This document shows positions 1 to 54,581 of a stretch of DNA of 54,581 bases, piece after piece (within the stretch, counting starts at the first letter, position 1; each line of letters opens with the position of its first letter). The notes under the pieces are model-generated. The model was not told the origin of the DNA. It saw only the letters and a list, made by a program, of their open reading frames with translations, and made no database searches. Origin of the DNA: Minisyncoccota bacterium (GTDB lineage Bacteria > Patescibacteriota > Minisyncoccia > Phycocordibacterales > UBA9973); assembly GCA_043776915.1 (NCBI GenBank), contig JAYVQT010000034.1, positions 1 to 54,581 of the forward strand, written 5' to 3'. Both the position numbers and the translations under genes were made by a program.

Positions 1-605
1 CATCTGTAGAGATTCATATCACTCAAGGCGAGCGTCCAATGGCAAGTGACAACAAGTCACTTGGGCGATTTATTCTCGATGGTATTCCGCCTGCCCCTCG
101 AGGTATGCCTCAAGTAGAAGTGACTTTCGATGTGGATGCCAACGGAATCCTCAATGTAAAAGCGAAAGAGAAAGCTTCTGGCAAAGAACAGACTATACGC
201 ATTGAAGCTTCATCTGGCCTTACAGATGCTGATATTAAGAAAATGCAACAGGATGCAGAAGTCCACGCTGAAGAAGATGCGAAGAAGAAAGAATTGGTAG
301 ATGAAAAGAATACCGCCGAGATGATGATTTTCTCTGCCGAGAAATCTCTTAAAGAATATGGAGATAAAATTGAAGTAAGTTTAAAGACAAGTGTTGAAGA
401 AAAAATTACTGCCGTAAAGACTGCAAAGGAAGGCTCTGATATAGATGCTATTAAAACAGCTCTTGAAGCACTGACGACGGAAGTTTCTAAGATTGGCGAA
501 GCTATGAGTAAGGTTACGCCAGAAGCAGGGCAAAATCAAACTCCTGAAGCCCAAGGCGAAGAAATAAAAGAAGCAGAAGTAAAAGAAAATCCAGAAAGTA
601 AATAA
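1..605 (+). CDS. dnaK: Chaperone DnaK (Hsp70), C-terminal part; the gene continues upstream of the window
   Basis: The frame is open from nt 3. The translation [49 protein letters not shown] is the conserved end of the Hsp70 substrate-binding domain, followed by the helical lid and an acidic tail. dnaJ starts 6 nt downstream. Confidence 0.95.
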
Positions 606-611
606 TTTTTT

Positions 612-1688
612 ATGGCAAAAGATTACTACGAAATATTAGGCGTACCGAAAGGTGCTTCAAAAGATGAACTTAAAAAGGCTTTTCACAAGCTTGCTCATAA
701 GCATCATCCAGACAAGAATAAAGGTGACGACAAGAAGTTCAAAGAAGTGAATGAAGCCTACCAGACTCTATCAGATGACCAAAAGCGCGCACAATATGAT
801 CGTTTTGGTTCAGATGGCCCACAAGGATTTAATCCAGGACAAGGCGGCGGCGGTTTTGGCGGCTTTGACTTCTCTGGTACTCAAGGTGGTATGGAATTCG
901 ACATGGGTGACCTTGGTGATATCTTTGGCGACTTTTTTGGTGGGGGTGTGCGTGGAAAGCAACCAGCGCGTGGGCGCGACATTTCGACTGAGATAGATCT
1001 CTCTTTCGAAGAATCTATTTTCGGGGTGACACGTAAAGTTTTAATTTCTAAACAGTCAACATGCGACATATGTAAAGGTAATGGTGGTAAGCCAGGTACA
1101 AAGTCAGATACCTGTCAGACGTGTAATGGTAATGGACAGATTCGCGAAGTAAAGCGATCGATCCTTGGAAGCTTCTCAAGTGTCCGCACGTGTGATATGT
1201 GTAACGGTACAGGCAAAATTCCGTCAGAAAAGTGTACAGAGTGTCGTGGAGCAGGAATTCTAAAGAAGCAAGAAGAGATCACGATCAACATTCCAGCTGG
1301 TATCAATCACGGTGAAATGGTTCGCATGACGGGTATGGGTGAAGCGATCAAAGGCGGACAGTCTGGTGACTTGTATATTAAAGTGAATGTGAAGTCGCAT
1401 GCAGTCTACAAACGCGAAGGGTTGAACCTCATGATGGATCTGCCAATTAAGCTCACTGATGCACTTCTAGGTATAGGATATGAACTGAAAACGCTTGAAG
1501 GCGCTATTGTGGAAGTTAAAATTCCAGAAGGAATAAATCATAATGAGTTGCTTCGAGTTCGAGGTAAAGGCGTCCCATCTAACCGTGGACGCGGTGATAT
1601 CATCATTCGTATCCAAGTCCAGATGCCAAAAAAACTTTCTCGTAAATCTAAAGAAATAATTGATGAGCTAAAAAAAGAGGGGATCTAA
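612..1688 (+). CDS. dnaJ: Co-chaperone DnaJ (Hsp40)
   Basis: J-domain with HPD ([10 protein letters not shown]), a G/F-rich linker, and four CxxCxGxG zinc-finger repeats ([32 protein letters not shown]). It is adjacent to dnaK. Confidence 0.95.
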
Positions 1689-1701
1689 TCCTCTCTTTTT
1701 T
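1677..1701 (+). terminator. Intrinsic terminator after dnaJ
   Basis: A 7-bp stem gagggga/tcctctc (one G.U pair) with loop tctaa spans the stop codon and is followed by a T6 run. Confidence 0.6.
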
Positions 1702-1702
1702 G

Positions 1703-1730
1703 TTGACGTTTGCACTCAAAAGAGTATTAT
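1703..1730 (+). promoter_or_regulatory. Near-consensus sigma70-type promoter (TTGACG-N16-TATTAT)
   Basis: -35 ttgacg at 1703-1708 and -10 tattat at 1725-1730, 16-nt spacer. It would start a transcript near 1737 that runs into the terminator at 1938-1963. Confidence 0.5.
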
Positions 1731-1838
1731 TCTGTTAAAATATTTTTTCGTAAAACCCACTAAATTTTCACAGAGTAAAAAAATCATATATCTCCTCCTT
1801 ACTAATTTTAATAACAGGAAGATAAAAAGTTATTTGAA

Positions 1839-1943
1839 ATGGTGGTCAGAACATTCAAAAAAGATTTTTCAAATATCACTGTGTCCATGGAAAAATTTCC
1901 TGAATATTATTATATTCAGGAAAAAATAAAGAAAATGCGTTAA
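1839..1943 (+). CDS. Candidate 34-codon small ORF (MVVRTFKKDFSNITVSMEKFPEYYYIQEKIKKMR) inside a promoter/terminator-bounded unit
   Basis: An ATG..TAA frame not in the ORF track because it is under 60 aa. Its stop lies inside the terminator stem. There is no homology and no clear RBS. It could equally be part of a non-coding RNA. Confidence 0.2.
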   Translation: MVVRTFKKDFSNITVSMEKFPEYYYIQEKIKKMR

Positions 1944-1963
1944 CCAAGAGGTTAACGTTTTTT
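1938..1963 (+). terminator. Intrinsic terminator about 85 nt upstream of the arginine decarboxylase start
   Basis: Perfect 8-bp stem cgttaacc/ggttaacg, 4-nt loop, followed by T6. Confidence 0.65.
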
Positions 1964-2034
1964 ATGTTACCTATTTACATATCCTGTGAGTTTGTTATTA
2001 TTCTTTTATTAATATTTACTGCAGGCGAAATGCT

Positions 2035-2043
2035 TGATATAAA
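2035..2043 (+). promoter_or_regulatory. Extended -10 (TGaTATAAA) 5 nt upstream of the speA ATG
   Basis: tgatataaa at 2035-2043; ATG at 2049. It fits the leaderless pattern seen throughout the window. Confidence 0.4.
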
Positions 2044-2048
2044 GAGAA

Positions 2049-3428
2049 ATGACTAAACGTTCGGTTGCTTCCAAGAAGCTCTGGAAAATTGGTGCCACGG
2101 AGTTCAATACTCAATATTTTGATTTTAATAAGGAAGGTGATCTAATTATTAAAGAAGGTCATAATATTTATAATGTTCGCTACATGGCTGAGAAGTTTGG
2201 AACCTCGCTTGAGATCCTCATGCCTTTTGTTATTGAAGAGCGCCTCGAAGACTTCCTCGACCTGGTCCGCGATCTTTCGAAGAAAGTCGGCTACCAAGGC
2301 AAGTTCTTCTATCACTACCCGATGAAGGTGAATCAGAATAAAGAAGTCGTTATGGCAATTGTGGGTGAAGGTGCTCACCTTGAGACATCATCATATAATG
2401 ACCTCTGGCTTGTGAAGAAAATGCTTGAGCAAGAGACATTCAATCCAAATATTCGTATTCTCTGTTCTGGTCCGAAGACTGATAAATATATCTCTCTTAT
2501 TGATGATCTTCAGCATCGTGGTGTGAAGATTTTCCCACTTATCGAAGGTCCGAACGAGCTCAAGTTTCTACAATATTCAAAGTACGATGTTGGTATCCGA
2601 CTTGATATGCCAATTAAGGCAAGTTCATATTGGAATAAGCCGATTGACCGCTTCGGATTCTCAGCGAAAGAAATTCTCTCGATGGGGTCATTTAAGAATC
2701 TGAAAATTTTGCACTACCATATCGGCTCACAGATAGAGAAGCTCTCAGATGTTATTGCCCCAATCAAGTATGCGCTCGATGTGTACTTTAAAATAAAAGA
2801 GAAGAATCCTATGCTCGACACACTTGATATCGGAGGTGGTATGCCAATTCCATATACTCGCTCAAAGAGCTACCCCGTTGATAAATTGATGGAGAAGATC
2901 TTGAAGCTTATCAAATCAGAATCTGAGAAGCGTGGACTACCACAGCCGAACCTTGTGTGTGAATGGGGCCGCTATATCGTGGCGCCAGCACAGATTACAA
3001 TCTTTAAAGTTATTGACACTAAAGCAATTTCAAATAAAAAAAGCCCAGCCAAGAAGTGGTACGTTATCGACGGAAGCTTTATGAACGATCTTCTGGATAC
3101 CTGGGCGATTGGTCAGAAATGGGCGGTATCACCAGCTAATAATAAGAATGATTCAGATTTGAACGAAGTCTGGCTTGCAGGCTCTAGCTGTGATTCTGAT
3201 GACATTTATACAGGAGTGGATGGTACAGTGACTCTTCCTGACTTTAATTTTGATAATGGTGAGAATATGTATGTCGTTGTTTATGATACTGGAGCATACC
3301 AAGATCCATTGGCAGCGCACCATTGTATGCTCTCATCACCACTTAAGCTTATTGTCGAGAATGGGCACATCGTCGTGGCTCGTAAACGTGAGAGTCCAGA
3401 TGATGTCGGTAAAAATTTTGGTTGGTAG
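2049..3428 (+). CDS. speA: Arginine decarboxylase-like PLP enzyme (fold-III Orn/DAP/Arg decarboxylase family)
   Basis: 459 aa. Motifs are PMKVNQNK (PLP lysine region), HYHIGSQ, DIGGGMP, EWGRYIVA and GSSCDSDD (catalytic Cys retained). These are typical of biosynthetic ADC-type enzymes. Substrate not proven. Confidence 0.8.
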   Translation: MTKRSVASKKLWKIGATEFNTQYFDFNKEGDLIIKEGHNIYNVRYMAEKFGTSLEILMPFVIEERLEDFLDLVRDLSKKVGYQGKFFYHYPMKVNQNKEVVMAIVGEGAHLETSSYNDLWLVKKMLEQETFNPNIRILCSGPKTDKYISLIDDLQHRGVKIFPLIEGPNELKFLQYSKYDVGIRLDMPIKASSYWNKPIDRFGFSAKEILSMGSFKNLKILHYHIGSQIEKLSDVIAPIKYALDVYFKIKEKNPMLDTLDIGGGMPIPYTRSKSYPVDKLMEKILKLIKSESEKRGLPQPNLVCEWGRYIVAPAQITIFKVIDTKAISNKKSPAKKWYVIDGSFMNDLLDTWAIGQKWAVSPANNKNDSDLNEVWLAGSSCDSDDIYTGVDGTVTLPDFNFDNGENMYVVVYDTGAYQDPLAAHHCMLSSPLKLIVENGHIVVARKRESPDDVGKNFGW

Positions 3429-3458
3429 AATTACAAATAAGTTTTATAATATTAAGAT

Positions 3459-4490
3459 ATGCAAAATACAAATCTTCCAACACTTCCAACACTAGAATTT
3501 ATTCTTAAAAATTTCAAAAATTTCAACTCTCGTGCTACTCGCGATGCACTGATTGCATATTGGCGCCATACTGAAAAGGGTGGCAAAATGTTCTGGGCTG
3601 TGGCTGGTGCTATGAGTTCTGCTCAGCTGGGTATTACACTTGCGCCAGCAATTCGCGCCGGACTTATCTCTGGGATGTCAGTAACAGGTGCGAATCTTGA
3701 AGAATCCCTTTTCCGCCTTGTTGCTCATCACAGCTATAAAGATTTTCCAGATTACCGTTATTTCACCAAAGAAGATGATACCAAGATTCTTAAAGACCGT
3801 ATGCGTCGAGTGACCGATACGAGTATTCCTGAAGACGAAGCATTTCGAGTAGTTGAGGGTCTTATTGTACCGACATGGAAAGAAGCGACAGAGAAAGGTA
3901 CACGGAAATTCTGGCATGAGTACTTCTATGATCTCATACAGCAAATTGACAAAACGGATCATGAAGGTGATGCGACTGAGTGCTGGTTACTCGCTGCTGC
4001 CGAGAATAATATTCCGATCGTGGTACCAGGCTATGAAGACTCAACGTTCGGTAATATTTTTGCTTCACATGTCAAAATTGGTGAATGTAGTGCCAGCATT
4101 GCTAAGTCGGGTATTGAGTACATGGGTGCGTGGTATGACCAGTATAAAGAACTTTCGAAAGGTGAGGGCGTTGGATTCTTTCAAATTGGCGGAGGAATCG
4201 CTGGTGATTTTCCAATCTGTGTCGTACCATCAATCAAGTACGACCTCGGCGAAGACGTTAAACCGTGGGCTTACTTCTGTCAGATCTCTGACTCGACAAC
4301 TTCGTATGGTTCGTACTCTGGTGCAACTCCAAATGAAAAGATTACTTGGGATAAGCTTACGAAAGAAACTCCAATGTTCGTCGTCGAATCAGATGCGACT
4401 ATTGTAGTACCACTTATGCTGACCGCTCTTCTTGAATGCATAGCTAATCCTGAAGAAGCGAACAAGTTGATTGCAAAATATAGTATATAG
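3459..4490 (+). CDS. Deoxyhypusine synthase (DHS)-family protein, bacterial DHS-like type
   Basis: Colinear with DHS as I remember it: [10 protein letters not shown] ~ [30 protein letters not shown] ~ [31 protein letters not shown] ~ [35 protein letters not shown] ~ [25 protein letters not shown]. The catalytic Lys position is Gly here. Confidence 0.85.
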   Translation: [343 protein letters not shown]

Positions 4491-4497
4491 TCTAAAT

Positions 4498-4532
4498 AAA
4501 AATACCTACACATACCTAGTATGGGTATTTTT
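4498..4532. terminator. Possible bidirectional terminator between convergent genes
   Basis: aaaaatacc...ggtattttt (9 bp, long loop) or an inner atacc/ggtat hairpin, flanked by A and T runs. A weak call. Confidence 0.35.
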
Positions 4533-4534
4533 AT

Positions 4535-5425
4535 TTATTTTAATGTAGCTTTAAACTTATTGGCAATAATCGTATAGACAAGCTGTGCAGCTCCATATTC
4601 GGTTAATACTGAGTCGCGCTGAGGTGCAACTTCGACAATATCAGCGCCGATAAGGTTCTTTTCTTTTATTACTCTTTCAATAAGTTCGATACCATACCAC
4701 CACTCAAGTCCACCTTGGACCGGCGTGCCAGTACCAGGCATGAAGCTTGGGTCGAAACCATCAACATCAATAGTCAGGTAGACATTTTTCGTTGTGATTG
4801 ATTTTAATATATCTGATATATCAGGAATTTTCTTATTATTACCCCATTCGTATACAGTAATATTATTTTTTGGATTGCTAAAGTAGTTATATTCATCCAC
4901 TGAATAAGTGCGTATGCCGACTTGGACAAGCTTGTAGCCGAGCTCATTCCCACGGTGAAGGACGCATGAGTGTGCATATTTTGATGGGTGACTACTATAA
5001 TCTCCATCATTGTCCCGAAGGTCACAATGAGCGTCTATTTGAAGAATAGTTACATCTTTCGGGTCAGTATGCGTGGCGAGAGCTTGGAATAGCCCAAGGG
5101 AGACTGAGTGCTCGCCACCAAGGAGAAATACAAATTTACCTTTTTTTATAAAACTTTCGCAAACTTCTGTAATTTTTGCCAGCGCTTTCTCTGGTGTTAG
5201 CTTACTAATATTACCTAAATCTTTATGAGCTATTTTTATCTTACTATTCGGCTCACATTTAAATGTCCTATCAAAAAACTCTAGCTTTGTATCAAGGCAT
5301 TTAAGTATAGCTTTCGGGCCATGAATTGTACCCTTACGACTTGAAGCCGTCTTCTCATATGGAGCGCCCACTATAACAACATCTGCATCTTCTAATTTTT
5401 TTGTATTAATGATTCCATGAGTCAT
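4535..5425 (-). CDS. Agmatinase-family ureohydrolase (arginase fold)
   Basis: All Mn-ligand motifs are present: GGEHSVS, QIDAHCDL and TIDVDGFDP. I moved the start to the ATG at 5425 (MTHGIIN...), because a TACTAT -10 box at 5432-5437 lies 6 nt upstream. The track's TTG start at 5440 falls inside that box. Confidence 0.85.
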   Translation of the reverse strand: MTHGIINTKKLEDADVVIVGAPYEKTASSRKGTIHGPKAILKCLDTKLEFFDRTFKCEPNSKIKIAHKDLGNISKLTPEKALAKITEVCESFIKKGKFVFLLGGEHSVSLGLFQALATHTDPKDVTILQIDAHCDLRDNDGDYSSHPSKYAHSCVLHRGNELGYKLVQVGIRTYSVDEYNYFSNPKNNITVYEWGNNKKIPDISDILKSITTKNVYLTIDVDGFDPSFMPGTGTPVQGGLEWWYGIELIERVIKEKNLIGADIVEVAPQRDSVLTEYGAAQLVYTIIANKFKATLK

Positions 5426-5431
5426 GTCGAC

Positions 5432-5437
5432 ATAGTA
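5432..5437 (-). promoter_or_regulatory. -10 box (TACTAT) 6 nt upstream of the ureohydrolase ATG
   Basis: The reverse complement of atagta at 5432-5437. The spacer gtcgac then leads to the ATG at 5425-5423. Confidence 0.45.
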
Positions 5438-5478
5438 CAAAAAATAAGCTTATTTTGCAATTAACTAAAGGAAAAACA

Positions 5479-5487
5479 TGATATAAT
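5479..5487 (+). promoter_or_regulatory. Extended -10 (TGaTATAAT) 6 nt upstream of the EamA transporter ATG
   Basis: tgatataat at 5479-5487; ATG at 5494; no SD. Implies a leaderless mRNA. Confidence 0.55.
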
Positions 5488-5493
5488 ACTTAT

Positions 5494-6390
5494 ATGAGTA
5501 CGGAATTACTAGTAGCGATACTTGCAGGTCTCGGAAGTATGATTGGCTGGGGTTTTGCCGATTTCTTTGCTAAAAAAACTATAGATAAGATTGGAGATAT
5601 AAATACTTTGTTTTGGAGTCAACTATTTGGAATTATACCACTTGATATTTTATTCCTCATAAACCCAACAATTCCCGGCAAATTAGCAGGTAATGGTTTT
5701 ATACTGGTAATAATTTTAGGCATATGGAGTGGTTTTTCATATATACCCACTTATATTGCATTCGGAAAAGGTAAAGTAAGTCTAATCAGTCCGATATTTG
5801 CTTCCTATGCAGTACTTGTGGCAATTCTTTCGGCTGTCTTTCTGCAGGAAATAATCCCACTGGGTCGCCAAATAGCTTTTTTTGTGGTGTTTGTAGGAAT
5901 TCTTCTTATCAGCATTAATCTTAAAAATATTTTCAGTCTGAAAAAAAGTAATACAAATACACCACACGAACCAGTAAAAGGCTTAAAAGAAATATTGTTT
6001 TCCGTTATATTTTTTTCGATTTGGTTTATTGCACTAGATAAATTTATTAGCGGCGAGAATTGGGTTCCAATTCTTTTATTGATAAGAATATTTTCTGCTC
6101 TATCTCTTTTTGTATATGCAAAAATTAGAAATATAAGTCTGAGTGTAACGGATCAATCACTTTGGAAATATTTATTGATGATAGGATTGTTCGACGTAGG
6201 AGCATTTTCTGCCACTTCATACGGCTTTAGCCATACTTCATATGTTAGTGTCGTAGCAATGCTTGGAAGTGCTTTTTCAGTACCTACAATTATTCTAGCA
6301 AGAGTTTTCTTGAAAGAAAAAGTAACATTGTATCAGACAGCGGGAAGTATTGTTGTGATTATGGGTATTATGCTATTGTCTTTATTATAG
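5494..6390 (+). CDS. EamA/DMT-family transporter (10-TM drug/metabolite transporter)
   Basis: 298 aa, two internally repeated 5-TM halves and hydrophobic throughout, which is the typical EamA architecture. Confidence 0.7.
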   Translation: MSTELLVAILAGLGSMIGWGFADFFAKKTIDKIGDINTLFWSQLFGIIPLDILFLINPTIPGKLAGNGFILVIILGIWSGFSYIPTYIAFGKGKVSLISPIFASYAVLVAILSAVFLQEIIPLGRQIAFFVVFVGILLISINLKNIFSLKKSNTNTPHEPVKGLKEILFSVIFFSIWFIALDKFISGENWVPILLLIRIFSALSLFVYAKIRNISLSVTDQSLWKYLLMIGLFDVGAFSATSYGFSHTSYVSVVAMLGSAFSVPTIILARVFLKEKVTLYQTAGSIVVIMGIMLLSLL

Positions 6391-6398
6391 ATCAATTT

Positions 6399-7553
6399 AT
6401 GAGAAAAGAACCCCAACAAACAAATAGATTTTTTGAGTTTAATAAAATTAAAAGTTTTAAAAAAGTAACTCCATTCTTTCTTTTCAATAAACAAGCCATA
6501 ATATCGAATCTCAATGAATACAAAAGTTCAATGCCAAAAAATACCGAAATTTGTTACGCGATGAAAGCAAACTCAGAAGAAATAGTTTTGAAAACATTAA
6601 AAGAAGCAGGTGCGAGTTTTGAAGTGGCATCAAAGTATGAGTTGGAATTACTTAAAAAAATAAAAGTTGATCCTAAAAAAATTATTTATGGAACTGCTGT
6701 AAAACCTGCCAACCATATATCAAGTTTTACTAAGTATGGCGTAGATAGATTTGCTTTTGATTCACTTCAAGAATTAGAAAAAATTGCAAAATACGCGCCA
6801 GGTGCTCGTGTGTATTTGCGAGTAATTGTTGATGATAAATCAGACAGCGTTTTCAATATGTCAGAAAAATTTGGTTCCCCGCTCGATAATACAGTTTTCT
6901 TACTCTTGAAGGCTTTAGAATTGAAACTTGTGCCATATGGTATTAGTTTCAACGTAGGATCACAGGCGCGAAACAAACATGCATGGACTAGAGGTATAAA
7001 AGATATATCTCATACAATGAAGGAACTTCAAAAAAAAGGTGTAAAAATTGACGTAATAAATCTGGGAGGTGGTTTTCCATTTAGTTATCAAAAAGGAGAT
7101 GGATTTTCTGGAATAAGAGAAATTGCTAAATCTATAAAATCTTCTATAAAATTTATTCCCCATAAAGTATCATTTATAGTTGAGCCTGGAAGAGGTATTG
7201 TTACAAATTCTTACTGTTTGATTACTAGTATTATCGCTACAAATAAGAGACCTAATGGGAATTGGCTGTATACCGATGCCGGAGTATACAATGCATTACT
7301 TGAAGCTACAAAAGGCCAAGGTAGTACAATGTATAAAGTAATGACAATAAAGCAAGATTCTCATAGATCAAAACAATCGTATGTATTGAGTGGGCCAAGT
7401 GGAGACAATATAGATATTATTAACCCGCATATTTTTCTAGCAAAAAATATACAAGTTGATGATCTAATTATTATCTACGATGTGGGTGCATATTCATTCA
7501 CTCTCGCTACACCTTTTAACGGTTTTCCCGTACCTAAAACGTACTTAATTTAA
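6399..7553 (+). CDS. Second fold-III PLP decarboxylase (ornithine/lysine/DAP decarboxylase-like)
   Basis: Motifs are CYAMKANS (PLP Lys), NLGGGFP, VEPGRGIV, TDAGVYNAL and YDVGAYSF..TPFNGFP. The expected GPTCD catalytic Cys motif reads GPSGD. Confidence 0.8.
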   Translation: MRKEPQQTNRFFEFNKIKSFKKVTPFFLFNKQAIISNLNEYKSSMPKNTEICYAMKANSEEIVLKTLKEAGASFEVASKYELELLKKIKVDPKKIIYGTAVKPANHISSFTKYGVDRFAFDSLQELEKIAKYAPGARVYLRVIVDDKSDSVFNMSEKFGSPLDNTVFLLLKALELKLVPYGISFNVGSQARNKHAWTRGIKDISHTMKELQKKGVKIDVINLGGGFPFSYQKGDGFSGIREIAKSIKSSIKFIPHKVSFIVEPGRGIVTNSYCLITSIIATNKRPNGNWLYTDAGVYNALLEATKGQGSTMYKVMTIKQDSHRSKQSYVLSGPSGDNIDIINPHIFLAKNIQVDDLIIIYDVGAYSFTLATPFNGFPVPKTYLI

Positions 7554-8228
7554 TTATTTTCTAATTATAGGAGCAATCATTGTTTTTGCTTGCCAATATT
7601 CACAATCAGGTGGAGTATCTAGATTACAGATTTCGAAACTAATATTTTCTTTTTTAAATCCTGCTTCAAGTAATTTCTCCATGTGGTTTTCAGAAAAATC
7701 TGTAGCCTCATCAGAATAATAAGTAAAAATTCCACTTGGCTTCAACATCCTAAAAGCCTCTTTGAAAAACCAAAAATGATTTCCATGTACTTCTTCTTCT
7801 GTCAAAGGGTAAGTGTCAAACAATATCCCATCTAAAGATTCATTCGCTATCATCGGAGTGATATCTTCCCAAAAACCGGTTAACAAGTGTAATTTATTTG
7901 ATTCGATTGCATTCTTTTGATCTATAATACATTTTTCGATAACTCCAATATTACATTCAATAATATAGTGATTATCAATTTTTACAGACTGAATTGCATT
8001 AGCTGAAAGTCCAAGGCCATATCCTAACTCAAGGATTTTACCACCATTTTGCGTAGCGATTCTAGCAAGGGTATTCATATAGTTTAGCTCCCAGTCTTCC
8101 ATAACAGGGTGCCCAGCTATCTTTAAGCTGTGTTTATCATATACTGCTTCTTTTTTTATCCAATCTTCCTTTTTAGTTACAAACCCGATGTTTTTTCTTG
8201 TTTCTATGGTGTTTATTTTATTGCCCAT
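7554..8228 (-). CDS. Guanidinoacetate N-methyltransferase (GAMT)/Rmt2-family SAM methyltransferase
   Basis: Colinear along its whole length with vertebrate GAMT as remembered:
- HPVMEDWELNYMNTLA ~ KPVMERWETPYMHALA
- GGKILELGYGLGLSANAIQ ~ GGRVLEVGFGMAIAASKVQ
- IDNHYIIECN ~ IDEHWIIECN
- FWEDITP..LDGILFDTYPLTEEE ~ LWEDVAP..FDGILYDTYPLSEET
- FRMLKPSGIFTY ~ FRLLKPGGVLTY
- LLEAGFKKENI..PPDCEYW ~ LLEAGFRRENI..PPADCRYY. Confidence 0.85.
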   Translation of the reverse strand: MGNKINTIETRKNIGFVTKKEDWIKKEAVYDKHSLKIAGHPVMEDWELNYMNTLARIATQNGGKILELGYGLGLSANAIQSVKIDNHYIIECNIGVIEKCIIDQKNAIESNKLHLLTGFWEDITPMIANESLDGILFDTYPLTEEEVHGNHFWFFKEAFRMLKPSGIFTYYSDEATDFSENHMEKLLEAGFKKENISFEICNLDTPPDCEYWQAKTMIAPIIRK

Positions 8229-8251
8229 ACTATAATTCTATTGGTTAAATC

Positions 8252-8279
8252 TATATTATATATTATATATTATATATCA
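8252..8279. repeat. Heptanucleotide tandem repeat (tatatta x3 plus tatatca) in a divergent promoter region
   Basis: Read directly from the sequence. It lies between the GAMT-like gene (-) and the membrane-protein gene (+). Confidence 0.8.
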
Positions 8280-8316
8280 TTGACCTCAAAGCTCAAAAGA
8301 CCTATAATATTAACAC

Positions 8317-9126
8317 ATGACAAATACTTACCAGAAGGTTTTAGTGGGCTATTTAGTACTATTGGTTATATATTGGTTAATACTATCTAATAGTCACTCT
8401 ACTGACAGTATTTACAATTTTCTCTATTCATTCCTGTTTAGTTTAATACCACTTCTTGGTGGGTTTATAGGAATGATAAAGTCAAAAATTTGGGGCATGT
8501 TTACAAGCTCTCTTGGTAAGGCAATATTTTTCATTTCACTTGGAATTTTCTTATGGGGAATGGGTAGTATAGTATGGTCATATTACAATTTAATCGTACA
8601 TATTGAGATGCCTTATCCATCCCTTGCTGATCTAGGTTTTGCTCCTAGTATATTTTTCTATGGACTCGGTGCAATGTATTTATCGAAAGCAACCGGAGCG
8701 AAATTTGGCTTAAGAAGTAAATTTGCCAAAACCGGGATAGTTCTTACGCTCATAGCTTTACTTGCTCTATCTTATTATTTTCTAATTGTTGTTGCTCGTG
8801 GTGGAGTACTCATTCCAGAAGGCGAAACCGTGCTCAAAACTATATTAGATATTGCATATCCACTAGGAGATTTTGTTGGCCTATCAATTGCAATAATTGT
8901 ATCTGGTCTGTCATTTAAATATTTAGGAGGAAGATATGTGCCTGATGTAATGATGATATTGCTCGGACTTGCTATTATGTATTTTGCAGACTTTCTATTT
9001 TCTTATAGCACTACAGTTGGAACATTTTATAATGGAGACAAAGGGGATTTATTGTTAACATTCGGATTATTTTCAATAACATATGGAGCTATGGGTTTTT
9101 TCAAACTTAAAACTAGTAATTCATGA
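8317..9126 (+). CDS. Polytopic membrane protein of unknown function (about 7-8 TM)
   Basis: 269 aa, hydrophobic throughout. Its stop overlaps the start of the next ORF (ATGA). A TATAAT box at 8303-8308 lies 8 nt upstream of the ATG. Confidence 0.6.
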   Translation: MTNTYQKVLVGYLVLLVIYWLILSNSHSTDSIYNFLYSFLFSLIPLLGGFIGMIKSKIWGMFTSSLGKAIFFISLGIFLWGMGSIVWSYYNLIVHIEMPYPSLADLGFAPSIFFYGLGAMYLSKATGAKFGLRSKFAKTGIVLTLIALLALSYYFLIVVARGGVLIPEGETVLKTILDIAYPLGDFVGLSIAIIVSGLSFKYLGGRYVPDVMMILLGLAIMYFADFLFSYSTTVGTFYNGDKGDLLLTFGLFSITYGAMGFFKLKTSNS

Positions 9127-9431
9127 TTGCCACATCCATTTTAACCACTATGACAATATTTTCACGAATGTCATCACGAATAATTAAAGAACAAGAATTG
9201 ATCATCGGACCAGTGGCTTGGTCTGAAGCTCTCAAGGTACAAGGTTTGCACGTTGTCGACCAAAAGGCTGGTGAAGTGACAATTGATGGTGATGAGAAAA
9301 ATGTGATAAATAATCTTGTGGCACAGTATGCTCGTCTTTTCGGAAAAGCTTCAAATGAAGTATGTAAAGAAGCTGTTCAGGATTTGATAAAAGAATTACC
9401 AATAGAACAAATACCCGCTAGTCTAATATAA
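9123..9431 (+). CDS. Small soluble protein of unknown function, translationally coupled to the upstream membrane protein
   Basis: 102 aa, 4-nt ATGA overlap with the upstream gene. It is followed 8 nt later by the histidine-kinase core gene. Confidence 0.5.
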   Translation: MIATSILTTMTIFSRMSSRIIKEQELIIGPVAWSEALKVQGLHVVDQKAGEVTIDGDEKNVINNLVAQYARLFGKASNEVCKEAVQDLIKELPIEQIPASLI

Positions 9432-9439
9432 TATATAAT

Positions 9440-10288
9440 ATGTCCGACTTACCAAATAGTGAAGTACCCCAAAATGAATTTAAAGAGATTACAGAAGAGC
9501 TGTATGTAAAGAATTTGGAGTTAGTAAATTTGAATAAAGAAAATGCTCGTTTGAATACTGAGCTAAAAATTGCCAATGAAAAACTTCAAGACTTGGACAA
9601 ATTGAAGACAGAATTTCTTTCACTTGCGTCTCACCAATTACGCTCACCTCTGACTGCTATTAAAGGCTATGCATCTATGGTTATTGAAGGTGATTTTGGT
9701 CAAATATCCAAAGAAGCTCATGATGCTGTCGAACGTATTTTCCAATCGAGTCAGAACTTAGCTAAGATTGTCGAAGACCTACTTAATGTTTCTAAAATTG
9801 AACAAGGCGGCATGAAGTACGAAATGGCACCATTTGATCTGACTATTATTGCACGAGATATGACTAAAGATCTCTCTATTACAGCAGAAAAAAAAGGATT
9901 AAAAATGACATTTGAAACAGATAGCACGAAAGAGTTTATGGTAAACGGCGATAAAGAGAAAATCCGCCAAGTCATTCTCAACTTAATTGATAACTCGATA
10001 AAATATACGAAAGAAGGAGGAGAAATAAAAGTGTCTCTAAAGAAAATAGATTCAAAAGTTATTTTTGCTGTTGCTGATAGTGGTATGGGTATGACACCAG
10101 AAATTAAAGCAACATTATTCCAGAAGTTTGCTCGCGGTGAAGGGGCGCGTATGAATACCGGTGGTTCAGGTCTTGGACTGTATTTGGCTAAAGAAATCGT
10201 CGAAGCACACAAGGGTCACGTCTTTGTAGACTCAGAAGGTATGGGTAAAGGTTCAATATTTTCTATGGAACTTGATCTTATGTCTTAG
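9440..10288 (+). CDS. Histidine kinase core (coiled coil, HisKA and HATPase_c) with no TM or sensor domain
   Basis: H-box SHQLRSPLTAIKGY, N-box NLIDNSIKYT, G1 DSGMGM and G2 GGSGLGL. There is no hydrophobic N-terminus. Confidence 0.9.
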   Translation: MSDLPNSEVPQNEFKEITEELYVKNLELVNLNKENARLNTELKIANEKLQDLDKLKTEFLSLASHQLRSPLTAIKGYASMVIEGDFGQISKEAHDAVERIFQSSQNLAKIVEDLLNVSKIEQGGMKYEMAPFDLTIIARDMTKDLSITAEKKGLKMTFETDSTKEFMVNGDKEKIRQVILNLIDNSIKYTKEGGEIKVSLKKIDSKVIFAVADSGMGMTPEIKATLFQKFARGEGARMNTGGSGLGLYLAKEIVEAHKGHVFVDSEGMGKGSIFSMELDLMS

Positions 10289-11657
10289 ATACTTTACTTC
10301 CGTCATCTGTATCACTTACTTCATAACCTAAGTCTTTAATTTTATCTCGAAGTTTGTCGCTCTTAGCCCAATCTTTATCTGTGCGGGCTTGCTCACGCTC
10401 TCTGACAAGTGTCGTTACTTCTTCAGATATGATTTCTGTTTTTAAATCTGAAAGTCCAAAACCGAACACAGTATCGAAGTCGAGCATAGTTGCTTTCTTG
10501 TCAGTATCAGAAACTTCATTATCGTGTATGAGTTCCCAAAGTAATGCGAGTGCTTTTGGAATATCTAAGTCGTCGTCCATGAATGTTATAAAGCGGTTCT
10601 TGTAACTGTGCTCTACTAAGCCTACATCTTCACCTAAATTTTTAAATGCTTCATATAAACGACCAAGGGCAACTTGGCTTCCCTCTACAGCGTCAAGTGT
10701 AAAGTTCGTCTGTGTACGATAGTGAGCTGTACAGAGCCATAATCGAAAGGCGAGTGGATCTATACCTTTTTCTATTAAGTCTCGAAGTGTGTAGAAATTG
10801 CCAAGTGATTTAGACATTTTTTTCCCGTCTACCATTAGGTGTTCATTATGCATCCAGTATTTTACAAATGGCTTACCTGTTGCACATTCGGACTGGGCTA
10901 TTTCATTCTCATGATGAGGGAATATAAGATCAACTCCGCCAGTGTGGATATCAAAGCTTTCACCAAGTTCGGTCATGCTCATAGCTGAGCATTCTATATG
11001 CCAACCTGGGCGACCTTTGGAAAGCATAGTATCTCTTTCTAATATTTCAGCTGGATTCCAGAATACTTCACCATCGGCTTTGTCCCATGCTTTCCATAAA
11101 GCAAAATCTGTGGCATTCTCTTTTTCGTATTCATCTTTTTTAATTCTTCCCTCGGCATTTTCTTTCAGGTCAGATACAGTAACATGCGAAAGTTTACCGT
11201 ACTCTTTATCTTTGGCAATAGAGAAGTATACTGATCCGTCGTCTGTTGTATACGCAGAACCATTTGTAAGTAGCTTTTCAATAAGTTCAAGCATTTCTTG
11301 TATGTAGTCGGTGGCCTTGGTATAGGTAGTCGGCGCGGTAATATGTAAACTATCTCGATCTTTAAAAAATCCTTCTGTATAAAATTCAGTAAAAGCTCTA
11401 AGCGTCTTACCTTCTTTTTGACTGTCGCGAATTATCTTATCATCCACATCAGTAATGTTCATAACGTGATCGACATCATACTCTCGGTAGGTTAAGTATC
11501 TCTTAAGCATATCAGTAAAAACATAGGCTCGGTAGTTACCAATATGTGGATAGTTATAGACCGTTGGACCACATGTATACAAACCTACGCTTCCTTTATT
11601 ACGAGGCGTAAATTCTTCTTTTGTACGAGAAAGTGAGTTAAAAAGTATTAGAGCCAT
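10278..11657 (-). CDS. cysS: Cysteinyl-tRNA synthetase
   Basis: Class I motifs HIGN (PHIGNYRAY) and KMSKS (KMSKSLGN), plus the CysRS-type HIECSAMS zinc site region. 459 aa. Confidence 0.93.
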   Translation of the reverse strand: MALILFNSLSRTKEEFTPRNKGSVGLYTCGPTVYNYPHIGNYRAYVFTDMLKRYLTYREYDVDHVMNITDVDDKIIRDSQKEGKTLRAFTEFYTEGFFKDRDSLHITAPTTYTKATDYIQEMLELIEKLLTNGSAYTTDDGSVYFSIAKDKEYGKLSHVTVSDLKENAEGRIKKDEYEKENATDFALWKAWDKADGEVFWNPAEILERDTMLSKGRPGWHIECSAMSMTELGESFDIHTGGVDLIFPHHENEIAQSECATGKPFVKYWMHNEHLMVDGKKMSKSLGNFYTLRDLIEKGIDPLAFRLWLCTAHYRTQTNFTLDAVEGSQVALGRLYEAFKNLGEDVGLVEHSYKNRFITFMDDDLDIPKALALLWELIHDNEVSDTDKKATMLDFDTVFGFGLSDLKTEIISEEVTTLVREREQARTDKDWAKSDKLRDKIKDLGYEVSDTDDGSKVSKT

Positions 11658-12559
11658 TTTTTATATTTAAGGTACATAAATGCCAAAATACTGGTGACTA
11701 TCATTGCTCCCAAGACGATATAGAATTCAAGCGGTGTGCGGATAAGGACAAAATCGGTATTCATAACGAAGATACTTGAGATGAGTACAACTGGTGAAGT
11801 AAGGAAAGTGATAACAGTTAGCATCTTTATAGTCTCATTACTTTTACTCGCAAGAAGAGAGTCGTTGGTGTCGCGCAAGTCGTTTAGGATTTCTTTATGA
11901 CTATCGAGGATATCTTGCGTTTTTGTATACTCACTAATGATGCTTGAAAGATAGTATCCAAACTTTTCACCAAAGAATTTCTTTGCCGCCATTTCAAATG
12001 TATCAAGCGCTTCTTTATGGAACCGCAAAGCTTGACGAAAGTCGATGAGCATGCGATTAATGTTTGATATAGTCACCACCATATCCCTTTCTTTACCTTC
12101 AAAGATTTTCCGCTCAGTATCTTGCAAGAGTATGTTCAGCTCATTAAGCTCGTAACGAGAGTGAATATAGAGAGTCTTGATTAAGTGATAGAATAAAAAC
12201 CCCGCATGGTCGACATCAATACGCTTCTCAAGAATAGCATCAACTTCAAATGTCTTCGAGAACTCATGGACTGATTCAATGAACTCGTAGTGAGTCGTAA
12301 TAATAAACTTATTGCCAACGATGAAGTCAATTTCTTGTTCCACGCCTTTGTCGCCGCTATGAGAGATACGTGGGAAATGTAATATTAGATATATAAAGTT
12401 TGGAAAAAGATCAACGCGCGACTGTGGACTGCGATTATGTAATTCTTCGGTTACGAGTATCGGGATCGAGTATTCTTCCATAATGTGAAGTAACTCATTT
12501 TCTGTCGGAGACTCGAGGTCAACCCACACTAACCCTTTATATGTGTATTTTGATATCAT
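11648..12559 (-). CDS. CorA-family divalent cation transporter-like protein (variant motif)
   Basis: 303 aa with a cytoplasmic domain and two C-terminal TM helices. The loop motif reads FVMNTDF where CorA has YGMNF. A TATAAT box at 12567-12572 (-) lies 7 nt upstream of the ATG. Confidence 0.7.
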   Translation of the reverse strand: MISKYTYKGLVWVDLESPTENELLHIMEEYSIPILVTEELHNRSPQSRVDLFPNFIYLILHFPRISHSGDKGVEQEIDFIVGNKFIITTHYEFIESVHEFSKTFEVDAILEKRIDVDHAGFLFYHLIKTLYIHSRYELNELNILLQDTERKIFEGKERDMVVTISNINRMLIDFRQALRFHKEALDTFEMAAKKFFGEKFGYYLSSIISEYTKTQDILDSHKEILNDLRDTNDSLLASKSNETIKMLTVITFLTSPVVLISSIFVMNTDFVLIRTPLEFYIVLGAMIVTSILAFMYLKYKKWL

Positions 12560-12581
12560 ACTTTCTATTATAGCGTTCCGC

Positions 12582-12610
12582 TTGCATTTTTCAAAGGTTT
12601 TGTGTATTAT
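12582..12610 (+). promoter_or_regulatory. Candidate promoter TTGCAT-N17-TATTAT for rplU
   Basis: -35 at 12582-12587 and -10 at 12605-12610. This leaves a leader of about 45 nt before the rplU ATG. Confidence 0.4.
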
Positions 12611-12661
12611 AGGGCCTGTAGAAGTTACTACGGATTAAGATTTTTCTACACTTATATTTAT

Positions 12662-13024
12662 ATGACAACAGCAAAAAAAACAACTAAAAAAGCAGATACA
12701 GAAAATACCGAATTTGCTGTTATTGAAACAGGAGGAAAGCAGTACAAAGTGGCCGTTGGTGACATTCTTAAAGTAGAAAAACTTGACGGTGAATTCGCTC
12801 TAGGTGACAAAATAATCTTTGACAAAGTGCTTCTGGTTGACAATGGTATTGATACGACTATCGGGTCTCCATATATCGTAAGCGCCACTGTTGAGTCACT
12901 TTTCCAGAAAGCAGGCAAAGGTAAAACAGTTAAAGTAATTAAATATAAGCAGAAAAGTCGCTACCTCAAGCGCAATGGCCACCGCCAGCCCTTCATCGAA
13001 GTCAAAATCTCCGCTATCAAATAA
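12662..13024 (+). CDS. rplU: Ribosomal protein L21
   Basis: FAVIETGGKQYKV...KYKQKSRYLKRNGHRQPF is the L21 signature. I chose the internal ATG at 12662 because the 20-aa extension in the track (MYYRACRSYYGLRFF..) is not protein-like. Confidence 0.9.
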   Translation: MTTAKKTTKKADTENTEFAVIETGGKQYKVAVGDILKVEKLDGEFALGDKIIFDKVLLVDNGIDTTIGSPYIVSATVESLFQKAGKGKTVKVIKYKQKSRYLKRNGHRQPFIEVKISAIK

Positions 13025-13026
13025 AA

Positions 13027-13052
13027 TCACCACAACTTAATTAGTGTGGTGA
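13027..13052. terminator. Hairpin between convergent rplU and a hypothetical gene
   Basis: 8-bp stem tcaccaca/tgtggtga with a 10-nt loop. The T-run is weak. Confidence 0.4.
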
Positions 13053-13066
13053 ATTTAGTAACTTTT

Positions 13067-13393
13067 TTAATCTTGAGTTGATTTTAGTGCTGCATCTAGT
13101 TTCTTCGAATAACCAACTCCATTATATAAAGCATGAATCCTTTTTGGATTATTTGCAAGAATAATGAATGTCGCCATACGGCTAAATGCTGATTGCATCA
13201 ACTCATAGATCTGATTGTGAGCGGTTCCAACAGGTAATGTTGAGTCTACTCCTTTTAGTGTATGATAAATGGCTATAATATCCTCCTGGCTTGCACTTTG
13301 AATTTTAGAATTTAATTCATAAAGTTGAAGCATAATACTTTCAGGGGTTGCCTTTTGCAGTTGTTCAACTGCCAGTTGAAAATTTGTTTGCAT
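13067..13393 (-). CDS. Hypothetical protein (108 aa)
   Basis: An ORF with plausible composition. No motif recognised. Confidence 0.4.
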   Translation of the reverse strand: MQTNFQLAVEQLQKATPESIMLQLYELNSKIQSASQEDIIAIYHTLKGVDSTLPVGTAHNQIYELMQSAFSRMATFIILANNPKRIHALYNGVGYSKKLDAALKSTQD

Positions 13394-13443
13394 GATAATT
13401 TACAATTTAGTTGCTTATATAATAGCATTAATTTAATTTAAAG

Positions 13444-14058
13444 TCAAGCTCTGTTACGTAGCGCATTCTTAATAGTCTCACTATCAGAATACTCAAGTTC
13501 AGTACCAGTTGAGAGGCCGCGACCGAGAGAGACGATAATAAATTTATTTTTTGACTGAAGAGGTGAGAGAAGCTCACGTACATACATATCCGTATGCTCT
13601 CCTTGAGGGTTAAGAGAAAGAGCAATAATCACTTCTTTTAAGCCATCATTTTTTGATCGCTCTTCGATGATACTGACTAATTCTTTGGTTCGTACAAAGT
13701 TTGACGTATCTTTGGTGACGATCGGCACCAGTCCGCCAAGAATAAAATACATACCGTCATAATTTTTGCTTTTCTTAATTGTTTCAAAGTCGGCATCTTT
13801 CTCGACGATGAGAAGCGACGCATGATTTGTTTTCGTATTATTACATGTCTCACACAGTGTGGCTTTGCTTCCTTGAAAAAAAAGGAAGCATGACGGACAT
13901 TGGCTGATGGAGTTACGGAGGACTAGAATTTCGTCACCAAGCTCTTTGACGTAGCCTGGATGTTTGTGAAGCAAGAAGTAGACAAAGCGCTTGGCTTGAC
14001 GCTCACCAATGCCGGGAAATTCTTTAAAATGCTGAGCTAATTTTTCTATCGAATTCAT
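13444..14058 (-). CDS. recR: Recombination protein RecR
   Basis: N-terminal HhH (FPGIGERQAKR), a C4 zinc finger (CPSC...CETC), and a Toprim region (LLIVEKDADFETI). 204 aa. Confidence 0.9.
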   Translation of the reverse strand: MNSIEKLAQHFKEFPGIGERQAKRFVYFLLHKHPGYVKELGDEILVLRNSISQCPSCFLFFQGSKATLCETCNNTKTNHASLLIVEKDADFETIKKSKNYDGMYFILGGLVPIVTKDTSNFVRTKELVSIIEERSKNDGLKEVIIALSLNPQGEHTDMYVRELLSPLQSKNKFIIVSLGRGLSTGTELEYSDSETIKNALRNRA

Positions 14059-14061
14059 AGT

Positions 14062-15513
14062 TTAGAATTGATCAACGTTGCCAATTTCTCGAGAGGAAGA
14101 GGCAAAGTCGCTTAAGTTACTTTTTTCAATCGTCATGAATGTTGTTGTCTTCTCGTCGAAGTATAATTCGACTTTACCGACGGGACCATTACGATGCTTC
14201 TCGATAAGTATTTCGGCAATATTCGTACGCTCAGACTCATCTTTACCTTTATCTTCACGGTGAATAAACATGACGACATCGGCATCCTGCTCGATAGATC
14301 CAGAGTCACGAAGGTCAGACAGACGAGGGCGACCACCGCGAGACTCGACCGCACGAGAGAGCTGAGAGAGGGCAATGACTGGCACATCGAATTCTTTGGC
14401 TAAACTTTTAAGGGAACGTGAGATTTCAGTCACTTGATTGACCATACTGTCATAATTTTTCGAAGTCGACATCAGCTGTAAATAGTCAACAATAATAAGC
14501 CCAATGCCATGCTCAGCACGAATACGTCTGCATACCGAGCGCATACGAACAATAGAGTTACCAGCCATATCGTCGACAAAAATTGGCGCTTTCGATAATC
14601 GATCAAGAGAGTCACGGATCTTTGAGAATTCACTTTCTGCCGTTAGATTTCCAGTTCGCAAATTCCACGCATTCACTTTAGATTCAGCAGCGAGCATTCT
14701 GTCGACGAGTTGTTGAGTACTCATTTCTAGAGAGAAGATAACTGTCGGCGTACCGTGCTTAAGCGCGGCTTGGCGCGCGATATCAAGCGCAAGTGTCGTC
14801 TTACCCATAGATGGACGAGCAGCGAGAATAATGAGGTCAGACTTTTGCAGTCCAGATAAGTATTGATCAAGGTCTCGGAAGCCAGTTGGTACGCCACGAA
14901 GCTCACCCTTGCTTTCATGAAGACGCTCTAATCGATCCCAGGCTTCTGGTAAGCTATCTTTCAAAGAGATGAAAGCATGTGCAGCTGAATTCGTATTAAT
15001 GCCCATCATACGCTTCTCGGCTTGGTCAAGAATTTCAAATACATCTTCAACTTCTTCTTTGAATCCAAGCTCCGAGATATCGACTCCGGCTTCAATAATT
15101 TTTCTTAGAATATTTTTCTTTGACACGATATCAGCATAGTGCTTGATATTAGTCGAAGCAGGCACTGCATTGGTAAGTTCGCTTAAGTAGCTACTTCCAC
15201 CGAGCTGTTCAATTAAGCCTTTTTCAGTCAACTTATGAGAGACAGACAGGATGTCAATCGGCTCGCCTTTACTCGCAAGCTCAAGCATAACTTTGTATAT
15301 CTGTGAATGCTTGGCAGCGTAAAAAGATTCAGCCACAATAATATCGTTAATCTCATGAATAGCCTGTGGGCGTAGCATGATCGAGCCAAGCACCGCGCGC
15401 TCAGAGTCAACGCTTTGTGGAGGAATGCGAAGAGTTGTTTTTTGAGTTGATCTATTTTTATTTTCTCCCGTGTCTTTGTAAGGCATAGACCCTATTGTAG
15501 CACAGTCGTACAT
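14062..15513 (-). CDS. dnaB: Replicative DNA helicase DnaB
   Basis: N-terminal DnaB domain (PPQSVDSERAVLGSIM), Walker A ARPSMGKTT, and RecA-like motifs (IIVDYLQLM, ALSQLSR). The start may be the internal Met (MPYKD..). Confidence 0.93.
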   Translation of the reverse strand: MYDCATIGSMPYKDTGENKNRSTQKTTLRIPPQSVDSERAVLGSIMLRPQAIHEINDIIVAESFYAAKHSQIYKVMLELASKGEPIDILSVSHKLTEKGLIEQLGGSSYLSELTNAVPASTNIKHYADIVSKKNILRKIIEAGVDISELGFKEEVEDVFEILDQAEKRMMGINTNSAAHAFISLKDSLPEAWDRLERLHESKGELRGVPTGFRDLDQYLSGLQKSDLIILAARPSMGKTTLALDIARQAALKHGTPTVIFSLEMSTQQLVDRMLAAESKVNAWNLRTGNLTAESEFSKIRDSLDRLSKAPIFVDDMAGNSIVRMRSVCRRIRAEHGIGLIIVDYLQLMSTSKNYDSMVNQVTEISRSLKSLAKEFDVPVIALSQLSRAVESRGGRPRLSDLRDSGSIEQDADVVMFIHREDKGKDESERTNIAEILIEKHRNGPVGKVELYFDEKTTTFMTIEKSNLSDFASSSREIGNVDQF

Positions 15514-15592
15514 TTTAAGAATTTCTATTTTTCTGAAAAATATGTGGGTAAAGTGTGCAAAACTCCTAGTTTTTTGGTAGTATAATAACTAT

Positions 15593-16576
15593 ATGAAGAA
15601 ACGATTACTTTCGGGCATTACTCCTTCTGGTTCAGGAAATCTACATATTGGGAATTACTTCGGCGCTCTTAAGCAATGGGTTGATTTACAAGATACGTAT
15701 GAGAGCTTTATCTTCGTGGCTGATCTTCATGCACTAACAGTCATTCAAGATAAAGAGCAACTCAAGAGCAACATCCTCACTGTCGCTCTTGACTACTTGG
15801 GAGCTGGACTTGATCCAGAGAAAATTACTTTATTTAAGCAGTCAGATATATCTGCGCATCCAGAGCTTGGTTGGATTTTTAATTGTATTACACCAATGGC
15901 GTATCTCGAACGAGCTCATGCATATAAAGATGCTCATATGAAAGCTAAAGAAATTAATGTTGGCCTTTTTGATTATCCACTTTTAATGGCAGCCGATATT
16001 TTGCTTTATGATATCGATGTTGTACCAGTCGGACAAGATCAGAAACAGCATGTCGAGTACGCTCGCGATACAGCGCAGAAATTTAACCATATTTATGGTG
16101 AGACATTTAAACTTCCGGAGCCTATGATTTTAGCTAATGTGTCTGTTGTTCCGGGAACTGATGGACGGAAAATGTCAAAAAGCTACGGCAACACCATTCC
16201 ACTTTTTGGTACTGATGCTGAAATCAAGAAAGCTGTCATGAGTATCGTAACTGATTCGAAAACTCCCGATGAACCGAAAGATCTAGATACCTGTAATATT
16301 TTTGCTCTCCATAAACTTTTCTTAAATACCGATGAATTAGCACACCTCGCAGAGAGATATAAAAAAGGTAGTATGGGTTACAAAGAATCGAAAGATATGC
16401 TCTTTGAGGAAATATTAACACTCGTCACACCGATGCGCGAGCGCCGAGAAATGTATGCCAAAGATTTAGATACTGTTCGTGCGATACTGAAAGATGGTGG
16501 ACAAAAAGCTAAAATACTTGCCGATAAAAAAATGGAATTAGTACGTACTGCTATAGGTGTAACATTATATTCTTAA
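15593..16576 (+). CDS. trpS: Tryptophanyl-tRNA synthetase
   Basis: GITPSGSGNLHIGNYFG (HIGH), KMSKS and the VPVGQDQKQH motif. A TATAAT box at 15581-15586 lies 6 nt upstream of the ATG. Confidence 0.93.
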   Translation: MKKRLLSGITPSGSGNLHIGNYFGALKQWVDLQDTYESFIFVADLHALTVIQDKEQLKSNILTVALDYLGAGLDPEKITLFKQSDISAHPELGWIFNCITPMAYLERAHAYKDAHMKAKEINVGLFDYPLLMAADILLYDIDVVPVGQDQKQHVEYARDTAQKFNHIYGETFKLPEPMILANVSVVPGTDGRKMSKSYGNTIPLFGTDAEIKKAVMSIVTDSKTPDEPKDLDTCNIFALHKLFLNTDELAHLAERYKKGSMGYKESKDMLFEEILTLVTPMRERREMYAKDLDTVRAILKDGGQKAKILADKKMELVRTAIGVTLYS

Positions 16577-16578
16577 TT

Positions 16579-16854
16579 ATGCTCTCAATCTTACGATTCT
16601 TACTCATAGCTATAGCACTCTATCTTATTATTAAAACAGTTAAGATTGTTCGAATTATTCTGACAGTAGTGCTTGGTATTATCTATATTCCTATTAATAA
16701 TTTGAATGTGGCAGTTCAAAAGTGGTATTTCAGTATTAAGCATAAAGATGTAGTCTTGTACTATTTATTTACACCATTTTACTGGATACTTGTGAGTATT
16801 ACATTTATCATTTCCATACCGTATGAGATGGTTATCAGTATGGATATCCACTAA
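16579..16854 (+). CDS. Small membrane protein (91 aa, 3 predicted TM helices)
   Basis: A hydrophobic ORF 2 nt after the trpS stop. No homology recognised. Confidence 0.4.
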   Translation: MLSILRFLLIAIALYLIIKTVKIVRIILTVVLGIIYIPINNLNVAVQKWYFSIKHKDVVLYYLFTPFYWILVSITFIISIPYEMVISMDIH

Positions 16855-16875
16855 TATATAGCTTTTTTACTTTTT

Positions 16876-18243
16876 GTGATAAAGTATGAATATATGATAA
16901 ACCGTACATATACGAAAGATTTAAAAAATTTTATAGGAGACGAAGTTACTATTGCCGGCTGGGTAGATGTGCGACGAGACCAAGGTAAGATGGTTTTCAT
17001 GGATATGCGTGACATGACGGGTAAAGTTCAGTGTGTTGTCTTACCAAACCATATTGAAGCTATACAGTCAGTCAAAGAAGTTCGTACGGAGTGGGTACTT
17101 AAAGTTACTGGCATCGTTAATAAGCGTCCAGAGAAAAATATAAAGGAGGGGATACTGAACGGCGATATTGAGCTTGAAATACTCGGGATTGAGATTTTAG
17201 CTGAGGCTGCACCGCTTCCATTTGATATGTCGAATGATGGCTATAATCTTGATCTCACGACCGAGCTTGATAATCGCGCACTTGTGCTCAGACAAGCAAG
17301 TGTACAGGCAGTTTTTAAAGTTCAAGAAACTATCATTGACTCATTCCGCACATTTATGAAAAAGAATATGTTTTTTGAATTTCAAGCACCATCGATTACA
17401 CCCGCAACTGCTGAAGGCGGAGCGGAAGTCTTCCAAGTTAACTATTTTGATAAGAAAGCGTATCTAACTCAGTCACCACAACTCTACAAGCAAATCGTTA
17501 TGTCGGCTTTTGAGCGATGCTTCTCCGTCAATAAAGTATTTCGGGCTGAACCTTCATCGACTACTCGCCACCTGACAGAAATTGTGTCGCTTGATGCTGA
17601 GATGAGCTTTATAGACTCATGGACTGATGTGCGTGATATGGCTGAAGAAACAGTTCGATATATTTTAAATCAAGTTGCAGAAAAAAACAGCGAGCATTTG
17701 CAACTACTTAAAGCGACACTCCCAACTATGATCGACAAGACTCCGACACTTTCACTTCGCGAAGTTCAGCAGAAAATTTTTGAAAAGTCCGGACGTGATG
17801 TTCGCGGAGATAAAGATACAAATCCTCAAGACGAGCGGGAAATCTGCGAAATTATGAAGGAAGAAACAGGTTCAGATTTTGTCTTTATCTATGGTTACCC
17901 AACACGTCAGAAGCCATTCTATATATATCCAAGTCCAGAAGAGCCTGAATATAACCAAGGTATGGATTTAATCTGTCGTGGAGTCGAGTGGCTCTCTGGT
18001 GGACGTCGTATCAACGATTATAAACAACTCGAAGAGCATGTCAAAATGTGGAATATGGATCCAACTAAAATTAAAACATATCTTGAAGCTTTTAAGTATG
18101 GAGTGGCACCCGAAGGTGGTTTTGCGTTTGGTGCCGAGCGTATGACAATGCAAATTCTTGAACTCAAAAATATACGTCAAGCCTGCATGTTCCCCCGCGA
18201 TATGAACCGAATTGATGAGAAATTAAATAGCGATGGGTTCTAG
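16876..18243 (+). CDS. aspS: Aspartyl-tRNA synthetase, archaeal/type-2 (probably non-discriminating)
   Basis: Class IIb OB fold (VTIAGWVDVRRDQGKMVFMDMRD), motif 2 (FRAEPSSTTRHLTE), and motif 3 (GGFAFGAERMTMQ..FPRD). About 450 aa with no bacterial insertion domain. The start is uncertain (GTG 16876 or ATG 16894). AsnRS is not fully excluded. Confidence 0.75.
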   Translation: MIKYEYMINRTYTKDLKNFIGDEVTIAGWVDVRRDQGKMVFMDMRDMTGKVQCVVLPNHIEAIQSVKEVRTEWVLKVTGIVNKRPEKNIKEGILNGDIELEILGIEILAEAAPLPFDMSNDGYNLDLTTELDNRALVLRQASVQAVFKVQETIIDSFRTFMKKNMFFEFQAPSITPATAEGGAEVFQVNYFDKKAYLTQSPQLYKQIVMSAFERCFSVNKVFRAEPSSTTRHLTEIVSLDAEMSFIDSWTDVRDMAEETVRYILNQVAEKNSEHLQLLKATLPTMIDKTPTLSLREVQQKIFEKSGRDVRGDKDTNPQDEREICEIMKEETGSDFVFIYGYPTRQKPFYIYPSPEEPEYNQGMDLICRGVEWLSGGRRINDYKQLEEHVKMWNMDPTKIKTYLEAFKYGVAPEGGFAFGAERMTMQILELKNIRQACMFPRDMNRIDEKLNSDGF

Positions 18244-18286
18244 GATTACATTTACCCTTTATTTTAAAGCCATAATGAGCTAGAAT

Positions 18287-19075
18287 ATGGCCATGCAGGA
18301 AGAATTAATACTCTCAACATACACAGTAAAAGCAGGTTCATTTGAAGGTCCACTTGAGCTTTTACTTTCGCTTATTGAGAGTCGGAAGCTTTTTGTAAAT
18401 GAGATATCGCTTGCACAAGTAACTGAAGATTATATACAGTATATTCGCTCACTTTCCGATGTTCCGACCGAGAAGCATATTGCCGACGTCTCTTATTTTA
18501 TATTAATCGCGGCGACTTTGATACTCATCAAATCAAAATCATTACTTCCGAGCTTGGCATTGACCGAAGATGAGACAGAGAAGATTACAGATCTCGAAAA
18601 AAGATTAAAGCTTTACCAGATTATTAAAAGTGCCAGTGTTGATATTGGTACTTACTTTGGCAAGCACATTATATTTCGTCCACTTGAGCGAGAGTGGAGT
18701 GAGCCATTCTTCTCGCCGGACCCAAGTATTACCGTGAGCTGCATGCTTCAGTCAGTGTCTGATGTACTTGCCCATGTACCAAAAAAAGAAGAAAAGCTTC
18801 CAGAAGTTGAAGTTCGAAGAATCATTAATATCGACCAAGTTATTAATAGTCTGACTGACCGTATACAGACAGCTTTGAATATGTCATTCAAAGATTTTGC
18901 TCAGAGCCATAATGCGAGTGATACGGCCGAGGCCCGTGTTCACATTATTGTTTCGTTCTTGGCTATGTTAGAATTGGTACGCGAAGGGATTATTGATGTC
19001 ATTCAACATGCGTCTTTTGGAGACATAGAAATGAATAAACAACAAATACTAGAAAATAATACTACGAACGAATAA
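18287..19075 (+). CDS. scpA: Segregation and condensation protein A
   Basis: FEGPLELLLSLIESRKLFVNEISLAQVTEDY is the ScpA N-terminal signature. It is followed directly by scpB. Confidence 0.85.
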   Translation: MAMQEELILSTYTVKAGSFEGPLELLLSLIESRKLFVNEISLAQVTEDYIQYIRSLSDVPTEKHIADVSYFILIAATLILIKSKSLLPSLALTEDETEKITDLEKRLKLYQIIKSASVDIGTYFGKHIIFRPLEREWSEPFFSPDPSITVSCMLQSVSDVLAHVPKKEEKLPEVEVRRIINIDQVINSLTDRIQTALNMSFKDFAQSHNASDTAEARVHIIVSFLAMLELVREGIIDVIQHASFGDIEMNKQQILENNTTNE

Positions 19076-19076
19076 C

Positions 19077-19607
19077 ATGGAACTTGAATCAAAAATTGAA
19101 GGATTACTTTTCTATAAAGGCGAAGAAATGTCTGTGTGGAAATTGGCGCAGTTGCTTGAAGTTACTCCAGAGCTTGTTGATGAGGCGCTTCTAAAACTCG
19201 AGCATTCATTCGTAGGTAGAGGATTGACTCTGATTAGAAAAGATGAAGTGGTGATGCTCGGCATTGCGCGCGAACTTTCGCCGATTATCGAATCAATTCG
19301 CAAAGATGAGATAACTCGCGATCTCTCAAAGGCTTCACTCGAAACATTTTCAATCGTCCTGTATAAAAGTGGCATTACTCGAAGTCAGATCGACTATATT
19401 CGTGGAGTGAACTCAAGCTTTATACTTCGCAACCTACTTATCCGTGGATTAATTGAGAAAGTCATAGATGAGACAGATAACAAACGGGCATTATACCGAC
19501 CGACATTTGATGCGCTCGCCTACATGGGTATCACAACTATTACTGACTTACCTAACTATGATCAGATCCGTACTGAATTAGAATTAGCGATACATCAAAG
19601 TAAGTAA
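19077..19607 (+). CDS. scpB: Segregation and condensation protein B
   Basis: A tandem winged-helix protein of 176 aa (IEGLLFYKGEEMSV..., LSKASLETFSIVLYKSGITRSQIDYIRGV), immediately after scpA. Confidence 0.85.
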   Translation: MELESKIEGLLFYKGEEMSVWKLAQLLEVTPELVDEALLKLEHSFVGRGLTLIRKDEVVMLGIARELSPIIESIRKDEITRDLSKASLETFSIVLYKSGITRSQIDYIRGVNSSFILRNLLIRGLIEKVIDETDNKRALYRPTFDALAYMGITTITDLPNYDQIRTELELAIHQSK

Positions 19608-19608
19608 T

Positions 19609-20658
19609 ATGACAAATGCTCTCAAAATTCTACTACCCGCAACTATTACTTTTATTATTGGTATTATTCTGACTCCCGTTGCTACACACTACTTTTATAA
19701 GTATAAAATGTGGCGTAAAGTATCACGCTATGACAATGTACCCAACCCAGCCTTTCAAACCATTAATGACGGGGTTGGCGAGCTTGCCACACCTCGCACT
19801 GGTGGCATGATAATCTGGATATCAGTTATTGTGACTATTTTTATATTAGGGTTGGTTGATTATATTTTTAATACTACATTTACAAATAAATTATACTTTA
19901 TCAGCCGAAATCAGACACTTTTGCCACTGTTTACTCTTATCATGGCGTCACTTATTGGTCTAGGTGATGATGTGCTTCAGATCTTTGGACGAGGCACATG
20001 GGCTAATGATCCGATCAAACTCCGCTACTTTAAGATGAGTATTATCGTCGGGCTTGGTCTGATTATTGGCTGGTGGTTCTTTTCTAAGCTTGGTATCTCA
20101 CAAATTTATGTACCATGGCTTGGTTTTATAGAACTTGGGTATATGTTTATTCCATTTTTTATTTTAATTATGCTCGGCGTGTGGTCAACAAGTGTTATTG
20201 ATGGTATTGACGGACTTGCTGGTGGTGTGCTTGCTCCGATATTTGCAAGCTATACACTCATTGCCTTTTTTCATACTCAAATAGATTTAGCAGTATTTTG
20301 TGCTGTTATTACTGGTGGTATCCTTGCATTCTTGTGGTTTAATATTCCGCCAGCACGTTTTTATATGGGTGAGACCGGCATGATTGGACTCACGGTCACA
20401 CTTGCTGTGATTGCATTCCTTACAAATACTATTTTCTTACTTCCTATTATTGCATTTCCGTTGTTTATTACATCAGTATCAGCTGTTATTCAAATGAGTG
20501 CACGAAGATTTTGTCATGGTAAAAAAGTATTTCTCTTTGCTCCGCTTCACCATCATTTTGAAGCGCTCGGATGGCCGAAGTATAAAGTCACCATGCGGTA
20601 CTGGATTGTCGGAGTTGTAACAGCTATAATTGGAGTTATTATTTCTCTTGTGAACTAA
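19609..20658 (+). CDS. mraY: Phospho-N-acetylmuramoyl-pentapeptide transferase
   Basis: 10-TM protein with MraY motifs (TPRTGGMI, GLGDDVLQI, IDGIDGLAGG, PARFYMGETG, PLHHHFE). Confidence 0.92.
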   Translation: MTNALKILLPATITFIIGIILTPVATHYFYKYKMWRKVSRYDNVPNPAFQTINDGVGELATPRTGGMIIWISVIVTIFILGLVDYIFNTTFTNKLYFISRNQTLLPLFTLIMASLIGLGDDVLQIFGRGTWANDPIKLRYFKMSIIVGLGLIIGWWFFSKLGISQIYVPWLGFIELGYMFIPFFILIMLGVWSTSVIDGIDGLAGGVLAPIFASYTLIAFFHTQIDLAVFCAVITGGILAFLWFNIPPARFYMGETGMIGLTVTLAVIAFLTNTIFLLPIIAFPLFITSVSAVIQMSARRFCHGKKVFLFAPLHHHFEALGWPKYKVTMRYWIVGVVTAIIGVIISLVN

Positions 20659-21776
20659 TGGTACGTCAGGAAACAAAAAAAGGTGGAATAGATAAAATCT
20701 TTTTCGGAATAGTTCTGGCGCTTATTATTCTTGGTGTGATTATGTTTACTTCAGCTTCACTTGGAATTCTCGCCAAGAATGAAACGAAATTCTATGGTGT
20801 CATGTTTGCCCAAATCGTCCTAGGACTTTTTGGAGGATTAATTACGCTCTATTTCGGGTTAAAGATTCCTTATAAATTTTGGCGAGATTATTCACTACCA
20901 TTATTTATTATTTCTATTATTCTCACAGTACTAGTCTTTGTACCCCGTCTCGGAGCTCTTCATGGGGGAGCACGCCGCTGGGTAACTCTTGCAGGATTCT
21001 CATTTCAACCAGTTGAATTTTTAAAGATCGGCTTTATTTTTTATTTTGCAGCGTGGTTATCATGGGTTAAAGGACGAATTACTGATGTTCGATTCAGTCT
21101 CTTACCACTTTTTGTGCTCCTTGCTATCATTGCTATTATTCTTTTAAAACAACCAGATACAAAAAGTATTATTCTTATTATTATTACTAGTATTGCTATG
21201 CTGCTTGTTTCTGGTGTGCCATGGAAATACATATGTGGACTTCTTGGCATTAGTATTATCTGTTTTATAGTTCTTGTAACCTTTAAACCCTATCTCATGG
21301 AGCGTATTAATACGTTTATTCATCCGAGTAAAAATAGTAGTAGCTCATCGTATCAACTACAGCAATCCTTAATCGCTGTTGGTTCTGGAGGAATATTTGG
21401 CAGAGGACTTGGTCAAAGTATTCAGAAGTTTAATTACTTACCGGAACCACAAGGTGATTCAATTTTCGCTGTTATCGGTGAAGAGCTTGGGTTTTTCGGT
21501 GCTGTTATTTTTATTTGCTTGTATGTAGCTTTTGCCCTTCGTGGTTATCGGATTGCGTACCATGCCCCCGATTCTTTTAGTAAGCTACTTGTTATTGGCA
21601 TTATTACCATCATCACTGCTCAATCATTCATGAACATCGCTTCTATTATCGGACTATTCCCACTGACAGGAGTGCCTCTCGTATTCATCAGTCATGGAGG
21701 TACGGCATTACTTCTCTCGATTGGTATGATGGGCATTGTACTTAATATTTCTCGCTACTCGAAAAAGCCACACTAG
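20658..21776 (+). CDS. ftsW: SEDS-family peptidoglycan polymerase FtsW/RodA
   Basis: Polytopic protein with SEDS motifs (RWVTLAGFSFQPVEFLKI, YLPEPQGDSIFAVIGEELGF). Sits in the classic position between mraY and murG. Confidence 0.88.
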   Translation: MVRQETKKGGIDKIFFGIVLALIILGVIMFTSASLGILAKNETKFYGVMFAQIVLGLFGGLITLYFGLKIPYKFWRDYSLPLFIISIILTVLVFVPRLGALHGGARRWVTLAGFSFQPVEFLKIGFIFYFAAWLSWVKGRITDVRFSLLPLFVLLAIIAIILLKQPDTKSIILIIITSIAMLLVSGVPWKYICGLLGISIICFIVLVTFKPYLMERINTFIHPSKNSSSSSYQLQQSLIAVGSGGIFGRGLGQSIQKFNYLPEPQGDSIFAVIGEELGFFGAVIFICLYVAFALRGYRIAYHAPDSFSKLLVIGIITIITAQSFMNIASIIGLFPLTGVPLVFISHGGTALLLSIGMMGIVLNISRYSKKPH

Positions 21777-21811
21777 AAAAGATACAGAAAATACGTTAGA
21801 ATACTGACTAT

Positions 21812-22939
21812 ATGAAGATATTACTTACAGGTGGGGGAACAGGTGGACATTTCTATCCACTCATCGCTATCGCTGAAGCGCTTAATGATGTTGCGGAAAA
21901 AGAAAAAATTGTTGATTTAAAGCTATACTACATGGCTGATGCACCATATGACAAGAGAATGCTTTTCGAAAATCGCATGACCTACATCCAAATTCCAGCT
22001 GGAAAAATGCGGATGTATTTCTCTATTCATAACTTCTTTGATCTTTTTTCAACAGCTATAGGTACTTTCTTTGGGTTACTGAGTATGTTTTTTATCTATC
22101 CTGATGTGGTTATTTCCAAAGGCGGCTACGCAGCCTTTCCTGCTGTTTTTGCTGCTAAACTCCTTCGCATTCCAGTTATTATTCACGAATCAGATTCATA
22201 CCCAGGTAGACTGAATATGTGGACAGCAAAATTTGCAAAGAAGATTGCAGTCTCGTGGCCAGAAGCTGGAGAGTTGTTTCCAAAAGATAAAACAGCGCTC
22301 ACTGGTCAGCCTATTCGCAAAGCTCTGCTCCATGCCAACCCAGAAGGTGCCTTTACATTTTTTAATTTCACGTCTGATCTACCTGTACTATTTATCTTTT
22401 GTGGTTCACAAGGTGCCGAGAAAATAAACAATATTATTATTGAAATTTTACCAGATCTATTGTCACGCTATCAAGTTATACATCAGACTGGCCCAAAATT
22501 ACACGATGATATTGTCTCTCGTTCGCGGTTAATACTAGAAAACAATCAAAATATCAATCGATATAAACCAATTGCCTTTCTAAATAATCTGACAATTCGT
22601 ATGGCCTCTGGTGCAGCCACACTTATTGTCTCACGTGCGGGATCTTCGATATTTGAAATTGCTTCGTGGGGTGTGCCGTCACTTATAATTCCCATCACAA
22701 ACTCAAATGGTGATCATCAGAAGAAGAATGCTTTTTCCTATGCGCGAAGTGGTGCGTGTATAGTTATCGAGGAAAGTAACTTATCACCCCATGTGCTTGT
22801 CTCAGAAATTGACAACATACTGAATAGTAATGATCGCTTAACTCAAATGAAACAACGCGCCCTTGCATTTGCGAATCCTGATGCTGCTATTAAAATTGCT
22901 CAAGCTGCCATTGATATTGCGTTAACTCACGAATCATAA
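21812..22939 (+). CDS. murG: UDP-GlcNAc:lipid I GlcNAc transferase MurG
   Basis: N-terminal GGGTGGHFYP and C-terminal SRAGSSIFEIASWGVPSLIIP..HQKKNA, which are typical of MurG. Confidence 0.92.
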   Translation: MKILLTGGGTGGHFYPLIAIAEALNDVAEKEKIVDLKLYYMADAPYDKRMLFENRMTYIQIPAGKMRMYFSIHNFFDLFSTAIGTFFGLLSMFFIYPDVVISKGGYAAFPAVFAAKLLRIPVIIHESDSYPGRLNMWTAKFAKKIAVSWPEAGELFPKDKTALTGQPIRKALLHANPEGAFTFFNFTSDLPVLFIFCGSQGAEKINNIIIEILPDLLSRYQVIHQTGPKLHDDIVSRSRLILENNQNINRYKPIAFLNNLTIRMASGAATLIVSRAGSSIFEIASWGVPSLIIPITNSNGDHQKKNAFSYARSGACIVIEESNLSPHVLVSEIDNILNSNDRLTQMKQRALAFANPDAAIKIAQAAIDIALTHES

Positions 22940-22940
22940 T

Positions 22941-24425
22941 ATGTCAGAAAGAAATCAAAAAAAGGTTGTCACTCGTTTTGCTCCATCACCAACGGGCTAT
23001 ATGCATATTGGTGGTGTCCGAACTGCATTGTATGCATGGGCGTATGCCAGAAAACATGGTGGTACATTTATTCTGCGTATTGAAGATACTGACAAAGAGC
23101 GTGAAGTCGAGGGTTCGATAAAGCATATTATAGAGTCTCTCACATGGCTCGGTATCACCTGGGATGAAGGCGTAGATATTGGTGGTCCTCATACTCCGTA
23201 CGTACAATCAGAGCGATTAGATTCTTATAAAAAATATGCTCAAATTTTAATTGACAGAGGTCTTGCATATGCAGATCCATATACCAAAGAAGAGTTGGAT
23301 ATCTTTCGTAAAAAAGCCGAAGAAAAAAAGATTCCATTTCTCTATAGAGATTATAGACCAGAGAATCCTCCTGTATGGGATGGCACAATGCCACTTCGCT
23401 TGAAAATAATAAACCCTGAAAGAACTACATGGACAGATCTTGCGCGTGGTGAACTTTCGGCTGGGCCTGAAGCGCTTGATGACTTTATACTTATTAAAAG
23501 TGATGGGTATCCGACATACACTCTTGCCCACATTATTGACGATCTTGAGATGGGAGTCACACATATCATGCGATCCGACGAATTCATTTCTTCAGTGCCA
23601 AAATTTTTGGCTTTGTACGATGCTCTGAGTATCAACAGACCAGAATTTGTAACTCTTCCACCGATTATGGGAGCAGAGGGTACAAAGAAGCTTGGTAAGC
23701 GTGATGGCGCCAAAGGTATTCTTGACTATCAAGATCAAGGATATTTACCGCAAGCTATGATGAACTTTTTGGCATTGATTGGCTGGAATCCGGGAACTCC
23801 CCAAGAAGTATTTACCGAAAGTGAATTTATTCAAGCCTTTGATATTTCACATATTCACAAGAGTGGTGGCAAGTACAATGAAGAGAAGCTAGACTGGCTC
23901 AATCGTGAGCATTTGAAGCGACTTTCATATGAAGAACAGGAAGAATACATAGAGCATTTTATTCCGGATGGTCTCAAAAAGTTACCTACATATTCAAATA
24001 CTATAATCCACAATATTACCCCGCTTATTATGGAACGTATTTCCAAAGGTAGTGACATTGTAAAGATGGCCGAAGCTGGCGAACTTGTATACTTCTTTGG
24101 CAAGCCTATCTATGACGCAGAAGCACTCTTTTTTAAATCATCAAAAATTCCAGCAGAAAATAAATATAGTATACTTGCTTCATACCTGACTCAGGTTATT
24201 CTAATTTTAGATACTATCATAGACTCTTCATTTACTAAAGAAATAGTCAAAGAAAAGTTATGGCCATATGCAGAAAAAGTTGGCCGTGGTGATATTCTAT
24301 GGCCAATACGCTACGCACTCTCTGGCCTCGATAAATCCCCTGATCCATTTACACTTGCTGAAGTATTTAGCAAAAAAGAAACAATCAAACGCTTAGAAGT
24401 TGCAGTTCAATTGCTACAGAAATAG
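22941..24425 (+). CDS. gltX: Glutamyl-tRNA synthetase
   Basis: RFAPSPTGYMHIGGVRTALY (HIGH variant) and KLGKRDG (KMSKS variant). 494 aa. Confidence 0.92.
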   Translation: MSERNQKKVVTRFAPSPTGYMHIGGVRTALYAWAYARKHGGTFILRIEDTDKEREVEGSIKHIIESLTWLGITWDEGVDIGGPHTPYVQSERLDSYKKYAQILIDRGLAYADPYTKEELDIFRKKAEEKKIPFLYRDYRPENPPVWDGTMPLRLKIINPERTTWTDLARGELSAGPEALDDFILIKSDGYPTYTLAHIIDDLEMGVTHIMRSDEFISSVPKFLALYDALSINRPEFVTLPPIMGAEGTKKLGKRDGAKGILDYQDQGYLPQAMMNFLALIGWNPGTPQEVFTESEFIQAFDISHIHKSGGKYNEEKLDWLNREHLKRLSYEEQEEYIEHFIPDGLKKLPTYSNTIIHNITPLIMERISKGSDIVKMAEAGELVYFFGKPIYDAEALFFKSSKIPAENKYSILASYLTQVILILDTIIDSSFTKEIVKEKLWPYAEKVGRGDILWPIRYALSGLDKSPDPFTLAEVFSKKETIKRLEVAVQLLQK

Positions 24426-24439
24426 GGTATACTGAACTA

Positions 24440-25753
24440 ATGATACGGCGTTTTATCTGTAGTATAAGTATCGCATTACTCTGTGTAAGCTTTTTACCAC
24501 ACGCTCTTTTTGCTGCGACAGCCGAGAGTGTGCAGCAGCAAATCAATGATACAAACAGCCAAATTCGAGCTCTCGATAAAGAGATACAGATGTATCAAAG
24601 CCAAATTTCTGAAACGAATCAAAAATCAAATACACTCGCTAACCTTATCAAAGAATTAAATGCAACTCGTGCTAAACTTACTGCCGAGAAAAACCAAACA
24701 GAGAAGAGAATTACAGCTACTGGATTCGTTATTTCTTCACTCAGAACTACTATTACAAGTGAAGAGGAGTCTATTGCCAAAAGTAAACAAGCACTGATGT
24801 CGATGATCCGAGGCTTACGTCGAAATGACAAGCTGACAAGATTTGAAATGCTTCTTATTGAAAATAATTTCACAAATGTTACACGCGAATATAACAACTT
24901 AGTGGTACTAAATGAAAAAGTTCGTGATCATATTCGTGAGACAAACAAGCATAAAGAAATCCTTTCTGAATCAAAAAATGAGAAAGAAGTGGAACAAAGC
25001 AAACTATCGCAACTTAAAGAGAATTTACTACAGAAGAAATTAGCTGTTGAAATTACTAAAAAAGAAAAAGATACACTTCTCATTGAAACAAAAAATCAGG
25101 AATCAAATTATAAAATACTGTTAGCTGAACGTATTAAAAAGCGCGACTTGTTTGAAAAAGATTTGGCAAGCTACGAAAGCCAACTTAAATTTATTTTGAA
25201 TCCAAAGCTTTTACCAACAGAGGGCTCTGGTATACTTGCGTGGCCACTTGATACAGTGTACATAACCCAGCTTTTTGGACGCACACAAGCCGCCAAGCGC
25301 CTCTATGTCTCAGGCTCACATAGTGGTGTCGACCTTCGGGCTTCCATTGGTACAGCAGTAAAATCTATGGGTAACGGCACCGTTATAGGAACGGGAGATA
25401 CGGATTTGTATTGTAAAGGTGCTTCATTTGGCAAATGGGTGTTTATAAAATACGACAATGGTCTCTCTAGTACTTATGGCCACCTTTCTCTCATATCTTC
25501 AAGCGCTGGACAGAAAGTAAAGACAGGGGACATCGTAGCACTCTCAGGTAATACTGGCCACTCGACTGGTCCACACTTACATGTGACAGTCTATGCCTCA
25601 CAAGGAGCTGATGTAAAGACTGTTCCGAGTTTGAGTTGTAATGGTAAAACATTTACCATGCCTATTGCGCCGACGAGTGCATATCTTGATCCTATGCTTT
25701 ATCTACCGACTACTATTCCTACTATGCGCAAAAATGATACTCCTCGAGATTAG
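24440..25753 (+). CDS. Secreted coiled-coil M23 metallopeptidase (EnvC/LytM-like)
   Basis: Signal/TM segment, then a long coiled coil, then a C-terminal M23 domain (HSGVDL..., TGHSTGPHLH). A TATACT box at 24428-24433 lies 6 nt upstream of the ATG. Confidence 0.88.
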   Translation: MIRRFICSISIALLCVSFLPHALFAATAESVQQQINDTNSQIRALDKEIQMYQSQISETNQKSNTLANLIKELNATRAKLTAEKNQTEKRITATGFVISSLRTTITSEEESIAKSKQALMSMIRGLRRNDKLTRFEMLLIENNFTNVTREYNNLVVLNEKVRDHIRETNKHKEILSESKNEKEVEQSKLSQLKENLLQKKLAVEITKKEKDTLLIETKNQESNYKILLAERIKKRDLFEKDLASYESQLKFILNPKLLPTEGSGILAWPLDTVYITQLFGRTQAAKRLYVSGSHSGVDLRASIGTAVKSMGNGTVIGTGDTDLYCKGASFGKWVFIKYDNGLSSTYGHLSLISSSAGQKVKTGDIVALSGNTGHSTGPHLHVTVYASQGADVKTVPSLSCNGKTFTMPIAPTSAYLDPMLYLPTTIPTMRKNDTPRD

Positions 25754-26449
25754 GCATAATTAAAGTTAGGTACAATTAATCGTAATTTTTCTCCATGATT
25801 TTTATTAAATTCATCATTGTTTGCATTCCCCATAAAATCAAGACAGTATGGGCGTTGCGAAGCAACGCCCACTCCTTAGTTCGTTCAGAGCCCCTTAGTT
25901 CCATTCTGGTGCTCCTAGTGTCTGGGTTTCCGAACTGATAAAGCACCATTCACTATTGAAAATTAGTATAGAAGAATTTAAGAAATTTAAGTACTCTTTC
26001 TGGTAGATAGAGATCAGTCAAAAAAATAACCCTATCTGGCTCGTGTGGAAGGATATCTTACTAACAATTAAATGGGAAGATATGTTCCCCTATCCTAGGG
26101 TATCGTTACAACAGATACGTTCTTTACGTACCATAGCTTCTGTATGACATTCATAATGTACATATGTGCACATGTTCACTGGCTCCGAACCTGGGAGGAT
26201 GTACGGAATGCTATAAGAAATTAAAAAACATCTGGGCCATCTCCCACGGTCGAGATCACCATTATTTCTTAAATAGTTCAAAATCGGATGTCTCCATTAT
26301 TTTCTTTCATTCATTTTAAATGTCGAAGTCGCTGCCCACGGACTTAGTGTCCGCTGAATTTAGAACATACAGAGAAAATAGGAAGTTACTTCCCGTATTA
26401 AATTCTGTGCTTTAATTATTAACAGTGGTATAAGTTTTCGTAATTCAAA
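25754..26449. other. ORF-free region of about 700 nt with local GC-rich structured segments; candidate ncRNA or degenerate element
   Basis: The only ORF of 60 aa or more is an implausible one at 26090-26281. The 9-bp GC hairpin gggcgttgc-gaa-gcaacgccc sits at 25850-25870. By hand count, 25841-25930 is about 53% G+C, against a much more AT-rich background. Confidence 0.3.
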
Positions 26450-26481
26450 GTACAATAGAATTTTAGCTAATTCTATTGTAC
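26450..26481 (-). terminator. Hairpin overlapping the stop codon of the PG-binding protein gene
   Basis: Perfect 13-bp stem gtacaatagaatt/aattctattgtac with a 6-nt loop. Only a weak U-tract follows on the minus strand. Confidence 0.45.
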
Positions 26482-27705
26482 TGTTGCTGTTTCAATATCT
26501 GATGTCGCAGATAGGGGAGTATCTGATCCTAATTCAATTCCACCAACTGTTACAGATGTTGAAATTGGTCCAGTCATGTTTGAAGTATTCGCAAATACGT
26601 CTATAATTTTTGAATCTCCCATAGCCGAGAATATATAAGAGGGAAAAACAACCTTTTTAGTTGGTTCACTAACTATATATGTTGGATCTAGGCTTGAAGT
26701 TATACCAGAAATATACGTACTAAAAGTAAATGAAAAATATGTCAACCTTGCGCTTTGATTATCTCTATTAGTAACTTTGAAGGAAGCTATTTTAGTGCCC
26801 ATTCCCTTAGTAACAGTCTGACTATTAAAATCTGGGTTAGGGACTACTGTAAAAAAAGGAGGTGCTGCGTTAACTGCTACAGGCACAGTTGAGGGGTCTA
26901 TGTTAATTATTACAGAATCAGACGTAGGTTTATTGACCATATCACCATTAGGAAGCTGAAATATATTACATTGAACTGTTGTAGTCCCTTCAGTCCAAGG
27001 TGCAGTTCCAGAAGTATTATCAAGATTTCCTGTCATTTTTCCTCCATTACTATTTTTAATACTACAGTCAGACATTCCTTTTGTTGTCCAAGTTATCACT
27101 GGCTTTGCTCGGTAAGCTACAGTAATTGCTCCTTCAGCACCATTAGCTTTGATGCTTACTGTAGGTGTATTTATTTGAGTAGAAGCTACAGAAGGCGAAA
27201 CACTAGAAACAGTATTTTGTGCTATTTGTTGAGTGTTCTGTTGAATTTGCTGAACTGTTTGCTGTATTTGTTGAACAGTAGTGACTAATCTGCTACAAGA
27301 TTCACCAGTACTTATACTAAATCTTGATGTTGAAGTGCAACCGATTGGAAGATTAGGAGTTATTGGTTGGGTTGTTGTTACTGTTTGCTCAGCTTGATTT
27401 GAAGGAGTCAGAATTATTGCCAGAATATTGTTTGCTTTTACACGAGTTGCTTTACCAAAATAACCATTTGAAGATAGCCCACTCGCTGATTGAAATGCTT
27501 TTACTGCCTTAACAGTTCCCAAACCAAACCAGCCATCTACTTTACCTGAATAGACCCCTTGGTTTTGTAAAAAATCTTGAAGCTCTTTAACGGTGTCACC
27601 CTTGGAACCATACTTCAAATTCACATCGAATGAGGCCCTAGAAAATGTAGGGGTGAGTAAGAAAACGAAAACAGCAAGTGCAAGATATTTTTGTAGACTT
27701 TTCAT
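26473..27705 (-). CDS. Secreted cell-surface protein with an N-terminal peptidoglycan-binding domain
   Basis: Signal peptide (MKSLQKYLALAVFVFLLTPTFSRA) and a PG_binding_1-like repeat (GSKGDTVKELQDFLQNQGVYSGKVDGWFGLGTVKAVKAFQ). These are followed by a Q-rich heptad repeat (QQIQQTVQQIQQNTQQIAQN) and a Thr/Ser-rich beta-type C-terminal region. Confidence 0.8.
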   Translation of the reverse strand: MKSLQKYLALAVFVFLLTPTFSRASFDVNLKYGSKGDTVKELQDFLQNQGVYSGKVDGWFGLGTVKAVKAFQSASGLSSNGYFGKATRVKANNILAIILTPSNQAEQTVTTTQPITPNLPIGCTSTSRFSISTGESCSRLVTTVQQIQQTVQQIQQNTQQIAQNTVSSVSPSVASTQINTPTVSIKANGAEGAITVAYRAKPVITWTTKGMSDCSIKNSNGGKMTGNLDNTSGTAPWTEGTTTVQCNIFQLPNGDMVNKPTSDSVIINIDPSTVPVAVNAAPPFFTVVPNPDFNSQTVTKGMGTKIASFKVTNRDNQSARLTYFSFTFSTYISGITSSLDPTYIVSEPTKKVVFPSYIFSAMGDSKIIDVFANTSNMTGPISTSVTVGGIELGSDTPLSATSDIETATVQ

Positions 27706-27870
27706 ATAATTAGAGATTTATTTACATGGCAGGACTCAAAAAGCTCCCAGCCAGATACATAAGTTTCCCCATATAGCCCGTCAAGGCGAACTCTGACTAG
27801 GAGTTCTTCGACCTTGACGGGACTTATTCACCATGCCGCCGATTACTCGAAGGTTTAGGCTACTTTCTTA
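27706..27870 (-). promoter_or_regulatory. Structured, GC-enriched 5' leader candidate upstream of the PG-binding protein gene
   Basis: By hand count, about 49% G+C over 27721-27860. Extended hairpin at 27777-27821: the outer stem cccgtcaagg/ccttgacggg is 10 bp perfect and the inner stem gaactc/gagttc is 6 bp. No T-run follows on either strand. The class is not identified. Confidence 0.35.
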
Positions 27871-28001
27871 TTTAGTAATGCTTCTAAAGCATACAATAAA
27901 ATGATAAGATATACTAGTACAATGTTCACAACATGCACATATTCACGAACTCCGATGATGTTGCCTATCTATACAAAACTTGGTTTCGGTTTTTATTCTC
28001 A

Positions 28002-28010
28002 TGGTATAAT
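28002..28010 (+). promoter_or_regulatory. Extended -10 (TGgTATAAT) 6 nt upstream of the ATG at 28017
   Basis: tggtataat at 28002-28010. This supports the internal ATG as the true start. Confidence 0.55.
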
Positions 28011-28016
28011 AGACTT

Positions 28017-28349
28017 ATGGCAACCGTCAAACAAAAATTAGCCCTAGAAAATATCGTGGAAAATCATGGAAATATAGGAAAAGCAATGAAAAATGCAGGA
28101 TACAGTGATAACACAGCAAAGAATCCTAAGAATCTAACTGAGAGTAAGGGTTATCAATCTCTCTTGGAATCATGTGGACTTACAAGAAACTTTGTCATTT
28201 CAGCACTAGTAGAAGACATTAGAAACAAACCGCAGAATAGAGGACGTGAGCTGGCAATTGCAATCGACTTACTAGGTCTTAATGATATTGATCCAGAAAA
28301 AGATGATAAGTTGGTAATTAATGTTACAAACTTTCGTACGAGGAAATAA
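28017..28349 (+). CDS. Small HTH protein resembling phage terminase small subunits (TerS, Terminase_2-like N-terminus)
   Basis: KQKLALENIVENHGNIGKAMKNAGYSDNTAKNPKNLTESKGY matches the TerS N-terminal pattern (..F..EY....N...A...AGYS..tA......L). 110 aa from ATG 28017; the upstream extension in the track overlaps the promoter. Confidence 0.5.
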   Translation: MATVKQKLALENIVENHGNIGKAMKNAGYSDNTAKNPKNLTESKGYQSLLESCGLTRNFVISALVEDIRNKPQNRGRELAIAIDLLGLNDIDPEKDDKLVINVTNFRTRK

Positions 28350-28375
28350 AAAGTACAACAGGTGTGTTCGGCAGA

Positions 28376-28400
28376 AGTGAGTTGCCTTACTCATTTTTTT
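28376..28400 (+). terminator. Intrinsic terminator after the TerS-like gene
   Basis: 7-bp stem agtgagt/actcatt (one G.U pair), loop tgcctt, followed by a T-run. Confidence 0.55.
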
Positions 28401-28487
28401 GATTCTAAAACACATTAATGTTAATATAGCAATGTGCCTATAGATCAGAGAAAGAAGCGTTTTTATTATTTTTTAATTTACAAATCT

Positions 28488-29486
28488 ATGAAAAAAGTAC
28501 TCCTCCTCACGTTTTTATTGCTTTTTATTTTAAATATATCAAAAGTATATGCAACTCAAGGAGCTTGTTCTTCTCATTTTGGAGTAAATTGTAGTACGGG
28601 AATGAGCACAACAGGTAATGTTATTTGTAATGATGGCTGGACTGATAGTAGTGTTGCTTATACAGATATGAATGAATGTATGAATAAATTATCTTGTACT
28701 CAAGCTGAGTATGACGCACTTGAGTCAAAATATGGGGTACTTGATGACTCAGGCCAACTTAATACAATTACTGGTCAGATAAATGATATATACAGTCAGA
28801 AACAAGATCTAGTAAATCAGATGAATAATTTAGATTCACAAACCTTAAATGGAATCCAGCAATCTGGTGGAATAGTAACTGCGGGACAATTGAGAAATAT
28901 TGAATTAAATAAATTAAATGATTTAAAAAATAAAAATAGACAATTGACTGAACAATATAATCAATTAAAATCTCAAGGTGATAGTCTACAGCTTAATATG
29001 ACCAATAAGACTACTCAAGTAAATAATGACTGTCACCAAATGGCGGTATCTGGATTATACGCAAAAATGAATAAGATTATAGCTGCTAGACAAATACAAT
29101 CTCAAGTAAATAATAATCAAGACAGTACACCAATAATTAATAAACAGAAGACAGAGATTGTTACTAAAACTTCTGCAAAAATGACACCAGAAGCAGAATG
29201 TTTAATGCTTTGGGGAGAGCACACTCATCCAAGTAAGGATAAATCAGAAGATATACTTTCTTCATTTTCTACTTGTGCGTGTGATAAGGGTTACTTTTTC
29301 CCTTCCTTTACGATATATAATGCCAAAATCAACAAATGCACGCTAATTAAAAATATAGATAGCGTGGCAAAATTACAACAAGTAACGACACTGCCTTCTA
29401 AGCCTATTGTTACTGAAAATCTAAATATCAAAGTACCTTGGTATAAAAAATTCTTTAATTTTCTTCCAAAATTTAAATTTTGGTAA
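28488..29486 (+). CDS. Secreted protein with Cys-rich N- and C-terminal modules around a Q/N-rich coiled coil
   Basis: Signal peptide MKKVLLLTFLLLFILNISKVYA. Cys-rich segments are GACSSHFGVNCS..VICNDGW..NECMNKLSC and EAECLMLWG..STCACDKGY..NKCTL. The start is set at ATG 28488 (the track gives GTG 28434). Confidence 0.6.
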   Translation: MKKVLLLTFLLLFILNISKVYATQGACSSHFGVNCSTGMSTTGNVICNDGWTDSSVAYTDMNECMNKLSCTQAEYDALESKYGVLDDSGQLNTITGQINDIYSQKQDLVNQMNNLDSQTLNGIQQSGGIVTAGQLRNIELNKLNDLKNKNRQLTEQYNQLKSQGDSLQLNMTNKTTQVNNDCHQMAVSGLYAKMNKIIAARQIQSQVNNNQDSTPIINKQKTEIVTKTSAKMTPEAECLMLWGEHTHPSKDKSEDILSSFSTCACDKGYFFPSFTIYNAKINKCTLIKNIDSVAKLQQVTTLPSKPIVTENLNIKVPWYKKFFNFLPKFKFW

Positions 29487-29571
29487 ATTTATTAATTTAA
29501 AAATAAAATTAAATACATACAATATTATATCAGTATAACTACTTGTTGTTTTAATATCGTAATATATAGAT

Positions 29572-30276
29572 ATGGAAATTAAGAATTATTCATCGTTAAT
29601 TACAGAAGGTGTAGAAATATGCAAAAAGGCTCAAGAATTTTCTGAGATTGATTTCTTCCCTCTACTTACAAGAGATATGATATTTGATATTGTAACTCGG
29701 TATCAAAGTTGGTTAGATACTATAATAAAATTTTTAGAAATTAAGTTAAGTAATAATGATACAAGAATTACATTCTTTCAAGAAGCTGATGGAATACCCA
29801 GTAATATTTATATTCTTTCTAATTATAAATACATGTTTGGGGGTTCAGATGAGTCAATAAAATTAATGAAGGATATGGTAATAGAAACTAGAAAAAAAAT
29901 AAATTATCTAAGAGAAATAGAACAGGAAGAATCTAGTAATGTAAATGATTTATTTACCTTTACTTTAACTAAGGATGGTCTTCTTTCTAGAAAAAAACCT
30001 ATTCCAGGTGATAAGTCTTATTCTATGGATAAAGGGTCTAGGCGGCATAAGATTATAGAAGCACTAGTATCAAATAAAAATGATAATTTTGTTTCAACAG
30101 GAGATCTCGCAGAAATAGTCAGTTGTGAAGAGGTAGAAACCCGCAAAACTTGTGGAGAAATTAGAAAACAAATTATGCAGCACTTTGCTGGAATAAAGGT
30201 AAAAGAAATCATTGATTCCAAAACAGGTAGTGGCTACCGTATTAATCCAAAAGCCAAAATAATTATTATTCCATAG
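29572..30276 (+). CDS. Hypothetical protein with a C-terminal OmpR/PhoB-type winged-helix DNA-binding domain
   Basis: The C-terminus RRHKIIEALVSNKNDNFVSTGDLAEIV...TRKTCGEIRKQI...IDSKTGSGYRINP follows the trans_reg_C pattern (..L..L......vsr..L..........v.v.I..LRkKl....I.tvrg.GYrl). There is no receiver domain. Confidence 0.5.
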   Translation: MEIKNYSSLITEGVEICKKAQEFSEIDFFPLLTRDMIFDIVTRYQSWLDTIIKFLEIKLSNNDTRITFFQEADGIPSNIYILSNYKYMFGGSDESIKLMKDMVIETRKKINYLREIEQEESSNVNDLFTFTLTKDGLLSRKKPIPGDKSYSMDKGSRRHKIIEALVSNKNDNFVSTGDLAEIVSCEEVETRKTCGEIRKQIMQHFAGIKVKEIIDSKTGSGYRINPKAKIIIIP

Positions 30277-30308
30277 TACGCCCAATATGCCTGCCAATAA
30301 CAGTTATC

Positions 30309-30331
30309 AAAGCCTTATATAAGGCTTTTTT
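30309..30331 (+). terminator. Intrinsic terminator
   Basis: 8-bp stem aaagcctt/aaggcttt, loop atat, followed by a T-run. Confidence 0.65.
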
Positions 30332-30432
30332 GCTATGCATAGCGTACCAACGAAGGATATTTTTTGATTCTATTAAATGGTCTAATCTACATAATTCTCA
30401 ATAAAGAAGATTAACATTAATTTACAAAAAAT

Positions 30433-30720
30433 ATGAAAAAAGATGGAGATAGATATTTTTATACTAGTAACTTTCCAGTAGCGGTATTTCTATGTGCAAA
30501 GAATCAACAGGTAGTCAACGTATACCCACTGGGTAGAGAGCAGAAGGAGTTTGTCTTTGTAAGGTCGTCAAGACTGGAGGAATTGGAATATAAATATAAA
30601 TTCGGAGATAAACACGATGAAGATTTACTAATTCAGGTGCATCTCTACGAACAAGCTCGGAGAGAGTTACTGAATTTACTCAAGGATACGAAATTGAACA
30701 GCGGAATTATTAGTTATTAA
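30433..30720 (+). CDS. Hypothetical small protein (95 aa) of the element
   Basis: An ORF immediately upstream of, and co-oriented with, the P-loop ATPase gene. No motif recognised with confidence. Confidence 0.4.
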   Translation: MKKDGDRYFYTSNFPVAVFLCAKNQQVVNVYPLGREQKEFVFVRSSRLEELEYKYKFGDKHDEDLLIQVHLYEQARRELLNLLKDTKLNSGIISY

Positions 30721-30732
30721 AATTGAAATTAT

Positions 30733-32103
30733 ATGGAAATCAACACAAAGAAAACGAGAAAAGCATCCCTCGTGTTAGAAGATCAAATCATTGAGACTGT
30801 ATATGACGCAATCAAGGAAGAAACACGGTTCGCTATATATAAAAACAACATTGTCGAATTTTTGGATGCAGTGACAACTCACAAAGGTGAATTCCACCCC
30901 CTTGATGCTAAGAGCGATATTGTGAGCAAGGGTGTTGTCTTGCTACCATCCATACCACTCGAATACAGCACTGATATTGAGCTTACGCTCGCAGTGCAAG
31001 CATTCATTCACAAGTATCTCGATATTTCGCCAGACTACGAGCAAATCGCCTCATACTATGTCCTCTGTAGCTGGCTGTATGACCGTTTCAACGAATTACC
31101 GTATCTTCGTGCTATTGGCGACTTTGGGAGCGGTAAAAGCCGATTTCTCCAAACTATTGGCTCTATCTGCTATAGACCTATTTTCACTGGTGGAGCAACG
31201 ACTACAGCCCCTATATTTCGCATTTTAAACGAGATACGTGGCACACTCATCCTTGACGAAGCTGACCTAAAAGCAAGCGATATGACGAACGACATTATCA
31301 AGATACTCAATATGGGATACCAGAAAGGTGGCTCTGTGTTAAGAATGGGAGGCAAAGACATGGAGGACCTAAAAGCTTTTGATGTATTTTCTCCGAAAGT
31401 AATAGCTACCAGAGAAACCTTTAATGATAAAGCTCTTGAGAGCCGATTCCTTGTTGAAGAAATGGGGCGTGGGAAGCTACGTAAAGATATACCACTCCGC
31501 CTGAGTCATAACTTTTACGCAGAAGCACTCGAGTTACGTAATAAGCTACTCATGTGGCGATTTAAGAATTACAACAAAGAATTAGTCTTTGATGATAGAG
31601 ATATTGAAGGAGTGCATCCACGGCTTAAGCAGATAGTTATTCCGCTTATGACACTCATTGATTCAGAAGAAATGAAGCAATCGCTGAAAGAGTTTGTGCA
31701 GAAATATAATGTGGAACTTACTGCTGATAGAGGGCTTTCACGGGAATCAGATATAGCGTTTGCGATACTCAAGTTTGAACATGATACGCGCAAAAAGGAG
31801 ATCACTGTGGGCGAGATTGCAGAATATGTTAACACCGACATTTTGGATTTTGACGACAAACTTACTCCTAGAAAAATTGGTTGGTATCTTCGCTCAAAAA
31901 TGCAGTTGAAGCCATATAAAACACGGCGTGGCTTTGTGCTTGAACTTGAACGTAACCGTGAAAGATTAGATTTCTGGAAAGAACGATACGGTATTACTGA
32001 TGCGGATATTCGAGGTGAAGAAGTGAATGATGTGAACGATGTGAATGTTGTAAGAAGGGTTGACGAAAAGGATATACCTACTGCTCAAGAGATCGGATTT
32101 TAG
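30733..32103 (+). CDS. P-loop NTPase with a C-terminal winged-helix region; putative replication or helicase-loader protein of the element
   Basis: Walker A GDFGSGKSRF and Walker B TLILDEAD. The C-terminal segment ITVGEIAEYV...LTPRKIGWYLRS...RRGFVLE...FWKERYGI resembles the C-terminal domain of phage/plasmid primase-associated ATPases (DUF3631-like, from memory). Confidence 0.55.
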   Translation: MEINTKKTRKASLVLEDQIIETVYDAIKEETRFAIYKNNIVEFLDAVTTHKGEFHPLDAKSDIVSKGVVLLPSIPLEYSTDIELTLAVQAFIHKYLDISPDYEQIASYYVLCSWLYDRFNELPYLRAIGDFGSGKSRFLQTIGSICYRPIFTGGATTTAPIFRILNEIRGTLILDEADLKASDMTNDIIKILNMGYQKGGSVLRMGGKDMEDLKAFDVFSPKVIATRETFNDKALESRFLVEEMGRGKLRKDIPLRLSHNFYAEALELRNKLLMWRFKNYNKELVFDDRDIEGVHPRLKQIVIPLMTLIDSEEMKQSLKEFVQKYNVELTADRGLSRESDIAFAILKFEHDTRKKEITVGEIAEYVNTDILDFDDKLTPRKIGWYLRSKMQLKPYKTRRGFVLELERNRERLDFWKERYGITDADIRGEEVNDVNDVNVVRRVDEKDIPTAQEIGF

Positions 32104-32304
32104 GTTATTACTTAACTACTGCTATTCTCCGCTGTGTCGTAGGTGTTGTCATTTGCAGTACGAAACTCCCACAAAAAAAGCTCGGAATCTTTCCCGACTA
32201 ATCCGAAAACCATACCTTTCGAGTGAAGCACCGTACATGCTCATTAAGCATGCGGGTCTTACACAGCAGGATTTTCTAGATTCGGAGAAATAAGATTTTA
32301 AAAA

Positions 32305-32469
32305 ATGGAACTTGATACAGAACAAAAAATAGTAAATATCTTTACAGACGAGGAATTGGAAAATATTTCTGGTCTATGTTCTGTTTTACAAAGAATCCGA
32401 ACCCGACTTATTTCTGAGGGCTATTCCATAAATGAATTAAGACAAAAATTACTTAAAAATAAAGTATAA
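32305..32469 (+). CDS. Candidate 54-aa ORF just upstream of the recombinase (possible directionality factor or regulator)
   Basis: MELDTEQKIVNIFTDEELENISGLCSVLQRIRTRLISEGYSINELRQKLLKNKV. It is not in the track because it is under 60 aa. It ends 27 nt before the recombinase start. Confidence 0.3.
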   Translation: MELDTEQKIVNIFTDEELENISGLCSVLQRIRTRLISEGYSINELRQKLLKNKV

Positions 32470-32496
32470 AAATGTTATAATTAAAACATTCAATTT

Positions 32497-34176
32497 ATGG
32501 CTAAAACTATTGACGAAAAACCGTATAGAAACTATTACCTTATCTATACTCGCAAAAGCACAGATGATACCGAGAATCAAAAAAATTCTCTTGCGTACCA
32601 AATCGGAGAAGCTATTAGATTAGCAAAATTACATCATCTCCCTATCGCTCCAGTTGATATAGAGAATCTCTGCAAAGATGGAATTATTAAAGAGCGTCAT
32701 ACTGGCTTTAAAGAAGATGCGGACTTTGATATTGATCCTATGGGCAAGGTTACTTACACCATTGAAAGACCTAAATTTTTAAGACTTGTTAGATTCCTCA
32801 AAGACGGATATTTCAAAGGTGTTATTTTCCTCTGTTGGGATAGAGCGAGTCGAAACAAGAATGACGATGCTGTTCTAAGAAAACTAATGAAGCAAGGTGT
32901 CGATATTCACTTCGTACAGGCTCAATACGACTCTAAAACTAGTGCTGGAGAGCTCCATATGGACGTAGACGGTATGTTCTCACAACACTTCTCTAGAGTT
33001 ATTAGTGAGAAGGTTACTAATCAAAACAGAAAGCTCCGCCAAGATGGTGTATGCACCTATAAAGCCCCTATTGGCTACTTGAATGAAGGAAATTCTAAGC
33101 ATAAACCGTTTGATCCTATTCGTGCTCCAATTATAAAAAATATCTTTGAAAAGTACGCTGAGGGAACATGGAGTCTGCATGACCTTTCCGAATGGGCCAA
33201 GACACAAGGGCTAACTATGTACCCTTCACGCCGAAAGCGAACTATGGAAGAAATGCTTGCGGATGATGAGATTAAAATTGATGCCATTTGTCGCCCAATA
33301 ACAGAAAAAATTATTCAACGAATACTTAATAATCCATTTTATATTGGTATGATTAAAGATAGGGATTCCCCAACTGGTGTGCGAGTAAGCACAAGCCATG
33401 AAGCTCTTGTCACGAATGAACTTTTTAACCGTGTTCAACAAATATTAAAATTGAAGAAAGTTAGTATTCACTACACGGAAAAAGTTTCTATGCCTTATCG
33501 TGGCATGTTGCGTTGCAATAACTGTCACCGTGTTTATACGCCCTATAAAAAGAAAGGAATCGACTATTATGGAGCAAGATGTGATAAGAATTGCTCGAAT
33601 ACTCAAAAAAGTGTTAATGGGAAATATATAGAAAACAAAATTGGTGAAAAAATAAGTGAACTTTTTTATACAGAAGAAGAGCTTGTAGAAATTGATACCA
33701 TGATAAAAACTGACCTAAAAACACTTGAAGTGAAGCGACAGAAAGGATTAGAGCAAATCCAGCGACAAAAAAGCAAAGTTCGTGAAGACCTTGCGTATCT
33801 ACGAGAAAACAAACTGCCTCTACTTAAAAGCTCTGTATACTCTCCAGAAACTTTTCTTAAAGAAGAATCTGATTTAATGGCAAAACTTCAGAATTTTTGT
33901 ACTGAAGAGAACACATCAGATGTTGCAATTGATGAAGTGGTAAAAGATTTGGTGATTCTTTCCGAACTCTTGAAGGATGCTTATGTATATTATTATTTTG
34001 CTAAACCATTCGAAAAAGAAGAATTGATTCAGAAAGTTTTTTCCGAACTCAATTTATTTGAAGATACCCTTACATACAAAACTAAAAACGGATTTAGACT
34101 TCTCGAACGAACCGAAAAGACATTATGTGCCCGAGGTGGGAATCGAACCCACATCCCTTACGAGACACGATTTTAA
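32497..34176 (+). CDS. Large serine recombinase (serine integrase)
   Basis: The N-terminal resolvase domain has the catalytic Ser context YLIYTRKSTDD..NSLAYQ and a DRASRN motif. It is followed by a recombinase domain (PIGYLNEG), a zinc ribbon (CNNCHRVYTP...CDKNCSN) and a coiled coil. The last 49 nt overlap tRNA-Leu in antisense. Confidence 0.88.
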   Translation: MAKTIDEKPYRNYYLIYTRKSTDDTENQKNSLAYQIGEAIRLAKLHHLPIAPVDIENLCKDGIIKERHTGFKEDADFDIDPMGKVTYTIERPKFLRLVRFLKDGYFKGVIFLCWDRASRNKNDDAVLRKLMKQGVDIHFVQAQYDSKTSAGELHMDVDGMFSQHFSRVISEKVTNQNRKLRQDGVCTYKAPIGYLNEGNSKHKPFDPIRAPIIKNIFEKYAEGTWSLHDLSEWAKTQGLTMYPSRRKRTMEEMLADDEIKIDAICRPITEKIIQRILNNPFYIGMIKDRDSPTGVRVSTSHEALVTNELFNRVQQILKLKKVSIHYTEKVSMPYRGMLRCNNCHRVYTPYKKKGIDYYGARCDKNCSNTQKSVNGKYIENKIGEKISELFYTEEELVEIDTMIKTDLKTLEVKRQKGLEQIQRQKSKVREDLAYLRENKLPLLKSSVYSPETFLKEESDLMAKLQNFCTEENTSDVAIDEVVKDLVILSELLKDAYVYYYFAKPFEKEELIQKVFSELNLFEDTLTYKTKNGFRLLERTEKTLCARGGNRTHIPYETRF

Positions 34177-34209
34177 GTCGTGCGCGTATACCAGTTCCGC
34201 CACTCGGGC
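34128..34209 (-). tRNA. tRNA-Leu (anticodon UAA), class II with a long variable arm; no encoded CCA
   Basis: The minus-strand sequence is GCCCGAG-TG-GCGGAACTGGTATACGC-G-CACGA-CTTAAAA-TCGTG-TCTCGTAAGGGATGT-GTGGG-TTCGATT-CCCAC-CTCGGGC-A. It folds into a complete cloverleaf. Confidence 0.9.
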
Positions 34210-34294
34210 ATATTTTAGAAATATAAATCTATCAGAGATATACTTTCTAGGTAACAGTTAGATAATCTCACAATTTTTGTAATTTTACAAACTT

Positions 34295-34303
34295 TGCTAT
34301 ACT
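34295..34303 (+). promoter_or_regulatory. Extended -10 (TGcTATACT) 6 nt upstream of the gatB ATG
   Basis: tgctatact at 34295-34303; ATG at 34310. Confidence 0.5.
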
Positions 34304-34309
34304 CTCCCT

Positions 34310-35746
34310 ATGTCTAAAGAGTACCATACTACTATCGGTCTTGAAATTCATGCAGAGCTCAATACGAACTCTAAAATGTTTTGTGGGTGCATCAATAACC
34401 CTGATGAAGAAAAACCGAACGCTAATATCTGTCCCGTATGCATGGCTCACCCAGGGACTCTTCCTGTTATTAATAAAAAAGCGGTGGAGAATGTTATAAA
34501 AGTTGGTCTTGCTGTTGAGGCAGATATTGCTGATTTTACCGAGTTTGATCGTAAGAATTATTTCTATCCAGATATTCCGAAAGCCTACCAGATATCACAA
34601 TACAAATATCCAATTGTTTCTGGTGGAAAGCTCAATGGTGTTGCTATCACTCGAATTCATTTAGAAGAAGATACGGCCAATAATAAACATGAAAAAAGTA
34701 GCCTGTCTACCGGGCAGGCAGGCTACTCACTCGTCGACTTTAATCGCGCTGGTGTCCCACTTATGGAGCTCGTGACAGAGCCGGTTATTCACAGCCCAAG
34801 GCAAGCAGGTGATTTTGGTCGTGCACTACAGCTTCTATTACGCTATCTTGGAGTATCGGAAGCAAATATGGAGAAAGGCCAGATGCGTGTCGAGCTTAAT
34901 ATTTCTATTTCTGATAACCCTACTAAACTTGGAACAAAATGCGAAGTTAAAAATATAAACTCTTTTCGCTCAGTTGAACGTGCAGCAGAATATGAGATAA
35001 AGCGTATGAGCGACCTTCTCGATGCCGGACGTGGTAGTGAAATAGTACAGGAGACTCGCGGCTGGGATGAAAACAAGCAATCAACATTTTCCCAACGCTC
35101 AAAAGAAAATGCTAATGATTATCGCTATTTCCCAGATCCTGATTTACCAAAGCTCTATTTGAGTAAAGCCTTCGATATTGAAAAGTTGCGAAGTGAGCTC
35201 CCTGAGCTCCCTGTAGCAAAACGTGCACGATATGAAAAGGAATATATGCTCAAGGTTGATGATATAGAAACATTTATAGCAGATATAAACCTTGGTACAT
35301 ATTTTGAAGAAATTGCAAAAATTTTAGCTGATACAAACAAAATTAAAATAGCTGCAAACTACATTACTTCAGATTATCTGGGCTTAAGAAAAACAAATTC
35401 GGAAGTCCGACTTCCGAATATCAAGAACTTCGCAGAGCTCATAAGTATGGTAACCGAGGGGCAGATTTCTTCTCGTGCTGCAAAAGATATCTTGGCCCTG
35501 ATTGTCCTTGCCGATGAGTCGCCTTTAAAAATCGCACATGAAAAAGATTTAATTCAGAAGAATGACGAAGGTGTACTAAAAGAAATAGTACAGAAAGTTA
35601 TCGATTCCAATCCGGCTGTAGTCGCGACCTACAAAGGTGGCAAAGAAAATGCCCTCATGTCTCTCATTGGTCAAATTATGAAAGAAACGAAAGGCTCTGC
35701 GAATCCAGCCTTAGTGCAGAAAATCTTAAAAGAATTGCTTGCATAA
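34310..35746 (+). CDS. gatB: Asp/Glu-tRNA(Asn/Gln) amidotransferase subunit B
   Basis: The N-terminus IGLEIHAELNT.SKMFCGC...ANICPVCMAHPGTLPV and the motifs DRKNYFYPDIPKAYQISQ and RIHLEEDTA are GatB signatures. 478 aa with a YqeY-like tail. Confidence 0.93.
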   Translation: MSKEYHTTIGLEIHAELNTNSKMFCGCINNPDEEKPNANICPVCMAHPGTLPVINKKAVENVIKVGLAVEADIADFTEFDRKNYFYPDIPKAYQISQYKYPIVSGGKLNGVAITRIHLEEDTANNKHEKSSLSTGQAGYSLVDFNRAGVPLMELVTEPVIHSPRQAGDFGRALQLLLRYLGVSEANMEKGQMRVELNISISDNPTKLGTKCEVKNINSFRSVERAAEYEIKRMSDLLDAGRGSEIVQETRGWDENKQSTFSQRSKENANDYRYFPDPDLPKLYLSKAFDIEKLRSELPELPVAKRARYEKEYMLKVDDIETFIADINLGTYFEEIAKILADTNKIKIAANYITSDYLGLRKTNSEVRLPNIKNFAELISMVTEGQISSRAAKDILALIVLADESPLKIAHEKDLIQKNDEGVLKEIVQKVIDSNPAVVATYKGGKENALMSLIGQIMKETKGSANPALVQKILKELLA

Positions 35747-35830
35747 CAATAATTAGACAATGTCACGGTTTTCGTATACAGAGGAATAATGATATAATTA
35801 AAACATATTAGATTTATAAATATTTTACGT

Positions 35831-36859
35831 ATGGATACAAAGACACGAGTGGCGATTAATGGGTTTGGAAGAATTGGTAGAGCATTTTTGAAAATTGCTT
35901 GGGATAGACCTGAGATCGAGATAGTAGCTGTGAATGATCTCGGTTCTATTGATAACTTAGCATACCTCCTTCGTCATGACACGGTGTATCGAAACTGGAA
36001 TCATGATGTCAACGTTGTGGGTACTGATTTGGTTATTGATGGTAAGACAGTGAAGTTCGTCTCAGAGAAAGATACAACCAAGCTTCCTTGGAAAGATTTA
36101 AATGTTGATGTGGTTGTGGAGTCTACTGGCCTCTTTACTGCCTACGATAAAGCCAAGTTCCACATTGACTGCGGTGCCAAGAAAGTTGTAATATCCGCTC
36201 CATCAAAAGGTGGCGATGGGACAGTTGCAGGCGAGACTATTCTCCTCGGAGTCAATGAAGATAAGTTCGGTACTTGCGATATTACATCCAATGCATCATG
36301 TACGACGAATGCCGCATCTCCACTTATTGCTATCATGCACGAAACTTTAGGTATCGATAAAGCTATTTTAAATACTGTGCACGGCTATACCGCAAGCCAG
36401 TCACTTGTCGACGGCCCTAGTAAGAAAGATATGCGTGAAGGCCGAGCTGCTGCTCAGAATATTGTCCCGAGCTCAACCGGTGCGGCTATTGCAGTGACTG
36501 AAGCCTTTCCAGACTTAAAAGGACTCTTTGATGGTATTTCTATTCGCGTACCTGTTCCGGCTGGATCAATAGTTGATGTAACATTTATTTCTAAAAAAGA
36601 AACAACTGCTGAAGAAGTAAACACTATTCTCAAAAATGCCGCTATGGATCCTCGCTGGAGTAACATATTTGCTGTGACGGAAGAGCCACTGGTATCAAGT
36701 GATATTCTTTGTAACTCTCATGCGTCCATCGCCGATCTTGCAATGACTCGCGTCGTCGGAGGAAATTTGGTAAAAGTCATGGGCTGGTACGACAACGAAA
36801 TGGGGTATACGTATACGCTGGTGGATCATGTGATTAAGACAGGACAAACTATTAAGTAA
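35831..36859 (+). CDS. gap: Glyceraldehyde-3-phosphate dehydrogenase
   Basis: INGFGRIGR, the active site SNASCTTNA, and WYDNEMGY. Confidence 0.95.
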   Translation: MDTKTRVAINGFGRIGRAFLKIAWDRPEIEIVAVNDLGSIDNLAYLLRHDTVYRNWNHDVNVVGTDLVIDGKTVKFVSEKDTTKLPWKDLNVDVVVESTGLFTAYDKAKFHIDCGAKKVVISAPSKGGDGTVAGETILLGVNEDKFGTCDITSNASCTTNAASPLIAIMHETLGIDKAILNTVHGYTASQSLVDGPSKKDMREGRAAAQNIVPSSTGAAIAVTEAFPDLKGLFDGISIRVPVPAGSIVDVTFISKKETTAEEVNTILKNAAMDPRWSNIFAVTEEPLVSSDILCNSHASIADLAMTRVVGGNLVKVMGWYDNEMGYTYTLVDHVIKTGQTIK

Positions 36860-36873
36860 TAATATTTACTAAA

Positions 36874-36905
36874 ATACCCCTTTAAATACTTAAAGGGGTA
36901 TTTTT
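36874..36905 (+). terminator. Intrinsic terminator after gap
   Basis: 12-bp stem atacccctttaa/ttaaaggggtat, 4-nt loop, followed by a T-run. Confidence 0.75.
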
Positions 36906-36970
36906 ATTGACTAAATAAAGTTTATATGTTATTATATAGAAAATCTAAAACACTAAATTAACAATAAAAT

Positions 36971-37657
36971 ATGGAAAAGATAAAACTAACCGCTGAGCAA
37001 GAAATGCTCTATCTCAGATCAATGAGCATTTTTCTTCATGAAATGCGTACTAGCATTAATGGAAATATAGTGAATAGTGTAAATATCTTGAAGCAGAGAA
37101 CAAAGGATGATAAATGCTTAAATGCACTTTCATCTGCTGTGAATAGATTATTTGCTTTATGCGACTTAATTCCTATCCTTGAAAAAATAATGCTAGGTAC
37201 TCAAATTGAGAGTATACAAAACTCTCTTCTTAGAACAAGGTTTTTTAACAAAGATGTTTTCTCCTATTCTGTTATAGAAATTCTTAAACAGGTAGCAAGT
37301 GAGTATAGTTCGCCAACGAATATACTTTGCGAAGGCAATCACAATGAAAAACTTTTATCAAAAGAAGGGTTGAATGGTACTCAAAATTTGTATGAAGTAG
37401 TTTTTTCTCACATGATTAACGTCTTAAGAGAAACGTCTCGTAAGGCTCACTATGATGGAGCAATTGATATTACGGTTAATTTAAAGGGAAAGTCCCTACA
37501 ATTAAGTGCAGCTAAACTCAGAGAAGGAAAAGGGGAAGAATTTTCAATTCAAAATCCTTTTTATCTGTTTCAGTTAATTTTCAAATACACTCAACTCGGA
37601 GAACTTAATTTTAGAGAACAAGGTGATTTGAACATTGTAGAACTTATCTGTTATTGA
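36971..37657 (+). CDS. Degenerate histidine-kinase-like protein (H-box-like and N-box-like motifs, no G1/G2 ATP-lid boxes)
   Basis: MSIFLHEMRTSINGNI resembles an H-box (SHELRTPL), and HMINVLRETSRKA resembles an N-box. No DxGxG or GxGxG motifs are seen and there is no TM segment. 228 aa. Confidence 0.4.
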   Translation: MEKIKLTAEQEMLYLRSMSIFLHEMRTSINGNIVNSVNILKQRTKDDKCLNALSSAVNRLFALCDLIPILEKIMLGTQIESIQNSLLRTRFFNKDVFSYSVIEILKQVASEYSSPTNILCEGNHNEKLLSKEGLNGTQNLYEVVFSHMINVLRETSRKAHYDGAIDITVNLKGKSLQLSAAKLREGKGEEFSIQNPFYLFQLIFKYTQLGELNFREQGDLNIVELICY

Positions 37658-37692
37658 AAGTGATTTAATTCTATCTCACAAAGCAAAATCTG

Positions 37693-37722
37693 AACGGCAT
37701 CCTGTATGGATGCCGTTTTTTT
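37693..37722 (+). terminator. Intrinsic terminator
   Basis: 10-bp stem aacggcatcc/ggatgccgtt followed by T7. Confidence 0.75.
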
Positions 37723-37759
37723 ATCTGCTATTACCTGGTATACTCTTAATATCAGACCT

Positions 37760-37794
37760 GACAGGCATCCTAAATGGGTGCCTGTCTTTAATTT
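37760..37794 (+). terminator. Second, sequence-related hairpin 40 nt downstream (terminator-like)
   Basis: gacaggcatcc-taaat-gggtgcctgtc (11 bp, one G.U pair), followed by tttaatttt. The stem sequence resembles the hairpin at 37693. Confidence 0.4.
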
Positions 37795-37802
37795 TGCCCT
37801 CG

Positions 37803-37960
37803 TTGCTATATAAAATGCTTCTTGGTATGCTCGAAATAGGACTTTGATAACTGAATATCGACCTTACAGCCCACCTGCTCAGTTTCTGAAAAATATCGGA
37901 ATTTGAGCAGGCGAGCGGGCGGGGGACTTTTCGCAGAAATTTTTGTATGAATATGAAATG
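37803..37960 (+). repeat. Intergenic element, copy A (upstream of fic)
   Basis: Block 1 (37803-37840, ttgctatataaaatgcttcttggta...tagg) is 28/38 identical to 38577-38614. Block 2 (gagcgggcgggggacttttc.. at 37912-) matches gagcggcgggacttttc at 38616-. Copy A has an extra insert of about 70 nt (37841-37910) containing an 8-bp hairpin cctgctca/tgagcagg. Confidence 0.7.
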
Positions 37961-37978
37961 GAAAAGTATCTCTAAAAA

Positions 37979-37987
37979 TGGTATAAT
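37979..37987 (+). promoter_or_regulatory. Extended -10 (TGgTATAAT) 6 nt upstream of the fic ATG
   Basis: tggtataat at 37979-37987; ATG at 37994. Confidence 0.55.
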
Positions 37988-37993
37988 GAACAT

Positions 37994-38542
37994 ATGCAAA
38001 ATGTTGATGAAATTAGTAAAGAGCGAGCTAAAAACCTTTTTGGAAGTACAGAAATCGAGAGTTTTGAAGTAGGTACGATACAAGGTTTACAACAAATCCA
38101 TAAATATTTATTTGCTGAATTGTATGATTTTGCTGGTAAAATTCGTGAGAAAAATATTAGCAAAGATGATTTTAAATTTGCGAATAGTTTGTTCTTATCT
38201 GATATTTTGGCAAAGATAGATAAAATGACAGAAGATACGTATGAACACATTATTGAAAAGTATGCCGAAATGAATATTGCGCATCCGTTTATGGAAGGCA
38301 ATGGCCGTTCTACACGGATATGGCTTGATTTGATTCTCAAGAAAAATTTAGGCAAATGTATAGACTGGCAAAAGATCGACAAGAGTGATTATTTGAGCGC
38401 CATGATACGTAGTCATGTAAAAGATCTTGAAATTCGTGAACTTTTACGTACTGCTTTAACTGATAAGATTGATGACCGTGAAGTTTTCATGAAGGGTGTG
38501 GAGCAGTCATACTATTATGAAGAAGTAGATTTTTACAAATAA
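37994..38542 (+). CDS. fic: Class III Fic-domain protein (AMP-transferase type, NmFic-like)
   Basis: Fic motif [14 protein letters not shown]. The whole sequence resembles the single-domain Neisseria-type Fic as remembered (EVGT..GLQQIH.YLF..LYDFAG.IRE.NISK..F.FAN; [14 protein letters not shown]; WLDL.LKKNL). The C-terminal inhibitory-helix motif reads SYYYEE. Confidence 0.88.
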
Positions 38543-38576
38543 AATAGATACTTACCTACTTTAAATTTTTTCTTCC

Positions 38577-38660
38577 TTGCTATATAAAAACCTTCTTGGT
38601 ACGATGTGGTTAGGTGAGCGGCGGGACTTTTCTTAGAGACTTTATATGATAAAAATGACA
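38577..38660 (+). repeat. Intergenic element, copy B (downstream of fic, upstream of rpiB)
   Basis: See copy A. Blocks 1 and 2 are contiguous here. Confidence 0.7.
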
Positions 38661-38704
38661 TGGTACGACATAAACTTTTAATAATATAGAATATTAAAAT
38701 TTAA

Positions 38705-38713
38705 TGATATAAT
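38705..38713 (+). promoter_or_regulatory. Extended -10 (TGaTATAAT) 6 nt upstream of the rpiB ATG
   Basis: tgatataat at 38705-38713; ATG at 38720. Confidence 0.55.
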
Positions 38714-38719
38714 ATCCTT

Positions 38720-39202
38720 ATGAAAGTATATATTGGATCTGATCATGCAGGATATGAATTGAAAGAAGAATTACGAGCCTATGTAAGTAGCCTGGGCTAT
38801 GATCTTGAAGATAAGGGTGCATTTGAATTTAATCCAAACGATGACTATCCTGATTTCATCAAGCCTGTTGCGGTAGCTGTTGTAAACGATAAAGAAAGTC
38901 GAGGTATCGTACTTGGTGGCTCAGGGCAAGGTGAAGCGATATGTGCAAACAAAGTCCAAGGGATTCGCTGTGTAGTATTTTACGGAGGAGTCATAGCAAA
39001 GATTCCAGTAGATGTAAATGGAACACAATCACATGATCTTTTTGAAATTGTTACTCTTGCTCGTCAGCATAATAATGTAAACATACTTTCTCTTGGTGCA
39101 CGATTTCTAACATTTGTAGAAGCCAAGCAAGCCGTTAAGCTATTCCTCCAAACAGAATTCTCAGGTGACGAGCGACATATTAGACGTTTAAATAATCTAT
39201 AG
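38720..39202 (+). CDS. rpiB: Ribose-5-phosphate isomerase B
   Basis: MKVYIGSDHAGYELKEEL... and GIVLGGSGQGEAICANK are RpiB/LacAB signatures. 160 aa. Confidence 0.88.
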   Translation: MKVYIGSDHAGYELKEELRAYVSSLGYDLEDKGAFEFNPNDDYPDFIKPVAVAVVNDKESRGIVLGGSGQGEAICANKVQGIRCVVFYGGVIAKIPVDVNGTQSHDLFEIVTLARQHNNVNILSLGARFLTFVEAKQAVKLFLQTEFSGDERHIRRLNNL

Positions 39203-39209
39203 TATATAC

Positions 39210-39899
39210 ATGGCCGAAGTAATACCAGCAGTACTTGTAGAAAACTTTGAAGAATTACGCGAACACTTGGCGCAAGTGGTGAGCTTGGTGTCTGTGGTGC
39301 AGATTGATGTCTGCGATGGCGTATTTGTCTCGACGATTACATGGCCCATGCATAGAGATGATGAAGACAGTATTCAATCTATCTTAAACGAAGAAGCGGG
39401 TTTACCATATTGGGACTCACTTGACTTCGAGTTTGATCTGATGGTTCAAAATGCGCATGAGCAGTTTGAATTCTTCTGCCGACTCGGTGCAAAGCGGATA
39501 ATTTTCCATATTGAAGCTGAGACTAACCAAGAAAAATTTAAAGAATTTATGGAGGGTTTAGATATGTACACACGTGAGAATATACAAATAGGAATTGCGA
39601 TTAATACAACAACACCAATCGAGAATCTGAAAAAATTTATTTCCAATATCGATTTTGTTCAGTGCATGGGCATTGAAACAATCGGCCAGCAAGGTGAACC
39701 ATTTGATCCACGTGTACTTGAGCAGATAACATCATTGCGCACTTTATACCCAGAGCTTATAATAAGCGTAGACGGAAGCGTTAATGAGGTAACCGCGCCA
39801 CTCTTAGTAAAAGCTGGAGCCAATCGCTTAGTGGTCGGATCGCTCCTGATGCATAGTTATGATGTCCGAGAAACAATTAGAGAACTTGAGAGTCTTTAA
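39210..39899 (+). CDS. rpe: Ribulose-phosphate 3-epimerase-like TIM-barrel protein
   Basis: Motifs QIDVCDGVFV, FHIEAE, SVDGSVN and VVGSLL parallel Rpe motifs (DVMDG.FV, H.E, DGG.., GSa). Pentose-phosphate gene context. A divergent member of the family. Confidence 0.6.
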   Translation: MAEVIPAVLVENFEELREHLAQVVSLVSVVQIDVCDGVFVSTITWPMHRDDEDSIQSILNEEAGLPYWDSLDFEFDLMVQNAHEQFEFFCRLGAKRIIFHIEAETNQEKFKEFMEGLDMYTRENIQIGIAINTTTPIENLKKFISNIDFVQCMGIETIGQQGEPFDPRVLEQITSLRTLYPELIISVDGSVNEVTAPLLVKAGANRLVVGSLLMHSYDVRETIRELESL

Positions 39900-39908
39900 A
39901 TAAAATAC

Positions 39909-40778
39909 ATGGAAGATATTACAAATACTAAAATTGAAGAATTAGAATTAAAAGCAAATGATATTCGTCAGAGTATTATTACAATGCTTCTCGAAGCCAA
40001 ATCTGGCCACACTGCCGGACCTCTTGGTATGGCTGATATTTTTACCTTACTTTATTTTCATGCCATGAAGCATGACCCAGAAAGACCCGACTGGAAAGAT
40101 CGTGATCGACTTGTACTTTCCAATGGTCATATTGCTCCTGTTCTCTACGCTGCAATGGCTCATGCTGGGTATATGCCGATTAAAGAACTTCAAACACTTC
40201 GCCAGTTTGGCTCACGTCTCCAAGGTCATCCACATCGCGAATTTATGCCATGGCTTGAAAATTCATCCGGACCACTAGGTTCTGGTCTTTCACAAGCTGT
40301 TGGTATGGCACTCGCTGATCGCATTGATAATGGTAATGGCACCGACAAAACTATTTACGCCATGCTCTCCGATGGCGAACATGATGAAGGTAATACATGG
40401 GAAGCAGTCTTACTGGCTGGCAAAGAAAAGCTACGGAATTTGATCGCGATTATAGATCGTAATAATATTCAGATAGATGGATATACCGAGGACATTATGC
40501 CTATGGGTGATATGGCGAGTAAATACCGCGAATTTGGCTGGCATGTTCAAGAAATAGATGGACATAGCTTCCGTGATATAAATGATGCTATCTGCAAAGC
40601 CAAAGCGGTATATGAGAAACCATCAGTCATCGTGGCGCGCACTGTTCCTGGCCGTGGAGTCAAAGAATTTGAACGCGATTATCGCTGGCATGGTAAAGCT
40701 CCAAATAAGGAAGAGGCGAATATGGCTCTCAAAGAACTTCGAACTCTCGGTGGTAAAATTAAAAGCGAACACGAATAA
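39909..40778 (+). CDS. Transketolase, N-terminal (TPP-binding) subunit
   Basis: GHTAGPLGMADI, LSNGHIAPVLYA, and GSGLSQAVGMA...LSDGEHDEGNTWEA. 289 aa, the split-tkt arrangement. Confidence 0.9.
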   Translation: MEDITNTKIEELELKANDIRQSIITMLLEAKSGHTAGPLGMADIFTLLYFHAMKHDPERPDWKDRDRLVLSNGHIAPVLYAAMAHAGYMPIKELQTLRQFGSRLQGHPHREFMPWLENSSGPLGSGLSQAVGMALADRIDNGNGTDKTIYAMLSDGEHDEGNTWEAVLLAGKEKLRNLIAIIDRNNIQIDGYTEDIMPMGDMASKYREFGWHVQEIDGHSFRDINDAICKAKAVYEKPSVIVARTVPGRGVKEFERDYRWHGKAPNKEEANMALKELRTLGGKIKSEHE

Positions 40779-40779
40779 T

Positions 40780-41781
40780 ATGCTAAACCAATCTTTAAAA
40801 CTTAATACCAAGTTATTCAATGACGATGTCGAGCAGATTCCAATCCGCCAAGGATTTGGCGAAGGATTACTACAAGCTGGAATTGATAATGAAAATATTG
40901 TTGCTCTCTGCGCTGATCTTACTGAATCTACTAAAATGAATTTATTTTCAGAGAAATTTCCCCAAAGATTTATCGAGATTGGTGTGGCAGAGCAGAATTT
41001 GGCTACTGTGGCAAGTGGTATGGCTGCCATGGGCAAGATTCCATTTATATCTTCGTATGCCATGTTTAGTCCTGGCCGTAACTGGGAACAGATTAGGACA
41101 ACTATTTGTTACAATGATCGCCCTGTGAAGATCGCTGGCTCTCACGCAGGTATTTCCGTTGGCCCTGATGGTGGTACACATCAAGCGATCGAGGATATTG
41201 CTATTACTCGTGTTATACCAAACATGGTCGTTATTTCTCCGTGTGATAGCATAGAAGCAAAGAAAGCAACGCTTGCATGTGCCAAAACAAAAGAGCCAAC
41301 ATATCTTCGTCTTGCTCGAGAGAAAACACCAATCATAACAACAGACGATACACCATTTGAAATAGGTAAAGCGCAGATTGTCTTTGTTCCAGAGAAAGGT
41401 TTAGCTGAAGTGGGAATTATCGCCACCGGCGCACTTCTCTATAAAGCGCTCATTGTAGCACGAGATTTGGAAAAAGATGGAATAAAAGTAAAAGTTATGA
41501 ATCTAGCAACCATTAAACCTCTTGATGGAGAAGCCATAGTGGCACTCGCTAAAGAAGCCCGATGTATTGTGACAGTTGAAGAGCATCAGATTGCTTGTGG
41601 TATGGGTTCGGCTGTGGCAGAGTATTTAAGTCGATATTATCCAACTCCAATAGAATTTGTCGGTGTTGAAGATGTATTTGGTCAGTCAGGCACACCAGAA
41701 GAACTCATTGAGCACTATGGTATGGGAGTTACGAACATTAAAAAAGCTGTAGAGAAAGTGATAAAGAGGAGAGTGAAATAG
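40780..41781 (+). CDS. Transketolase, C-terminal (pyrimidine-binding) subunit
   Basis: RQGFGEGL..., FIEIGVAEQNLATVASGMA and GSHAGISVGPDGGTHQAIEDIA. The start is set to the ATG at 40780, 1 nt after the upstream stop. The track's 40582 start overlaps the N-subunit gene out of frame. Confidence 0.9.
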   Translation: MLNQSLKLNTKLFNDDVEQIPIRQGFGEGLLQAGIDNENIVALCADLTESTKMNLFSEKFPQRFIEIGVAEQNLATVASGMAAMGKIPFISSYAMFSPGRNWEQIRTTICYNDRPVKIAGSHAGISVGPDGGTHQAIEDIAITRVIPNMVVISPCDSIEAKKATLACAKTKEPTYLRLAREKTPIITTDDTPFEIGKAQIVFVPEKGLAEVGIIATGALLYKALIVARDLEKDGIKVKVMNLATIKPLDGEAIVALAKEARCIVTVEEHQIACGMGSAVAEYLSRYYPTPIEFVGVEDVFGQSGTPEELIEHYGMGVTNIKKAVEKVIKRRVK

Positions 41782-41823
41782 TCGATTATAATAATTTAAT
41801 GTAATAAAAATCTTACATATATG

Positions 41824-42141
41824 TTAAGATAATTTTCTTAGTTCAGTATGTATATTTTCTATCTCTTGTCTTTCCTTCTTAAGGAGGACTTCAATGGGAT
41901 CTGTTCCGAGCGAATGTAGTAATGAATGAACGTGCCTTTGCTCATCATGATTCTCAGTATCAGTTTTATCTATTAATTCAAAATTAAATTGAGATTCTAA
42001 TTTTTTAATATTATTTTTGTGGATACTAATCTGATCTAAAAAGTAATTAATCTTTTTTAGATTTTCTCCTTCACTCAACTTTTGATTATATTCTTCTCGA
42101 GATGAATTAATTGAATCCCATCCTCCTTTGTCACTTGGCAT
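41824..42141 (-). CDS. Hypothetical coiled-coil protein (105 aa)
   Basis: An ORF 2 nt downstream of the pfkB-family gene on the same strand. No motif recognised. Confidence 0.4.
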   Translation of the reverse strand: MPSDKGGWDSINSSREEYNQKLSEGENLKKINYFLDQISIHKNNIKKLESQFNFELIDKTDTENHDEQRHVHSLLHSLGTDPIEVLLKKERQEIENIHTELRKLS

Positions 42142-42143
42142 AA

Positions 42144-43157
42144 TTAATGTATCTTCTTTATCTTATAATCCTCTGGGGCATGTTTTAAATATTCTTCAAT
42201 TTTTTCTTGTGAGAGAAGTCCTTTTTGCGCTCCGACTTGCTGGGTGACAGACATCGCATTGATTGGAGCCCAGGTCAGTGCTTCTTCGAGAGTTTTACCC
42301 ATAGCAAGCGCCGCTGTAATAGTTGATTCAAAAGCATCTCCTGCACCAGTTCTCTCGACTGGAGTATGAGGGTAAATCGGCATAAACCACATATCACCAT
42401 TTTCTTCGCGTGCGTACGCTCCTTTTATTCCATCAGTCATAACTATTATTTTAGGACCGAATGAATGAAGACCGTTCATAAGCTTTTTTGGATCCAACTC
42501 TTTAATACCCAAGATTCGTTGGGCTTCGTCAGTATTACAGTAAAAAATATCGGTATGAGTATAAATCTTTTTGAGTTTTTCTACTCCAAGCTTAATTTGG
42601 AATGTACCTGGTTGAAATGCAAGTTTTGTCTCTGGGTGAGAGGCGAGCCATTCTGCAATTTCATTATGAAAACCTTCAGTGTTTGAGCCAAGTGATGTAA
42701 GATAAATCCATTTTGGTGCAAGCATATTTTTGGGAAAATGACGTTCAAAAGGCGCATGATTAACGAGAATTGTCCGCTCAGGTCCATACCACAGGACATA
42801 GTGATAATTCGTAGGAAGTTTTGGGTCAGTTTCAATATAGTCGAGGCTGACATTATCTTTTACCATTGCTTCTTTTGATTTAACTCCATAGTCATCATTT
42901 CCAACAACACCCGAGAGAGCTGAACTAAGCCCTAATCGTGATGCAGAAACTGCAGCATTAGCAGCATTTCCGACAGCATATAATATTTCGTGAAATTCAT
43001 AGGGCACTTTATCTCCAAACCGAACACAGAGCTTACAATTTTCTTGATCAAGGTCGCAGGTAGCTTCCGCATCAGCTAGTCTAATAAAATCATCAACGAC
43101 TAGATCACCAATTGCTAAGAAATCTATAGCTTTACCTGTACTATTTGTATTTTCCAT
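42144..43157 (-). CDS. PfkB-family carbohydrate kinase (ribokinase/fructokinase-like)
   Basis: GDLVVDDF, GNAANAA and the C-terminal TGAGDAFES motif. The start is set to ATG 43157 (MENTN..), which lies 7 nt downstream of a TGaTATAAT box on the minus strand. Confidence 0.85.
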   Translation of the reverse strand: MENTNSTGKAIDFLAIGDLVVDDFIRLADAEATCDLDQENCKLCVRFGDKVPYEFHEILYAVGNAANAAVSASRLGLSSALSGVVGNDDYGVKSKEAMVKDNVSLDYIETDPKLPTNYHYVLWYGPERTILVNHAPFERHFPKNMLAPKWIYLTSLGSNTEGFHNEIAEWLASHPETKLAFQPGTFQIKLGVEKLKKIYTHTDIFYCNTDEAQRILGIKELDPKKLMNGLHSFGPKIIVMTDGIKGAYAREENGDMWFMPIYPHTPVERTGAGDAFESTITAALAMGKTLEEALTWAPINAMSVTQQVGAQKGLLSQEKIEEYLKHAPEDYKIKKIH

Positions 43158-43164
43158 ATACAAA

Positions 43165-43187
43165 ATTATATCACAGTATGATATAAT
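43165..43187. promoter_or_regulatory. Back-to-back divergent extended -10 boxes (TGATATAAT on both strands)
   Basis: attatatca at 43165-43173 (minus strand: tgatataat, 7 nt from ATG 43157) and tgatataat at 43179-43187 (plus strand, 8 nt from ATG 43196). The whole intergenic space is 38 nt. Confidence 0.6.
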
Positions 43188-43195
43188 CAAACAAT

Positions 43196-44062
43196 ATGAA
43201 AACACTGAGAGAATACATCAAAGAAGCTTATGAGAAAAAGGTCGCTATTGGTCACTTTAATATTTCAAATTTAGAAGGATTACATGGTATCTATAATGCG
43301 GCAAAGTCATTATCTCTTCCCATTATTATCGGTGTCTCTGAAGGTGAAGAAGCTTTTGTCGGCCGAGAAGAAGTCGCAGCCCTTGTGCGCACGATTCGTG
43401 AGCGCGACTCCTATCCGATATTCTTGAATGCTGATCATCATGCTTCATTTGAGAGCGTCACCAAGTGTATTGATGCTGGCTTTGACCTTGTCATCATCGA
43501 CTGCGCAAAACTAAGCTTCGAAGAAAATGTAGCAGTTACTAAACAGTGCGTCGAGTACGCTCGCGCAGTCACTGCGAGGACTGGTCGTGATATCATAGTA
43601 GAAGCTGAGCTTGGTTACATCGGATCAGGTTCTGATATTAAAGATACTATTCCTGAGGGCGCTGGAATCCTGACCAAGCCTGAAGATGCTAAGAAGTTCG
43701 TCGAAGAAACAGGGATCGATATGCTCGCACCATCAGTCGGCAGTATTCATGGACTCATCAAAAGTGGTAAGCCTCATATTAATACCGAGCTTGTCAAAGA
43801 AATACGACAAGTTACTGGTATACCACTGGTGCTGCATGGTGGCTCGGGTCTTCGCGATGAAGATTTTACAAATGCGATTGCGGCCGGAATTTCAATCATC
43901 CATATTAATTCGGAAATACGACTTGCTTTCAAAGAAGCTGTAGGAAAATTCATTCAAGAGAATCCAGAAGAAATCGTTCCAGCCAAAATTCTTACACCAG
44001 CTGTTCTTGCCATACAAACTGTAGTAGAGTCACGTTTAAAACTTTTTAATAATATTAAATAA
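43196..44062 (+). CDS. fba: Class II fructose-1,6-bisphosphate aldolase
   Basis: VAIGHFNISNLEG, IIIGVSEGE, the ADHH region and LVLHGGSG. 288 aa. Confidence 0.88.
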   Translation: MKTLREYIKEAYEKKVAIGHFNISNLEGLHGIYNAAKSLSLPIIIGVSEGEEAFVGREEVAALVRTIRERDSYPIFLNADHHASFESVTKCIDAGFDLVIIDCAKLSFEENVAVTKQCVEYARAVTARTGRDIIVEAELGYIGSGSDIKDTIPEGAGILTKPEDAKKFVEETGIDMLAPSVGSIHGLIKSGKPHINTELVKEIRQVTGIPLVLHGGSGLRDEDFTNAIAAGISIIHINSEIRLAFKEAVGKFIQENPEEIVPAKILTPAVLAIQTVVESRLKLFNNIK

Positions 44063-44074
44063 TAAAACTATCGC

Positions 44075-45793
44075 ATGAAAGACGAAATCCTAAAATTTTT
44101 TAAAGGAGATATTGAAGATAGTGACGAGGTGCTGACGAAATATTCGCACGATGCAAGCTTGCTTGAAGTGAGGCCTGAGCTTGTTGTGTTCCCAAAAGAT
44201 AGTGAGGATTTGAAGAATCTAGTAAAATGGGTAGGGGAAAATAAAATAAAGTATCCAAACCTTTCTCTGACACCTCGGTCAGCTGGTACTTGTATGTCTG
44301 GGGGAGCGATCGGCGAGTCGATCATTATTGATTTTACTCGCTACATAAATAAAGTAGAAAAAGTAGAAAAAATAAAGCCATTTGATATTATTCCGAAATA
44401 TCCGAATTCTCATGCTGTAACAATAACTGGTACAGCTAGTGTCGAGCCAGGGTGTTACTACCGAGATTTTGAGCCACTGACTATCGCACAAGGCCTACTA
44501 CTGCCATGTTACACCGCATCGAAAAGCTTAAATGCTCTCGGTGGTATGGTCGGCAACAATTCTGCCGGTGAGAAAACATTAAACTACGGTAAGACTGAGG
44601 ATTACATAAAAGAACTACAAGTTATTTTTGCTGATGGAAGGGAGTATACCGTTAAAGCTTTAACGAAGAAGGAACTCTATGGCAAAATTGCCCAAAATGA
44701 TTTTGAAGGCGAAATTTATAAAAATTTGTTTGCTCTTATTAATGACAATAAAGACGATATTAAAAATGCTAAACCGAATGTTTCCAAAAATTCAGCTGGG
44801 TATTATCTCTGGAATGTCTGGGATGAAGAGAAAGAAATTTTCGACTTACCAAAGCTTATCGTCGGATCACAAGGCACACTCGGGATCGTAACAAAAATAA
44901 CCTTACACTTGGTCGCTACCAAGAAAGCCTCGAAGCTGGTCGTAATCTTCATGAAAGATATTGCACGCCTTGGTGAGCTTGTGGATACAATCCTACCGCA
45001 CCATCCTGAGAGTTTGGAATCTTACGATGATGCCACCATGAAGCTCGCTATTAAATTCTTCCCGGACTTTTTAAAGAAAAAAGGTCTCTGGGGTATGATT
45101 ACATTTATGTGGAGCTTCTGGCCTGAAGTTTTTATGATGACAACATTCGGTATGCCGAAGCTTATACTTCTTGTCGAATTTGCTGGTGATAGTGAGGCGG
45201 AAATAGATATAAAAGCTAAAGTACTCTTACCTGATCTTAAGAAATTTCCATTTAAAGTCCGTACAACTACTTCTCAAAGTGAGTCAGAGAAGTACTGGGA
45301 TATTCGTCGTGAAAGTTTCGCTCTTCTTCGCAAACATATTAAAGACAAGCATACCGCACCATTTATTGATGATATTATAGTCCTTCCAGAATTTCTACCA
45401 GAATTTCTACCGAAACTCAACGTCATTCTCAATAAATATCCCATTACCTACACCATCGCAGGTCACGCAGGTAATGGTAACTTCCATATTATTCCCTTAA
45501 TGGATTTCTCTGATCCAAAAACATCATCAATCATTATTGATTTGTCAAAAGAGGTCTATGACCTTGTGCTAAAATACAAAGGCTCAACAAATGCTGAGCA
45601 TAATGATGGTATTATCCGCTCACCATTCCTCTCGCAAATGTTTGGACAAAAGATCTACGGATTATTTGAAAAAACGAAACAGATTTTTGATGTACAGAAT
45701 ATCTTCAATCCTGGTAAAAAAGTTGGTGGAACCATGGATTATATAAAAGGTCATATCATACAAGAAGGCCACGGAAACTCACATAAAATGTAG
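44075..45793 (+). CDS. FAD-binding oxidoreductase (PCMH-type FAD_binding_4; GlcD/D-lactate dehydrogenase-like)
   Basis: The N-terminal FAD-binding pattern is P..VVFP.DSEDL..LV....., TPRSAGTCMSGGAIG, then VGSQGTLGIVT. 572 aa. It contains an in-frame 12-bp tandem duplication at 45386-45409 (PEFLPEFL). Confidence 0.7.
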   Translation: MKDEILKFFKGDIEDSDEVLTKYSHDASLLEVRPELVVFPKDSEDLKNLVKWVGENKIKYPNLSLTPRSAGTCMSGGAIGESIIIDFTRYINKVEKVEKIKPFDIIPKYPNSHAVTITGTASVEPGCYYRDFEPLTIAQGLLLPCYTASKSLNALGGMVGNNSAGEKTLNYGKTEDYIKELQVIFADGREYTVKALTKKELYGKIAQNDFEGEIYKNLFALINDNKDDIKNAKPNVSKNSAGYYLWNVWDEEKEIFDLPKLIVGSQGTLGIVTKITLHLVATKKASKLVVIFMKDIARLGELVDTILPHHPESLESYDDATMKLAIKFFPDFLKKKGLWGMITFMWSFWPEVFMMTTFGMPKLILLVEFAGDSEAEIDIKAKVLLPDLKKFPFKVRTTTSQSESEKYWDIRRESFALLRKHIKDKHTAPFIDDIIVLPEFLPEFLPKLNVILNKYPITYTIAGHAGNGNFHIIPLMDFSDPKTSSIIIDLSKEVYDLVLKYKGSTNAEHNDGIIRSPFLSQMFGQKIYGLFEKTKQIFDVQNIFNPGKKVGGTMDYIKGHIIQEGHGNSHKM

Positions 45794-45804
45794 AGAAGGT
45801 AAAA

Positions 45805-45834
45805 TAAAAAACTGAACATTTGTTCAGTTTTTTA
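45805..45834. terminator. Bidirectional intrinsic terminator between convergent genes
   Basis: Stem ctgaac/gttcag flanked by an A-run upstream and a T-run downstream (aaaaaactgaacatttgttcagtttttt). Confidence 0.7.
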
Positions 45835-45851
45835 GGTTAAAAGATGAAGTT

Positions 45852-46439
45852 TTAAGCATATGCCTTTAATGCCATTGCAAGATTCATTCGTGCTTTCCTC
45901 GCACAACTTCTTAATGTACTCCTTGGGGTCCCCGTGAGAGACTCTATATCTTTATACGATAATTCATATTCACTAAGAAATAGGATTATTTTCCTTTGTT
46001 TTTCGGGTAATAAATTTATTTCTGATTGAATTTGATAATCGATTTCTATTCCGATCATAATCTCTTCAGGAGTTTTGCTTATTTTTGCCATAACATTAAG
46101 AACATCACCATACATCATATCTATAGCTAGAGTTCCATTGATACTTTTCTTTTTAATGTCTCGCAAAAAACTTATACTCTCATTCCTGGTAATTACTGTA
46201 AGCCACGGTACAAATCTTCCTCTACTTTTATATGAACCATTTCTAAGAGAAATACTTACCTTAGTCCATGTGTCTTGGAGAATGTCTTCTAGGTAGCAAT
46301 TATTATTAGTAATTTTACTAATAATTGCTTTCAACTTTTCAGAATACTTTTTCATTAAAGCACTAAAAGCTCTTTCATCACTTTCATTTACGAAAAGTGA
46401 TACAAGAGTTTGGTCATCCAGGTTTTGATACTTTTTCAT
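45852..46439 (-). CDS. Sigma-70 family RNA polymerase sigma factor (ECF-like, regions 2 and 4)
   Basis: Region 2-like segment LEDILQDTWTKV...PWLTVITRNESISFLR. Region 4 HTH is LSEYELSYKDIESLTGTPRSTLRSCARKARMNL. Confidence 0.75.
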   Translation of the reverse strand: MKKYQNLDDQTLVSLFVNESDERAFSALMKKYSEKLKAIISKITNNNCYLEDILQDTWTKVSISLRNGSYKSRGRFVPWLTVITRNESISFLRDIKKKSINGTLAIDMMYGDVLNVMAKISKTPEEIMIGIEIDYQIQSEINLLPEKQRKIILFLSEYELSYKDIESLTGTPRSTLRSCARKARMNLAMALKAYA

Positions 46440-46551
46440 GGTAGTAAGTTTTTTTGGTTAAAAAATGAGTTTTTGAAAGATATATTTTAATGTATTCTAT
46501 TCCTTCTTTTCTGAATTGTAAATAGATAGGTTTGCTATACCCATCTTTTTG

Positions 46552-46560
46552 TGCTATTAT
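46552..46560 (+). promoter_or_regulatory. Extended -10 (TGcTATTAT) 7 nt upstream of the L25 ATG
   Basis: tgctattat at 46552-46560; ATG at 46568. Confidence 0.5.
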
Positions 46561-46567
46561 CTTACCC

Positions 46568-47245
46568 ATGCAAACATTAACATTAACCGCAACAAAGCGA
46601 AGTAAGACTGAGAAGCTCGGGGCTGTACGAAGTAACGGCATGGTACCAGCAGTTGTCTATGGCGCTCGTGTGGAAAATACATCAATTTCCGTCTCGAGTG
46701 CTTTATTTTTAAAAGTATTAAAAGTAGCCGGCGAATCAAGTACGATTATCCTTGAACTCGCAAGTGGTGACGAGAAAGGTAAAACTCAAAAAATTGATGT
46801 ACTTATTCATGATGTCCAAGTTGACCCTATTAAAGGTCACCCTATTCATATTGACTTTTTGGCTATCGATATGAACAAGCCAGTCGAAATTATGATCCCA
46901 CTTGAATTTACCGGTGTCGCACCAGCTGACAAGAATGGTCTTGGTGTTCTTGTTAAAGTCCTTCATGAAGTCGAAATTGCGGCACTTCCGAAAGATTTGC
47001 CTCACACTATTTCTGTTGATGTATCTTCACTTCTTGCACTTAATGACCAGATTCACATCAAAGATATCGCACTTCCAACCGGAGTTAAGATGATGACTGA
47101 TATCGAAGAAGTCGTTGCACTCATCGCCGCAATGAAGGAAGAAGTAGTCGAAGAAACTCCTGTTGACCTTGCAAGCATCGAAGTAGAAAAGAAAGGCAAG
47201 AAGGAAGAGGAAGAATCAGCTGATACTGATAAGACTATAAAATAA
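46568..47245 (+). CDS. rplY: Ribosomal protein L25/Ctc (long form)
   Basis: LTATKRSKTEKLGAVRSNGMVPAVVYG... plus a C-terminal beta domain and an acidic tail. The start is at the internal ATG 46568. Confidence 0.85.
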   Translation: MQTLTLTATKRSKTEKLGAVRSNGMVPAVVYGARVENTSISVSSALFLKVLKVAGESSTIILELASGDEKGKTQKIDVLIHDVQVDPIKGHPIHIDFLAIDMNKPVEIMIPLEFTGVAPADKNGLGVLVKVLHEVEIAALPKDLPHTISVDVSSLLALNDQIHIKDIALPTGVKMMTDIEEVVALIAAMKEEVVEETPVDLASIEVEKKGKKEEEESADTDKTIK

Positions 47246-47260
47246 TTCCCTCGTCTCTGA

Positions 47261-47307
47261 CCATACAAAAATCTTTTTTCAATTTCTGAAAAGAGATTTT
47301 TGTATGG
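47261..47307. other. 20-bp hairpin between rplY and the transglycosylase gene, overlapping the downstream -10 box
   Basis: ccatacaaaaatct/agatttttgtatgg (14 bp perfect), extended by 6 more pairs (one G.U), with a 7-nt loop. The 3' arm overlaps TGgTATACT at 47305-47313. Confidence 0.7.
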
Positions 47308-47321
47308 TATACTTGATAGAC

Positions 47322-48689
47322 ATGGAACAATGGATTCGATATATTTTTTCTTTTTCTATTTTAATCACACTTGTTTGTGGTAGTTTTTTACACATAACTA
47401 CCCCTGTATATGCCGATCAAGTCCTCCAAAATGCTCAAGCTGACAAAGTTAGACTGGAAACTGAACTCAGCGCCCTTGAACAAGAAATAGCTCAAAAGCA
47501 ACTCGAGCTGATAAGCCAAAAAGGACAGTCAGTATCTTTGTCGCGCGATATTGCAATACTAACGACCCAGATTAAAAAGTCGAAACTTGATATTTCAGCC
47601 AAGAATTTAATTATCAAGAAACTTGGTGGCGAAATAATACAAAAAAATCAACAAATTCAGACTCTGACTACCAAAATTGAATCAGAAAAAGAATCTCTGG
47701 CGCAACTCATACGTAAGAATAGAGAGCTCGATGATAAGTCACTTATTACTTTCATACTTTCAAGCGAGAACATGTCGCTCGCATATGGCGATATTAATAC
47801 ATTTGCGTCTATTAAAAGTGCTATCAAGAAATCAGTCCATGAAATTAATGGTACCAAAGTCGAAACCGAAACTCAAAAGAAAACTCTTGAGATAAAAAAG
47901 AATCAAGAGACTGATGTAAAAGTAGAGCTTGAAAATGCTAAAAAACAAGTTGAACTCACTGAGCAGAATAAACAGCAACTCTTGTCTATCAGTAAAGATA
48001 AAGAACAATCATATCAAAAAATATTAGCCGATAAAGCAAAGAGGCGCTCTGAGATTCTAGCAGTACTATTTAACCTTCGTGACGCAGCTGCCATTCCATT
48101 CGGTAAAGCTCTCGAGTATGCTACTCAAGCTTCGAAAGTTACTGGTGTCCGTCCTGCCTTTATCCTTGCTATTATTACACAAGAAAGTAATCTTGGGACA
48201 GATCAAGGCTCCTGCTACGTGACCGACATGACGACTGGTGTCGGTATCAGCTCAAAAAGTAATAAAGTATATAGAAATGTCATGAAGCCTGTTCGTGATA
48301 CTCCAGTCTTTACAGATATCACTATCGCTCTTGGTCGCGACCCATATAAGACGCTCGTATCTTGTCCTATTGCCTCGGCTGGAAGCTCAAGCTGGGGTGG
48401 AGCTATGGGCCCAGCTCAGTTTATTCCTTCGACATGGAAGGGTATCAGTAAGCGTGTAGCAAGTTCTTTAGGGCTCACTATTGCTGATCCTTGGAATCCC
48501 CGTGATTCCATTACTGCATCAGCATTGTTTTTGGAAGACCTAGGGGCAAGCACAACAAGCTACACCTCTGAAATAAAAGCTGCTTGTAAATACTATGGTT
48601 CTGGTGGATCAACATGTGCGTATGGTAGGAATGTCATGGCTAAAGCTGATAAGATCCAAAAAACAATGATAGATCCGTTGCAAAATTAA
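47322..48689 (+). CDS. Secreted coiled-coil protein with a C-terminal lytic transglycosylase-like domain
   Basis: N-terminal TM/signal segment, a long coiled coil, and a C-terminal PAFILAIITQESNLG (SLT-type catalytic Glu-Ser context) ...GAMGPAQFIPSTW. The start is set to ATG 47322, 8 nt downstream of the TGgTATACT box. Confidence 0.75.
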   Translation: MEQWIRYIFSFSILITLVCGSFLHITTPVYADQVLQNAQADKVRLETELSALEQEIAQKQLELISQKGQSVSLSRDIAILTTQIKKSKLDISAKNLIIKKLGGEIIQKNQQIQTLTTKIESEKESLAQLIRKNRELDDKSLITFILSSENMSLAYGDINTFASIKSAIKKSVHEINGTKVETETQKKTLEIKKNQETDVKVELENAKKQVELTEQNKQQLLSISKDKEQSYQKILADKAKRRSEILAVLFNLRDAAAIPFGKALEYATQASKVTGVRPAFILAIITQESNLGTDQGSCYVTDMTTGVGISSKSNKVYRNVMKPVRDTPVFTDITIALGRDPYKTLVSCPIASAGSSSWGGAMGPAQFIPSTWKGISKRVASSLGLTIADPWNPRDSITASALFLEDLGASTTSYTSEIKAACKYYGSGGSTCAYGRNVMAKADKIQKTMIDPLQN

Positions 48690-48715
48690 AAGACCTATGG
48701 TACTATGCTTTGACT

Positions 48716-48931
48716 ATGAAAAAAGGAATTCACCCAACATATAATAATGAAACACCTGTAACCTGTGCTTGCGGAGCAACTTTTGCTGTTGGTTCAACTA
48801 TAAACAAAATGGAGATTGAAATCTGCAGTCAATGCCATCCATTCTATACGGGTAACGACAAAGTCCTCGATACCGCTGGGCGTGTTGATCGCTTCAAGAA
48901 GCGTGCTGCTGTTGCAAAAGTAAAAAAGTAA
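48716..48931 (+). CDS. rpmE: Ribosomal protein L31
   Basis: MKKGIHPTY..., a CxC...CSQCHPFYTG zinc-ribbon form, and VDRFKKR. Confidence 0.92.
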   Translation: MKKGIHPTYNNETPVTCACGATFAVGSTINKMEIEICSQCHPFYTGNDKVLDTAGRVDRFKKRAAVAKVKK

Positions 48932-48933
48932 CT

Positions 48934-49044
48934 AAAAACTATGAATTAGTTTTATAGAGAGATATGGGTAAGTGACGACTAAGTAATAGAGAAATTTTTA
49001 GTAAAAAATTTCATTCTCTCTAAGAAATCTAATTCATAGTTTTT
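48934..49044 (+). terminator. Composite long hairpin (about 110 nt) ending in a T-run; rpmE terminator or structured element abutting the prfA promoter
   Basis: The outer 16-bp perfect stem is aaaaactatgaattag (48934-48949) / ctaattcatagttttt (49029-49044). A second 8-bp stem is tagagaga/tctctcta. An apical 9-bp hairpin is gaaattttt/aaaaatttc. Confidence 0.6.
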
Positions 49045-49045
49045 T

Positions 49046-49054
49046 TGCTATACT
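49046..49054 (+). promoter_or_regulatory. Extended -10 (TGcTATACT) 7 nt upstream of the prfA ATG
   Basis: tgctatact at 49046-49054; ATG at 49062. Confidence 0.5.
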
Positions 49055-49061
49055 ACTCATT

Positions 49062-50012
49062 ATGACCTTTGATCAAGAAAAACTAGATGAACTTAAGAAA
49101 GATCACAAGACCAGCTACTTTGCGCTTGAGTACGAGAGGCTTTTGAGTGAAGAAAAAAAAGTGAATGACATGGTAGCACAAGATCAATCCTTACGTGATT
49201 TAGCTGACGAAGAACTACAAAATATTACATTCCAGAAAGAAGCTATCGAGCGAAAGCTTGAAGAAATGGTCAAGAATGACAAAGAAGAGGAAGAATTCCC
49301 CAATGAAATTATTCTTGAAGCTCGCGCTGGTGCTGGTGGTGATGAAGCATCACTCTTTGCACTTGAGCTTGTCATGATGTACGAACGATATACTGATCAC
49401 AAACACTGGAGCTGTCGCCACCTTGATGAATACACGCTTGAGATAAAAGGGAAGGATGTCTACAAATTACTTCGTTTTGAAACAGGTGTTCATCGAGTGC
49501 AGCGTATTCCTGCTACCGAGAAGAATGGACGTATTCATACGTCCACTGCATCTATCGCGATACTTCCGATTCGTAAAAACTCTAAAATTATTATCAATCC
49601 AGCCGACCTTGATATGGAATACTCTCGCTCTGGTGGTGCTGGAGGACAGAATGTCAACAAAGTTGAGACCGCAGTGCGCTTAATTCATAAACCAACAGGT
49701 ATCGATGTGCGCTCAACATCTGAAAGAAATCAACTTGGCAATCGTGAAAAAGCCATGAGTATTTTGATATCAAAGCTCCAAATGCTTCAAGATGAAGAAG
49801 AAGCAAAAAAATATTCTGGCGATCGCAAAGCGCAGATCGGCACTGCTGATCGCAGTGAAAAAATCCGCACCTATAATTTTCCTCAAGATCGTGTGACTGA
49901 TCATCGTATCAAACAATCCTGGTCCAACATTCCAGGTATTATGGCTGGTAATCTTGATAAAATTATCGACGCTATGGCAAGCGGACAAGTGGGGGATGCA
50001 GAAGAAGAGTAA
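49062..50012 (+). CDS. prfA: Peptide chain release factor 1 (compact form)
   Basis: PAT tripeptide ([17 protein letters not shown]), which is RF1-specific, and the GGQ motif ([18 protein letters not shown]). 316 aa, shorter than typical RF1. Confidence 0.88.
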
Positions 50013-50085
50013 TGCACTGTCTATTTACTTTAATTTGTATTTATATTATAATATTTTAATTATTATTTATTAGACAAATTTATAT

Positions 50086-50702
50086 ATGGAAGAGAAAAAA
50101 CAACCCATAGAAAAAATTTAGAAAATATCGACATTTTTGGTCATATTATTTATAGTTGCAATACTTGCAATTATTGGCACCGTGACTTCTGGTGTTTATT
50201 ACAGTACTTTGATTAGTCTTTCGTGGAATCTTGTAATATTAGGATTTTTCATTTGGCTTGCATATTATGCTAAAAAAGAGCAATTAAAAAGGACTTAAGT
50301 GGTATTAAACTTGGAACATTTACAATTTACGCGTTTATAATAATTTTCATTTTTAGCGTAGTTGGATCAATCACGCTTATAACTTTTGCGCACAGACTTC
50401 AAACTGTTGCAACCACTAAAACACCAACTTTCTTTTCTGCTAATTTATCAGGACTTATTGATAATTCAACCGATGATTTAAAAAAGGTGCTTTTGTATGG
50501 AAACACTACGAAAAAGTTAGCTGAAGAATTTATGGCTGTTGGATTAATAAAAGAATGTACTCAGGGGAAAAATGATATTAATATTGTATCATTTGGACCA
50601 TACATGAATTTTAATACAGTTGCCATTGGTCTCAAGGGAATATATTCGGTGCGTTGTTATGGGGAGAAAAAACCATTTGATTTTAAGGCAATTGTTGAAT
50701 AA
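50086..50702 (+). pseudogene. Disrupted or recoded membrane-protein gene (in-frame TAG plus a frame change at A-runs); alternatively two or three small ORFs
   Basis: ATG 50086...TAG at 50119-50121, after which the same frame continues as two TM helices to TAA at 50296. The frame offset by -1 is open from 50274 to 50702 (a further TM helix plus a soluble domain). The overlap at 50274-50295 contains A6 (50272-50277) and A5 (50286-50290) runs. Confidence 0.4.
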
Positions 50703-51104
50703 AAGAATCACACTTGGTACGTTGATGATTATCAATACAACATTGATATTGATAAGGATTTTAACGTTCAAAATACAAAAAATATTACAGGTAAAACAAA
50801 TTAAAGCTGTGCGTAGATGTCTGTTTGATTTTCGTGGTCATGTGACCACGGTAACCTATTTATGAGCTATGTACTCCTTTTACGGTAACAGTTTTAATGA
50901 GCTAGAACGAACTCTTGTACGATTAAAACAATTGTGGTATCATTCTCCTCAGTAGTTGTCACACGTTTTGGTTATTAGTTTCATACTGAACTGTTTTAAA
51001 CATTGAGTATGTAAATGAAATCAGGCTTAGCGATTACATTTATAAATTAGTTTTCTTCAAGTAGTGGATATGAAAGTATCATTACAAGAAGCACATTGTC
51101 ATAT

Positions 51105-51395
51105 ATGGCAAAAAAGTTATATGTCGGCGGTCTTCCTTATAAGACGACTAACGATGAGCTCAAGTCTCATTTTGAGCAAGTAGGTCCTGTTGCATCAGCA
51201 ACTATTATTATGGATAAAATGACTGGCCGTTCTAAAGGCTTTGGTTTCGTTGAAATGGAAAACGATGCCGATGCAGAGAAAGCTGTCTCAATGTTTGACA
51301 GTAAAGATTACGATGGTCGTAACCTTACCGTGAACGAAGCTCGCCCTATGGAAGAGCGCCCTCAAGGTGGTGGTGGTTTCCGTGGCAATCGATAA
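51105..51395 (+). CDS. RRM-type RNA-binding protein with a C-terminal RGG tail
   Basis: RNP2 LYVGGL and RNP1 KGFGFVEM, with a tail GGGGFRGNR. The start is at ATG 51105 (the track gives TTG 51096). Confidence 0.88.
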   Translation: MAKKLYVGGLPYKTTNDELKSHFEQVGPVASATIIMDKMTGRSKGFGFVEMENDADAEKAVSMFDSKDYDGRNLTVNEARPMEERPQGGGGFRGNR

Positions 51396-51412
51396 TTCGA
51401 TTCTCAGACTAA

Positions 51413-51442
51413 AAATCCTCTTCAGAAATGAAGGGGATTTTT
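51413..51442 (+). terminator. Intrinsic terminator after the RRM protein gene
   Basis: 10-bp stem atcctcttca/tgaaggggat (one G.U pair), GAAA loop, followed by a T-run. Confidence 0.75.
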
Positions 51443-51515
51443 GATTGCATACCAGGGTATTTTTTGCTATAGTTTAGGCGTCGTTTAAACAAACGCTTTT
51501 TTGTTTTAGGCATAT

Positions 51516-51587
51516 GCGTGTGTAGTTCAGTGGTAGAACGCTGTCCTGATAAGACAGAGGTCGAAGGTTCGATTCCTTCCACACGCA
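51516..51587 (+). tRNA. tRNA-Ile (anticodon GAU); no encoded CCA
   Basis: GCGTGTG-TA-GTTCAGTGGTAGAAC-G-CTGTC-CTGATAA-GACAG-AGGTC-GAAGG-TTCGATT-CCTTC-CACACGC-A. It folds into a full cloverleaf. Confidence 0.88.
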
Positions 51588-51617
51588 CAAAGCTTCGAAT
51601 CTTATCTTAGCTTTATT

Positions 51618-51878
51618 ATGAAAGATTTCAATAATAGCAAAGCGTGGTGGCAGCCAGCACTTATAATGTTCGGCAAGATTTCAGTATGGGTTGTTATCCC
51701 TGTCATTTGTGCTTTATTCATAGGTAAATATTTAGATAAACACTTTGATACTGACCCATGGATATTTATCAGCTGCACCATTGTCGCATTTATCATATCA
51801 ATCATAGCTATTGCTCGTATTTCTCTCCGATATATACATACTATGAAACCCGAGGTGGGCACAAAGAGTGATGAATGA
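51618..51878 (+). CDS. Small membrane protein of the ATP synthase operon (AtpZ/AtpI-like)
   Basis: 86 aa, 2 TM helices, first gene of the atp cluster, overlapping the atpB start. Confidence 0.55.
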   Translation: MKDFNNSKAWWQPALIMFGKISVWVVIPVICALFIGKYLDKHFDTDPWIFISCTIVAFIISIIAIARISLRYIHTMKPEVGTKSDE

Positions 51879-52797
51879 GACAAATATTTACATTAATATA
51901 ATGGAGAATACTATTAACAAAATAAATACCAAACCTGTCATAGAGCACGGAACAGAAATCAAACATGAAGCTACGCTTTATGCTGAACCGATTGGCCACG
52001 TTGGCCCACTTGTCGTTACCAATTCACTGTTCACTGGCTGGATTGCTGTTTTTGTTGTTATCATTATTGCTTCTCTACTTAGATTCAAATTGAAACAAAT
52101 TCCAAAAGGTATTCAGAATTTTTTTGAAATAATTCTTGAAGGCGCACTCTCACTCTCTGATCAAGTCACTGGCAATCGTAAGGTTTCTACAAAAGTTTTC
52201 CCTTTAGTTTTTTCTATATTTCTTTTTGTGCTTATTAATAACTGGCTTGGTATCTTACCACTTGGTGGATTCGGTCTTATTGAAAGCGGACCTGAAGGAT
52301 CATCATTTATCCCATTTATCCGAAGTGGTACAGCTGATATAAATACTACACTTGCTCTGTCTCTCATGTCGGTCGTAGCTGCGAATATTTTTGGTATCGT
52401 TTCGATCGGCATCTGGAAAACATTCAATAAATATGTTAATATATCGGCGCTTGGTAGTATTGTCACCAAGGTACGCAAAGACCCTACAGTCCTTGTCGTA
52501 GCACCGGTTACCTTCTTTGTGGGAATTTTAGAGCTTATTGGTGAGTTTGCAAAGATTGCATCATTGTCATTCCGATTATTCGGTAATGTCTTTGCCGGCG
52601 AAGTGCTCCTTATGTCTATGAGTGCCATTCTCGCATACGGATTGCCGATTCCATTCTTGTTCCTCGAGATATTTGTCGGAGCAATCCAGGCGTTCATCTT
52701 TGCAATCTTGGTACTTGTGTACTTTACGATTGCGTCACAAGATCATGATGCGCACGAAGAAGGAGAACATGTACATGAAGAACTGGCCGTCACATAG
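51868..52797 (+). CDS. atpB: F0F1 ATP synthase subunit a
   Basis: Polytopic protein with the conserved Arg helix (LSFRLFGNVFAGEVL) and a C-terminal helix hairpin. The start is ambiguous (51868, 51871 or 51901). Confidence 0.88.
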   Translation: MMNETNIYINIMENTINKINTKPVIEHGTEIKHEATLYAEPIGHVGPLVVTNSLFTGWIAVFVVIIIASLLRFKLKQIPKGIQNFFEIILEGALSLSDQVTGNRKVSTKVFPLVFSIFLFVLINNWLGILPLGGFGLIESGPEGSSFIPFIRSGTADINTTLALSLMSVVAANIFGIVSIGIWKTFNKYVNISALGSIVTKVRKDPTVLVVAPVTFFVGILELIGEFAKIASLSFRLFGNVFAGEVLLMSMSAILAYGLPIPFLFLEIFVGAIQAFIFAILVLVYFTIASQDHDAHEEGEHVHEELAVT

Positions 52798-52817
52798 AAG
52801 GTCAGTAGCAAATGAAG

Positions 52818-52884
52818 CAGGAAATTTCTTTTGAAAATAGTCCTCGGACTTTCTTACCAGACTATTTTCAAAAGAAATTTCCTG
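52818..52884. repeat. Perfect 25-bp inverted repeat (hairpin, 17-nt loop) between atpB and atpE
   Basis: caggaaatttcttttgaaaatagtc (52818-52842) and gactattttcaaaagaaatttcctg (52860-52884). Verified base by base. Confidence 0.9.
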
Positions 52885-52923
52885 TAAAGTATACACATAA
52901 CGTCGAAACATTATTAATCATAA

Positions 52924-53148
<225 letters not shown>

Positions 53149-53246
53149 CACAAAGTTGGCTATTTACATCTAGTCAGTTGCTTCTATCACAAGTGACTAG
53201 GAGTAAGGAGCTCAGACGTTTTTAATAATTACAATCACTACGTACC

Positions 53247-53741
53247 ATGGATTCACTCATCACTACATTTCATATTGACTGGAAAATCATTACCGCTCAA
53301 GCGATTAACTTTGGCGTTGTCTTTTTAGTACTCTACTTCTTTGCCCTCAAGCCACTTGGCACACTTATGAAAGAGCGTGAGAATCGTATTGAGGGTGGTC
53401 TTATCGATGCCAAAGAAAATGCTCTTTTGTTGAAGAATACCAAAAAAGAATACAACGATGTCATCGCCAAAGCACGCATCGAAGCTCACGCTGTCTTACA
53501 GACTGGCCGTGAAGAAGCTGAAGCAAATAAGAAAGAAATCTTAGCTAAGACTCAGAGTGAAGTGGAAGCTATGATTGCATCTGGTAAGCGTACCCTTGAA
53601 ACCGAGAAAGTAAAAATTATTGAAGAAGCAAAGACTGAAATAGTGTCTCTTGTAGTCAAAGCCACAGAGAAGCTACTCCAATCTCATGATAATACTGAAT
53701 TCGACGAGAAAGCATTACAGAGTGTCAAGAAAATGAAATAA
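53247..53741 (+). CDS. atpF: F0F1 ATP synthase subunit b
   Basis: A single N-terminal TM helix followed by a long charged helix. Operon position. Confidence 0.85.
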   Translation: MDSLITTFHIDWKIITAQAINFGVVFLVLYFFALKPLGTLMKERENRIEGGLIDAKENALLLKNTKKEYNDVIAKARIEAHAVLQTGREEAEANKKEILAKTQSEVEAMIASGKRTLETEKVKIIEEAKTEIVSLVVKATEKLLQSHDNTEFDEKALQSVKKMK

Positions 53742-53744
53742 TAT

Positions 53745-54152
53745 ATGTCTACCATTTCTATTAACAACTTAGCACATGCAATATATGACTCTTCGAAAGG
53801 CAAAGAGGGTGAGGAGCTTGACCAACTTATAACAAATACGACTCACTTCTTAGCAGAGAAGCACTTGCTCGGCAAAGCACCTCAAGTAATCGAAGCCCTT
53901 GAGAAAATAATAAATATTGATGAAGGTATTGTTCGCGCAACGATTAGCTCGAAAGAAAAGTTACAGAAGAAAATGGTTGCTGAAGTTGAAGAGATTGTGA
54001 AGAAGAGATATAAAGCCAAAGATGTTTATCTTTCTTTTATTGAAGATAAAAAATTACTCGGTGGAATAAAGATTGAAGTCGGCGATGAAGTAATCAATAT
54101 GACCCTGAAAAACAAGCTCGATAAATTACAAAATTATTTAATTGCATCATAA
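53745..54152 (+). CDS. atpH: F0F1 ATP synthase subunit delta (short, 135 aa)
   Basis: Position between atpF and atpA. C-terminal OSCP-like motif LLGGIKIEVGDEVINMTLKNKL. Confidence 0.75.
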   Translation: MSTISINNLAHAIYDSSKGKEGEELDQLITNTTHFLAEKHLLGKAPQVIEALEKIINIDEGIVRATISSKEKLQKKMVAEVEEIVKKRYKAKDVYLSFIEDKKLLGGIKIEVGDEVINMTLKNKLDKLQNYLIAS

Positions 54153-54153
54153 T

Positions 54154-54581
54154 ATGACCAAGAATCACATTGTAGAAAATTTAAGAAAGCAGATTGAGAA
54201 ATTCCAGATAGATATCAAGGCTGAGAAAGTGGGCCACGTCATCGAAGTATTTGATGGTATCGCGCGTGTCTCTGGCCTGTCAGACCTCAAAGCATCAGAA
54301 ATGGTTAGCTTTGCCTCTGGTGCTCTGGGTGTGGCGCTCAACCTAGATGAAGACTCAGTGGGTGTCATTGTCCTTGGAGACTTTTTTAATATTAAAGAAG
54401 GTGAGGAAGTGAAATCTACTGGCCGAATTCTATCCGTCCCAGTATCAGATTTACAAATCGGCCGCGTACTGAATGCTCTTGGTGAACCGATCGATGGTAA
54501 GGGTATTATCAAAAGTACGCAATCAAATCCTATTGAGAAAGTGGCGAGTGGTGTGATGAGTCGTCAATCTGTCGATCAACC
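54154..54581 (+). CDS. atpA: F0F1 ATP synthase subunit alpha, N-terminal part (continues beyond the window)
   Basis: From ATG 54154: MTKNHIVENLRKQIEKF...GHVIEVFDGIARVSGLSDLKASEMVSF..GVALNLDEDSVGVIVLGD...GEEVKSTGRILSVPV...LGRVLNALGEPIDGKG. It is not in the ORF track because no stop falls in the window. The antisense ORF at 54165-54512 is spurious. Confidence 0.93.
   Translation, partial: MTKNHIVENLRKQIEKFQIDIKAEKVGHVIEVFDGIARVSGLSDLKASEMVSFASGALGVALNLDEDSVGVIVLGDFFNIKEGEEVKSTGRILSVPVSDLQIGRVLNALGEPIDGKGIIKSTQSNPIEKVASGVMSRQSVDQ

Follow-up and report, generated by a model that had tools for sequence, protein, structure and literature searches.

Genes and features of the locus

The cluster occupies positions 2049 to 8228 of the window, the whole 54.6-kb stretch of DNA that was analysed, and consists of six open reading frames (ORFs), all found where an earlier note on this DNA had placed them. 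The family assignments made there were borne out by Pfam and NCBIfam and, for the homologue of guanidinoacetate methyltransferase (GAMT), by phmmer against the PDB. Homologues of each gene number from hundreds to thousands, and the genes are therefore real. The ureohydrolase ORF is drawn from a TTG at 5440; translation could start just as well at the ATG at 5425. With the genes that follow, the features are:

1974 to 2001, plus strand: promoter-like sequence, TTTACA-16-TATTAT, 5' of the arginine decarboxylase (ADC) gene, from the promoter scan
2049 to 5440: module A, comprising ADC, SpeY-type deoxyhypusine synthase (DHS) homologue and ureohydrolase, delimited by family matches, residues and synteny
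2049 to 3428, plus strand: module A gene 1, short "ancestral-form" alanine-racemase-fold PLP ADC, 459 aa, predicted to convert arginine to agmatine
3459 to 4490, plus strand: module A gene 2, DHS homologue of the SpeY/CdmS type, 343 aa, predicted to convert two agmatines to N1,N9-bis(guanidino)homospermidine with NAD+
4535 to 5440, minus strand: module A gene 3, agmatinase-family Mn ureohydrolase (SpeB or "diagmatinase"-like), predicted to convert bis(guanidino)homospermidine to homospermidine and two urea
5494 to 10288: module B, EamA to histidine kinase, a conserved CPR operon core with a GAMT-like insert
5494 to 6390, plus strand: module B gene 1, transporter of the EamA/DMT family with about 10 TM helices, predicted to export or exchange the amine product
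6399 to 7553, plus strand: module B gene 2 (DC2), PLP decarboxylase of the ODC family, with the alanine-racemase fold and an altered active site; candidate substrates Arg, Orn or Lys
7554 to 8228, minus strand: module B accessory gene, class I SAM methyltransferase of 224 aa, a prokaryotic GAMT-like protein predicted to act on guanidino nitrogen
8229 to 8316: AT-rich divergent promoter region of 88 nt between the GAMT-like gene and Mem269
8317 to 9126, plus strand: Mem269, polytopic membrane protein, about 6-7 TM helices by hydropathy, putative membrane sensor component
9123 to 9431, plus strand: p102, small soluble protein of 102 aa, always after Mem269, its start overlapping the Mem269 stop by 4 nt
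9440 to 10288, plus strand: soluble histidine kinase core (HisKA and HATPase_c by Pfam), 282 aa, with no TM segment by hydropathy

Both modules belong to a CPR/Patescibacteria genome, at a variable locus flanked by dnaKJ and cysS. A Pfam scan of all non-overlapping ORFs of at least 110 aa gave no spermidine synthase, AdoMet decarboxylase or saccharopine/CANS-dehydrogenase domain, and tblastn with SpeD-like protein and amidinotransferase queries gave no match; both results hold for the 54.6-kb window rather than the whole genome. The earlier note had likewise seen no spermidine synthase, SAM decarboxylase or carboxy(nor)spermidine dehydrogenase gene here.

Module A: probable homospermidine synthesis from agmatine

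The product of the first gene carries an Orn_Arg_deC_N domain (Pfam), and its top NCBIfam match is speA, at 182 bits with the N-terminal half covered. The top PDB matches are the SpeA ADCs of E. coli, Vibrio and Campylobacter, relative to which about 100 aa are missing at the four-helix bundle (query 325 to 334 against chain 380 to 482); the K, H, GGG, E/R, CDSD and GAY motifs were found. An "ancestral AR-fold ADC" has been described (PMC8503589, PMC13625781), and the ADC of the Winogradskyella ADC-SpeB-SpeY cluster is also SpeA-like without the helical bundle (PMC13625781). Orthologues that adjoin DS and Arginase genes (L085, L087) are 79-82% identical to the ADC, and the TTTACATAT and TGCTATTAT blocks and the leader are kept 5' of them.

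The second product matches PF01916 (DS) at 125 bits and retains the equivalents of Lys329 and Glu323, but Asp243 and Asp316 of human DHS are replaced by Asn and Tyr. The agmatine-coupling enzyme of T. thermophilus is also non-acidic at these two positions (PMC10981699). All seven SpeY homologues tested to date, from diverse phyla, produce G44G (PMC10981699, PMC13625781). A grouping with homospermidine synthases would have told against the reading in the earlier note, and the protein does group with a homospermidine-forming type. That it might be a protein modifier, carrying out for example a hypusine-like modification of a translation factor and not a step in polyamine synthesis, was also weighed. 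Such a role would account for its extreme conservation, with 83-90% identity across CPR classes and the active-site motif SYGSYSGATPNEKITWDKLT unchanged in 120 of the 120 top CPR homologues, and the scores, which also weigh against the SpeY assignment, leave room for it: the protein lies far under both NCBIfam SpeY-type cut-offs (99.5 against 450 and 63.8 against 500), and archaeal DHS models score it nearly as high as the SpeY-type models do. This role is nevertheless very improbable, given that both spermidine-binding Asp residues of human DHS are substituted as in the agmatine-coupling enzyme, that synteny with the ADC and ureohydrolase genes is conserved, and that the ADC is likewise about 80% conserved in the same comparisons.

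The third product matches TIGR01230 (agmatinase) at 221.7 bits against a cut-off of 174.3. Its six Mn-ligand positions (GGEHS, DAHCD, DVDGFD) all have their counterparts in the alignment with solved agmatinases, in agreement with the full ligand set reported in the earlier note, and it is 65-72% identical to orthologues adjoining DS genes (L086, L087). The nearest PDB entry, 3pzl, is an enzyme characterised as an aminopropylagmatine ureohydrolase (PMC10599626), that is, a long-substrate ureohydrolase. This match, together with an agmatine supply and a second fold-III decarboxylase, is what speaks for the carboxyaminopropylagmatine (CAPA) route, in which agmatine is converted through CAPA and aminopropylagmatine to spermidine. 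The earlier note described that route as one built from a DHS-class enzyme; in the published pathway the dehydrogenase, CAPADH, is of the saccharopine-dehydrogenase family and the decarboxylase is of CANSDC type (PMC10599626). CAPADH belongs to PF16653, of which the window has no member, and CAPADC is close to CANSDC, while the second decarboxylase is ODC-like and scores 31 bits with nspC against a cut-off of 409. With neither enzyme type present, the CAPA route is refuted for this window and retains next to no probability.

The ADC, DS and Arginase genes occur together in three further CPR contigs (L085-L087), in two of which (L085, L087) the trio follows dnaK-dnaJ as it does in the window. 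It is kept in CPR/Patescibacteria relatives without the other three genes of the cluster. By its sequence, the trio is an already known system, the recently described pathway of homospermidine formation from agmatine. This SpeY/CdmS pathway, published in 2024 and 2026, runs from agmatine through N1,N9-bis(guanidino)homospermidine to homospermidine (PMC10981699, PMC13625781) and does not require a second decarboxylase. Enzyme families, catalytic residues and synteny were established here for module A; with the chemistry taken from characterised homologues, it very probably represents the SpeY ("diagmatine") route to sym-homospermidine. The short AR-fold decarboxylase would supply agmatine, the DHS homologue would join two agmatines by means of NAD+ and the conserved catalytic lysine to give N1,N9-bis(guanidino)homospermidine, and the Mn ureohydrolase would strip both urea groups. 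The earlier picture of an agmatine-centred region, in which a DHS-like NAD enzyme extends agmatine and urea is removed last, matches this route.

Module B: a decarboxylase and transporter operon

The transporter contains two PF00892 (EamA) repeats, and its gene lies 8 nt 5' of the decarboxylase gene, a pairing that recurs in L003-L011 and L088-L093. DC2 matches Orn_Arg_deC_N at 172 bits, and its PDB matches are the Selenomonas Lys/Orn decarboxylase (best, 2e-46), eukaryotic ODCs and the PBCV-1 ADC (3e-37). It retains the PLP-Lys, EPGR, GGGF, Asp332, Asp361 and GAY, the Asp at the ODC Asp332 position being kept as in ornithine and lysine enzymes. It departs from the family at positions that we take to be, in T. 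brucei ODC numbering, Asp88 (Glu), His197 (Asn) and Cys360 (Gly). Among the 120 closest homologues the Cys position holds Gly in 104, Cys in 15 and Ala in 1, and the His position holds Asn in 80. On this sequence arginine, ornithine and lysine are all candidate substrates; arginine would be the most likely, with the corresponding amine as product.

Downstream, the 88-nt region contains ATATATT repeats and the best promoter-like site of the entire 8.8-kb scan (8280-8308, plus strand, TTGACC-17-TATAAT, 11/12), along with minus-strand sites at 8296-8269 and 8289-8262, each 10/12. Mem269 has no Pfam or NCBIfam family match; it is 49-64% identical to same-position proteins in L001-L011, L030, L068 and L088-L090, and L001 has a homologous domain as part of a fusion with an NB-ARC protein. 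Nor does p102 match a Pfam or NCBIfam family; members of its own family are about 90-100 aa long and 41-67% identical in loci that also carry Mem269. The histidine kinase is 73% identical to the kinase closing the EamA-DC2-Mem-p87 operon of L089. EamA-DC2-Mem-p92 is co-directional and is kept with and without the GAMT-like gene, and in most loci the kinase follows directly.

On these sequence comparisons, the core of module B is composed of EamA, an ODC-family decarboxylase, a protein of about 7 TM helices, a small protein and a histidine kinase, and the GAMT-like gene is an optional accessory insert with its own promoter. Module B is a separate, uncharacterised operon of candidate-phyla bacteria that probably makes and exports a methylated guanidino amine. 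In the proposed scheme, the decarboxylase would convert a basic amino acid, most likely arginine, to its amine; the GAMT-like enzyme would move a SAM methyl group to a guanidino nitrogen held by a conserved Glu/Asp pair, giving an N-methylagmatine-type compound; the EamA protein would be the membrane carrier of the methylated product or of the amine without its methyl group; and Mem269, the small protein and the kinase may regulate the operon.

The GAMT-like methyltransferase

The GAMT-like protein has no match in the local Pfam or NCBIfam copies, and its precomputed Pfam family is PF27704. Against the PDB, phmmer finds human GAMT (E = 1e-47) and rat GAMT (E = 1e-45), and Foldseek places the AlphaFold model (pLDDT 80) at TM 0.82 to GAMT (3orh and 1xcj). 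The homologue is thus as real as the earlier note supposed, and it stands outside any described polyamine route. The family is widespread in CPR and DPANN and uncharacterised. Its prokaryotic members are only slightly closer to one another (47-63% identity) than to rat GAMT (about 41%). The equivalents of GAMT Glu45 and Asp134 are invariant in about 80 homologues, Asp134 being the catalytic base of GAMT (PMC12471008). All of these homologues lack 13 aa at rat residues 168-180 and have instead an invariant TYYSDE with an acidic YSDE. Komoto et al. in 2004 are reported to have found the carboxylate of guanidinoacetate held by the Leu170 and Thr171 backbone.

The absence of these 13 aa counts against a true guanidinoacetate methyltransferase that makes creatine, as do the lack of an amidinotransferase in the window by tblastn and the identity of the partner genes there, which are decarboxylases. 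Creatine synthesis therefore seems a most doubtful role, even with 41-45% identity to vertebrate GAMT, conserved catalytic residues, a JGI and KEGG-style annotation as GAMT, and an AGAT-like amidinotransferase beside the gene in three non-CPR loci. The enzyme is probably a small-molecule guanidino methyltransferase. Its substrate may, more tentatively, be the decarboxylase product or agmatine. The best inference, which is unproven, is N-methylation of a guanidino amine, for example agmatine, followed by export.

Neighbours were surveyed in 80 species-level genomes, much of the co-occurrence falling within CPR, so that the loci do not count as independent in phylogenetic terms. An AR-fold decarboxylase adjoins the gene in 17 loci, and in 17 its place is between the decarboxylase and Mem269. 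It is antisense in the window and co-directional in L091 and L092, and DC2 and GAMT-like homologues share many contigs. Other neighbours are a pyruvoyl SpeD-like decarboxylase (20 loci, most without the Pro usual in true AdoMetDC), an amidinotransferase (StrB1 5e-95, AGAT 1e-62) with a LysE exporter (3 loci), recurrent EamA, LysE or MFS transporters, and a histidine kinase within 6 kb (33 of 81 loci). Pairing with decarboxylases of two unrelated folds and with amidinotransferases would be difficult to account for unless the enzyme were linked in metabolism to a producer of guanidino compounds. Against such a link, the partner in 9-12 loci is a GARS-like ATP-grasp enzyme, which makes no guanidino group.

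Module B could instead serve amino-acid decarboxylation and exchange, forming putrescine or cadaverine from ornithine or lysine, with EamA acting in exchange or export for pH, energy or polyamine supply, and with the methyltransferase acting on something unrelated: free arginine, free guanidine, guanidinoacetate, or protein arginine as in yeast Rmt2. Its decarboxylase, transporter and sensor resemble the inducible AdiA/AdiC, SpeF/PotE and CadBA/CadC systems, and DC2 is nearest to Lys/Orn decarboxylase with the ODC-type Asp residues kept. The same operon runs in L088-L090 with no GAMT-like gene at that position, which makes the methyltransferase dispensable for its core role. The active-site motifs of the GAMT-like family are constant regardless of the neighbouring gene, and this constancy, with identities within the family only slightly above those to rat GAMT, would allow all members to share one substrate, even guanidinoacetate, that has nothing to do with the decarboxylase next door. 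The exchange reading is rather unlikely, in view of the exact placement of the gene between decarboxylase and Mem269, its co-directional insertion in L091 and L092, and its pairing in other lineages with an unrelated decarboxylase fold or amidinotransferases.

One pathway or two modules

The earlier note had read the six genes as one modified-polyamine pathway, in which the GAMT-like enzyme would methylate agmatine or bis(guanidino)homospermidine from module A and EamA would export the product. The genes are physically contiguous, and module A would yield agmatine and G44G, both usable by a guanidino methyltransferase. The second decarboxylase, however, falls within the ODC family, and a route of this kind leaves it without a function. 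In 84 GAMT-like loci, no SpeY or SpeB homologue lies within 10 kb, and the ADC/SpeY/SpeB trio is missing from L091-L093, which carry the closest GAMT-like relatives. GC3 differs between the halves of the cluster, at 0.32-0.43 in one and 0.22-0.27 in the other. The six genes are not conserved as a unit in relatives: the trio recurs without module B, and EamA-decarboxylase(-GAMT) without the trio. The order in L087 is dnaK-dnaJ-[ADC..DS..Arginase..]-HK-cysS-corA-rplU-recR-dnaB and that in L089 is dnaK-dnaJ-[EamA-DC2-Mem-p87-HK]-cysS-corA-rplU-recR-dnaB; the window carries both gene sets.

A homospermidine-type DHS-like protein, an ODC-family second decarboxylase and unconserved synteny mean that the single-pathway hypothesis largely fails, and it is now improbable. 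The six genes are very probably two independent, adjacent modules. As a whole, homospermidine synthesis by module A beside a separate guanidino-amine operon, module B, is the best explanation and a reasonably probable one. What remains of the earlier proposal in this arrangement is a methylated guanidino compound, as the putative product of a separate two-enzyme module and not of a six-gene pathway.

Gene Content of the Locus

The six open reading frames (ORFs) that the earlier note had joined into one agmatine-based polyamine cluster were confirmed in position, and their family assignments were upheld by Pfam, NCBIfam, and PDB matches. The genes are the following:

2049-3428: fold-III PLP decarboxylase, best curated match speA (ADC)
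3459-4490: deoxyhypusine-synthase (DS) family protein by Pfam/NCBIfam (DHS-like protein)
4535-5440, minus strand: agmatinase-family ureohydrolase, above the curated agmatinase cut-off
5494-6390, plus strand: EamA transporter
6399-7553, plus strand: second fold-III decarboxylase (DC2)
7554-8228, minus strand: GAMT-like methyltransferase, with matches to human and rat GAMT

The reported absence of spermidine synthase, AdoMet decarboxylase, and saccharopine/CANS dehydrogenase from the window was borne out by Pfam scans of the ORFs and by tblastn. Pfam scans of the other 47 window ORFs returned housekeeping functions only, namely dnaK/dnaJ, aminoacyl-tRNA synthetases, dnaB, recR, ftsW, murG, gatB, glycolysis, the pentose-phosphate pathway, and ATP synthase. 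Gene content, a GC of ~38%, and the source names of the homologues place the window in the CPR/Patescibacteria.

Two Modules in a Mosaic Locus

A single pathway built from all six genes, as first proposed, is unsupported by the comparative evidence and seems improbable. The genes fall instead into two modules. Module A (2049-5440) is the trio of ADC, DHS-like, and ureohydrolase genes. Module B (5494-10288) comprises EamA, DC2, the GAMT-like gene, and the genes for Mem269, p102, and a histidine kinase (HK).

The neighbourhoods of GAMT-like genes were surveyed in one genome per species (GTDB) with the GAMT-like alignment as query, which gave 80 loci with 10-kb flanks. Within these loci and flanks, tblastn with the window proteins found no SpeY-like or SpeB-like genes near the GAMT-like genes. 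Matches to the ADC (ADC1) were weak (~25%) and coincided with an ODC-like gene, one such gene lying ~4 kb off in locus L025. The second decarboxylase is adjacent to the GAMT-like gene in 17 loci and EamA in 8, and counterparts of Mem269, p102, and the kinase lie near it in ~11. The closest relatives of the GAMT-like protein (66–68% identity; L091-L093) are also found without the trio.

The ADC, DS, and Arginase genes of the trio occur together in three other CPR contigs (L085-L087) and follow dnaK-dnaJ in L085 and L087, as in the window. Identities to the window are 79–82% for the ADC and 86–90% for the DHS-like protein in L085 and L087, and 65–72% for the ureohydrolase in L086 and L087. In three CPR genomes (L088-L090), EamA, the decarboxylase, Mem (the Mem269 counterpart), and p92 (a p102 counterpart) are co-directional and no GAMT-like gene is present; the kinase gene comes immediately after the operon in L088 and L089 but ~3 kb further on in L090. 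The gene order is dnaK-dnaJ-[ADC..DS..Arginase..]-HK-cysS-corA-rplU-recR-dnaB in L087 and dnaK-dnaJ-[EamA-DC2-Mem-p87-HK]-cysS-corA-rplU-recR-dnaB in L089, where p87 is again a p102 counterpart. Both gene sets are present in the window, with a GC3 of 0.32–0.43 in the trio and 0.22–0.27 from EamA through p102. Because L087, L089, and the window share their flanks and the two sets differ in GC3, the dnaJ-cysS interval is a variable locus. The side-by-side placement of the two modules is particular to the lineage of the window. A simple insertion of the block 5494-9431 into an L087-like locus was considered and then revised, since L089 combines the same flanks and the module B operon with no trio. 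The locus is a mosaic.

A Predicted Agmatine-Dependent Homospermidine Pathway in Module A

In T. thermophilus, the DHS homologue CdmS/SpeY converts two agmatines to N1,N9-bis(guanidino)homospermidine (G44G), also known as caldomycin or diagmatine, and SpeB hydrolyses G44G to homospermidine (PMC10981699). Li et al. (2026) reported the same activity for SpeY homologues from diverse phyla, and a Winogradskyella (W. algicola) cluster combines SpeB and SpeY with an 'ancestral' AR-fold ADC that has no four-helix bundle (PMC13625781). Judged from its sequences, module A very probably makes homospermidine via G44G, with the DHS-like protein working like SpeY as a divergent member. The ADC would supply agmatine, the DHS-like enzyme would couple two agmatines into G44G, and the ureohydrolase would free homospermidine; as in the SpeY/CdmS pathway, putrescine would be bypassed and urea released last.

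Module A resembles this pathway in its parts (a bundle-less AR-fold ADC, a DHS homologue, and an agmatinase homologue) and in its gene neighbourhood. The ADC aligns to the SpeA structures of E. coli, Vibrio, and Campylobacter with ~100 residues skipped exactly at the four-helix bundle, and it therefore fits the description of the 'ancestral' AR-fold ADC. A gap of 30 nt separates its gene from the DHS-like gene downstream, an arrangement kept in L085 and L087. The ureohydrolase gene is adjacent and convergent to the DHS-like gene, and its product scores 221.7 bits on TIGR01230 (cut-off 174.3). Its Mn site is complete, as the earlier note had stated, with all six Mn-ligand positions kept. The closest PDB structure is 3pzl, the T. 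volcanium aminopropylagmatine ureohydrolase (APAUH), a long-substrate enzyme (PMC10599626).

Equivalents of human DHS Lys329 and Glu323 are present in the DHS-like protein (...PNEKITWDK... in the alignment to human and archaeal DHS), and the motif is invariant in 120 homologues. A 20-residue active-site stretch is identical in 120/120 homologues (P0121-P0240). The active-site positions that differ between human DHS and CdmS are Asp243 and Asp316 in the former and Phe204 and Leu286 in the latter (PMC10981699). Like SpeY/CdmS, the window protein keeps the catalytic Lys and is non-acidic at both positions, but it carries Asn (STFGN) and Tyr (GSYSGA) in place of the T. thermophilus Phe and Leu. 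The Asp316 position is Leu in archaeal 'probable DHS' structures too, so this non-acidic feature is not exclusive to SpeY. The protein misses both NCBIfam SpeY-type thresholds (99.5 bits vs 450 and 63.8 bits vs 500), and the NCBIfam DHS models score 75–90 bits on it. A protein-modifying role, to which these DHS family scores might be referred, is very unlikely for a gene that lies between an ADC and an agmatinase homologue.

The DHS-like protein belongs to a distinct, CPR-specific, and very large clade, with >8000 database matches at 83–90% identity. In contrast to SpeY/CdmS, members of this clade are far removed from the curated SpeY models (64–100 bits vs 450–500), and the clade is unusually conserved internally. 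Its 83–90% identity extends across CPR classes, which makes the DHS-like protein one of the most conserved in the sampled loci and suggests that homospermidine may be the core polyamine of these minimal-genome symbionts. Between L086 and the window, identity is 84% for the DHS-like protein, 48% for the ADC, and 65% for the ureohydrolase.

The earlier note had pointed to a different route, the carboxyaminopropylagmatine (CAPA) pathway of Synechocystis (CAPADH/CAPADC/APAUH), in which CAPADH belongs to the saccharopine-dehydrogenase family (PF16653), with ~40% identity to CASDH/CANSDH, and CAPADC is a CANSDC-type decarboxylase (PMC10599626). Module A shares with this pathway the agmatine start, the absence of putrescine, and a terminal ureohydrolase acting on a long guanidino-polyamine, and an APAUH, that of T. 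volcanium, has the structure closest to the ureohydrolase of the window. However, the condensing enzyme in the window is a DHS homologue, and the expected product would be homospermidine, whereas the CAPA product is spermidine. Pfam found no PF16653/saccharopine-dehydrogenase domain in window ORFs of at least 110 aa, and DC2 reaches 31.2 bits on nspC (TIGR01047), a model whose cut-off is 409. The CAPA route to spermidine was dropped because two of its enzyme types, the saccharopine-dehydrogenase-family enzyme and the CANSDC-type decarboxylase, are missing from the window; its probability is close to nil. Homospermidine synthesis via G44G would carry the newly described agmatine-dependent pathway (2024, 2026) into the CPR/Patescibacteria. 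Membership of module A in this pathway is not in itself surprising, though it widens the pathway's range to CPR, and the CPR clade offers a divergent SpeY group for testing the claim that every SpeY makes diagmatine.

The GAMT-Like Methyltransferase

The product of 7554-8228 has no match in local Pfam or NCBIfam, and NCBIfam holds no model for its family; the precomputed Pfam family is PF27704. The protein matches human and rat GAMT (3orh, 1xcj) with E = 1e-47 and 1e-45, and its AlphaFold model (pLDDT 80) superposes on GAMT with a TM score of 0.82 at 42% identity (Foldseek). Next in structural similarity come the spermidine synthases (TM ~0.65). An aminopropyltransferase using dcSAM from SpeD-like neighbours is unlikely, since motif I is GAMT-like and the partner in the window is a PLP enzyme; that reading is also weakened by the neighbours themselves, most of which have no Pro of true AdoMetDC.

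Prokaryotic members are 47–63% identical to one another and ~41% identical to rat GAMT, and form 76 clusters at 50% identity (E <= 1e-30). They are found in Saccharibacteria and many other CPR lineages, in DPANN archaea, and also in Smithella, Silanimonas, Aquimonas, and Coxiellaceae. Cultured, genetically tractable actinomycetes with GAMT-like genes include Streptoalloteichus hindustanus DSM 44523 (L041) and Streptomyces iconiensis DSM 42109 (L067). The patterns applied to IMG/VR yielded no viral relatives. Literature searches turned up no biochemical work on bacterial GAMT, on methylagmatine, or on the polyamines of Saccharibacteria; 'creatine synthesis' is the only label the family has ever received, and it was assigned by homology, as in the one relevant report, on a viral auxiliary metabolic gene.

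Komoto et al. reportedly assigned a guanidino-binding or catalytic role to GAMT Glu45 in 2004, and are said to have found that Leu170 and Thr171 bind the guanidinoacetate carboxylate through their backbone. The equivalents of Glu45 and Asp134 (VMEDWE, FDTYP) are invariant across ~80 prokaryotic homologues, a feature shared with the vertebrate enzyme, and Asp134 is the catalytic base of GAMT (PMC12471008). Unlike vertebrate GAMT, all prokaryotic members are missing the 13 residues that correspond to rat 168-180, a segment that forms or adjoins the loop binding guanidinoacetate (gap placement ambiguous), and they have an invariant TYYSDE, with the acidic YSDE after the beta-strand. The YSDE replacement would suit a cationic distal group, which is only a lead given the ambiguous gap placement. 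The GAMT-like enzyme probably methylates some free guanidino compound.

The Second Decarboxylase

DC2 keeps the PLP lysine, EPGR, the Gly-rich phosphate loop, Asp332, Asp361, and the GAY tyrosine (motifs and alignment to 5gjm). Its active site is nevertheless a variant one, with Asp88->Glu, His197->Asn (SFNVGS), and Cys360->Gly (GPSGD) in T. brucei ODC numbering. In that enzyme, Cys360 is the C-alpha proton donor and His197 the PLP-stacking residue. Among the 120 closest homologues (P0255-P0374), Gly replaces Cys in 104 and Asn replaces His in 80, and all have Glu for Asp88. The C-alpha proton donor has been lost across the clade, with decarboxylation-dependent transamination, for example, as a possible consequence. 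These closest homologues lie largely on the same contigs as the GAMT-like matches.

PDB similarity and known determinants gave no substrate assignment; the structures most similar to DC2 are those of the Selenomonas Lys/Orn decarboxylase, eukaryotic ODCs, and PBCV-1 ADC. AR-fold ODC homologues have turned into arginine decarboxylases in Ca. Fonsibacter, Rhodopila, Rhodothalassium, and PBCV-1 (PMC13625781; PDB 2nv9). As in these neofunctionalised cases, the window has an ODC-family protein co-occurring with SpeY and a guanidino-directed enzyme, and arginine is therefore a plausible substrate. Unlike them, the window comes from a CPR genome that has a dedicated ADC as well, and its clade carries Gly for the catalytic Cys and Asn for the PLP-stacking His. 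Co-occurrence of SpeY with an AR-fold ODC has been reported only in alpha-Proteobacteria and Coxiella (PMC13625781), and it is here extended beyond them.

Organization of Module B

EamA and DC2 lie 8 nt apart on the plus strand, and the GAMT-like gene, on the minus strand, abuts the DC2 stop codon. An 88-nt AT-rich spacer separates the GAMT-like gene from Mem269. The best promoter-like sites of the region fall within it, facing both ways, and a short (ATATATT)n-like repeat lies in it at 8250-8280. A scan with Rfam by E-value over 1600-10400 found no credible riboswitch or leader upstream of the genes. Mem269, of no known family, has ~6–7 TM helices and overlaps p102 by 4 nt, and a 282-aa soluble histidine kinase follows p102. 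Mem269 and p102 were also considered as the split N-terminal sensor of the longer L087 kinase and rejected, as BLASTP found no similarity; a Mem269 HMM matched no kinase N-termini.

Within the operons of L091 and L092, the GAMT-like gene runs in the same direction as its neighbours. The methyltransferase gene is accessory. Its constant position, whichever way it is oriented, speaks for a functional connection with the operon over chance. Locus L001 (GCA_964497535) has, beside its GAMT-like gene, a 716-aa NB-ARC protein (10951-13101) whose C-terminal 250 aa are homologous to Mem269, and a second small-molecule N-methyltransferase of the NNMT/PNMT/TEMT family (7729-8511).

Inducible decarboxylase/antiporter systems include AdiA-AdiC, SpeF-PotE, and CadA-CadB with the CadC sensor. 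Like them, module B groups a basic-amino-acid decarboxylase in a single operon with a membrane transporter and with a sensor or regulator linked to the membrane. This likeness, together with the Lys/Orn decarboxylase among the nearest structures of DC2, suits the main rival reading, in which an ornithine or lysine decarboxylase serves amine export or exchange and the methyltransferase acts on an unrelated substrate. The inducible systems, however, use a fold-I decarboxylase and an APC transporter, whereas module B has a fold-III ODC-like enzyme and a DMT/EamA transporter. Its sensor also differs, being a 7-TM protein without a known family plus a small protein and a soluble histidine kinase, and many module B members have the extra methyltransferase. 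We regard this rival as a minority possibility to be taken seriously.

GAMT-Like Neighbourhoods in Other Genomes

An AR-fold ODC-like decarboxylase lies beside the GAMT-like gene in 17 loci and a pyruvoyl SpeD-like protein in 20. Most of the SpeD-like proteins lack the HTWPE Pro by which true AdoMetDC is recognised. In CPR and DPANN, SpeD homologues are known to have evolved into decarboxylases of arginine or ornithine (PMC10407285). Usual companions in the SpeD-like loci are an OmpR-type regulator, a large membrane kinase, and a 236-aa protein that matched nothing in Pfam, NCBIfam, or PDB. The Parcubacteria-type order (L030-L084) is OmpR-type regulator, GAMT-like gene, SpeD-like pyruvoyl decarboxylase, 236-aa protein, and large membrane histidine kinase, as in L056 (5958-7046) and L060 (9995-11811). 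A GARS-like ATP-grasp enzyme is the neighbour in 9–12 loci, where a kinase and an EamA of a second type are also found.

An amidinotransferase (StrB1 5e-95, AGAT 1e-62) adjoins the GAMT-like gene in L039, L040, and L082 only, which are Bacillota, Desulfobacterales, and Thioploca genomes. In L039 (9300-13200) and L040, it is accompanied by a LysE exporter, a GNAT, and an SDR. These three loci may represent a bacterial route to a compound resembling creatine or to a methylated amidino compound. They connect the family to the vertebrate AGAT-GAMT pathway, of which the window also has a clear GAMT homologue. True creatine synthesis by the window protein is nonetheless very improbable: tblastn found no amidinotransferase in the window as a source of guanidinoacetate. 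In contrast to the vertebrate pathway, the partner in the window and in 37 of the 80 genomes is a basic-amino-acid decarboxylase; a transporter and a sensor kinase are attached, and the hosts are tiny-genome CPR and DPANN organisms. What the non-homologous decarboxylases and the amidinotransferases share is that they can generate arginine-derived guanidino amines.

Proposed Function of Module B

What was observed are the families of the enzymes, their conserved catalytic residues, the structure of the operon, and the recurring neighbourhoods; from these we infer the following functions. DC2 would decarboxylate a basic amino acid, most likely arginine, and the GAMT-like enzyme would methylate a guanidino nitrogen, either in the resulting amine or in arginine that has yet to be decarboxylated. 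EamA would export the product, and Mem269, p102, and the kinase would regulate the operon. That the methyltransferase acts specifically on the module B amine, or on arginine prior to decarboxylation, is a tentative assignment that we hold at somewhat less than even confidence. Taken as a set, the neighbourhoods suggest that amines derived from arginine would be methylated and then exported, with a two-component system in control.

A broader and more speculative proposal, which we consider rather unlikely in its entirety, is that prokaryotic GAMT-like enzymes are unrecognised free-guanidino N-methyltransferases. With a basic-amino-acid decarboxylase (PLP ODC-like in the window, pyruvoyl SpeD-like elsewhere) and a DMT/LysE/MFS exporter, they would secrete an N-methylagmatine-type amine, of a class undescribed in bacteria and widespread in CPR/DPANN. 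This amine might be sensed via the 7-TM protein, the small protein, and the kinase as a signal or host-interaction molecule.

Module B is a new combination of known enzyme families, the function proposed for it is plausible and directly testable, and the association of GAMT-like enzyme, decarboxylase, and exporter is a genuine lead. If confirmed, it would add a new branch to bacterial arginine/polyamine metabolism, assign a role to an operon conserved in organisms that can spare few of their genes, and bear on the origin of animal GAMT.

Other Features of the Window

A LOOT RNA (Rfam RF03000) lies at 27746-27861 on the minus strand, with 64.8 bits against a gathering score of 46.4, flanked by a peptidoglycan-binding protein gene and a run of family-less ORFs. 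The region 27933-34209 looks like an element integrated at a tRNA-Leu gene. It contains ORFs of 138, 350, 234, and 456 aa without a Pfam match, and a serine recombinase gene (32497-34176) whose 3' end overlaps tRNA-Leu(taa) at 34127-34209; GC falls to 0.30 at 28–30 kb. A Fic/DOC protein is encoded at 37994-38542. Transketolase is split into an N-terminal ORF (39909-40778) and a C-terminal ORF (40582-41781) that overlap by ~200 nt as called.

Follow-up and report, generated by a model that had tools for sequence, protein, structure and literature searches.

Genes at the locus

The window, a stretch of 54,581 nucleotides (54.6 kb) from a Minisyncoccota bacterium, carries on its minus strand (7554..8228) an ATG-initiated gene for a protein of 224 amino acids, a predicted SAM-dependent guanidino N-methyltransferase that resembles guanidinoacetate N-methyltransferase (GAMT) and to which we refer as GAMTL. 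It converges, with zero intergenic bases, on a plus-strand gene (6399..7553) for a PLP-dependent decarboxylase of the ODC/LDC/ADC fold (here called ODC; 384 amino acids; Pfam PF02784/PF00278), the same tail-to-tail arrangement with a second decarboxylase that an initial annotation of this DNA had described. An EamA-family transporter (5494..6390, plus strand; 298 amino acids; Pfam PF00892) is encoded 8 bp upstream of the decarboxylase. On the other side of GAMTL, a divergent intergenic region (8229..8316) leads to three plus-strand genes (8317-10288). These encode MEM269 (8317..9126), a polytopic membrane protein, and P102 (9123..9431), a small soluble protein which MEM269 always precedes, both of unassigned family, followed by a soluble histidine kinase core (9440..10288; 282 amino acids) with HisKA and HATPase_c domains (Pfam). 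In the case of MEM269, Pfam and NCBIfam scans gave no match; a hydropathy scan marks six hydrophobic segments and a low-confidence single-sequence model (pLDDT 53.6) contains up to nine helices.

Within the divergent region two promoter-like sites, each a consensus match only, stand face-to-face: TTGACC-17-TATAAT on the plus strand (8280-8308) and TTGAGC-16-TATAAT on the minus strand (8296-8269). The same region holds 3.7 copies of a TATATTA repeat (8252-8277), for which no conservation was found in relatives. No credible riboswitch or other known RNA was found between positions 1500 and 11000.

Further upstream, three genes are clustered: an ADC-like PLP decarboxylase (2049-3428, plus strand; PF02784), a SpeY-like gene of the deoxyhypusine synthase family (3459-4490, plus strand; PF01916, 125 bits) and a ureohydrolase of the agmatinase family (4535-5440, minus strand; TIGR01230 with 221.7 bits at a cut-off of 174.3). 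SpeY is assigned by context, as the scores of the NCBIfam equivalogs fall below their cut-offs. ADC, SpeY and ureohydrolase together make up the set of genes described for the agmatine-dependent homospermidine pathway (PMC13625781).

Family membership, active site and the missing loop

In a phmmer search of PDB sequences, GAMTL matches human GAMT (3orh) with E=1.3e-47 (query 25-224, chain 22-235) and rat GAMT (1xcj) with E=1.3e-45, whereas the best non-GAMT match reaches only E=0.011. BLASTP gives 43% identity with human GAMT over 204 columns. The full-length, colinear homology with GAMT proposed in the initial annotation is thus confirmed. A precomputed annotation assigns GAMTL to PF27704 ('GuanidinoAc_N-MeTrfase'); our Pfam and NCBIfam scans returned no match, yet this is uninformative since PF27704 is newer than the releases used. 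The AF2 model (pLDDT 92.9, pTM 0.90) shows a class I methyltransferase fold with a GAMT-type N-terminal lid. All top five Foldseek matches of this model are GAMTs (TM 0.73-0.85), with 3orh and 1xcj as best (TM 0.83-0.85), followed by spermidine synthases at TM ~0.6 and 13-18% identity, compared to 41-43% for GAMT. Judged by sequence and predicted structure, GAMTL is a genuine GAMT-family (PF27704) enzyme, which settles a point that the initial annotation had left to HMM and structure searches.

The active site can be traced along the HMMER alignment. The block DGILFDTYPL of GAMTL (7803-7832), which had been read earlier as the region of the catalytic Asp, indeed pairs with DGILYDTYPL of rat GAMT, which makes D138 (7815-7817) the equivalent of rat D134. 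E47 (8088-8090) lines up with rat E45, the guanidino-binding glutamate of GAMT. SAM motif I reads ELGYGLG and is GAMT-like. E47, D138 and the motif L66-E67-x-G69-x-G71 are invariant in an alignment of 17 diverse family members (A1). In GAMT itself, D134 acts as the catalytic base (PMC12471008, PMC12842229). Both the SAM-binding motifs and the Glu/Asp pair are kept, and methylation of a small-molecule guanidino nitrogen is therefore expected; the pair would hold and deprotonate the guanidino group.

One element of GAMT is absent. The alignment opens a 13-residue gap in GAMTL exactly at the GAMT segment CNLTSWGELMKSK (CNLTS..., after beta-5), and at this loop position TYYSDE is invariant instead (YSDE at 7707-7718 in GAMTL). 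The post-beta-5 loop of GAMT (C168-N169-L170-T171...) is presumably the part that binds the carboxylate of guanidinoacetate; the backbone amides of L170 and T171 reportedly make this contact (Komoto et al. 2004). In this view, YSDE may take the place of a carboxylate-binding loop. In a rough neighbour-joining tree of 124 domains, calculated without support values, a single clade holds all sequences with the CNLT loop together with human GAMT, while GAMTL falls in a separate YYSDE clade. The members that are fused to amidinotransferase-like domains (P0160, P0187) are loop-bearing ones. On this comparison we place GAMTL in a prokaryotic subfamily without the GAMT-specific loop, and it would therefore not be a creatine-forming enzyme. 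An AGAT-like sequence was not detected in the 54.6-kb window (tblastn with the C-terminus of the AGAT-like P0160, E<=10), nor did we find an amidinotransferase on reading all window ORFs of at least 240 amino acids. With no AGAT in the window, the loop missing and GAMTL outside the loop-bearing clade, classical creatine synthesis finds no support, as had been anticipated. However, AGAT-like amidinotransferase genes adjoin three loop-less members (L035, L036, L078), and loop loss alone thus does not exclude guanidino acids as substrates.

Conserved partners of GAMTL

The family was found in at least 159 of 185,579 species genomes and is uncommon in bacteria, as the initial annotation had supposed, though widely scattered; a scan of viral contigs gave no GAMTL relatives. 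What that annotation had missed is the set of conserved partners, namely the abutting second decarboxylase with EamA, the two proteins encoded at 8317-9431 and the histidine kinase, as well as the pyruvoyl enzyme of the AdoMetDC fold that in other lineages replaces the decarboxylase or is fused as such. The conserved core is EamA-ODC-GAMTL-MEM269-P102. All five genes are co-directional in loci L084-86, where MEM269 shows 53% identity with that of the window and P102 61% (L084). MEM269 stands beside GAMTL in ten loci. EamA adjoins the decarboxylase in L001, L003, L005-L008 and L084-L089, and is even fused to it in proteins P0486 and P0493.

A decarboxylase adjoins GAMTL in 37 of 81 loci, of which 17 encode the PLP-dependent ODC fold and 20 the pyruvoyl AdoMet_dc fold. 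The 17 ODC homologues (window included) lie within 5 kb; 16 abut GAMTL and the one in L021 is 3.6 kb off. Both folds occur in one and the same context, in which genes for the histidine kinase, P102 and MEM269 run divergently from GAMTL and the decarboxylase converges on it from the other side: the ODC version is present in L001-7 and the window, the SpeD-like version in L026 and L064. Two folds at the same position in otherwise identical contexts indicate replacement, not complementation. Fusions involve both folds as well, with GAMTL::AdoMet_dc proteins in seven clusters and also in L040 and L080, and ODC::GAMTL proteins in P0126, P0387 and P0388. Among 19 GAMTL-linked SpeD-like proteins, 16 lack the Pro after HT[YF], a residue that is invariant in true AdoMetDC and not conserved in its arginine decarboxylase derivatives (PMC10407285). 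Arginine decarboxylases are known to have arisen from both folds (PMC10407285, PMC13625781). The ODC of the window finds its best matches in the PDB among Lys/Orn decarboxylases, Orn decarboxylases and the PBCV-1 ADC. It retains the Asp of D-A-G-V-Y and has, in GPSGDNID (7392-7415), a Gly where ODCs have the conserved Cys (Cys360); neither residue is diagnostic for arginine versus ornithine.

The upstream trio behaves differently from these partners. Homologues of the ADC-like, SpeY-like and agmatinase genes occur within 10 kb of GAMTL in none of the loci of 80 other species, and the trio is absent among the called genes on the contigs of the two closest GAMTL homologues (67-68% identity). The linkage to a speA/ureohydrolase cluster suggested in the initial annotation is thus not upheld, and the trio looks like a separate, known homospermidine module that is next door by chance in this genome. 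It could nevertheless share agmatine with GAMTL.

Other recurrent neighbours comprise exporters (EamA, MFS, LysE), enzymes that form amides (GNAT-like, FeeM-like, PurD-like ATP-grasp and MprF-C-like) and an NNMT/PNMT-type second methyltransferase; the ATP-grasp architecture usually has no decarboxylase nearby. The FeeM-like and c6_240 acyltransferase calls are weak, with 22 bits for FeeM (below cut-off), E values of 3e-4 to 0.9 for the PDB profile matches to GNATs and a profile-to-profile probability of 27%. A fused N-terminal membrane domain in L061, L079 and P0125 gives a weak, below-cut-off match of the SWEET type (MtN3_slv). The C-terminal extension of fusion P0121 appeared GNAT-like by eye, for which Pfam and PDB searches gave no support. 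At 23 of the 81 loci, GAMTL is without any recurrent partner.

A sensor histidine kinase is encoded near GAMTL in 42 of 81 loci, an approximately 10-fold enrichment; the density is 9-15 kinases per 100 kb within 2 kb of GAMTL versus ~1 per 100 kb at 3-10 kb. Thirty kinases have one 8-TM sensor domain in common, to which MEM269 shows no homology (hmmsearch; hhalign probability 1.4%). A related genome (L066) has an 8-TM kinase at the same site of its chromosome, and the kinase half of this protein shares 61% identity with the kinase core of the window. The two genomes have a conserved kinase core but differ in the enzymes and in the sensor part. No response regulator was found in the window, and in the closest relative (P0003) no kinase adjoins the module.

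Candidate reactions and likeness to known systems

The genomic wiring of GAMTL in this tiny-genome bacterium points to a methylated arginine-derived amine and not to creatine. We lean, with slightly better than even confidence, towards a small-molecule guanidino N-methyltransferase that acts on agmatine or arginine and performs one step together with the abutting decarboxylase. A guanidino amine such as agmatine, already among the candidates of the initial annotation, remains the best substrate candidate. The most likely route would lead from L-arginine via agmatine to N-methylagmatine, but the reverse order, in which arginine is methylated before decarboxylation, is equally possible. By analogy with GAMT, the chain-substituted nitrogen would receive the methyl group, and EamA would transport either the substrate or the product. 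The genome already has the ADC-like gene at 2049-3428 and a second arginine decarboxylase would thus be redundant, which may favour a different ODC substrate, either methylarginine or another basic amino acid. N-methylagmatine units have a precedent in natural products (PMC12637814).

Four other activities have to be weighed against this proposal. It is highly improbable that GAMTL is a true guanidinoacetate N-methyltransferase making creatine, for which the guanidinoacetate would come either from a host or from an amidinotransferase encoded elsewhere in the genome. The 43% identity to human GAMT, the retained catalytic residues, the database name 'guanidinoacetate N-methyltransferase' of its homologues and the AGAT-like genes beside L035, L036 and L078 would fit this activity, yet the window yielded no AGAT-like sequence, the 13-residue segment is missing and GAMTL stands outside the clade of loop-bearing GAMTs and GAMT/AGAT fusions. 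Moreover, it is conserved alongside decarboxylases, and these release amines from which a carboxylate group has been removed. Yeast Rmt2, which shares the GAMT fold, converts an arginine of ribosomal protein L12 to delta-N-methylarginine. It is unlikely that GAMTL is likewise a protein arginine methyltransferase, directed at a ribosomal or signalling protein such as the adjacent kinase system. Besides the fold shared with Rmt2, such a role would account for the high sequence conservation in the family, the 23 loci without metabolic partners, the tuf-containing cluster near the gene in L045 and L067 (truncated L041 shows only the c47 neighbour) and the equally loop-less multidomain relatives, among them fusions to Leu/Phe-tRNA-protein transferases that would act on proteins. 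It is at odds with the fusions to two kinds of amino-acid decarboxylase and to membrane domains (the weak SWEET-type match in L061, L079 and P0125), with the recurrence of exporters and of small-molecule acyl and methyl transferases nearby, and with the size of GAMTL, which at 224 amino acids has no N-terminal substrate-recognition domain.

The remaining two activities belong to polyamine metabolism. That GAMTL is an aminopropyl or alkyl transferase like spermidine synthase, with dcSAM supplied by the AdoMetDC-like and a diamine by the ODC-like partner, is distinctly unlikely. Pairing or fusion with AdoMet_dc-family proteins mimics speE-speD, classical spermidine synthase is fed by both ODC and AdoMetDC, and spermidine synthases are the best structural matches after GAMT (TM ~0.6); against this, identity to them is 13-18% versus 41-43% to GAMT, GAMTL follows GAMT in motif I (ELGYGLG) and in the Glu/Asp guanidino pair, the AdoMetDC-invariant Pro is missing in 16 of 19 linked homologues, and two folds in the same position fit replacement instead of complementation. 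Very unlikely, too, is modification of an intermediate of the homospermidine pathway, whether agmatine bound for SpeY, bis(guanidino)homospermidine or aminopropylagmatine, all of which bear guanidino groups (PMC13625781). The genes concerned are close to GAMTL both here and on the identical contigs L081 and L082, but are absent within 10 kb in the loci of 80 other species and among the called genes on the contigs of the two closest homologues, and the trio is already complete for homospermidine synthesis without a methyltransferase (PMC13625781).

The core module usually lies beside a sensor histidine kinase, which suggests that its product or a precursor is sensed or regulated, and a signalling role for the GAMTL product is possible. 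A more explicit version, which we consider rather doubtful, is that methyltransferase, decarboxylase, the variable amide-forming or second methylating enzymes and an exporter make a secreted arginine-derived molecule that is read by the adjacent membrane sensor. This sensor would be the 8-TM kinase domain, or MEM269/P102 with the soluble kinase. With the module, CPR bacteria and DPANN archaea would then possess a so far unrecognised cassette for small-molecule or quorum-type signalling, whose synthesis genes and sensor part would be swapped jointly at one fixed site of the chromosome and whose kinase core would remain in place. The comparison of the window with L066 agrees with such joint exchange and is reminiscent of agr specificity groups. 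If the kinase link does reflect signalling, the locus would represent a candidate system for chemical communication within the candidate phyla radiation.

The proposed methylation of agmatine or arginine has consequences for annotation. Hundreds of metagenomic proteins are named 'guanidinoacetate N-methyltransferase', and genes of that name were interpreted as creatine synthesis in an ocean-virus study (PMC11360552). Our literature search returned no paper characterising any prokaryotic GAMT-family enzyme. The present analysis suggests that, where the loop-less subfamily is concerned, this name misstates the substrate; the decarboxylase fusions provide a directly testable metabolite hypothesis, namely N-methylagmatine or one of its derivatives, for host-attached organisms of minimal metabolism which rely on arginine/polyamine chemistry. 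It also suggests that the animal creatine enzyme arose from a broader guanidino methyltransferase family by the gain of one loop and an amidinotransferase partner.

Among characterised enzymes, GAMT (EC 2.1.1.2; 3orh, 1xcj) is closest to GAMTL with respect to family (PF27704), identity (43%), fold, SAM motifs and the equivalents of E45/D134. GAMTL differs by having invariant YSDE instead of CNLTSWGELMKSK, by its separate clade and by decarboxylase partners in place of an amidinotransferase, with no AGAT in the window. Similarly, Rmt2, compared here by description, has a GAMT-like catalytic domain that targets the arginine side chain at its guanidino group, and agmatine resembles this side chain. 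GAMTL, in contrast, is a single domain of 224 amino acids with small-molecule enzymes and exporters as genomic partners. The speE-speD pair likewise places a class I methyltransferase-fold gene beside, or fused with, a pyruvoyl decarboxylase of the AdoMet_dc family in polyamine-type metabolism; in GAMTL loci, however, the transferase is GAMT-like and most partner decarboxylases lack the AdoMetDC-invariant Pro, and in the window an ODC-fold enzyme takes the place of the AdoMet_dc-family partner.

Signal cassettes such as agr of staphylococci and cqsA-cqsS/lqs carry synthase genes beside a polytopic sensor kinase. GAMTL loci share this adjoining of biosynthetic genes and sensor kinase, in the cassettes sometimes with the former between regulator and kinase, but differ in that the window has no response regulator and P0003 no adjacent kinase. 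SpeDA/SpeDC, derived from AdoMetDC, and the ADCs derived from AR-fold ODC represent exactly the two folds of the GAMTL partners. The GAMTL partners and these neofunctionalised decarboxylases occur in the same groups, CPR bacteria and DPANN archaea, among which horizontal transfer has distributed them, yet those described feed spermidine/homospermidine synthesis (PMC10407285, PMC13625781). Neither paper links them to a guanidino methyltransferase: 'guanidinoacetate' is absent from both, and the only methyltransferase mentioned is putrescine N-methyltransferase, in PMC10407285. Although the free-arginine N-methyltransferases SznE/StzE make omega-N-methylarginine in actinomycete biosynthetic clusters, with a regiochemistry probably unlike that of GAMTL, these enzymes and the saskemycin pathway combine guanidino methylation with decarboxylation into N-methylagmatine-type units, as proposed here for GAMTL and its abutting decarboxylase (PMC12637814, PMC11705231).

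A GAMT-family active site without the GAMT loop

The 224-aa protein encoded on the reverse strand at 7554-8228 (GAMTL, a loop-less GAMT-like methyltransferase) is a clear GAMT homologue, as the initial annotation had it. Among all PDB sequences its top match is human GAMT (3orh, E=1.3e-47; 43% identity by BLASTP), and rat GAMT (1xcj) matches at E=1.3e-45, with residues 23-224 of GAMTL aligned to rat residues 19-234; beyond the GAMTs, the next match reaches only E=0.011, to an unrelated methyltransferase. The five best PDB matches of an AlphaFold model predicted from 17 homologues (pLDDT 92.9) are all GAMT (TM 0.73-0.85). PF27704 'GuanidinoAc_N-MeTrfase' is assigned to the window protein in its precomputed annotation; our local Pfam and NCBIfam scans returned no match only because the local copy predates this family model. 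The DGILFDTYPL block (7803-7832), rightly assigned to the catalytic Asp region in the initial annotation, pairs with DGILYDTYPL of rat GAMT, and therefore D138 of GAMTL corresponds to D134, the catalytic residue of GAMT (PMC12471008, PMC12842229). E47 aligns with rat GAMT E45. GAMTL is a GAMT-family enzyme in which the SAM site and the guanidino Glu/Asp pair are both intact.

Every alignment between GAMTL and GAMT has a 13-residue gap directly after the beta-5 'TY', where GAMT has CNLTSWGELMKSK; T-Y-Y-S-D-E is invariant at this position in an alignment of 17 diverse GAMTL homologues. The GAMT loop has thus been lost in GAMTL. Komoto et al. reportedly found in 2004 that the backbone amides of L170 and T171 in this loop hold the guanidinoacetate carboxylate. 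If this role is correct, GAMTL is without the carboxylate site and has two acidic side chains in its place.

A rough neighbour-joining tree was built from 124 domains of the representative library (50% identity). Human GAMT and all loop-bearing (CNLT) sequences group there in a single clade, and the window GAMTL belongs to a separate 'YYSDE' clade. Fusion partners are amidinotransferase-like domains in the loop-bearing members P0160 and P0187, decarboxylases in the YYSDE clade and Leu/Phe-tRNA-protein transferase domains in a 'YFSDE' clade; in a 'YYTNE' clade the GAMT-like domain forms the C-terminus of proteins of 1,000-3,500 aa. P0160 (694 aa) and P0187 (452 aa) combine loop-bearing GAMT and AGAT-like domains in both orders and may be single-polypeptide creatine synthases, probably of eukaryotic source. 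A 420-500-aa clade of the library (P0166, P0172, P0184, P0190, P0223, P0174) joins an N-terminal Leu/Phe-tRNA-protein transferase to a loop-less GAMT-like domain. This transferase recognises N-terminal Arg or Lys, and the fusions suggest an unexplored protein N-terminal arginine modification.

Decarboxylases and other partners of GAMTL

The ORFs of 80 GAMTL-bearing loci from other genomes and of the window were clustered without prior labels. A decarboxylase lies beside GAMTL in 37 of these 81 loci. It is of the PLP-dependent ODC-fold type in 17 loci (window counted), abutting GAMTL in 16 of them and lying 3.6 kb off in L021; in 20 loci it is a 125-160-aa protein with an ESHISIHT motif, which scores 67-88 bits against Pfam AdoMet_dc and reaches, or narrowly misses, the NCBIfam AdoMetDC cut-off. 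The window decarboxylase (384 aa, 6399-7553) meets GAMTL tail to tail with no spacer, so that the arrangement first described holds. The same order of histidine kinase, P102 (a small soluble protein), MEM269 (a polytopic membrane protein) and GAMTL (HK<P102<MEM269<GAMTL>) is followed by an ODC-fold gene in L001-L007 and the window and by an AdoMetDC-fold gene in L026 and L064, the context being otherwise identical.

Both decarboxylase types are also fused to GAMTL. GAMTL::AdoMet_dc fusions make up seven distinct clusters at 90% identity, whose members share 50-59% identity with the query fusion P0127, with further cases in L040 and L080, and ODC-fold::GAMTL fusions form three clusters (P0126, P0387, P0388), the decarboxylase part of P0126 being 30% identical to the window decarboxylase over its whole length. 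EamA::ODC fusions are present as well. With either fold, the coupling between GAMTL and an amino-acid decarboxylase is obligate-looking. An N-terminal polytopic membrane domain of ~200 aa precedes GAMTL in L061 (3419-4720), L079 (9356-10666) and P0125, with a weak MtN3_slv (SWEET-type) Pfam match below cut-off (E 1.2e-4) in L079 alone; judging from sequence, these three GAMTLs may be fused to a transporter.

Arginine decarboxylases arose repeatedly from both decarboxylase folds (PMC10407285, PMC13625781), and genuine AdoMetDC has an invariant Pro that the arginine decarboxylase derivatives do not conserve (PMC10407285). This residue is taken to be the Pro of 'HTWPE', absent from 16 of 19 GAMTL-linked AdoMet_dc homologues. 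The window decarboxylase reads GPSGDNID at residues 332-339 (7392-7415), where ornithine/lysine decarboxylases have GP(S/T)CD; the replaced Cys is C360 of T. brucei ODC, the proton donor, and without it decarboxylation-dependent transamination is favoured. L001 and L004-L008 have the same Cys-to-Gly change, which is not found in L003, L009-L016 or fusion P0126.

A histidine kinase is among the neighbours in 42 of the 81 loci and an OmpR-type regulator in 28; kinase genes are ~10x denser within 2 kb of GAMTL than at 3-10 kb, and one 8-TM sensor domain is common to 30 of these kinases. Transporters (EamA, MFS, LysE) occur in 26 loci, exporters being frequent company, and amide-forming enzymes (a GNAT-like 240-aa family, FeeM-like, PurD-like ATP-grasp, MprF-C-like) in 34, while 23 loci are without any recurrent partner. 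NNMT/PNMT-type methyltransferases and AGAT-like amidinotransferases occur in three loci each. The former, NNMT/PNMT/TEMT-family amine N-methyltransferases (Pfam 166 bits), are inserted in the cassettes of L002 (8732-9514), L040 (11041-11871) and L064 (8433-9299), a sign that in some lineages the product may be methylated at its amine end as well. The latter stand beside loop-less GAMTL in L035 (9494-14407), L036 and L078, where tblastn detected them (30-36% identity) after the local Pfam scan had missed them. L035 and L036 also hold GNAT, a short-chain dehydrogenase, a LysE exporter and an EamA transporter; the three loci look like a different guanidino-compound pathway.

Core module, genomic setting and distribution

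The conserved core consists of EamA (5494-6390), the ODC-fold decarboxylase, GAMTL, MEM269 (8317-9126) and P102 (9123-9431). These five genes are co-directional and operon-like in L084-L086, with no kinase adjoining. In the window, an 88-bp region separates GAMTL from the divergently oriented MEM269-P102-kinase genes and contains, face to face, the best promoter-like sites of the 5-kb stretch; a perfect TATATTA x3.7 tandem repeat within it (8252-8277) is not conserved in related loci.

The genome backbone is, by sequence comparison, that of a Paceibacteria-like organism: DnaB, RecR and CysS are 85, 75 and 60% identical to those of L066, in the same gene order, and L026 is syntenic with the window on both sides. 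At the same site L066 carries ATP-grasp, GAMTL and an 8-TM kinase (4102-5793). The soluble histidine kinase of the window (282 aa, 9440-10288) is 61% identical to the C-terminal kinase half of the latter and only 28-38% identical to kinases accompanying MEM269/P102 elsewhere. Over its first ~40 residues it bears a weak resemblance to those kinases, and the gene has the look of a chimera that a cassette replacement left behind. EamA, ODC, GAMTL and MEM269 are 56-65% identical to Saccharibacteria-labelled loci (P102 about 50%), whereas GAMTL is only 52% identical to that of L066. Since the kinase core is L066-like while these four proteins are Saccharibacteria-like, the enzymes and the membrane/sensor part were apparently replaced together, the kinase core staying behind. 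The window contains no response regulator.

Upstream, at 2049-5440, lie an ADC-like decarboxylase, a deoxyhypusine-synthase-family (SpeY-like) gene and an agmatinase-family gene. This trio is the gene set of the agmatine-dependent homospermidine route described in 2026 (ADC, SpeY, N1,N9-bis(guanidino)homospermidine ureohydrolase; PMC13625781), and the organism apparently produces homospermidine with bis(guanidino)homospermidine as an intermediate. The linkage of GAMTL to speA/ureohydrolase genes, pointed out in the initial annotation, does not recur: homologues of the trio are absent from all 80 other loci and from the surroundings of the closest homologues, P0002 (68%) and P0003 (67%). The trio needs no methyltransferase and its adjacency to GAMTL is peculiar to this genome, but it could raise the local agmatine supply.

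Elsewhere in the window, a 559-aa ORF (32497-34176) resembling a large serine recombinase by eye is preceded by a 456-aa ORF, and region 30733-34176 may be an integrated mobile element. ORFs 39909-40778 and 40582-41781 resemble N- and C-terminal transketolase halves by eye (region 39909-41781); they overlap by ~200 bases as listed, and the second probably begins downstream of its listed start.

At least 423 GAMTL relatives (E<=1e-5) occur in a collection of 5.8 billion proteins. The best are 55-68% identical, ~220 aa long and for the most part metagenomic; named ones are 'guanidinoacetate N-methyltransferase' or 'class I SAM-dependent methyltransferase' of Saccharibacteria or Patescibacteria. 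With one genome per species and a relative defined by matches to two peptide patterns, at least 159 of 185,579 species carry one, which bears out the presumed rarity of GAMT-type enzymes in bacteria. Carriers are many Patescibacteria, DPANN archaea, a few actinomycetes, Silanimonas/Aquimonas, Smithella, Gemmatimonadales and others; the viral contigs scanned held none. This uncommon, patchy and cross-domain spread fits horizontal transfer. An intronless bacterial-type copy (L083, 8001-8705), 59% identical to the window protein, is surrounded by fungal genes, with no decarboxylase, on a 7.6-Mb chromosome of Cladobotryum mycophilum (CM071589.1), likely a bacterium-to-fungus transfer.

Proposed function and relation to known systems

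We propose that GAMTL would transfer a methyl group to a guanidino nitrogen, either of arginine or of the amine formed by its decarboxylation, yielding an N-methylagmatine-type amine. GAMT methylates the chain-substituted nitrogen, giving creatine, and by analogy the methyl group would be placed there. EamA would carry substrate or product, and in other lineages the free amine would be acylated or methylated further. Taken together, we consider this scheme somewhat more probable than its negation. That MEM269/P102 and the kinase form a sensing or signalling circuit is a tentative and rather doubtful suggestion.

Creatine synthesis by GAMTL is highly improbable: the window has no AGAT, the loop is missing and the protein belongs to another clade. 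The initial annotation, noting the lack of an amidinotransferase, had already found classical creatine synthesis unsupported. Family history and the 23 loci without partners make Rmt2-like methylation of proteins plausible, yet it is hard to square with the decarboxylase and transporter fusions, and we regard it as unlikely. A speD-like partner, and spermidine synthases as the next-best fold after GAMT, would suit a SpeE-like aminopropyl transferase; the GAMT-like active site and the in-situ swap of two decarboxylase folds contradict such a role, making it quite unlikely. Modification of homospermidine-pathway intermediates is very unlikely given that linkage with the trio is not conserved.

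The GAMT homology of prokaryotic members is not new, the family and its members being already annotated. Literature searches returned no paper on the distinct active-site loop, the decarboxylase coupling and fusions, the five-gene core or the kinase association of this subfamily, features that matter for the study of polyamines and of CPR bacteria. N-methylagmatine units do occur in nature, in saskemycin (PMC12637814).

What the first reader, a model, noticed from the sequence alone, without database searches (positions are those of the whole stretch)
27871..34209. Compact integrative element at tRNA-Leu with a serine integrase, a Rep-like ATPase and a lone TerS-like gene: a possible phage satellite in a reduced genome
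Between housekeeping blocks lies a module of about 6 kb made of separate promoter/terminator units:
- a TerS-like HTH protein (28017-28349)
- a secreted Cys-rich/QN-rich protein (28488-29486)
- a wHTH protein (29572-30276)
- a 95-aa protein plus a P-loop ATPase with a primase-associated-type C-terminal winged helix (30433-32103)
- a 54-aa ORF (32305-32469)
- a large serine recombinase (32497-34176), abutting the 3' end of tRNA-Leu(UAA)

There is no capsid, portal, large terminase, tail or lysis gene.

The combination of integrase, replication ATPase, regulators and a small terminase alone is the architecture of phage-inducible chromosomal islands and satellites, which redirect helper-phage packaging. 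I am not aware of a well-described example of such an element in this type of organism.
Basis: inference. Interest (0 to 1): 0.7.

Follow-up and report, generated by a model that had tools for sequence, protein, structure and literature searches.

The report
Satellite-like integrative element in CPR bacterium
An 8-kb mobile element sits at a tRNA-Leu gene of a tiny-genome (Patescibacteria) bacterium; it carries its own integrase, a replication helicase, a small RNA of unknown function (LOOT) and a phage-derived small terminase but no other virion genes, which makes it the best candidate so far for a phage satellite in this group.

Summary
The block is a real insertion. In 27 related Paceibacterota loci the flanking genes are 0.3-3.1 kb apart and contain no element gene; here they are 8.6 kb apart.

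- **TerS-like gene:** it is a real small terminase homolog. It is 64% identical to a gene directly upstream of TerL and portal in a 42-kb phage contig. In 8 of 10 IMG/VR neighbours tested, the next gene is TerL. The top nine fold matches are all TerS structures.
- **ATPase:** it belongs to a family of more than 2,000 Patescibacteria proteins. In phages and a few other proteins, the homologous region is fused to DnaG-type or Prim-Pol primases.
- **Boundary:** The element also includes a leftward PG-binding gene, the Rfam orphan LOOT RNA, and about 0.6 kb of non-coding DNA shared with sister elements.
- **Sister elements:** eleven were examined in other genomes. Most share LOOT, DUF5659, a replicase slot, a small ORF and a serine integrase whose ORF ends inside an antisense tRNA. 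Three others also carry a lone terS.

Packaging by a helper phage is inferred, not shown.

The parts
25840..25853 (.). Best candidate for the left junction (attL). AAGACAGTATGGGC matches the right junction AAGACATTATGTGC at 12 of 14 positions. The true junction must lie between 25763 and 26029.
   Evidence: Homology to the closest relatives stops just after the up2 stop codon, at about 25762. The 12/14 match is the only repeat found between the two ends, but alone it is at chance level. An independent Logan contig of the identical element starts at 25831. Sister element L094, of the same integrase clade, shows an analogous 12/14 repeat exactly at its predicted left border. This is inference and is not proven.
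26029..26139 (+). Conserved non-coding block of about 110 nt, shared with the left ends of sister elements. Function unknown.
   Evidence: An nhmmer profile finds it only in the window, L190/L191 (108-220) and L194/L195 (9766-9876), with E about 1e-30. In L194 it lies directly upstream of terS. Its conservation across hosts shows that this DNA belongs to the element.
26182..26210 (+). Motif M, GCTCCGAACCTGGGAGGATGTACGGAATG. It resembles a tRNA 3' half and looks like a serine-integrase half-site. It is probably a relic or secondary att site.
   Evidence: The same motif marks the left end of L090 (3521). It is the first base of contig L188. It follows the integrase stop in L194 (17415). In L090 and L188 it shares the first 4-6 nt with the tRNA-Asn 3' end at the other junction.
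26473..27705 (-). Leftward cargo gene: a secreted 410-aa protein with an N-terminal peptidoglycan-binding domain.
   Evidence: Pfam PG_binding_1 4.9e-14. It is absent from relatives' empty sites. A homolog with 55% identity over 164 aa occupies the same slot in sister element L093.
27732..27863 (-). LOOT RNA (Rfam RF03000) with a terminator-like 3' tail. It is transcribed divergently from the integrase operon.
   Evidence: Rfam score 64.8 bits against a gathering score of 46.4, at 27746-27861. The same RNA sits in the same place and orientation in 7 other elements. My own CM R1 finds it nowhere else in 2.57 Mb of fetched sequence. A conserved promoter-like box lies upstream and GGG(A)GCTTTTTG lies downstream. 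The window copy lacks the last GNRA hairpin seen in the others.
27922..27934 (.). Perfect palindrome ATGTTCACAACAT in the divergent control region. Operator-like.
   Evidence: It is the only exact copy in the window. Similar TGTTCACA/GTGAAC boxes occur in the same intergenic region of L090, L093, L094, L190 and L194. Its function is inferred.
28017..28349 (+). Small terminase subunit (TerS) homolog, 110 aa, with no partner TerL.
   Evidence: - 56 homologs found.
- P0127, 64% identical, lies directly upstream of a GpA_ATPase TerL and an SU10 portal.
- 31 IMG/VR loci carry homologs; in 8 of 10 tested, the next ORF is TerL.
- phrog_51 is hit by 15 of 32 members.
- The AF2 model has pLDDT 82. The top 9 PDB matches are all TerS; the SF6 G1P DNA-binding domain scores probability 0.99 and TM 0.73.
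- No TerL in the window.
28488..29486 (+). Secreted Cys- and Gln/Asn-rich protein, 332 aa. Accessory gene of unknown function.
   Evidence: ORF and signal peptide seen. No family match. Lowest G+C of the element, 0.31. No homolog in sister elements.
29572..30276 (+). 234-aa protein in the slot upstream of DUF5659. Function unknown; a possible regulator or initiator.
   Evidence: No significant family match. Every sister element has a 220-330 aa ORF in this slot, but the sequences are not detectably related. A terminator-like hairpin follows at 30309-30328.
30433..30720 (+). DUF5659-like 95-aa protein, a hallmark of the element family.
   Evidence: The Pfam DUF5659 match is weak here (E 0.019). 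The equivalent ORF directly upstream of the replicase slot is annotated DUF5659 in all sister elements. It is 48% identical to the L155 copy.
30733..32103 (+). P-loop ATPase, 456 aa, interpreted as a replicative helicase or initiator. Walker A GDFGSGKS at residues 129-136, Walker B LILDEAD at 172-178, C-terminal winged helix.
   Evidence: - More than 2,370 homologs, mostly Patescibacteria, with no Pfam family.
- The homologous region is the C-terminal half of DnaG-type primase fusions (Zn_ribbon_DnaG + Toprim) in phage contigs L148-L150 (35-40% identity).
- It is fused to Prim-Pol (PF09250) in P0109 and to PF22763 in P0031.
- There is only a weak MCM-like match around Walker A (E 0.7).
- The AF2 core has low confidence. 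Foldseek finds nothing significant; the top hits are MCM, ORC, PriRep1 and the SaPI5 primase-helicase.
32305..32469 (+). 54-aa ORF directly upstream of the integrase. Candidate recombination directionality factor.
   Evidence: Homologous small ORFs occupy the same slot in L083 and L094 (42-55% identity). In sister elements with other integrase types, the slot holds an HTH_17 (excisionase-type) protein. Its function is inferred from position only.
32497..34176 (+). Large serine recombinase (integrase), 559 aa. Its last 16 codons are read from the antisense strand of tRNA-Leu.
   Evidence: Resolvase plus Recombinase domains, with a weak Zn ribbon. phrog_95 7.5e-53. NCBIfam XisF-like 1e-21. An R19-K20-S21 motif lies near the N-terminus (read). 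Overlap with the tRNA is shown.
34117..34130 (.). Right junction (attR). Sequence shared with relatives begins at 34126.
   Evidence: Alignment with 7 empty sites shows the tRNA is 100% conserved. Divergence starts 2 nt beyond the discriminator base: window ATGTGCCC against TTGTGCCC in the relatives.
34127..34209 (-). tRNA-Leu(UAA), the integration target. It is intact.
   Evidence: ARAGORN and Rfam (61.7 bits). The same tRNA lies between up2 and GatB in relatives that lack the element.

Best explanation
The region from about 25.85 to 34.13 kb is an intact integrative element of about 8.3 kb. It belongs to a previously undescribed family that is widespread in Patescibacteria.

**Integration.** A large serine recombinase inserted the element at the extreme 3' end of tRNA-Leu(UAA) without damaging the tRNA. 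The attachment site overlaps the last codons of the integrase gene, so the integrated integrase ORF ends inside the antisense tRNA. This part is shown or strongly supported.

**Layout.** A divergent control region holds a palindromic operator-like box. It separates two units:
- A leftward unit begins with the LOOT small RNA, which has its own promoter-like box and a U-tract terminator. A variable secreted cargo gene follows.
- A rightward unit reads terS, accessory genes, DUF5659, a primase-associated-type helicase ATPase, a small putative directionality factor and the integrase.

**Proposed life cycle (inferred).** After induction, probably by an infecting phage, the element excises. It replicates using its own helicase/initiator, with a host or helper primase. 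Its phage-derived TerS recruits the helper's large terminase to element DNA, and the DNA is packaged into helper capsids. This is a PICI/SaPI-like satellite strategy. LOOT is proposed to act as the element's regulatory RNA at the switch; this is speculative.

**What the confidence covers.** The stated confidence is for the full satellite reading. That this is a mobile integrative element of this family I hold at about 0.9.
For: **It is an insertion.**
- up2 and GatB are 8,557 bp apart here. They are 319-3,082 bp apart in 27 relatives, none of which has any element gene or LOOT.
- The tRNA is identical throughout, and divergence begins 2 nt past the discriminator.
- All ORFs are intact, and the identical element was assembled independently in another run.

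**It belongs to a family.** The module DUF5659, ATPase, small ORF and serine integrase recurs in L083, L084/86, L090, L093, L094, L188 and L190. L155 and L194 have a different protein in the replicase slot. The integrase ORF ends inside an antisense tRNA (Leu, Glu, Arg, Asn and others) in 9 of 11 elements.

**LOOT.** It is present in 8 elements at the same position and strand. It occurs nowhere else in 2.57 Mb of fetched sequence.

**TerS.** Lone terS copies next to a serine integrase recur in L155, L192 and L194. There is no TerL or portal in the window.

**Helicase.** Primase fusions support this role.
Against: - No excised circle, attP junction or encapsidated copy was seen. None of 12 element contigs tested is circular.
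- Close relatives of the ATPase are absent from IMG/VR.
- Only 4 of about 11 family members carry terS, so packaging hijack cannot be the family's general strategy.
- The left junction is not statistically defined.
- The ATPase has no significant match to any solved helicase, and no primase or origin was identified.
- No repressor was identified.
- The TerS fold matches have non-significant E-values (0.45 and above) because the domain is small.
- At about 8 kb, the element is smaller than typical PICIs.
Confidence: 0.55

Rival explanations
1. This is an integrative, self-replicating element (an 'integrated plasmid' or cryptic integrative element) that does not depend on phages. It moves by excision followed by natural transformation or another route. 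The terS homolog is either a passenger picked up from a phage or has been re-used as a DNA-binding regulator or excision cofactor.
For: Most sister elements have no terS (L083, L084, L090, L093, L094, L188, L190). terS sits at different positions in different elements: right of LOOT in the window, and at the far left end in L155 and L194. No other packaging-related gene is present. The conserved core of integrase, replicase and LOOT would suffice for an integrative plasmid.
Against: terS is 50-64% identical to genes in the TerS position of real phages, and full length over the HTH and the following helices. Lone terS copies recur in four separate elements with three different integrase types. 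That recurrence argues for selection rather than accident. No relaxase or other transfer gene was found.
Confidence: 0.27
2. This is a defence or interference island. The element is kept by the host mainly because its TerS decoy and secreted surface proteins interfere with phage packaging or adsorption. Its own horizontal transfer is secondary.
For: Sister elements carry defence-like cargo on the leftward arm. Examples are an N6_N4 methyltransferase with large ORFs in L084/L085, a 1,169-aa AAA_11/AAA_12 helicase with DUF2726 in L094, and a Polbeta/NTase pair in L194. The window's cargo consists of secreted proteins. PICIs are known to interfere with their helpers (established knowledge).
Against: Interference and satellite transfer are not exclusive. 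The window's own cargo matches no defence family in Pfam, PHROGs or NCBIfam, and PADLOC was not run. An intact integrase, a candidate directionality factor and a replicase all point to mobility.
Confidence: 0.1
3. This is a decayed prophage remnant that kept only the integrase, one replication gene and terS.
For: The phage-related genes are terS, a helicase domain also found in phage primase fusions, and a serine integrase of the phage type phrog_95.
Against: The same compact, intact architecture is found in about 11 independent elements, with conserved non-phage hallmarks (LOOT, DUF5659) and no structural-gene fragments. There are no pseudogenes. The ATPase family has more than 2,000 members of uniform length, about 455 aa.
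Confidence: 0.04

Closest known systems
Phage-inducible chromosomal islands (PICIs / SaPIs)
   Same: Site-specific integrase at one end. A divergent control region. An own replication protein of the primase-associated helicase kind. A phage-derived TerS without TerL, capsid, tail or lysis genes. Small size relative to a helper phage of about 40 kb.
   Different: - The integrase is a large serine recombinase, not a tyrosine integrase.
- It targets a tRNA 3' end.
- The element is about 8 kb, against 10-15 kb.
- No primase, identified ori, Stl-like repressor or capsid-remodelling genes.
- It carries a conserved structured RNA (LOOT).
- The host is a Patescibacteria (CPR) bacterium.
- Helper dependence is untested.
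Satellite phage P4 (and P4-like elements)
   Same: Integrates at a tRNA gene. Encodes a replication ATPase with a C-terminal DNA-binding winged helix. P4 immunity is exerted by a small RNA (CI RNA), a possible analogy for LOOT (my own knowledge, not tested).
   Different: P4 alpha is a primase-helicase with its own Pfam families, none of which matches here. P4 uses a tyrosine integrase, cos sites, Sid/Psu/Delta and no TerS. No sequence relationship was found.
Phage large serine integrases (phiC31, Bxb1, A118, SPbeta SprA; XisF, CcrB)
   Same: Domain architecture of Resolvase, Recombinase and Zn ribbon. Best NCBIfam hits are XisF and CcrB. No long direct repeats at the junctions, as expected for a 2-bp crossover.
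   Different: The well-studied serine integrases mostly target protein-coding genes (my own knowledge). Here nine family members sit at tRNA 3' ends, and the attachment site overlaps the integrase stop codon region.
SSV-type integration in archaeal fuselloviruses
   Same: attP lies inside the integrase gene and the target is a tRNA gene, so integration changes the integrase ORF (my own knowledge).
   Different: SSV integrases are tyrosine recombinases, and integration splits the gene in two. Here only the last 4-20 codons are exchanged.
LOOT RNA motif (Rfam RF03000; Weinberg et al. 2017, PMC5737381)
   Same: The window RNA scores above the curated threshold and matches the full model.
   Different: The motif is listed as an sRNA. 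I could find no function or genomic context for it: the paper's main text has no discussion and its supplements are not held. Here it is tied to one family of integrative elements.

Membership tests
PICI-type phage satellite | Site-specific integrase and insertion at a defined att site, absent from related genomes | tested here: met
   Serine integrase. Empty sites in 27 relatives. Sharp junction at the tRNA 3' end.
PICI-type phage satellite | No genes for capsid, portal, tail, lysis or large terminase | tested here: met
   None found in Pfam, PHROGs or NCBIfam scans of all element ORFs. tblastn with TerL and portal sequences from related phages found nothing in the window.
PICI-type phage satellite | Packaging-redirection gene (own TerS or capsid-remodelling genes) | tested here: met
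   The TerS homolog is supported by synteny in phages, PHROG hits and fold.
PICI-type phage satellite | Autonomous replication module (primase/helicase plus ori) | tested here: inconclusive
   The ATPase is homologous to the C-terminal halves of primase fusions. There is no primase in the element, no ori was identified, and there is no significant match to solved helicases.
PICI-type phage satellite | Master repressor relieved by a helper-phage protein | not testable with these tools
   Only an operator-like palindrome and unassigned ORFs are available. No repressor family was matched.
PICI-type phage satellite | Helper-dependent excision, replication and encapsidation | not testable with these tools
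   No circular contig. No close relatives in IMG/VR. Reads are not available.
Large serine recombinase | N-terminal resolvase catalytic domain with nucleophilic Ser, Recombinase domain, Zn ribbon and C-terminal extension | tested here: met
   PF00239 3.5e-13 and PF07508 3.5e-12. PF13408 is weak at 0.041. An R-K-S21 motif is read from the translation.
Small terminase (SPP1 G1P / Terminase_2 / phrog_51 type) | N-terminal HTH DNA-binding domain of the TerS fold | tested here: met
   Foldseek top hits are 2cmp and 4zc3 (SF6 G1P DNA-binding domain), with probability 0.99 and TM 0.72-0.73, although E is about 0.5.
Small terminase (SPP1 G1P / Terminase_2 / phrog_51 type) | Gene located immediately upstream of the large terminase in phage genomes | tested here: met
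   This holds for the homologs: L153/L157 (GpA_ATPase TerL) and 8 of 10 IMG/VR neighbours tested. It does not hold for the window copy, which is lone.
Small terminase (SPP1 G1P / Terminase_2 / phrog_51 type) | Profile match to a curated TerS family | tested here: inconclusive
   The window protein itself scores only 0.093 against phrog_51 and has no Pfam hit. Among its homologs, 15 of 32 hit phrog_51 (best 1.4e-6) and 4 of 32 hit Terminase_2 weakly.
LOOT RNA (RF03000) | Covariance-model score at or above the curated gathering threshold over the full model | tested here: met
   64.8 bits against 46.4, over model positions 1-121. The last hairpin is shortened in the window copy.
P4-like satellite | P4 alpha-type primase-helicase, Sid/Psu/Delta, cos site, tyrosine integrase | tested here: not met
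   None of these families is matched. The integrase is a serine recombinase.

The most novel reading that the evidence does not exclude
Patescibacteria (CPR) host a large, undescribed family of phage satellites. The elements are integrated at tRNA 3' ends by serine integrases whose attP overlaps the integrase stop. They replicate with a family-specific helicase. Their lysogeny-like switch is run by the orphan LOOT RNA, an RNA-based immunity analogous to P4 CI RNA. A subset hijacks helper-phage packaging with a captured TerS.
Probability: 0.3. Interest if true: 0.85.

Novelty: new variant of a known kind. Interest (0 to 1): 0.68.

Why it matters
CPR/Patescibacteria make up a large share of bacterial diversity, have tiny genomes and are almost uncultured. 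Very little is known about their mobile elements, and I found no report of phage satellites in them.

If this reading holds:
- It extends the satellite life style to ultra-small episymbiotic bacteria.
- It gives a genomic home and a testable role to an orphan structured RNA (LOOT) and to DUF5659.
- It defines a family of more than 2,000 helicase-like proteins.
- It supplies a set of serine integrases with natural tRNA targets. These could be useful as genetic tools for CPR bacteria, which currently lack them.

Even the conservative reading is new annotation for thousands of MAG loci. That reading is a family of tRNA-targeting serine-integrase elements that carry LOOT.

Tried and rejected
- **tRNA fragment repeat (attL).** I looked for a direct repeat of a tRNA fragment in the window and in L083, L086, L093 and L094. 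None exceeded chance. An 11-nt match in L093 (3432) and the 12/14 matches in the window and L094 are suggestive by position only.
- **Circular forms.** I tested 12 element contigs for terminal overlaps and found none.
- **Integrase reading frame.** I considered that the frame through the tRNA is universally conserved. It is conserved only within integrase clades, so I make no claim.
- **Motif M as attL.** I considered 26182-26210 as the window's attL. I rejected it as the outer boundary because the block to its left (26029-26139) is conserved in elements from other hosts and so is element DNA.
- **ATPase identity.** There is no hit in Pfam, PHROGs or NCBIfam. The PDB profile search gave only a weak MCM Walker A match. 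The AF2 core was poorly predicted and Foldseek found nothing significant. The assignment rests on domain fusions instead.
- **terS in cultured phages.** No match in INPHARED.
- **Sister-element ORFs.** Family scans of ten of them were uninformative.
- **Weak LOOT-model hits.** The two hits in L035 and L104 are terminator hairpins, not LOOT.
- **Promoter/terminator scan.** It did not support discrete transcription units.
- **Literature.** Searches on LOOT, DUF5659 and CPR satellites returned nothing relevant.

Full report
**1. The observation**

- The integrase (32497-34176) has Resolvase and Recombinase domains and matches PHROG integrase family phrog_95 at 7.5e-53.
- tRNA-Leu(UAA) lies on the minus strand at 34127-34209.
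- The integrase ORF does not merely abut the tRNA. Its last 50 nt are the antisense of the tRNA's 3' half.
- None of the element's ORFs matches a capsid, portal, tail, lysis or large-terminase family.
- TerL and portal proteins from related phages find nothing in the whole window.

**2. Host and empty sites**

GatB (34310-35746) places the window in Candidatus Paceibacterota / Nomurabacteria-like CPR bacteria. The best relatives are about 81% identical at the protein level.

In 27 loci from GTDB genomes and metagenomes, the gene order is up3, up2, tRNA-Leu(UAA), GatB, (GAPDH). In these loci up2 and GatB are 319-3,082 bp apart. None contains a homolog of any element gene, and no LOOT RNA was found in the seven scanned with Rfam or in any of them with model R1. 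In the window the spacing is 8,557 bp.

The tRNA is 100% identical across window and relatives. Similarity ends two bases beyond the discriminator: the window reads ...ATTATGTGCCC and the relatives read ...TTGTGCCC. On the other side, similarity to the two closest contigs (L116, L117) ends just after the up2 stop codon, at about 25762.

So the extra DNA is about 25763-34126, not 27871-34209. An identical copy was assembled independently from run SRR23617274. That contig starts at window position 25831.

**3. The element belongs to a family**

The 456-aa ATPase has more than 2,370 homologs, nearly all of about 455 aa. The few that carry names are from Patescibacteria, and none has a Pfam family. 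I looked up the genomic context of seven homologs. Each shows the same module:
- a variable 220-330 aa ORF
- a DUF5659 protein of about 90 aa
- the ATPase
- zero to two ORFs of about 200 aa
- a small ORF of 55-75 aa
- a large serine recombinase of 520-575 aa

Two further elements, L155 and L194, were found through the terS gene. They keep DUF5659, the small ORF and the integrase but have an unrelated protein in the ATPase slot.

In 9 of 11 elements the integrase ORF terminates inside an antisense tRNA. The tRNAs include Leu-UAA, Glu-UUC (twice), Glu-CUC, Arg-GCG and Asn-GUU. One is an Asn tRNA-like gene interrupted by a group I intron. At least three integrase clades are involved; the window's is 51-54% identical to some and 23-26% identical to others.

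**4. LOOT RNA**

Rfam places a LOOT RNA (RF03000) at 27746-27861 on the minus strand, scoring 64.8 bits against a threshold of 46.4.

The same RNA is present in seven other elements: L090, L093, L094, L155, L190, L192 and L194, at 71-92 bits. In every case it lies on the strand opposite to the integrase operon, in the divergent intergenic region. It sits 40-131 nt upstream of the first leftward gene.

I built a covariance model from the eight copies and searched 2.57 Mb, comprising all fetched loci and the window. The model returned only those eight elements. It also gave two weak hits that are plain terminator hairpins.

All copies are preceded by a conserved promoter-like box (TTGTAT ... TAATAAG-like). 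All are followed by GGG(A)GCTTTTTG. LOOT therefore looks like a terminated small RNA or an attenuating leader.

Upstream lies a perfect palindrome, ATGTTCACAACAT (27922-27934). It is unique in the window, and similar boxes occur in sister elements.

The leftward genes are variable cargo:
- a secreted PG-binding protein in the window and in L093
- a trypsin-like protease in L155
- methyltransferase or helicase genes in other elements

**5. The TerS question**

The 110-aa protein has 56 homologs.
- P0127 is 64% identical to it. That gene lies directly upstream of a GpA_ATPase-type TerL, a small ORF and an SU10-type portal in a 42-kb phage contig.
- A scan of IMG/VR found 31 loci. In most, an ORF of 405-730 aa follows within a few hundred bases. 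Eight of ten tested are TerL (Terminase_3 or Terminase_6N), one with an intein.
- Fifteen of 32 family members hit phrog_51 'terminase small subunit', best 1.4e-6. Four hit Pfam Terminase_2 weakly.
- An AF2 model (pLDDT 82) gives small terminases as its top nine PDB matches. The SF6 G1P DNA-binding domain scores probability 0.99 and TM 0.73. E-values are not significant for so small a domain.

The protein is therefore a real TerS homolog, recently related to phage genes. In the window it is alone.

Three other homologs outside viral contigs are also lone terS genes in serine-integrase elements that carry LOOT: L155, L192 and L194.

**6. The ATPase**

No curated family matches it. The only sequence hint is an MCM-like Walker A region at E 0.7. 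The AF2 model is poor in the ATPase core, and Foldseek returns nothing significant. The list is headed by MCM, ORC/Cdc6, PriRep1 and the SaPI5 primase-helicase, and the C-terminal part matches winged-helix domains.

The useful evidence comes from domain fusions:
- In phage contigs L148-L150 and L152 the homologous region (35-40% identity over about 440 aa) is the C-terminal half of 897-979 aa proteins. For the three scanned (L148-L150) the N-terminal half is a DnaG-type primase, with the CHC2 zinc finger and, in L149 and L150, Toprim. L150 also carries TerL, and L152 carries a tail protein.
- Two close homologs are fused to Prim-Pol (PF09250) or to PF22763.

This is the standard position of a replicative helicase or initiator. 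The element itself has no primase.

**7. Junctions**

As expected for a serine recombinase, no long direct repeat flanks the element.

The only repeat between the two ends is AAGACAGTATGGGC (25840) against AAGACATTATGTGC (34117). Alone it is at chance level. Three things make it worth noting:
- It lies 87 nt after the up2 stop.
- It lies 9 nt from the start of the independent contig.
- It has a counterpart in L094: CCTTTTTATGACCC against CCTGTCTATGACCC, located exactly between host genes and cargo genes.

Two conserved non-coding pieces lie further in.
- The first is a 110-nt block (26029-26139), shared with L190 and L194.
- The second is a 29-nt motif (26182-26210). In L090 and L188 this motif marks the left end of the element. 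There it shares its first 4-6 bases with the tRNA-Asn 3' end at the other junction, and it looks like a tRNA 3' half with extra bases inserted. That is what an attP-type half-site might look like, but this is my own reading and was not tested.

The left end is therefore bracketed to 25763-26029 and is not fixed.

**8. Interpretation**

Shown or strongly supported:
- This is an intact, recently mobile integrative element.
- It belongs to a widespread Patescibacteria family.
- It was integrated by a serine recombinase at a tRNA 3' end.
- It carries LOOT, DUF5659, a primase-associated-type ATPase and a real TerS, with no other virion gene.

Inferred:
- The element excises and replicates.
- It uses TerS to have helper terminase package it, in the PICI/SaPI manner.

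Against this inference:
- No excised or packaged form was seen.
- Most sister elements lack terS.
- No repressor, origin or primase was found.

The main rival is a phage-independent integrative replicon in which terS is a passenger or has been re-used.

I found no paper describing CPR satellites, this element family, DUF5659 or a context for LOOT. The searched library is limited to open-access papers.

**9. Verdict**

The boundaries need extending by about 2 kb, and the satellite life style remains to be shown. I rate it a new variant of a known kind (integrative phage-satellite-like element), with interest 0.68.

Noticed in passing
window 27732-27863 (minus); L090 8318-8471, L093 6524-6671, L094 8578-8733, L155 12423-12575, L190 3381-3534, L192 12358-12505, L194 13321-13464: The orphan Rfam motif LOOT (RF03000) is a fixed component of this integrative-element family. 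It has its own promoter-like box and a U-tract terminator. It was found nowhere else in 2.57 Mb of fetched CPR and phage sequence.
   Followed up: yes
relatives L001, L008, L026, L102, L104, L116, L117 compared with the window and L002-L016: The tRNA-Leu(UAA) between up2 and GatB is on the plus strand in seven relatives and on the minus strand in the others. The tRNA has therefore been inverted repeatedly at this locus, possibly by recombinase activity.
   Followed up: partly
L104 11990-12052; L116 about 110 bp downstream of tRNA 1188-1271: There are scars of tRNA-Leu 3'-end duplication in relatives with empty sites. L104 has an inverted 12-nt copy (TTTGTGCCCGAG) across the bidirectional terminator. 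L116 has a direct 14-nt copy (CCCACCTCGGGCAC). Both suggest past integration and excision at this tRNA.
   Followed up: partly
L090 14029-14314 (minus); L194 about 19158-19440: A group I intron (RF00028, 79 bits in L090) interrupts the tRNA-Asn-like gene that serves as the integration target of these sister elements. ARAGORN and the Rfam tRNA model miss these genes. The L194 case is read by eye from sequence similarity to L090; Rfam's gathering-threshold scan of L194 returned no intron or tRNA there.
   Followed up: partly
L194 9570-9618 and 19120-19174: Sister element L194 is flanked by a direct repeat of about 50 nt, made of a terminator plus 17 nt of the tRNA-Asn 3' end. It also keeps an attP-like motif right after its integrase stop (17415). 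It therefore looks like a composite of nested or accreted elements.
   Followed up: partly
L148 8732-11467, L149 8315-11254, L150 8585-11425, L152 8735-11428: Phage contigs encode primase-ATPase fusion proteins of 897-979 aa whose C-terminal half belongs to the uncharacterised ATPase family of the element. The N-terminal DnaG-type primase domains were confirmed for L148-L150; L152 was not scanned.
   Followed up: yes
L167/L168/L170 (e.g. L167 1563-3755): A 730-aa large terminase (Terminase_3) contains an intein (Hint and intein-splicing domains) in phages that carry a related TerS.
   Followed up: no
window 25849-25871: A strong GC-rich hairpin (TGGGCGTTGC GAA GCAACGCCCA) lies right after the candidate left junction, 95 nt downstream of the up2 stop. 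It may terminate up2 or be part of the att site.
   Followed up: no
window 27922-27934: A perfect 13-bp palindrome, ATGTTCACAACAT, lies between the LOOT promoter region and terS. It is operator-like, and related boxes occur in the same place in sister elements.
   Followed up: partly
window 28001-30300: This is the lowest G+C of the window: 0.29-0.31 in the secreted-protein and 234-aa genes, against 0.38 overall. These two genes have no homologs in any sister element.
   Followed up: partly
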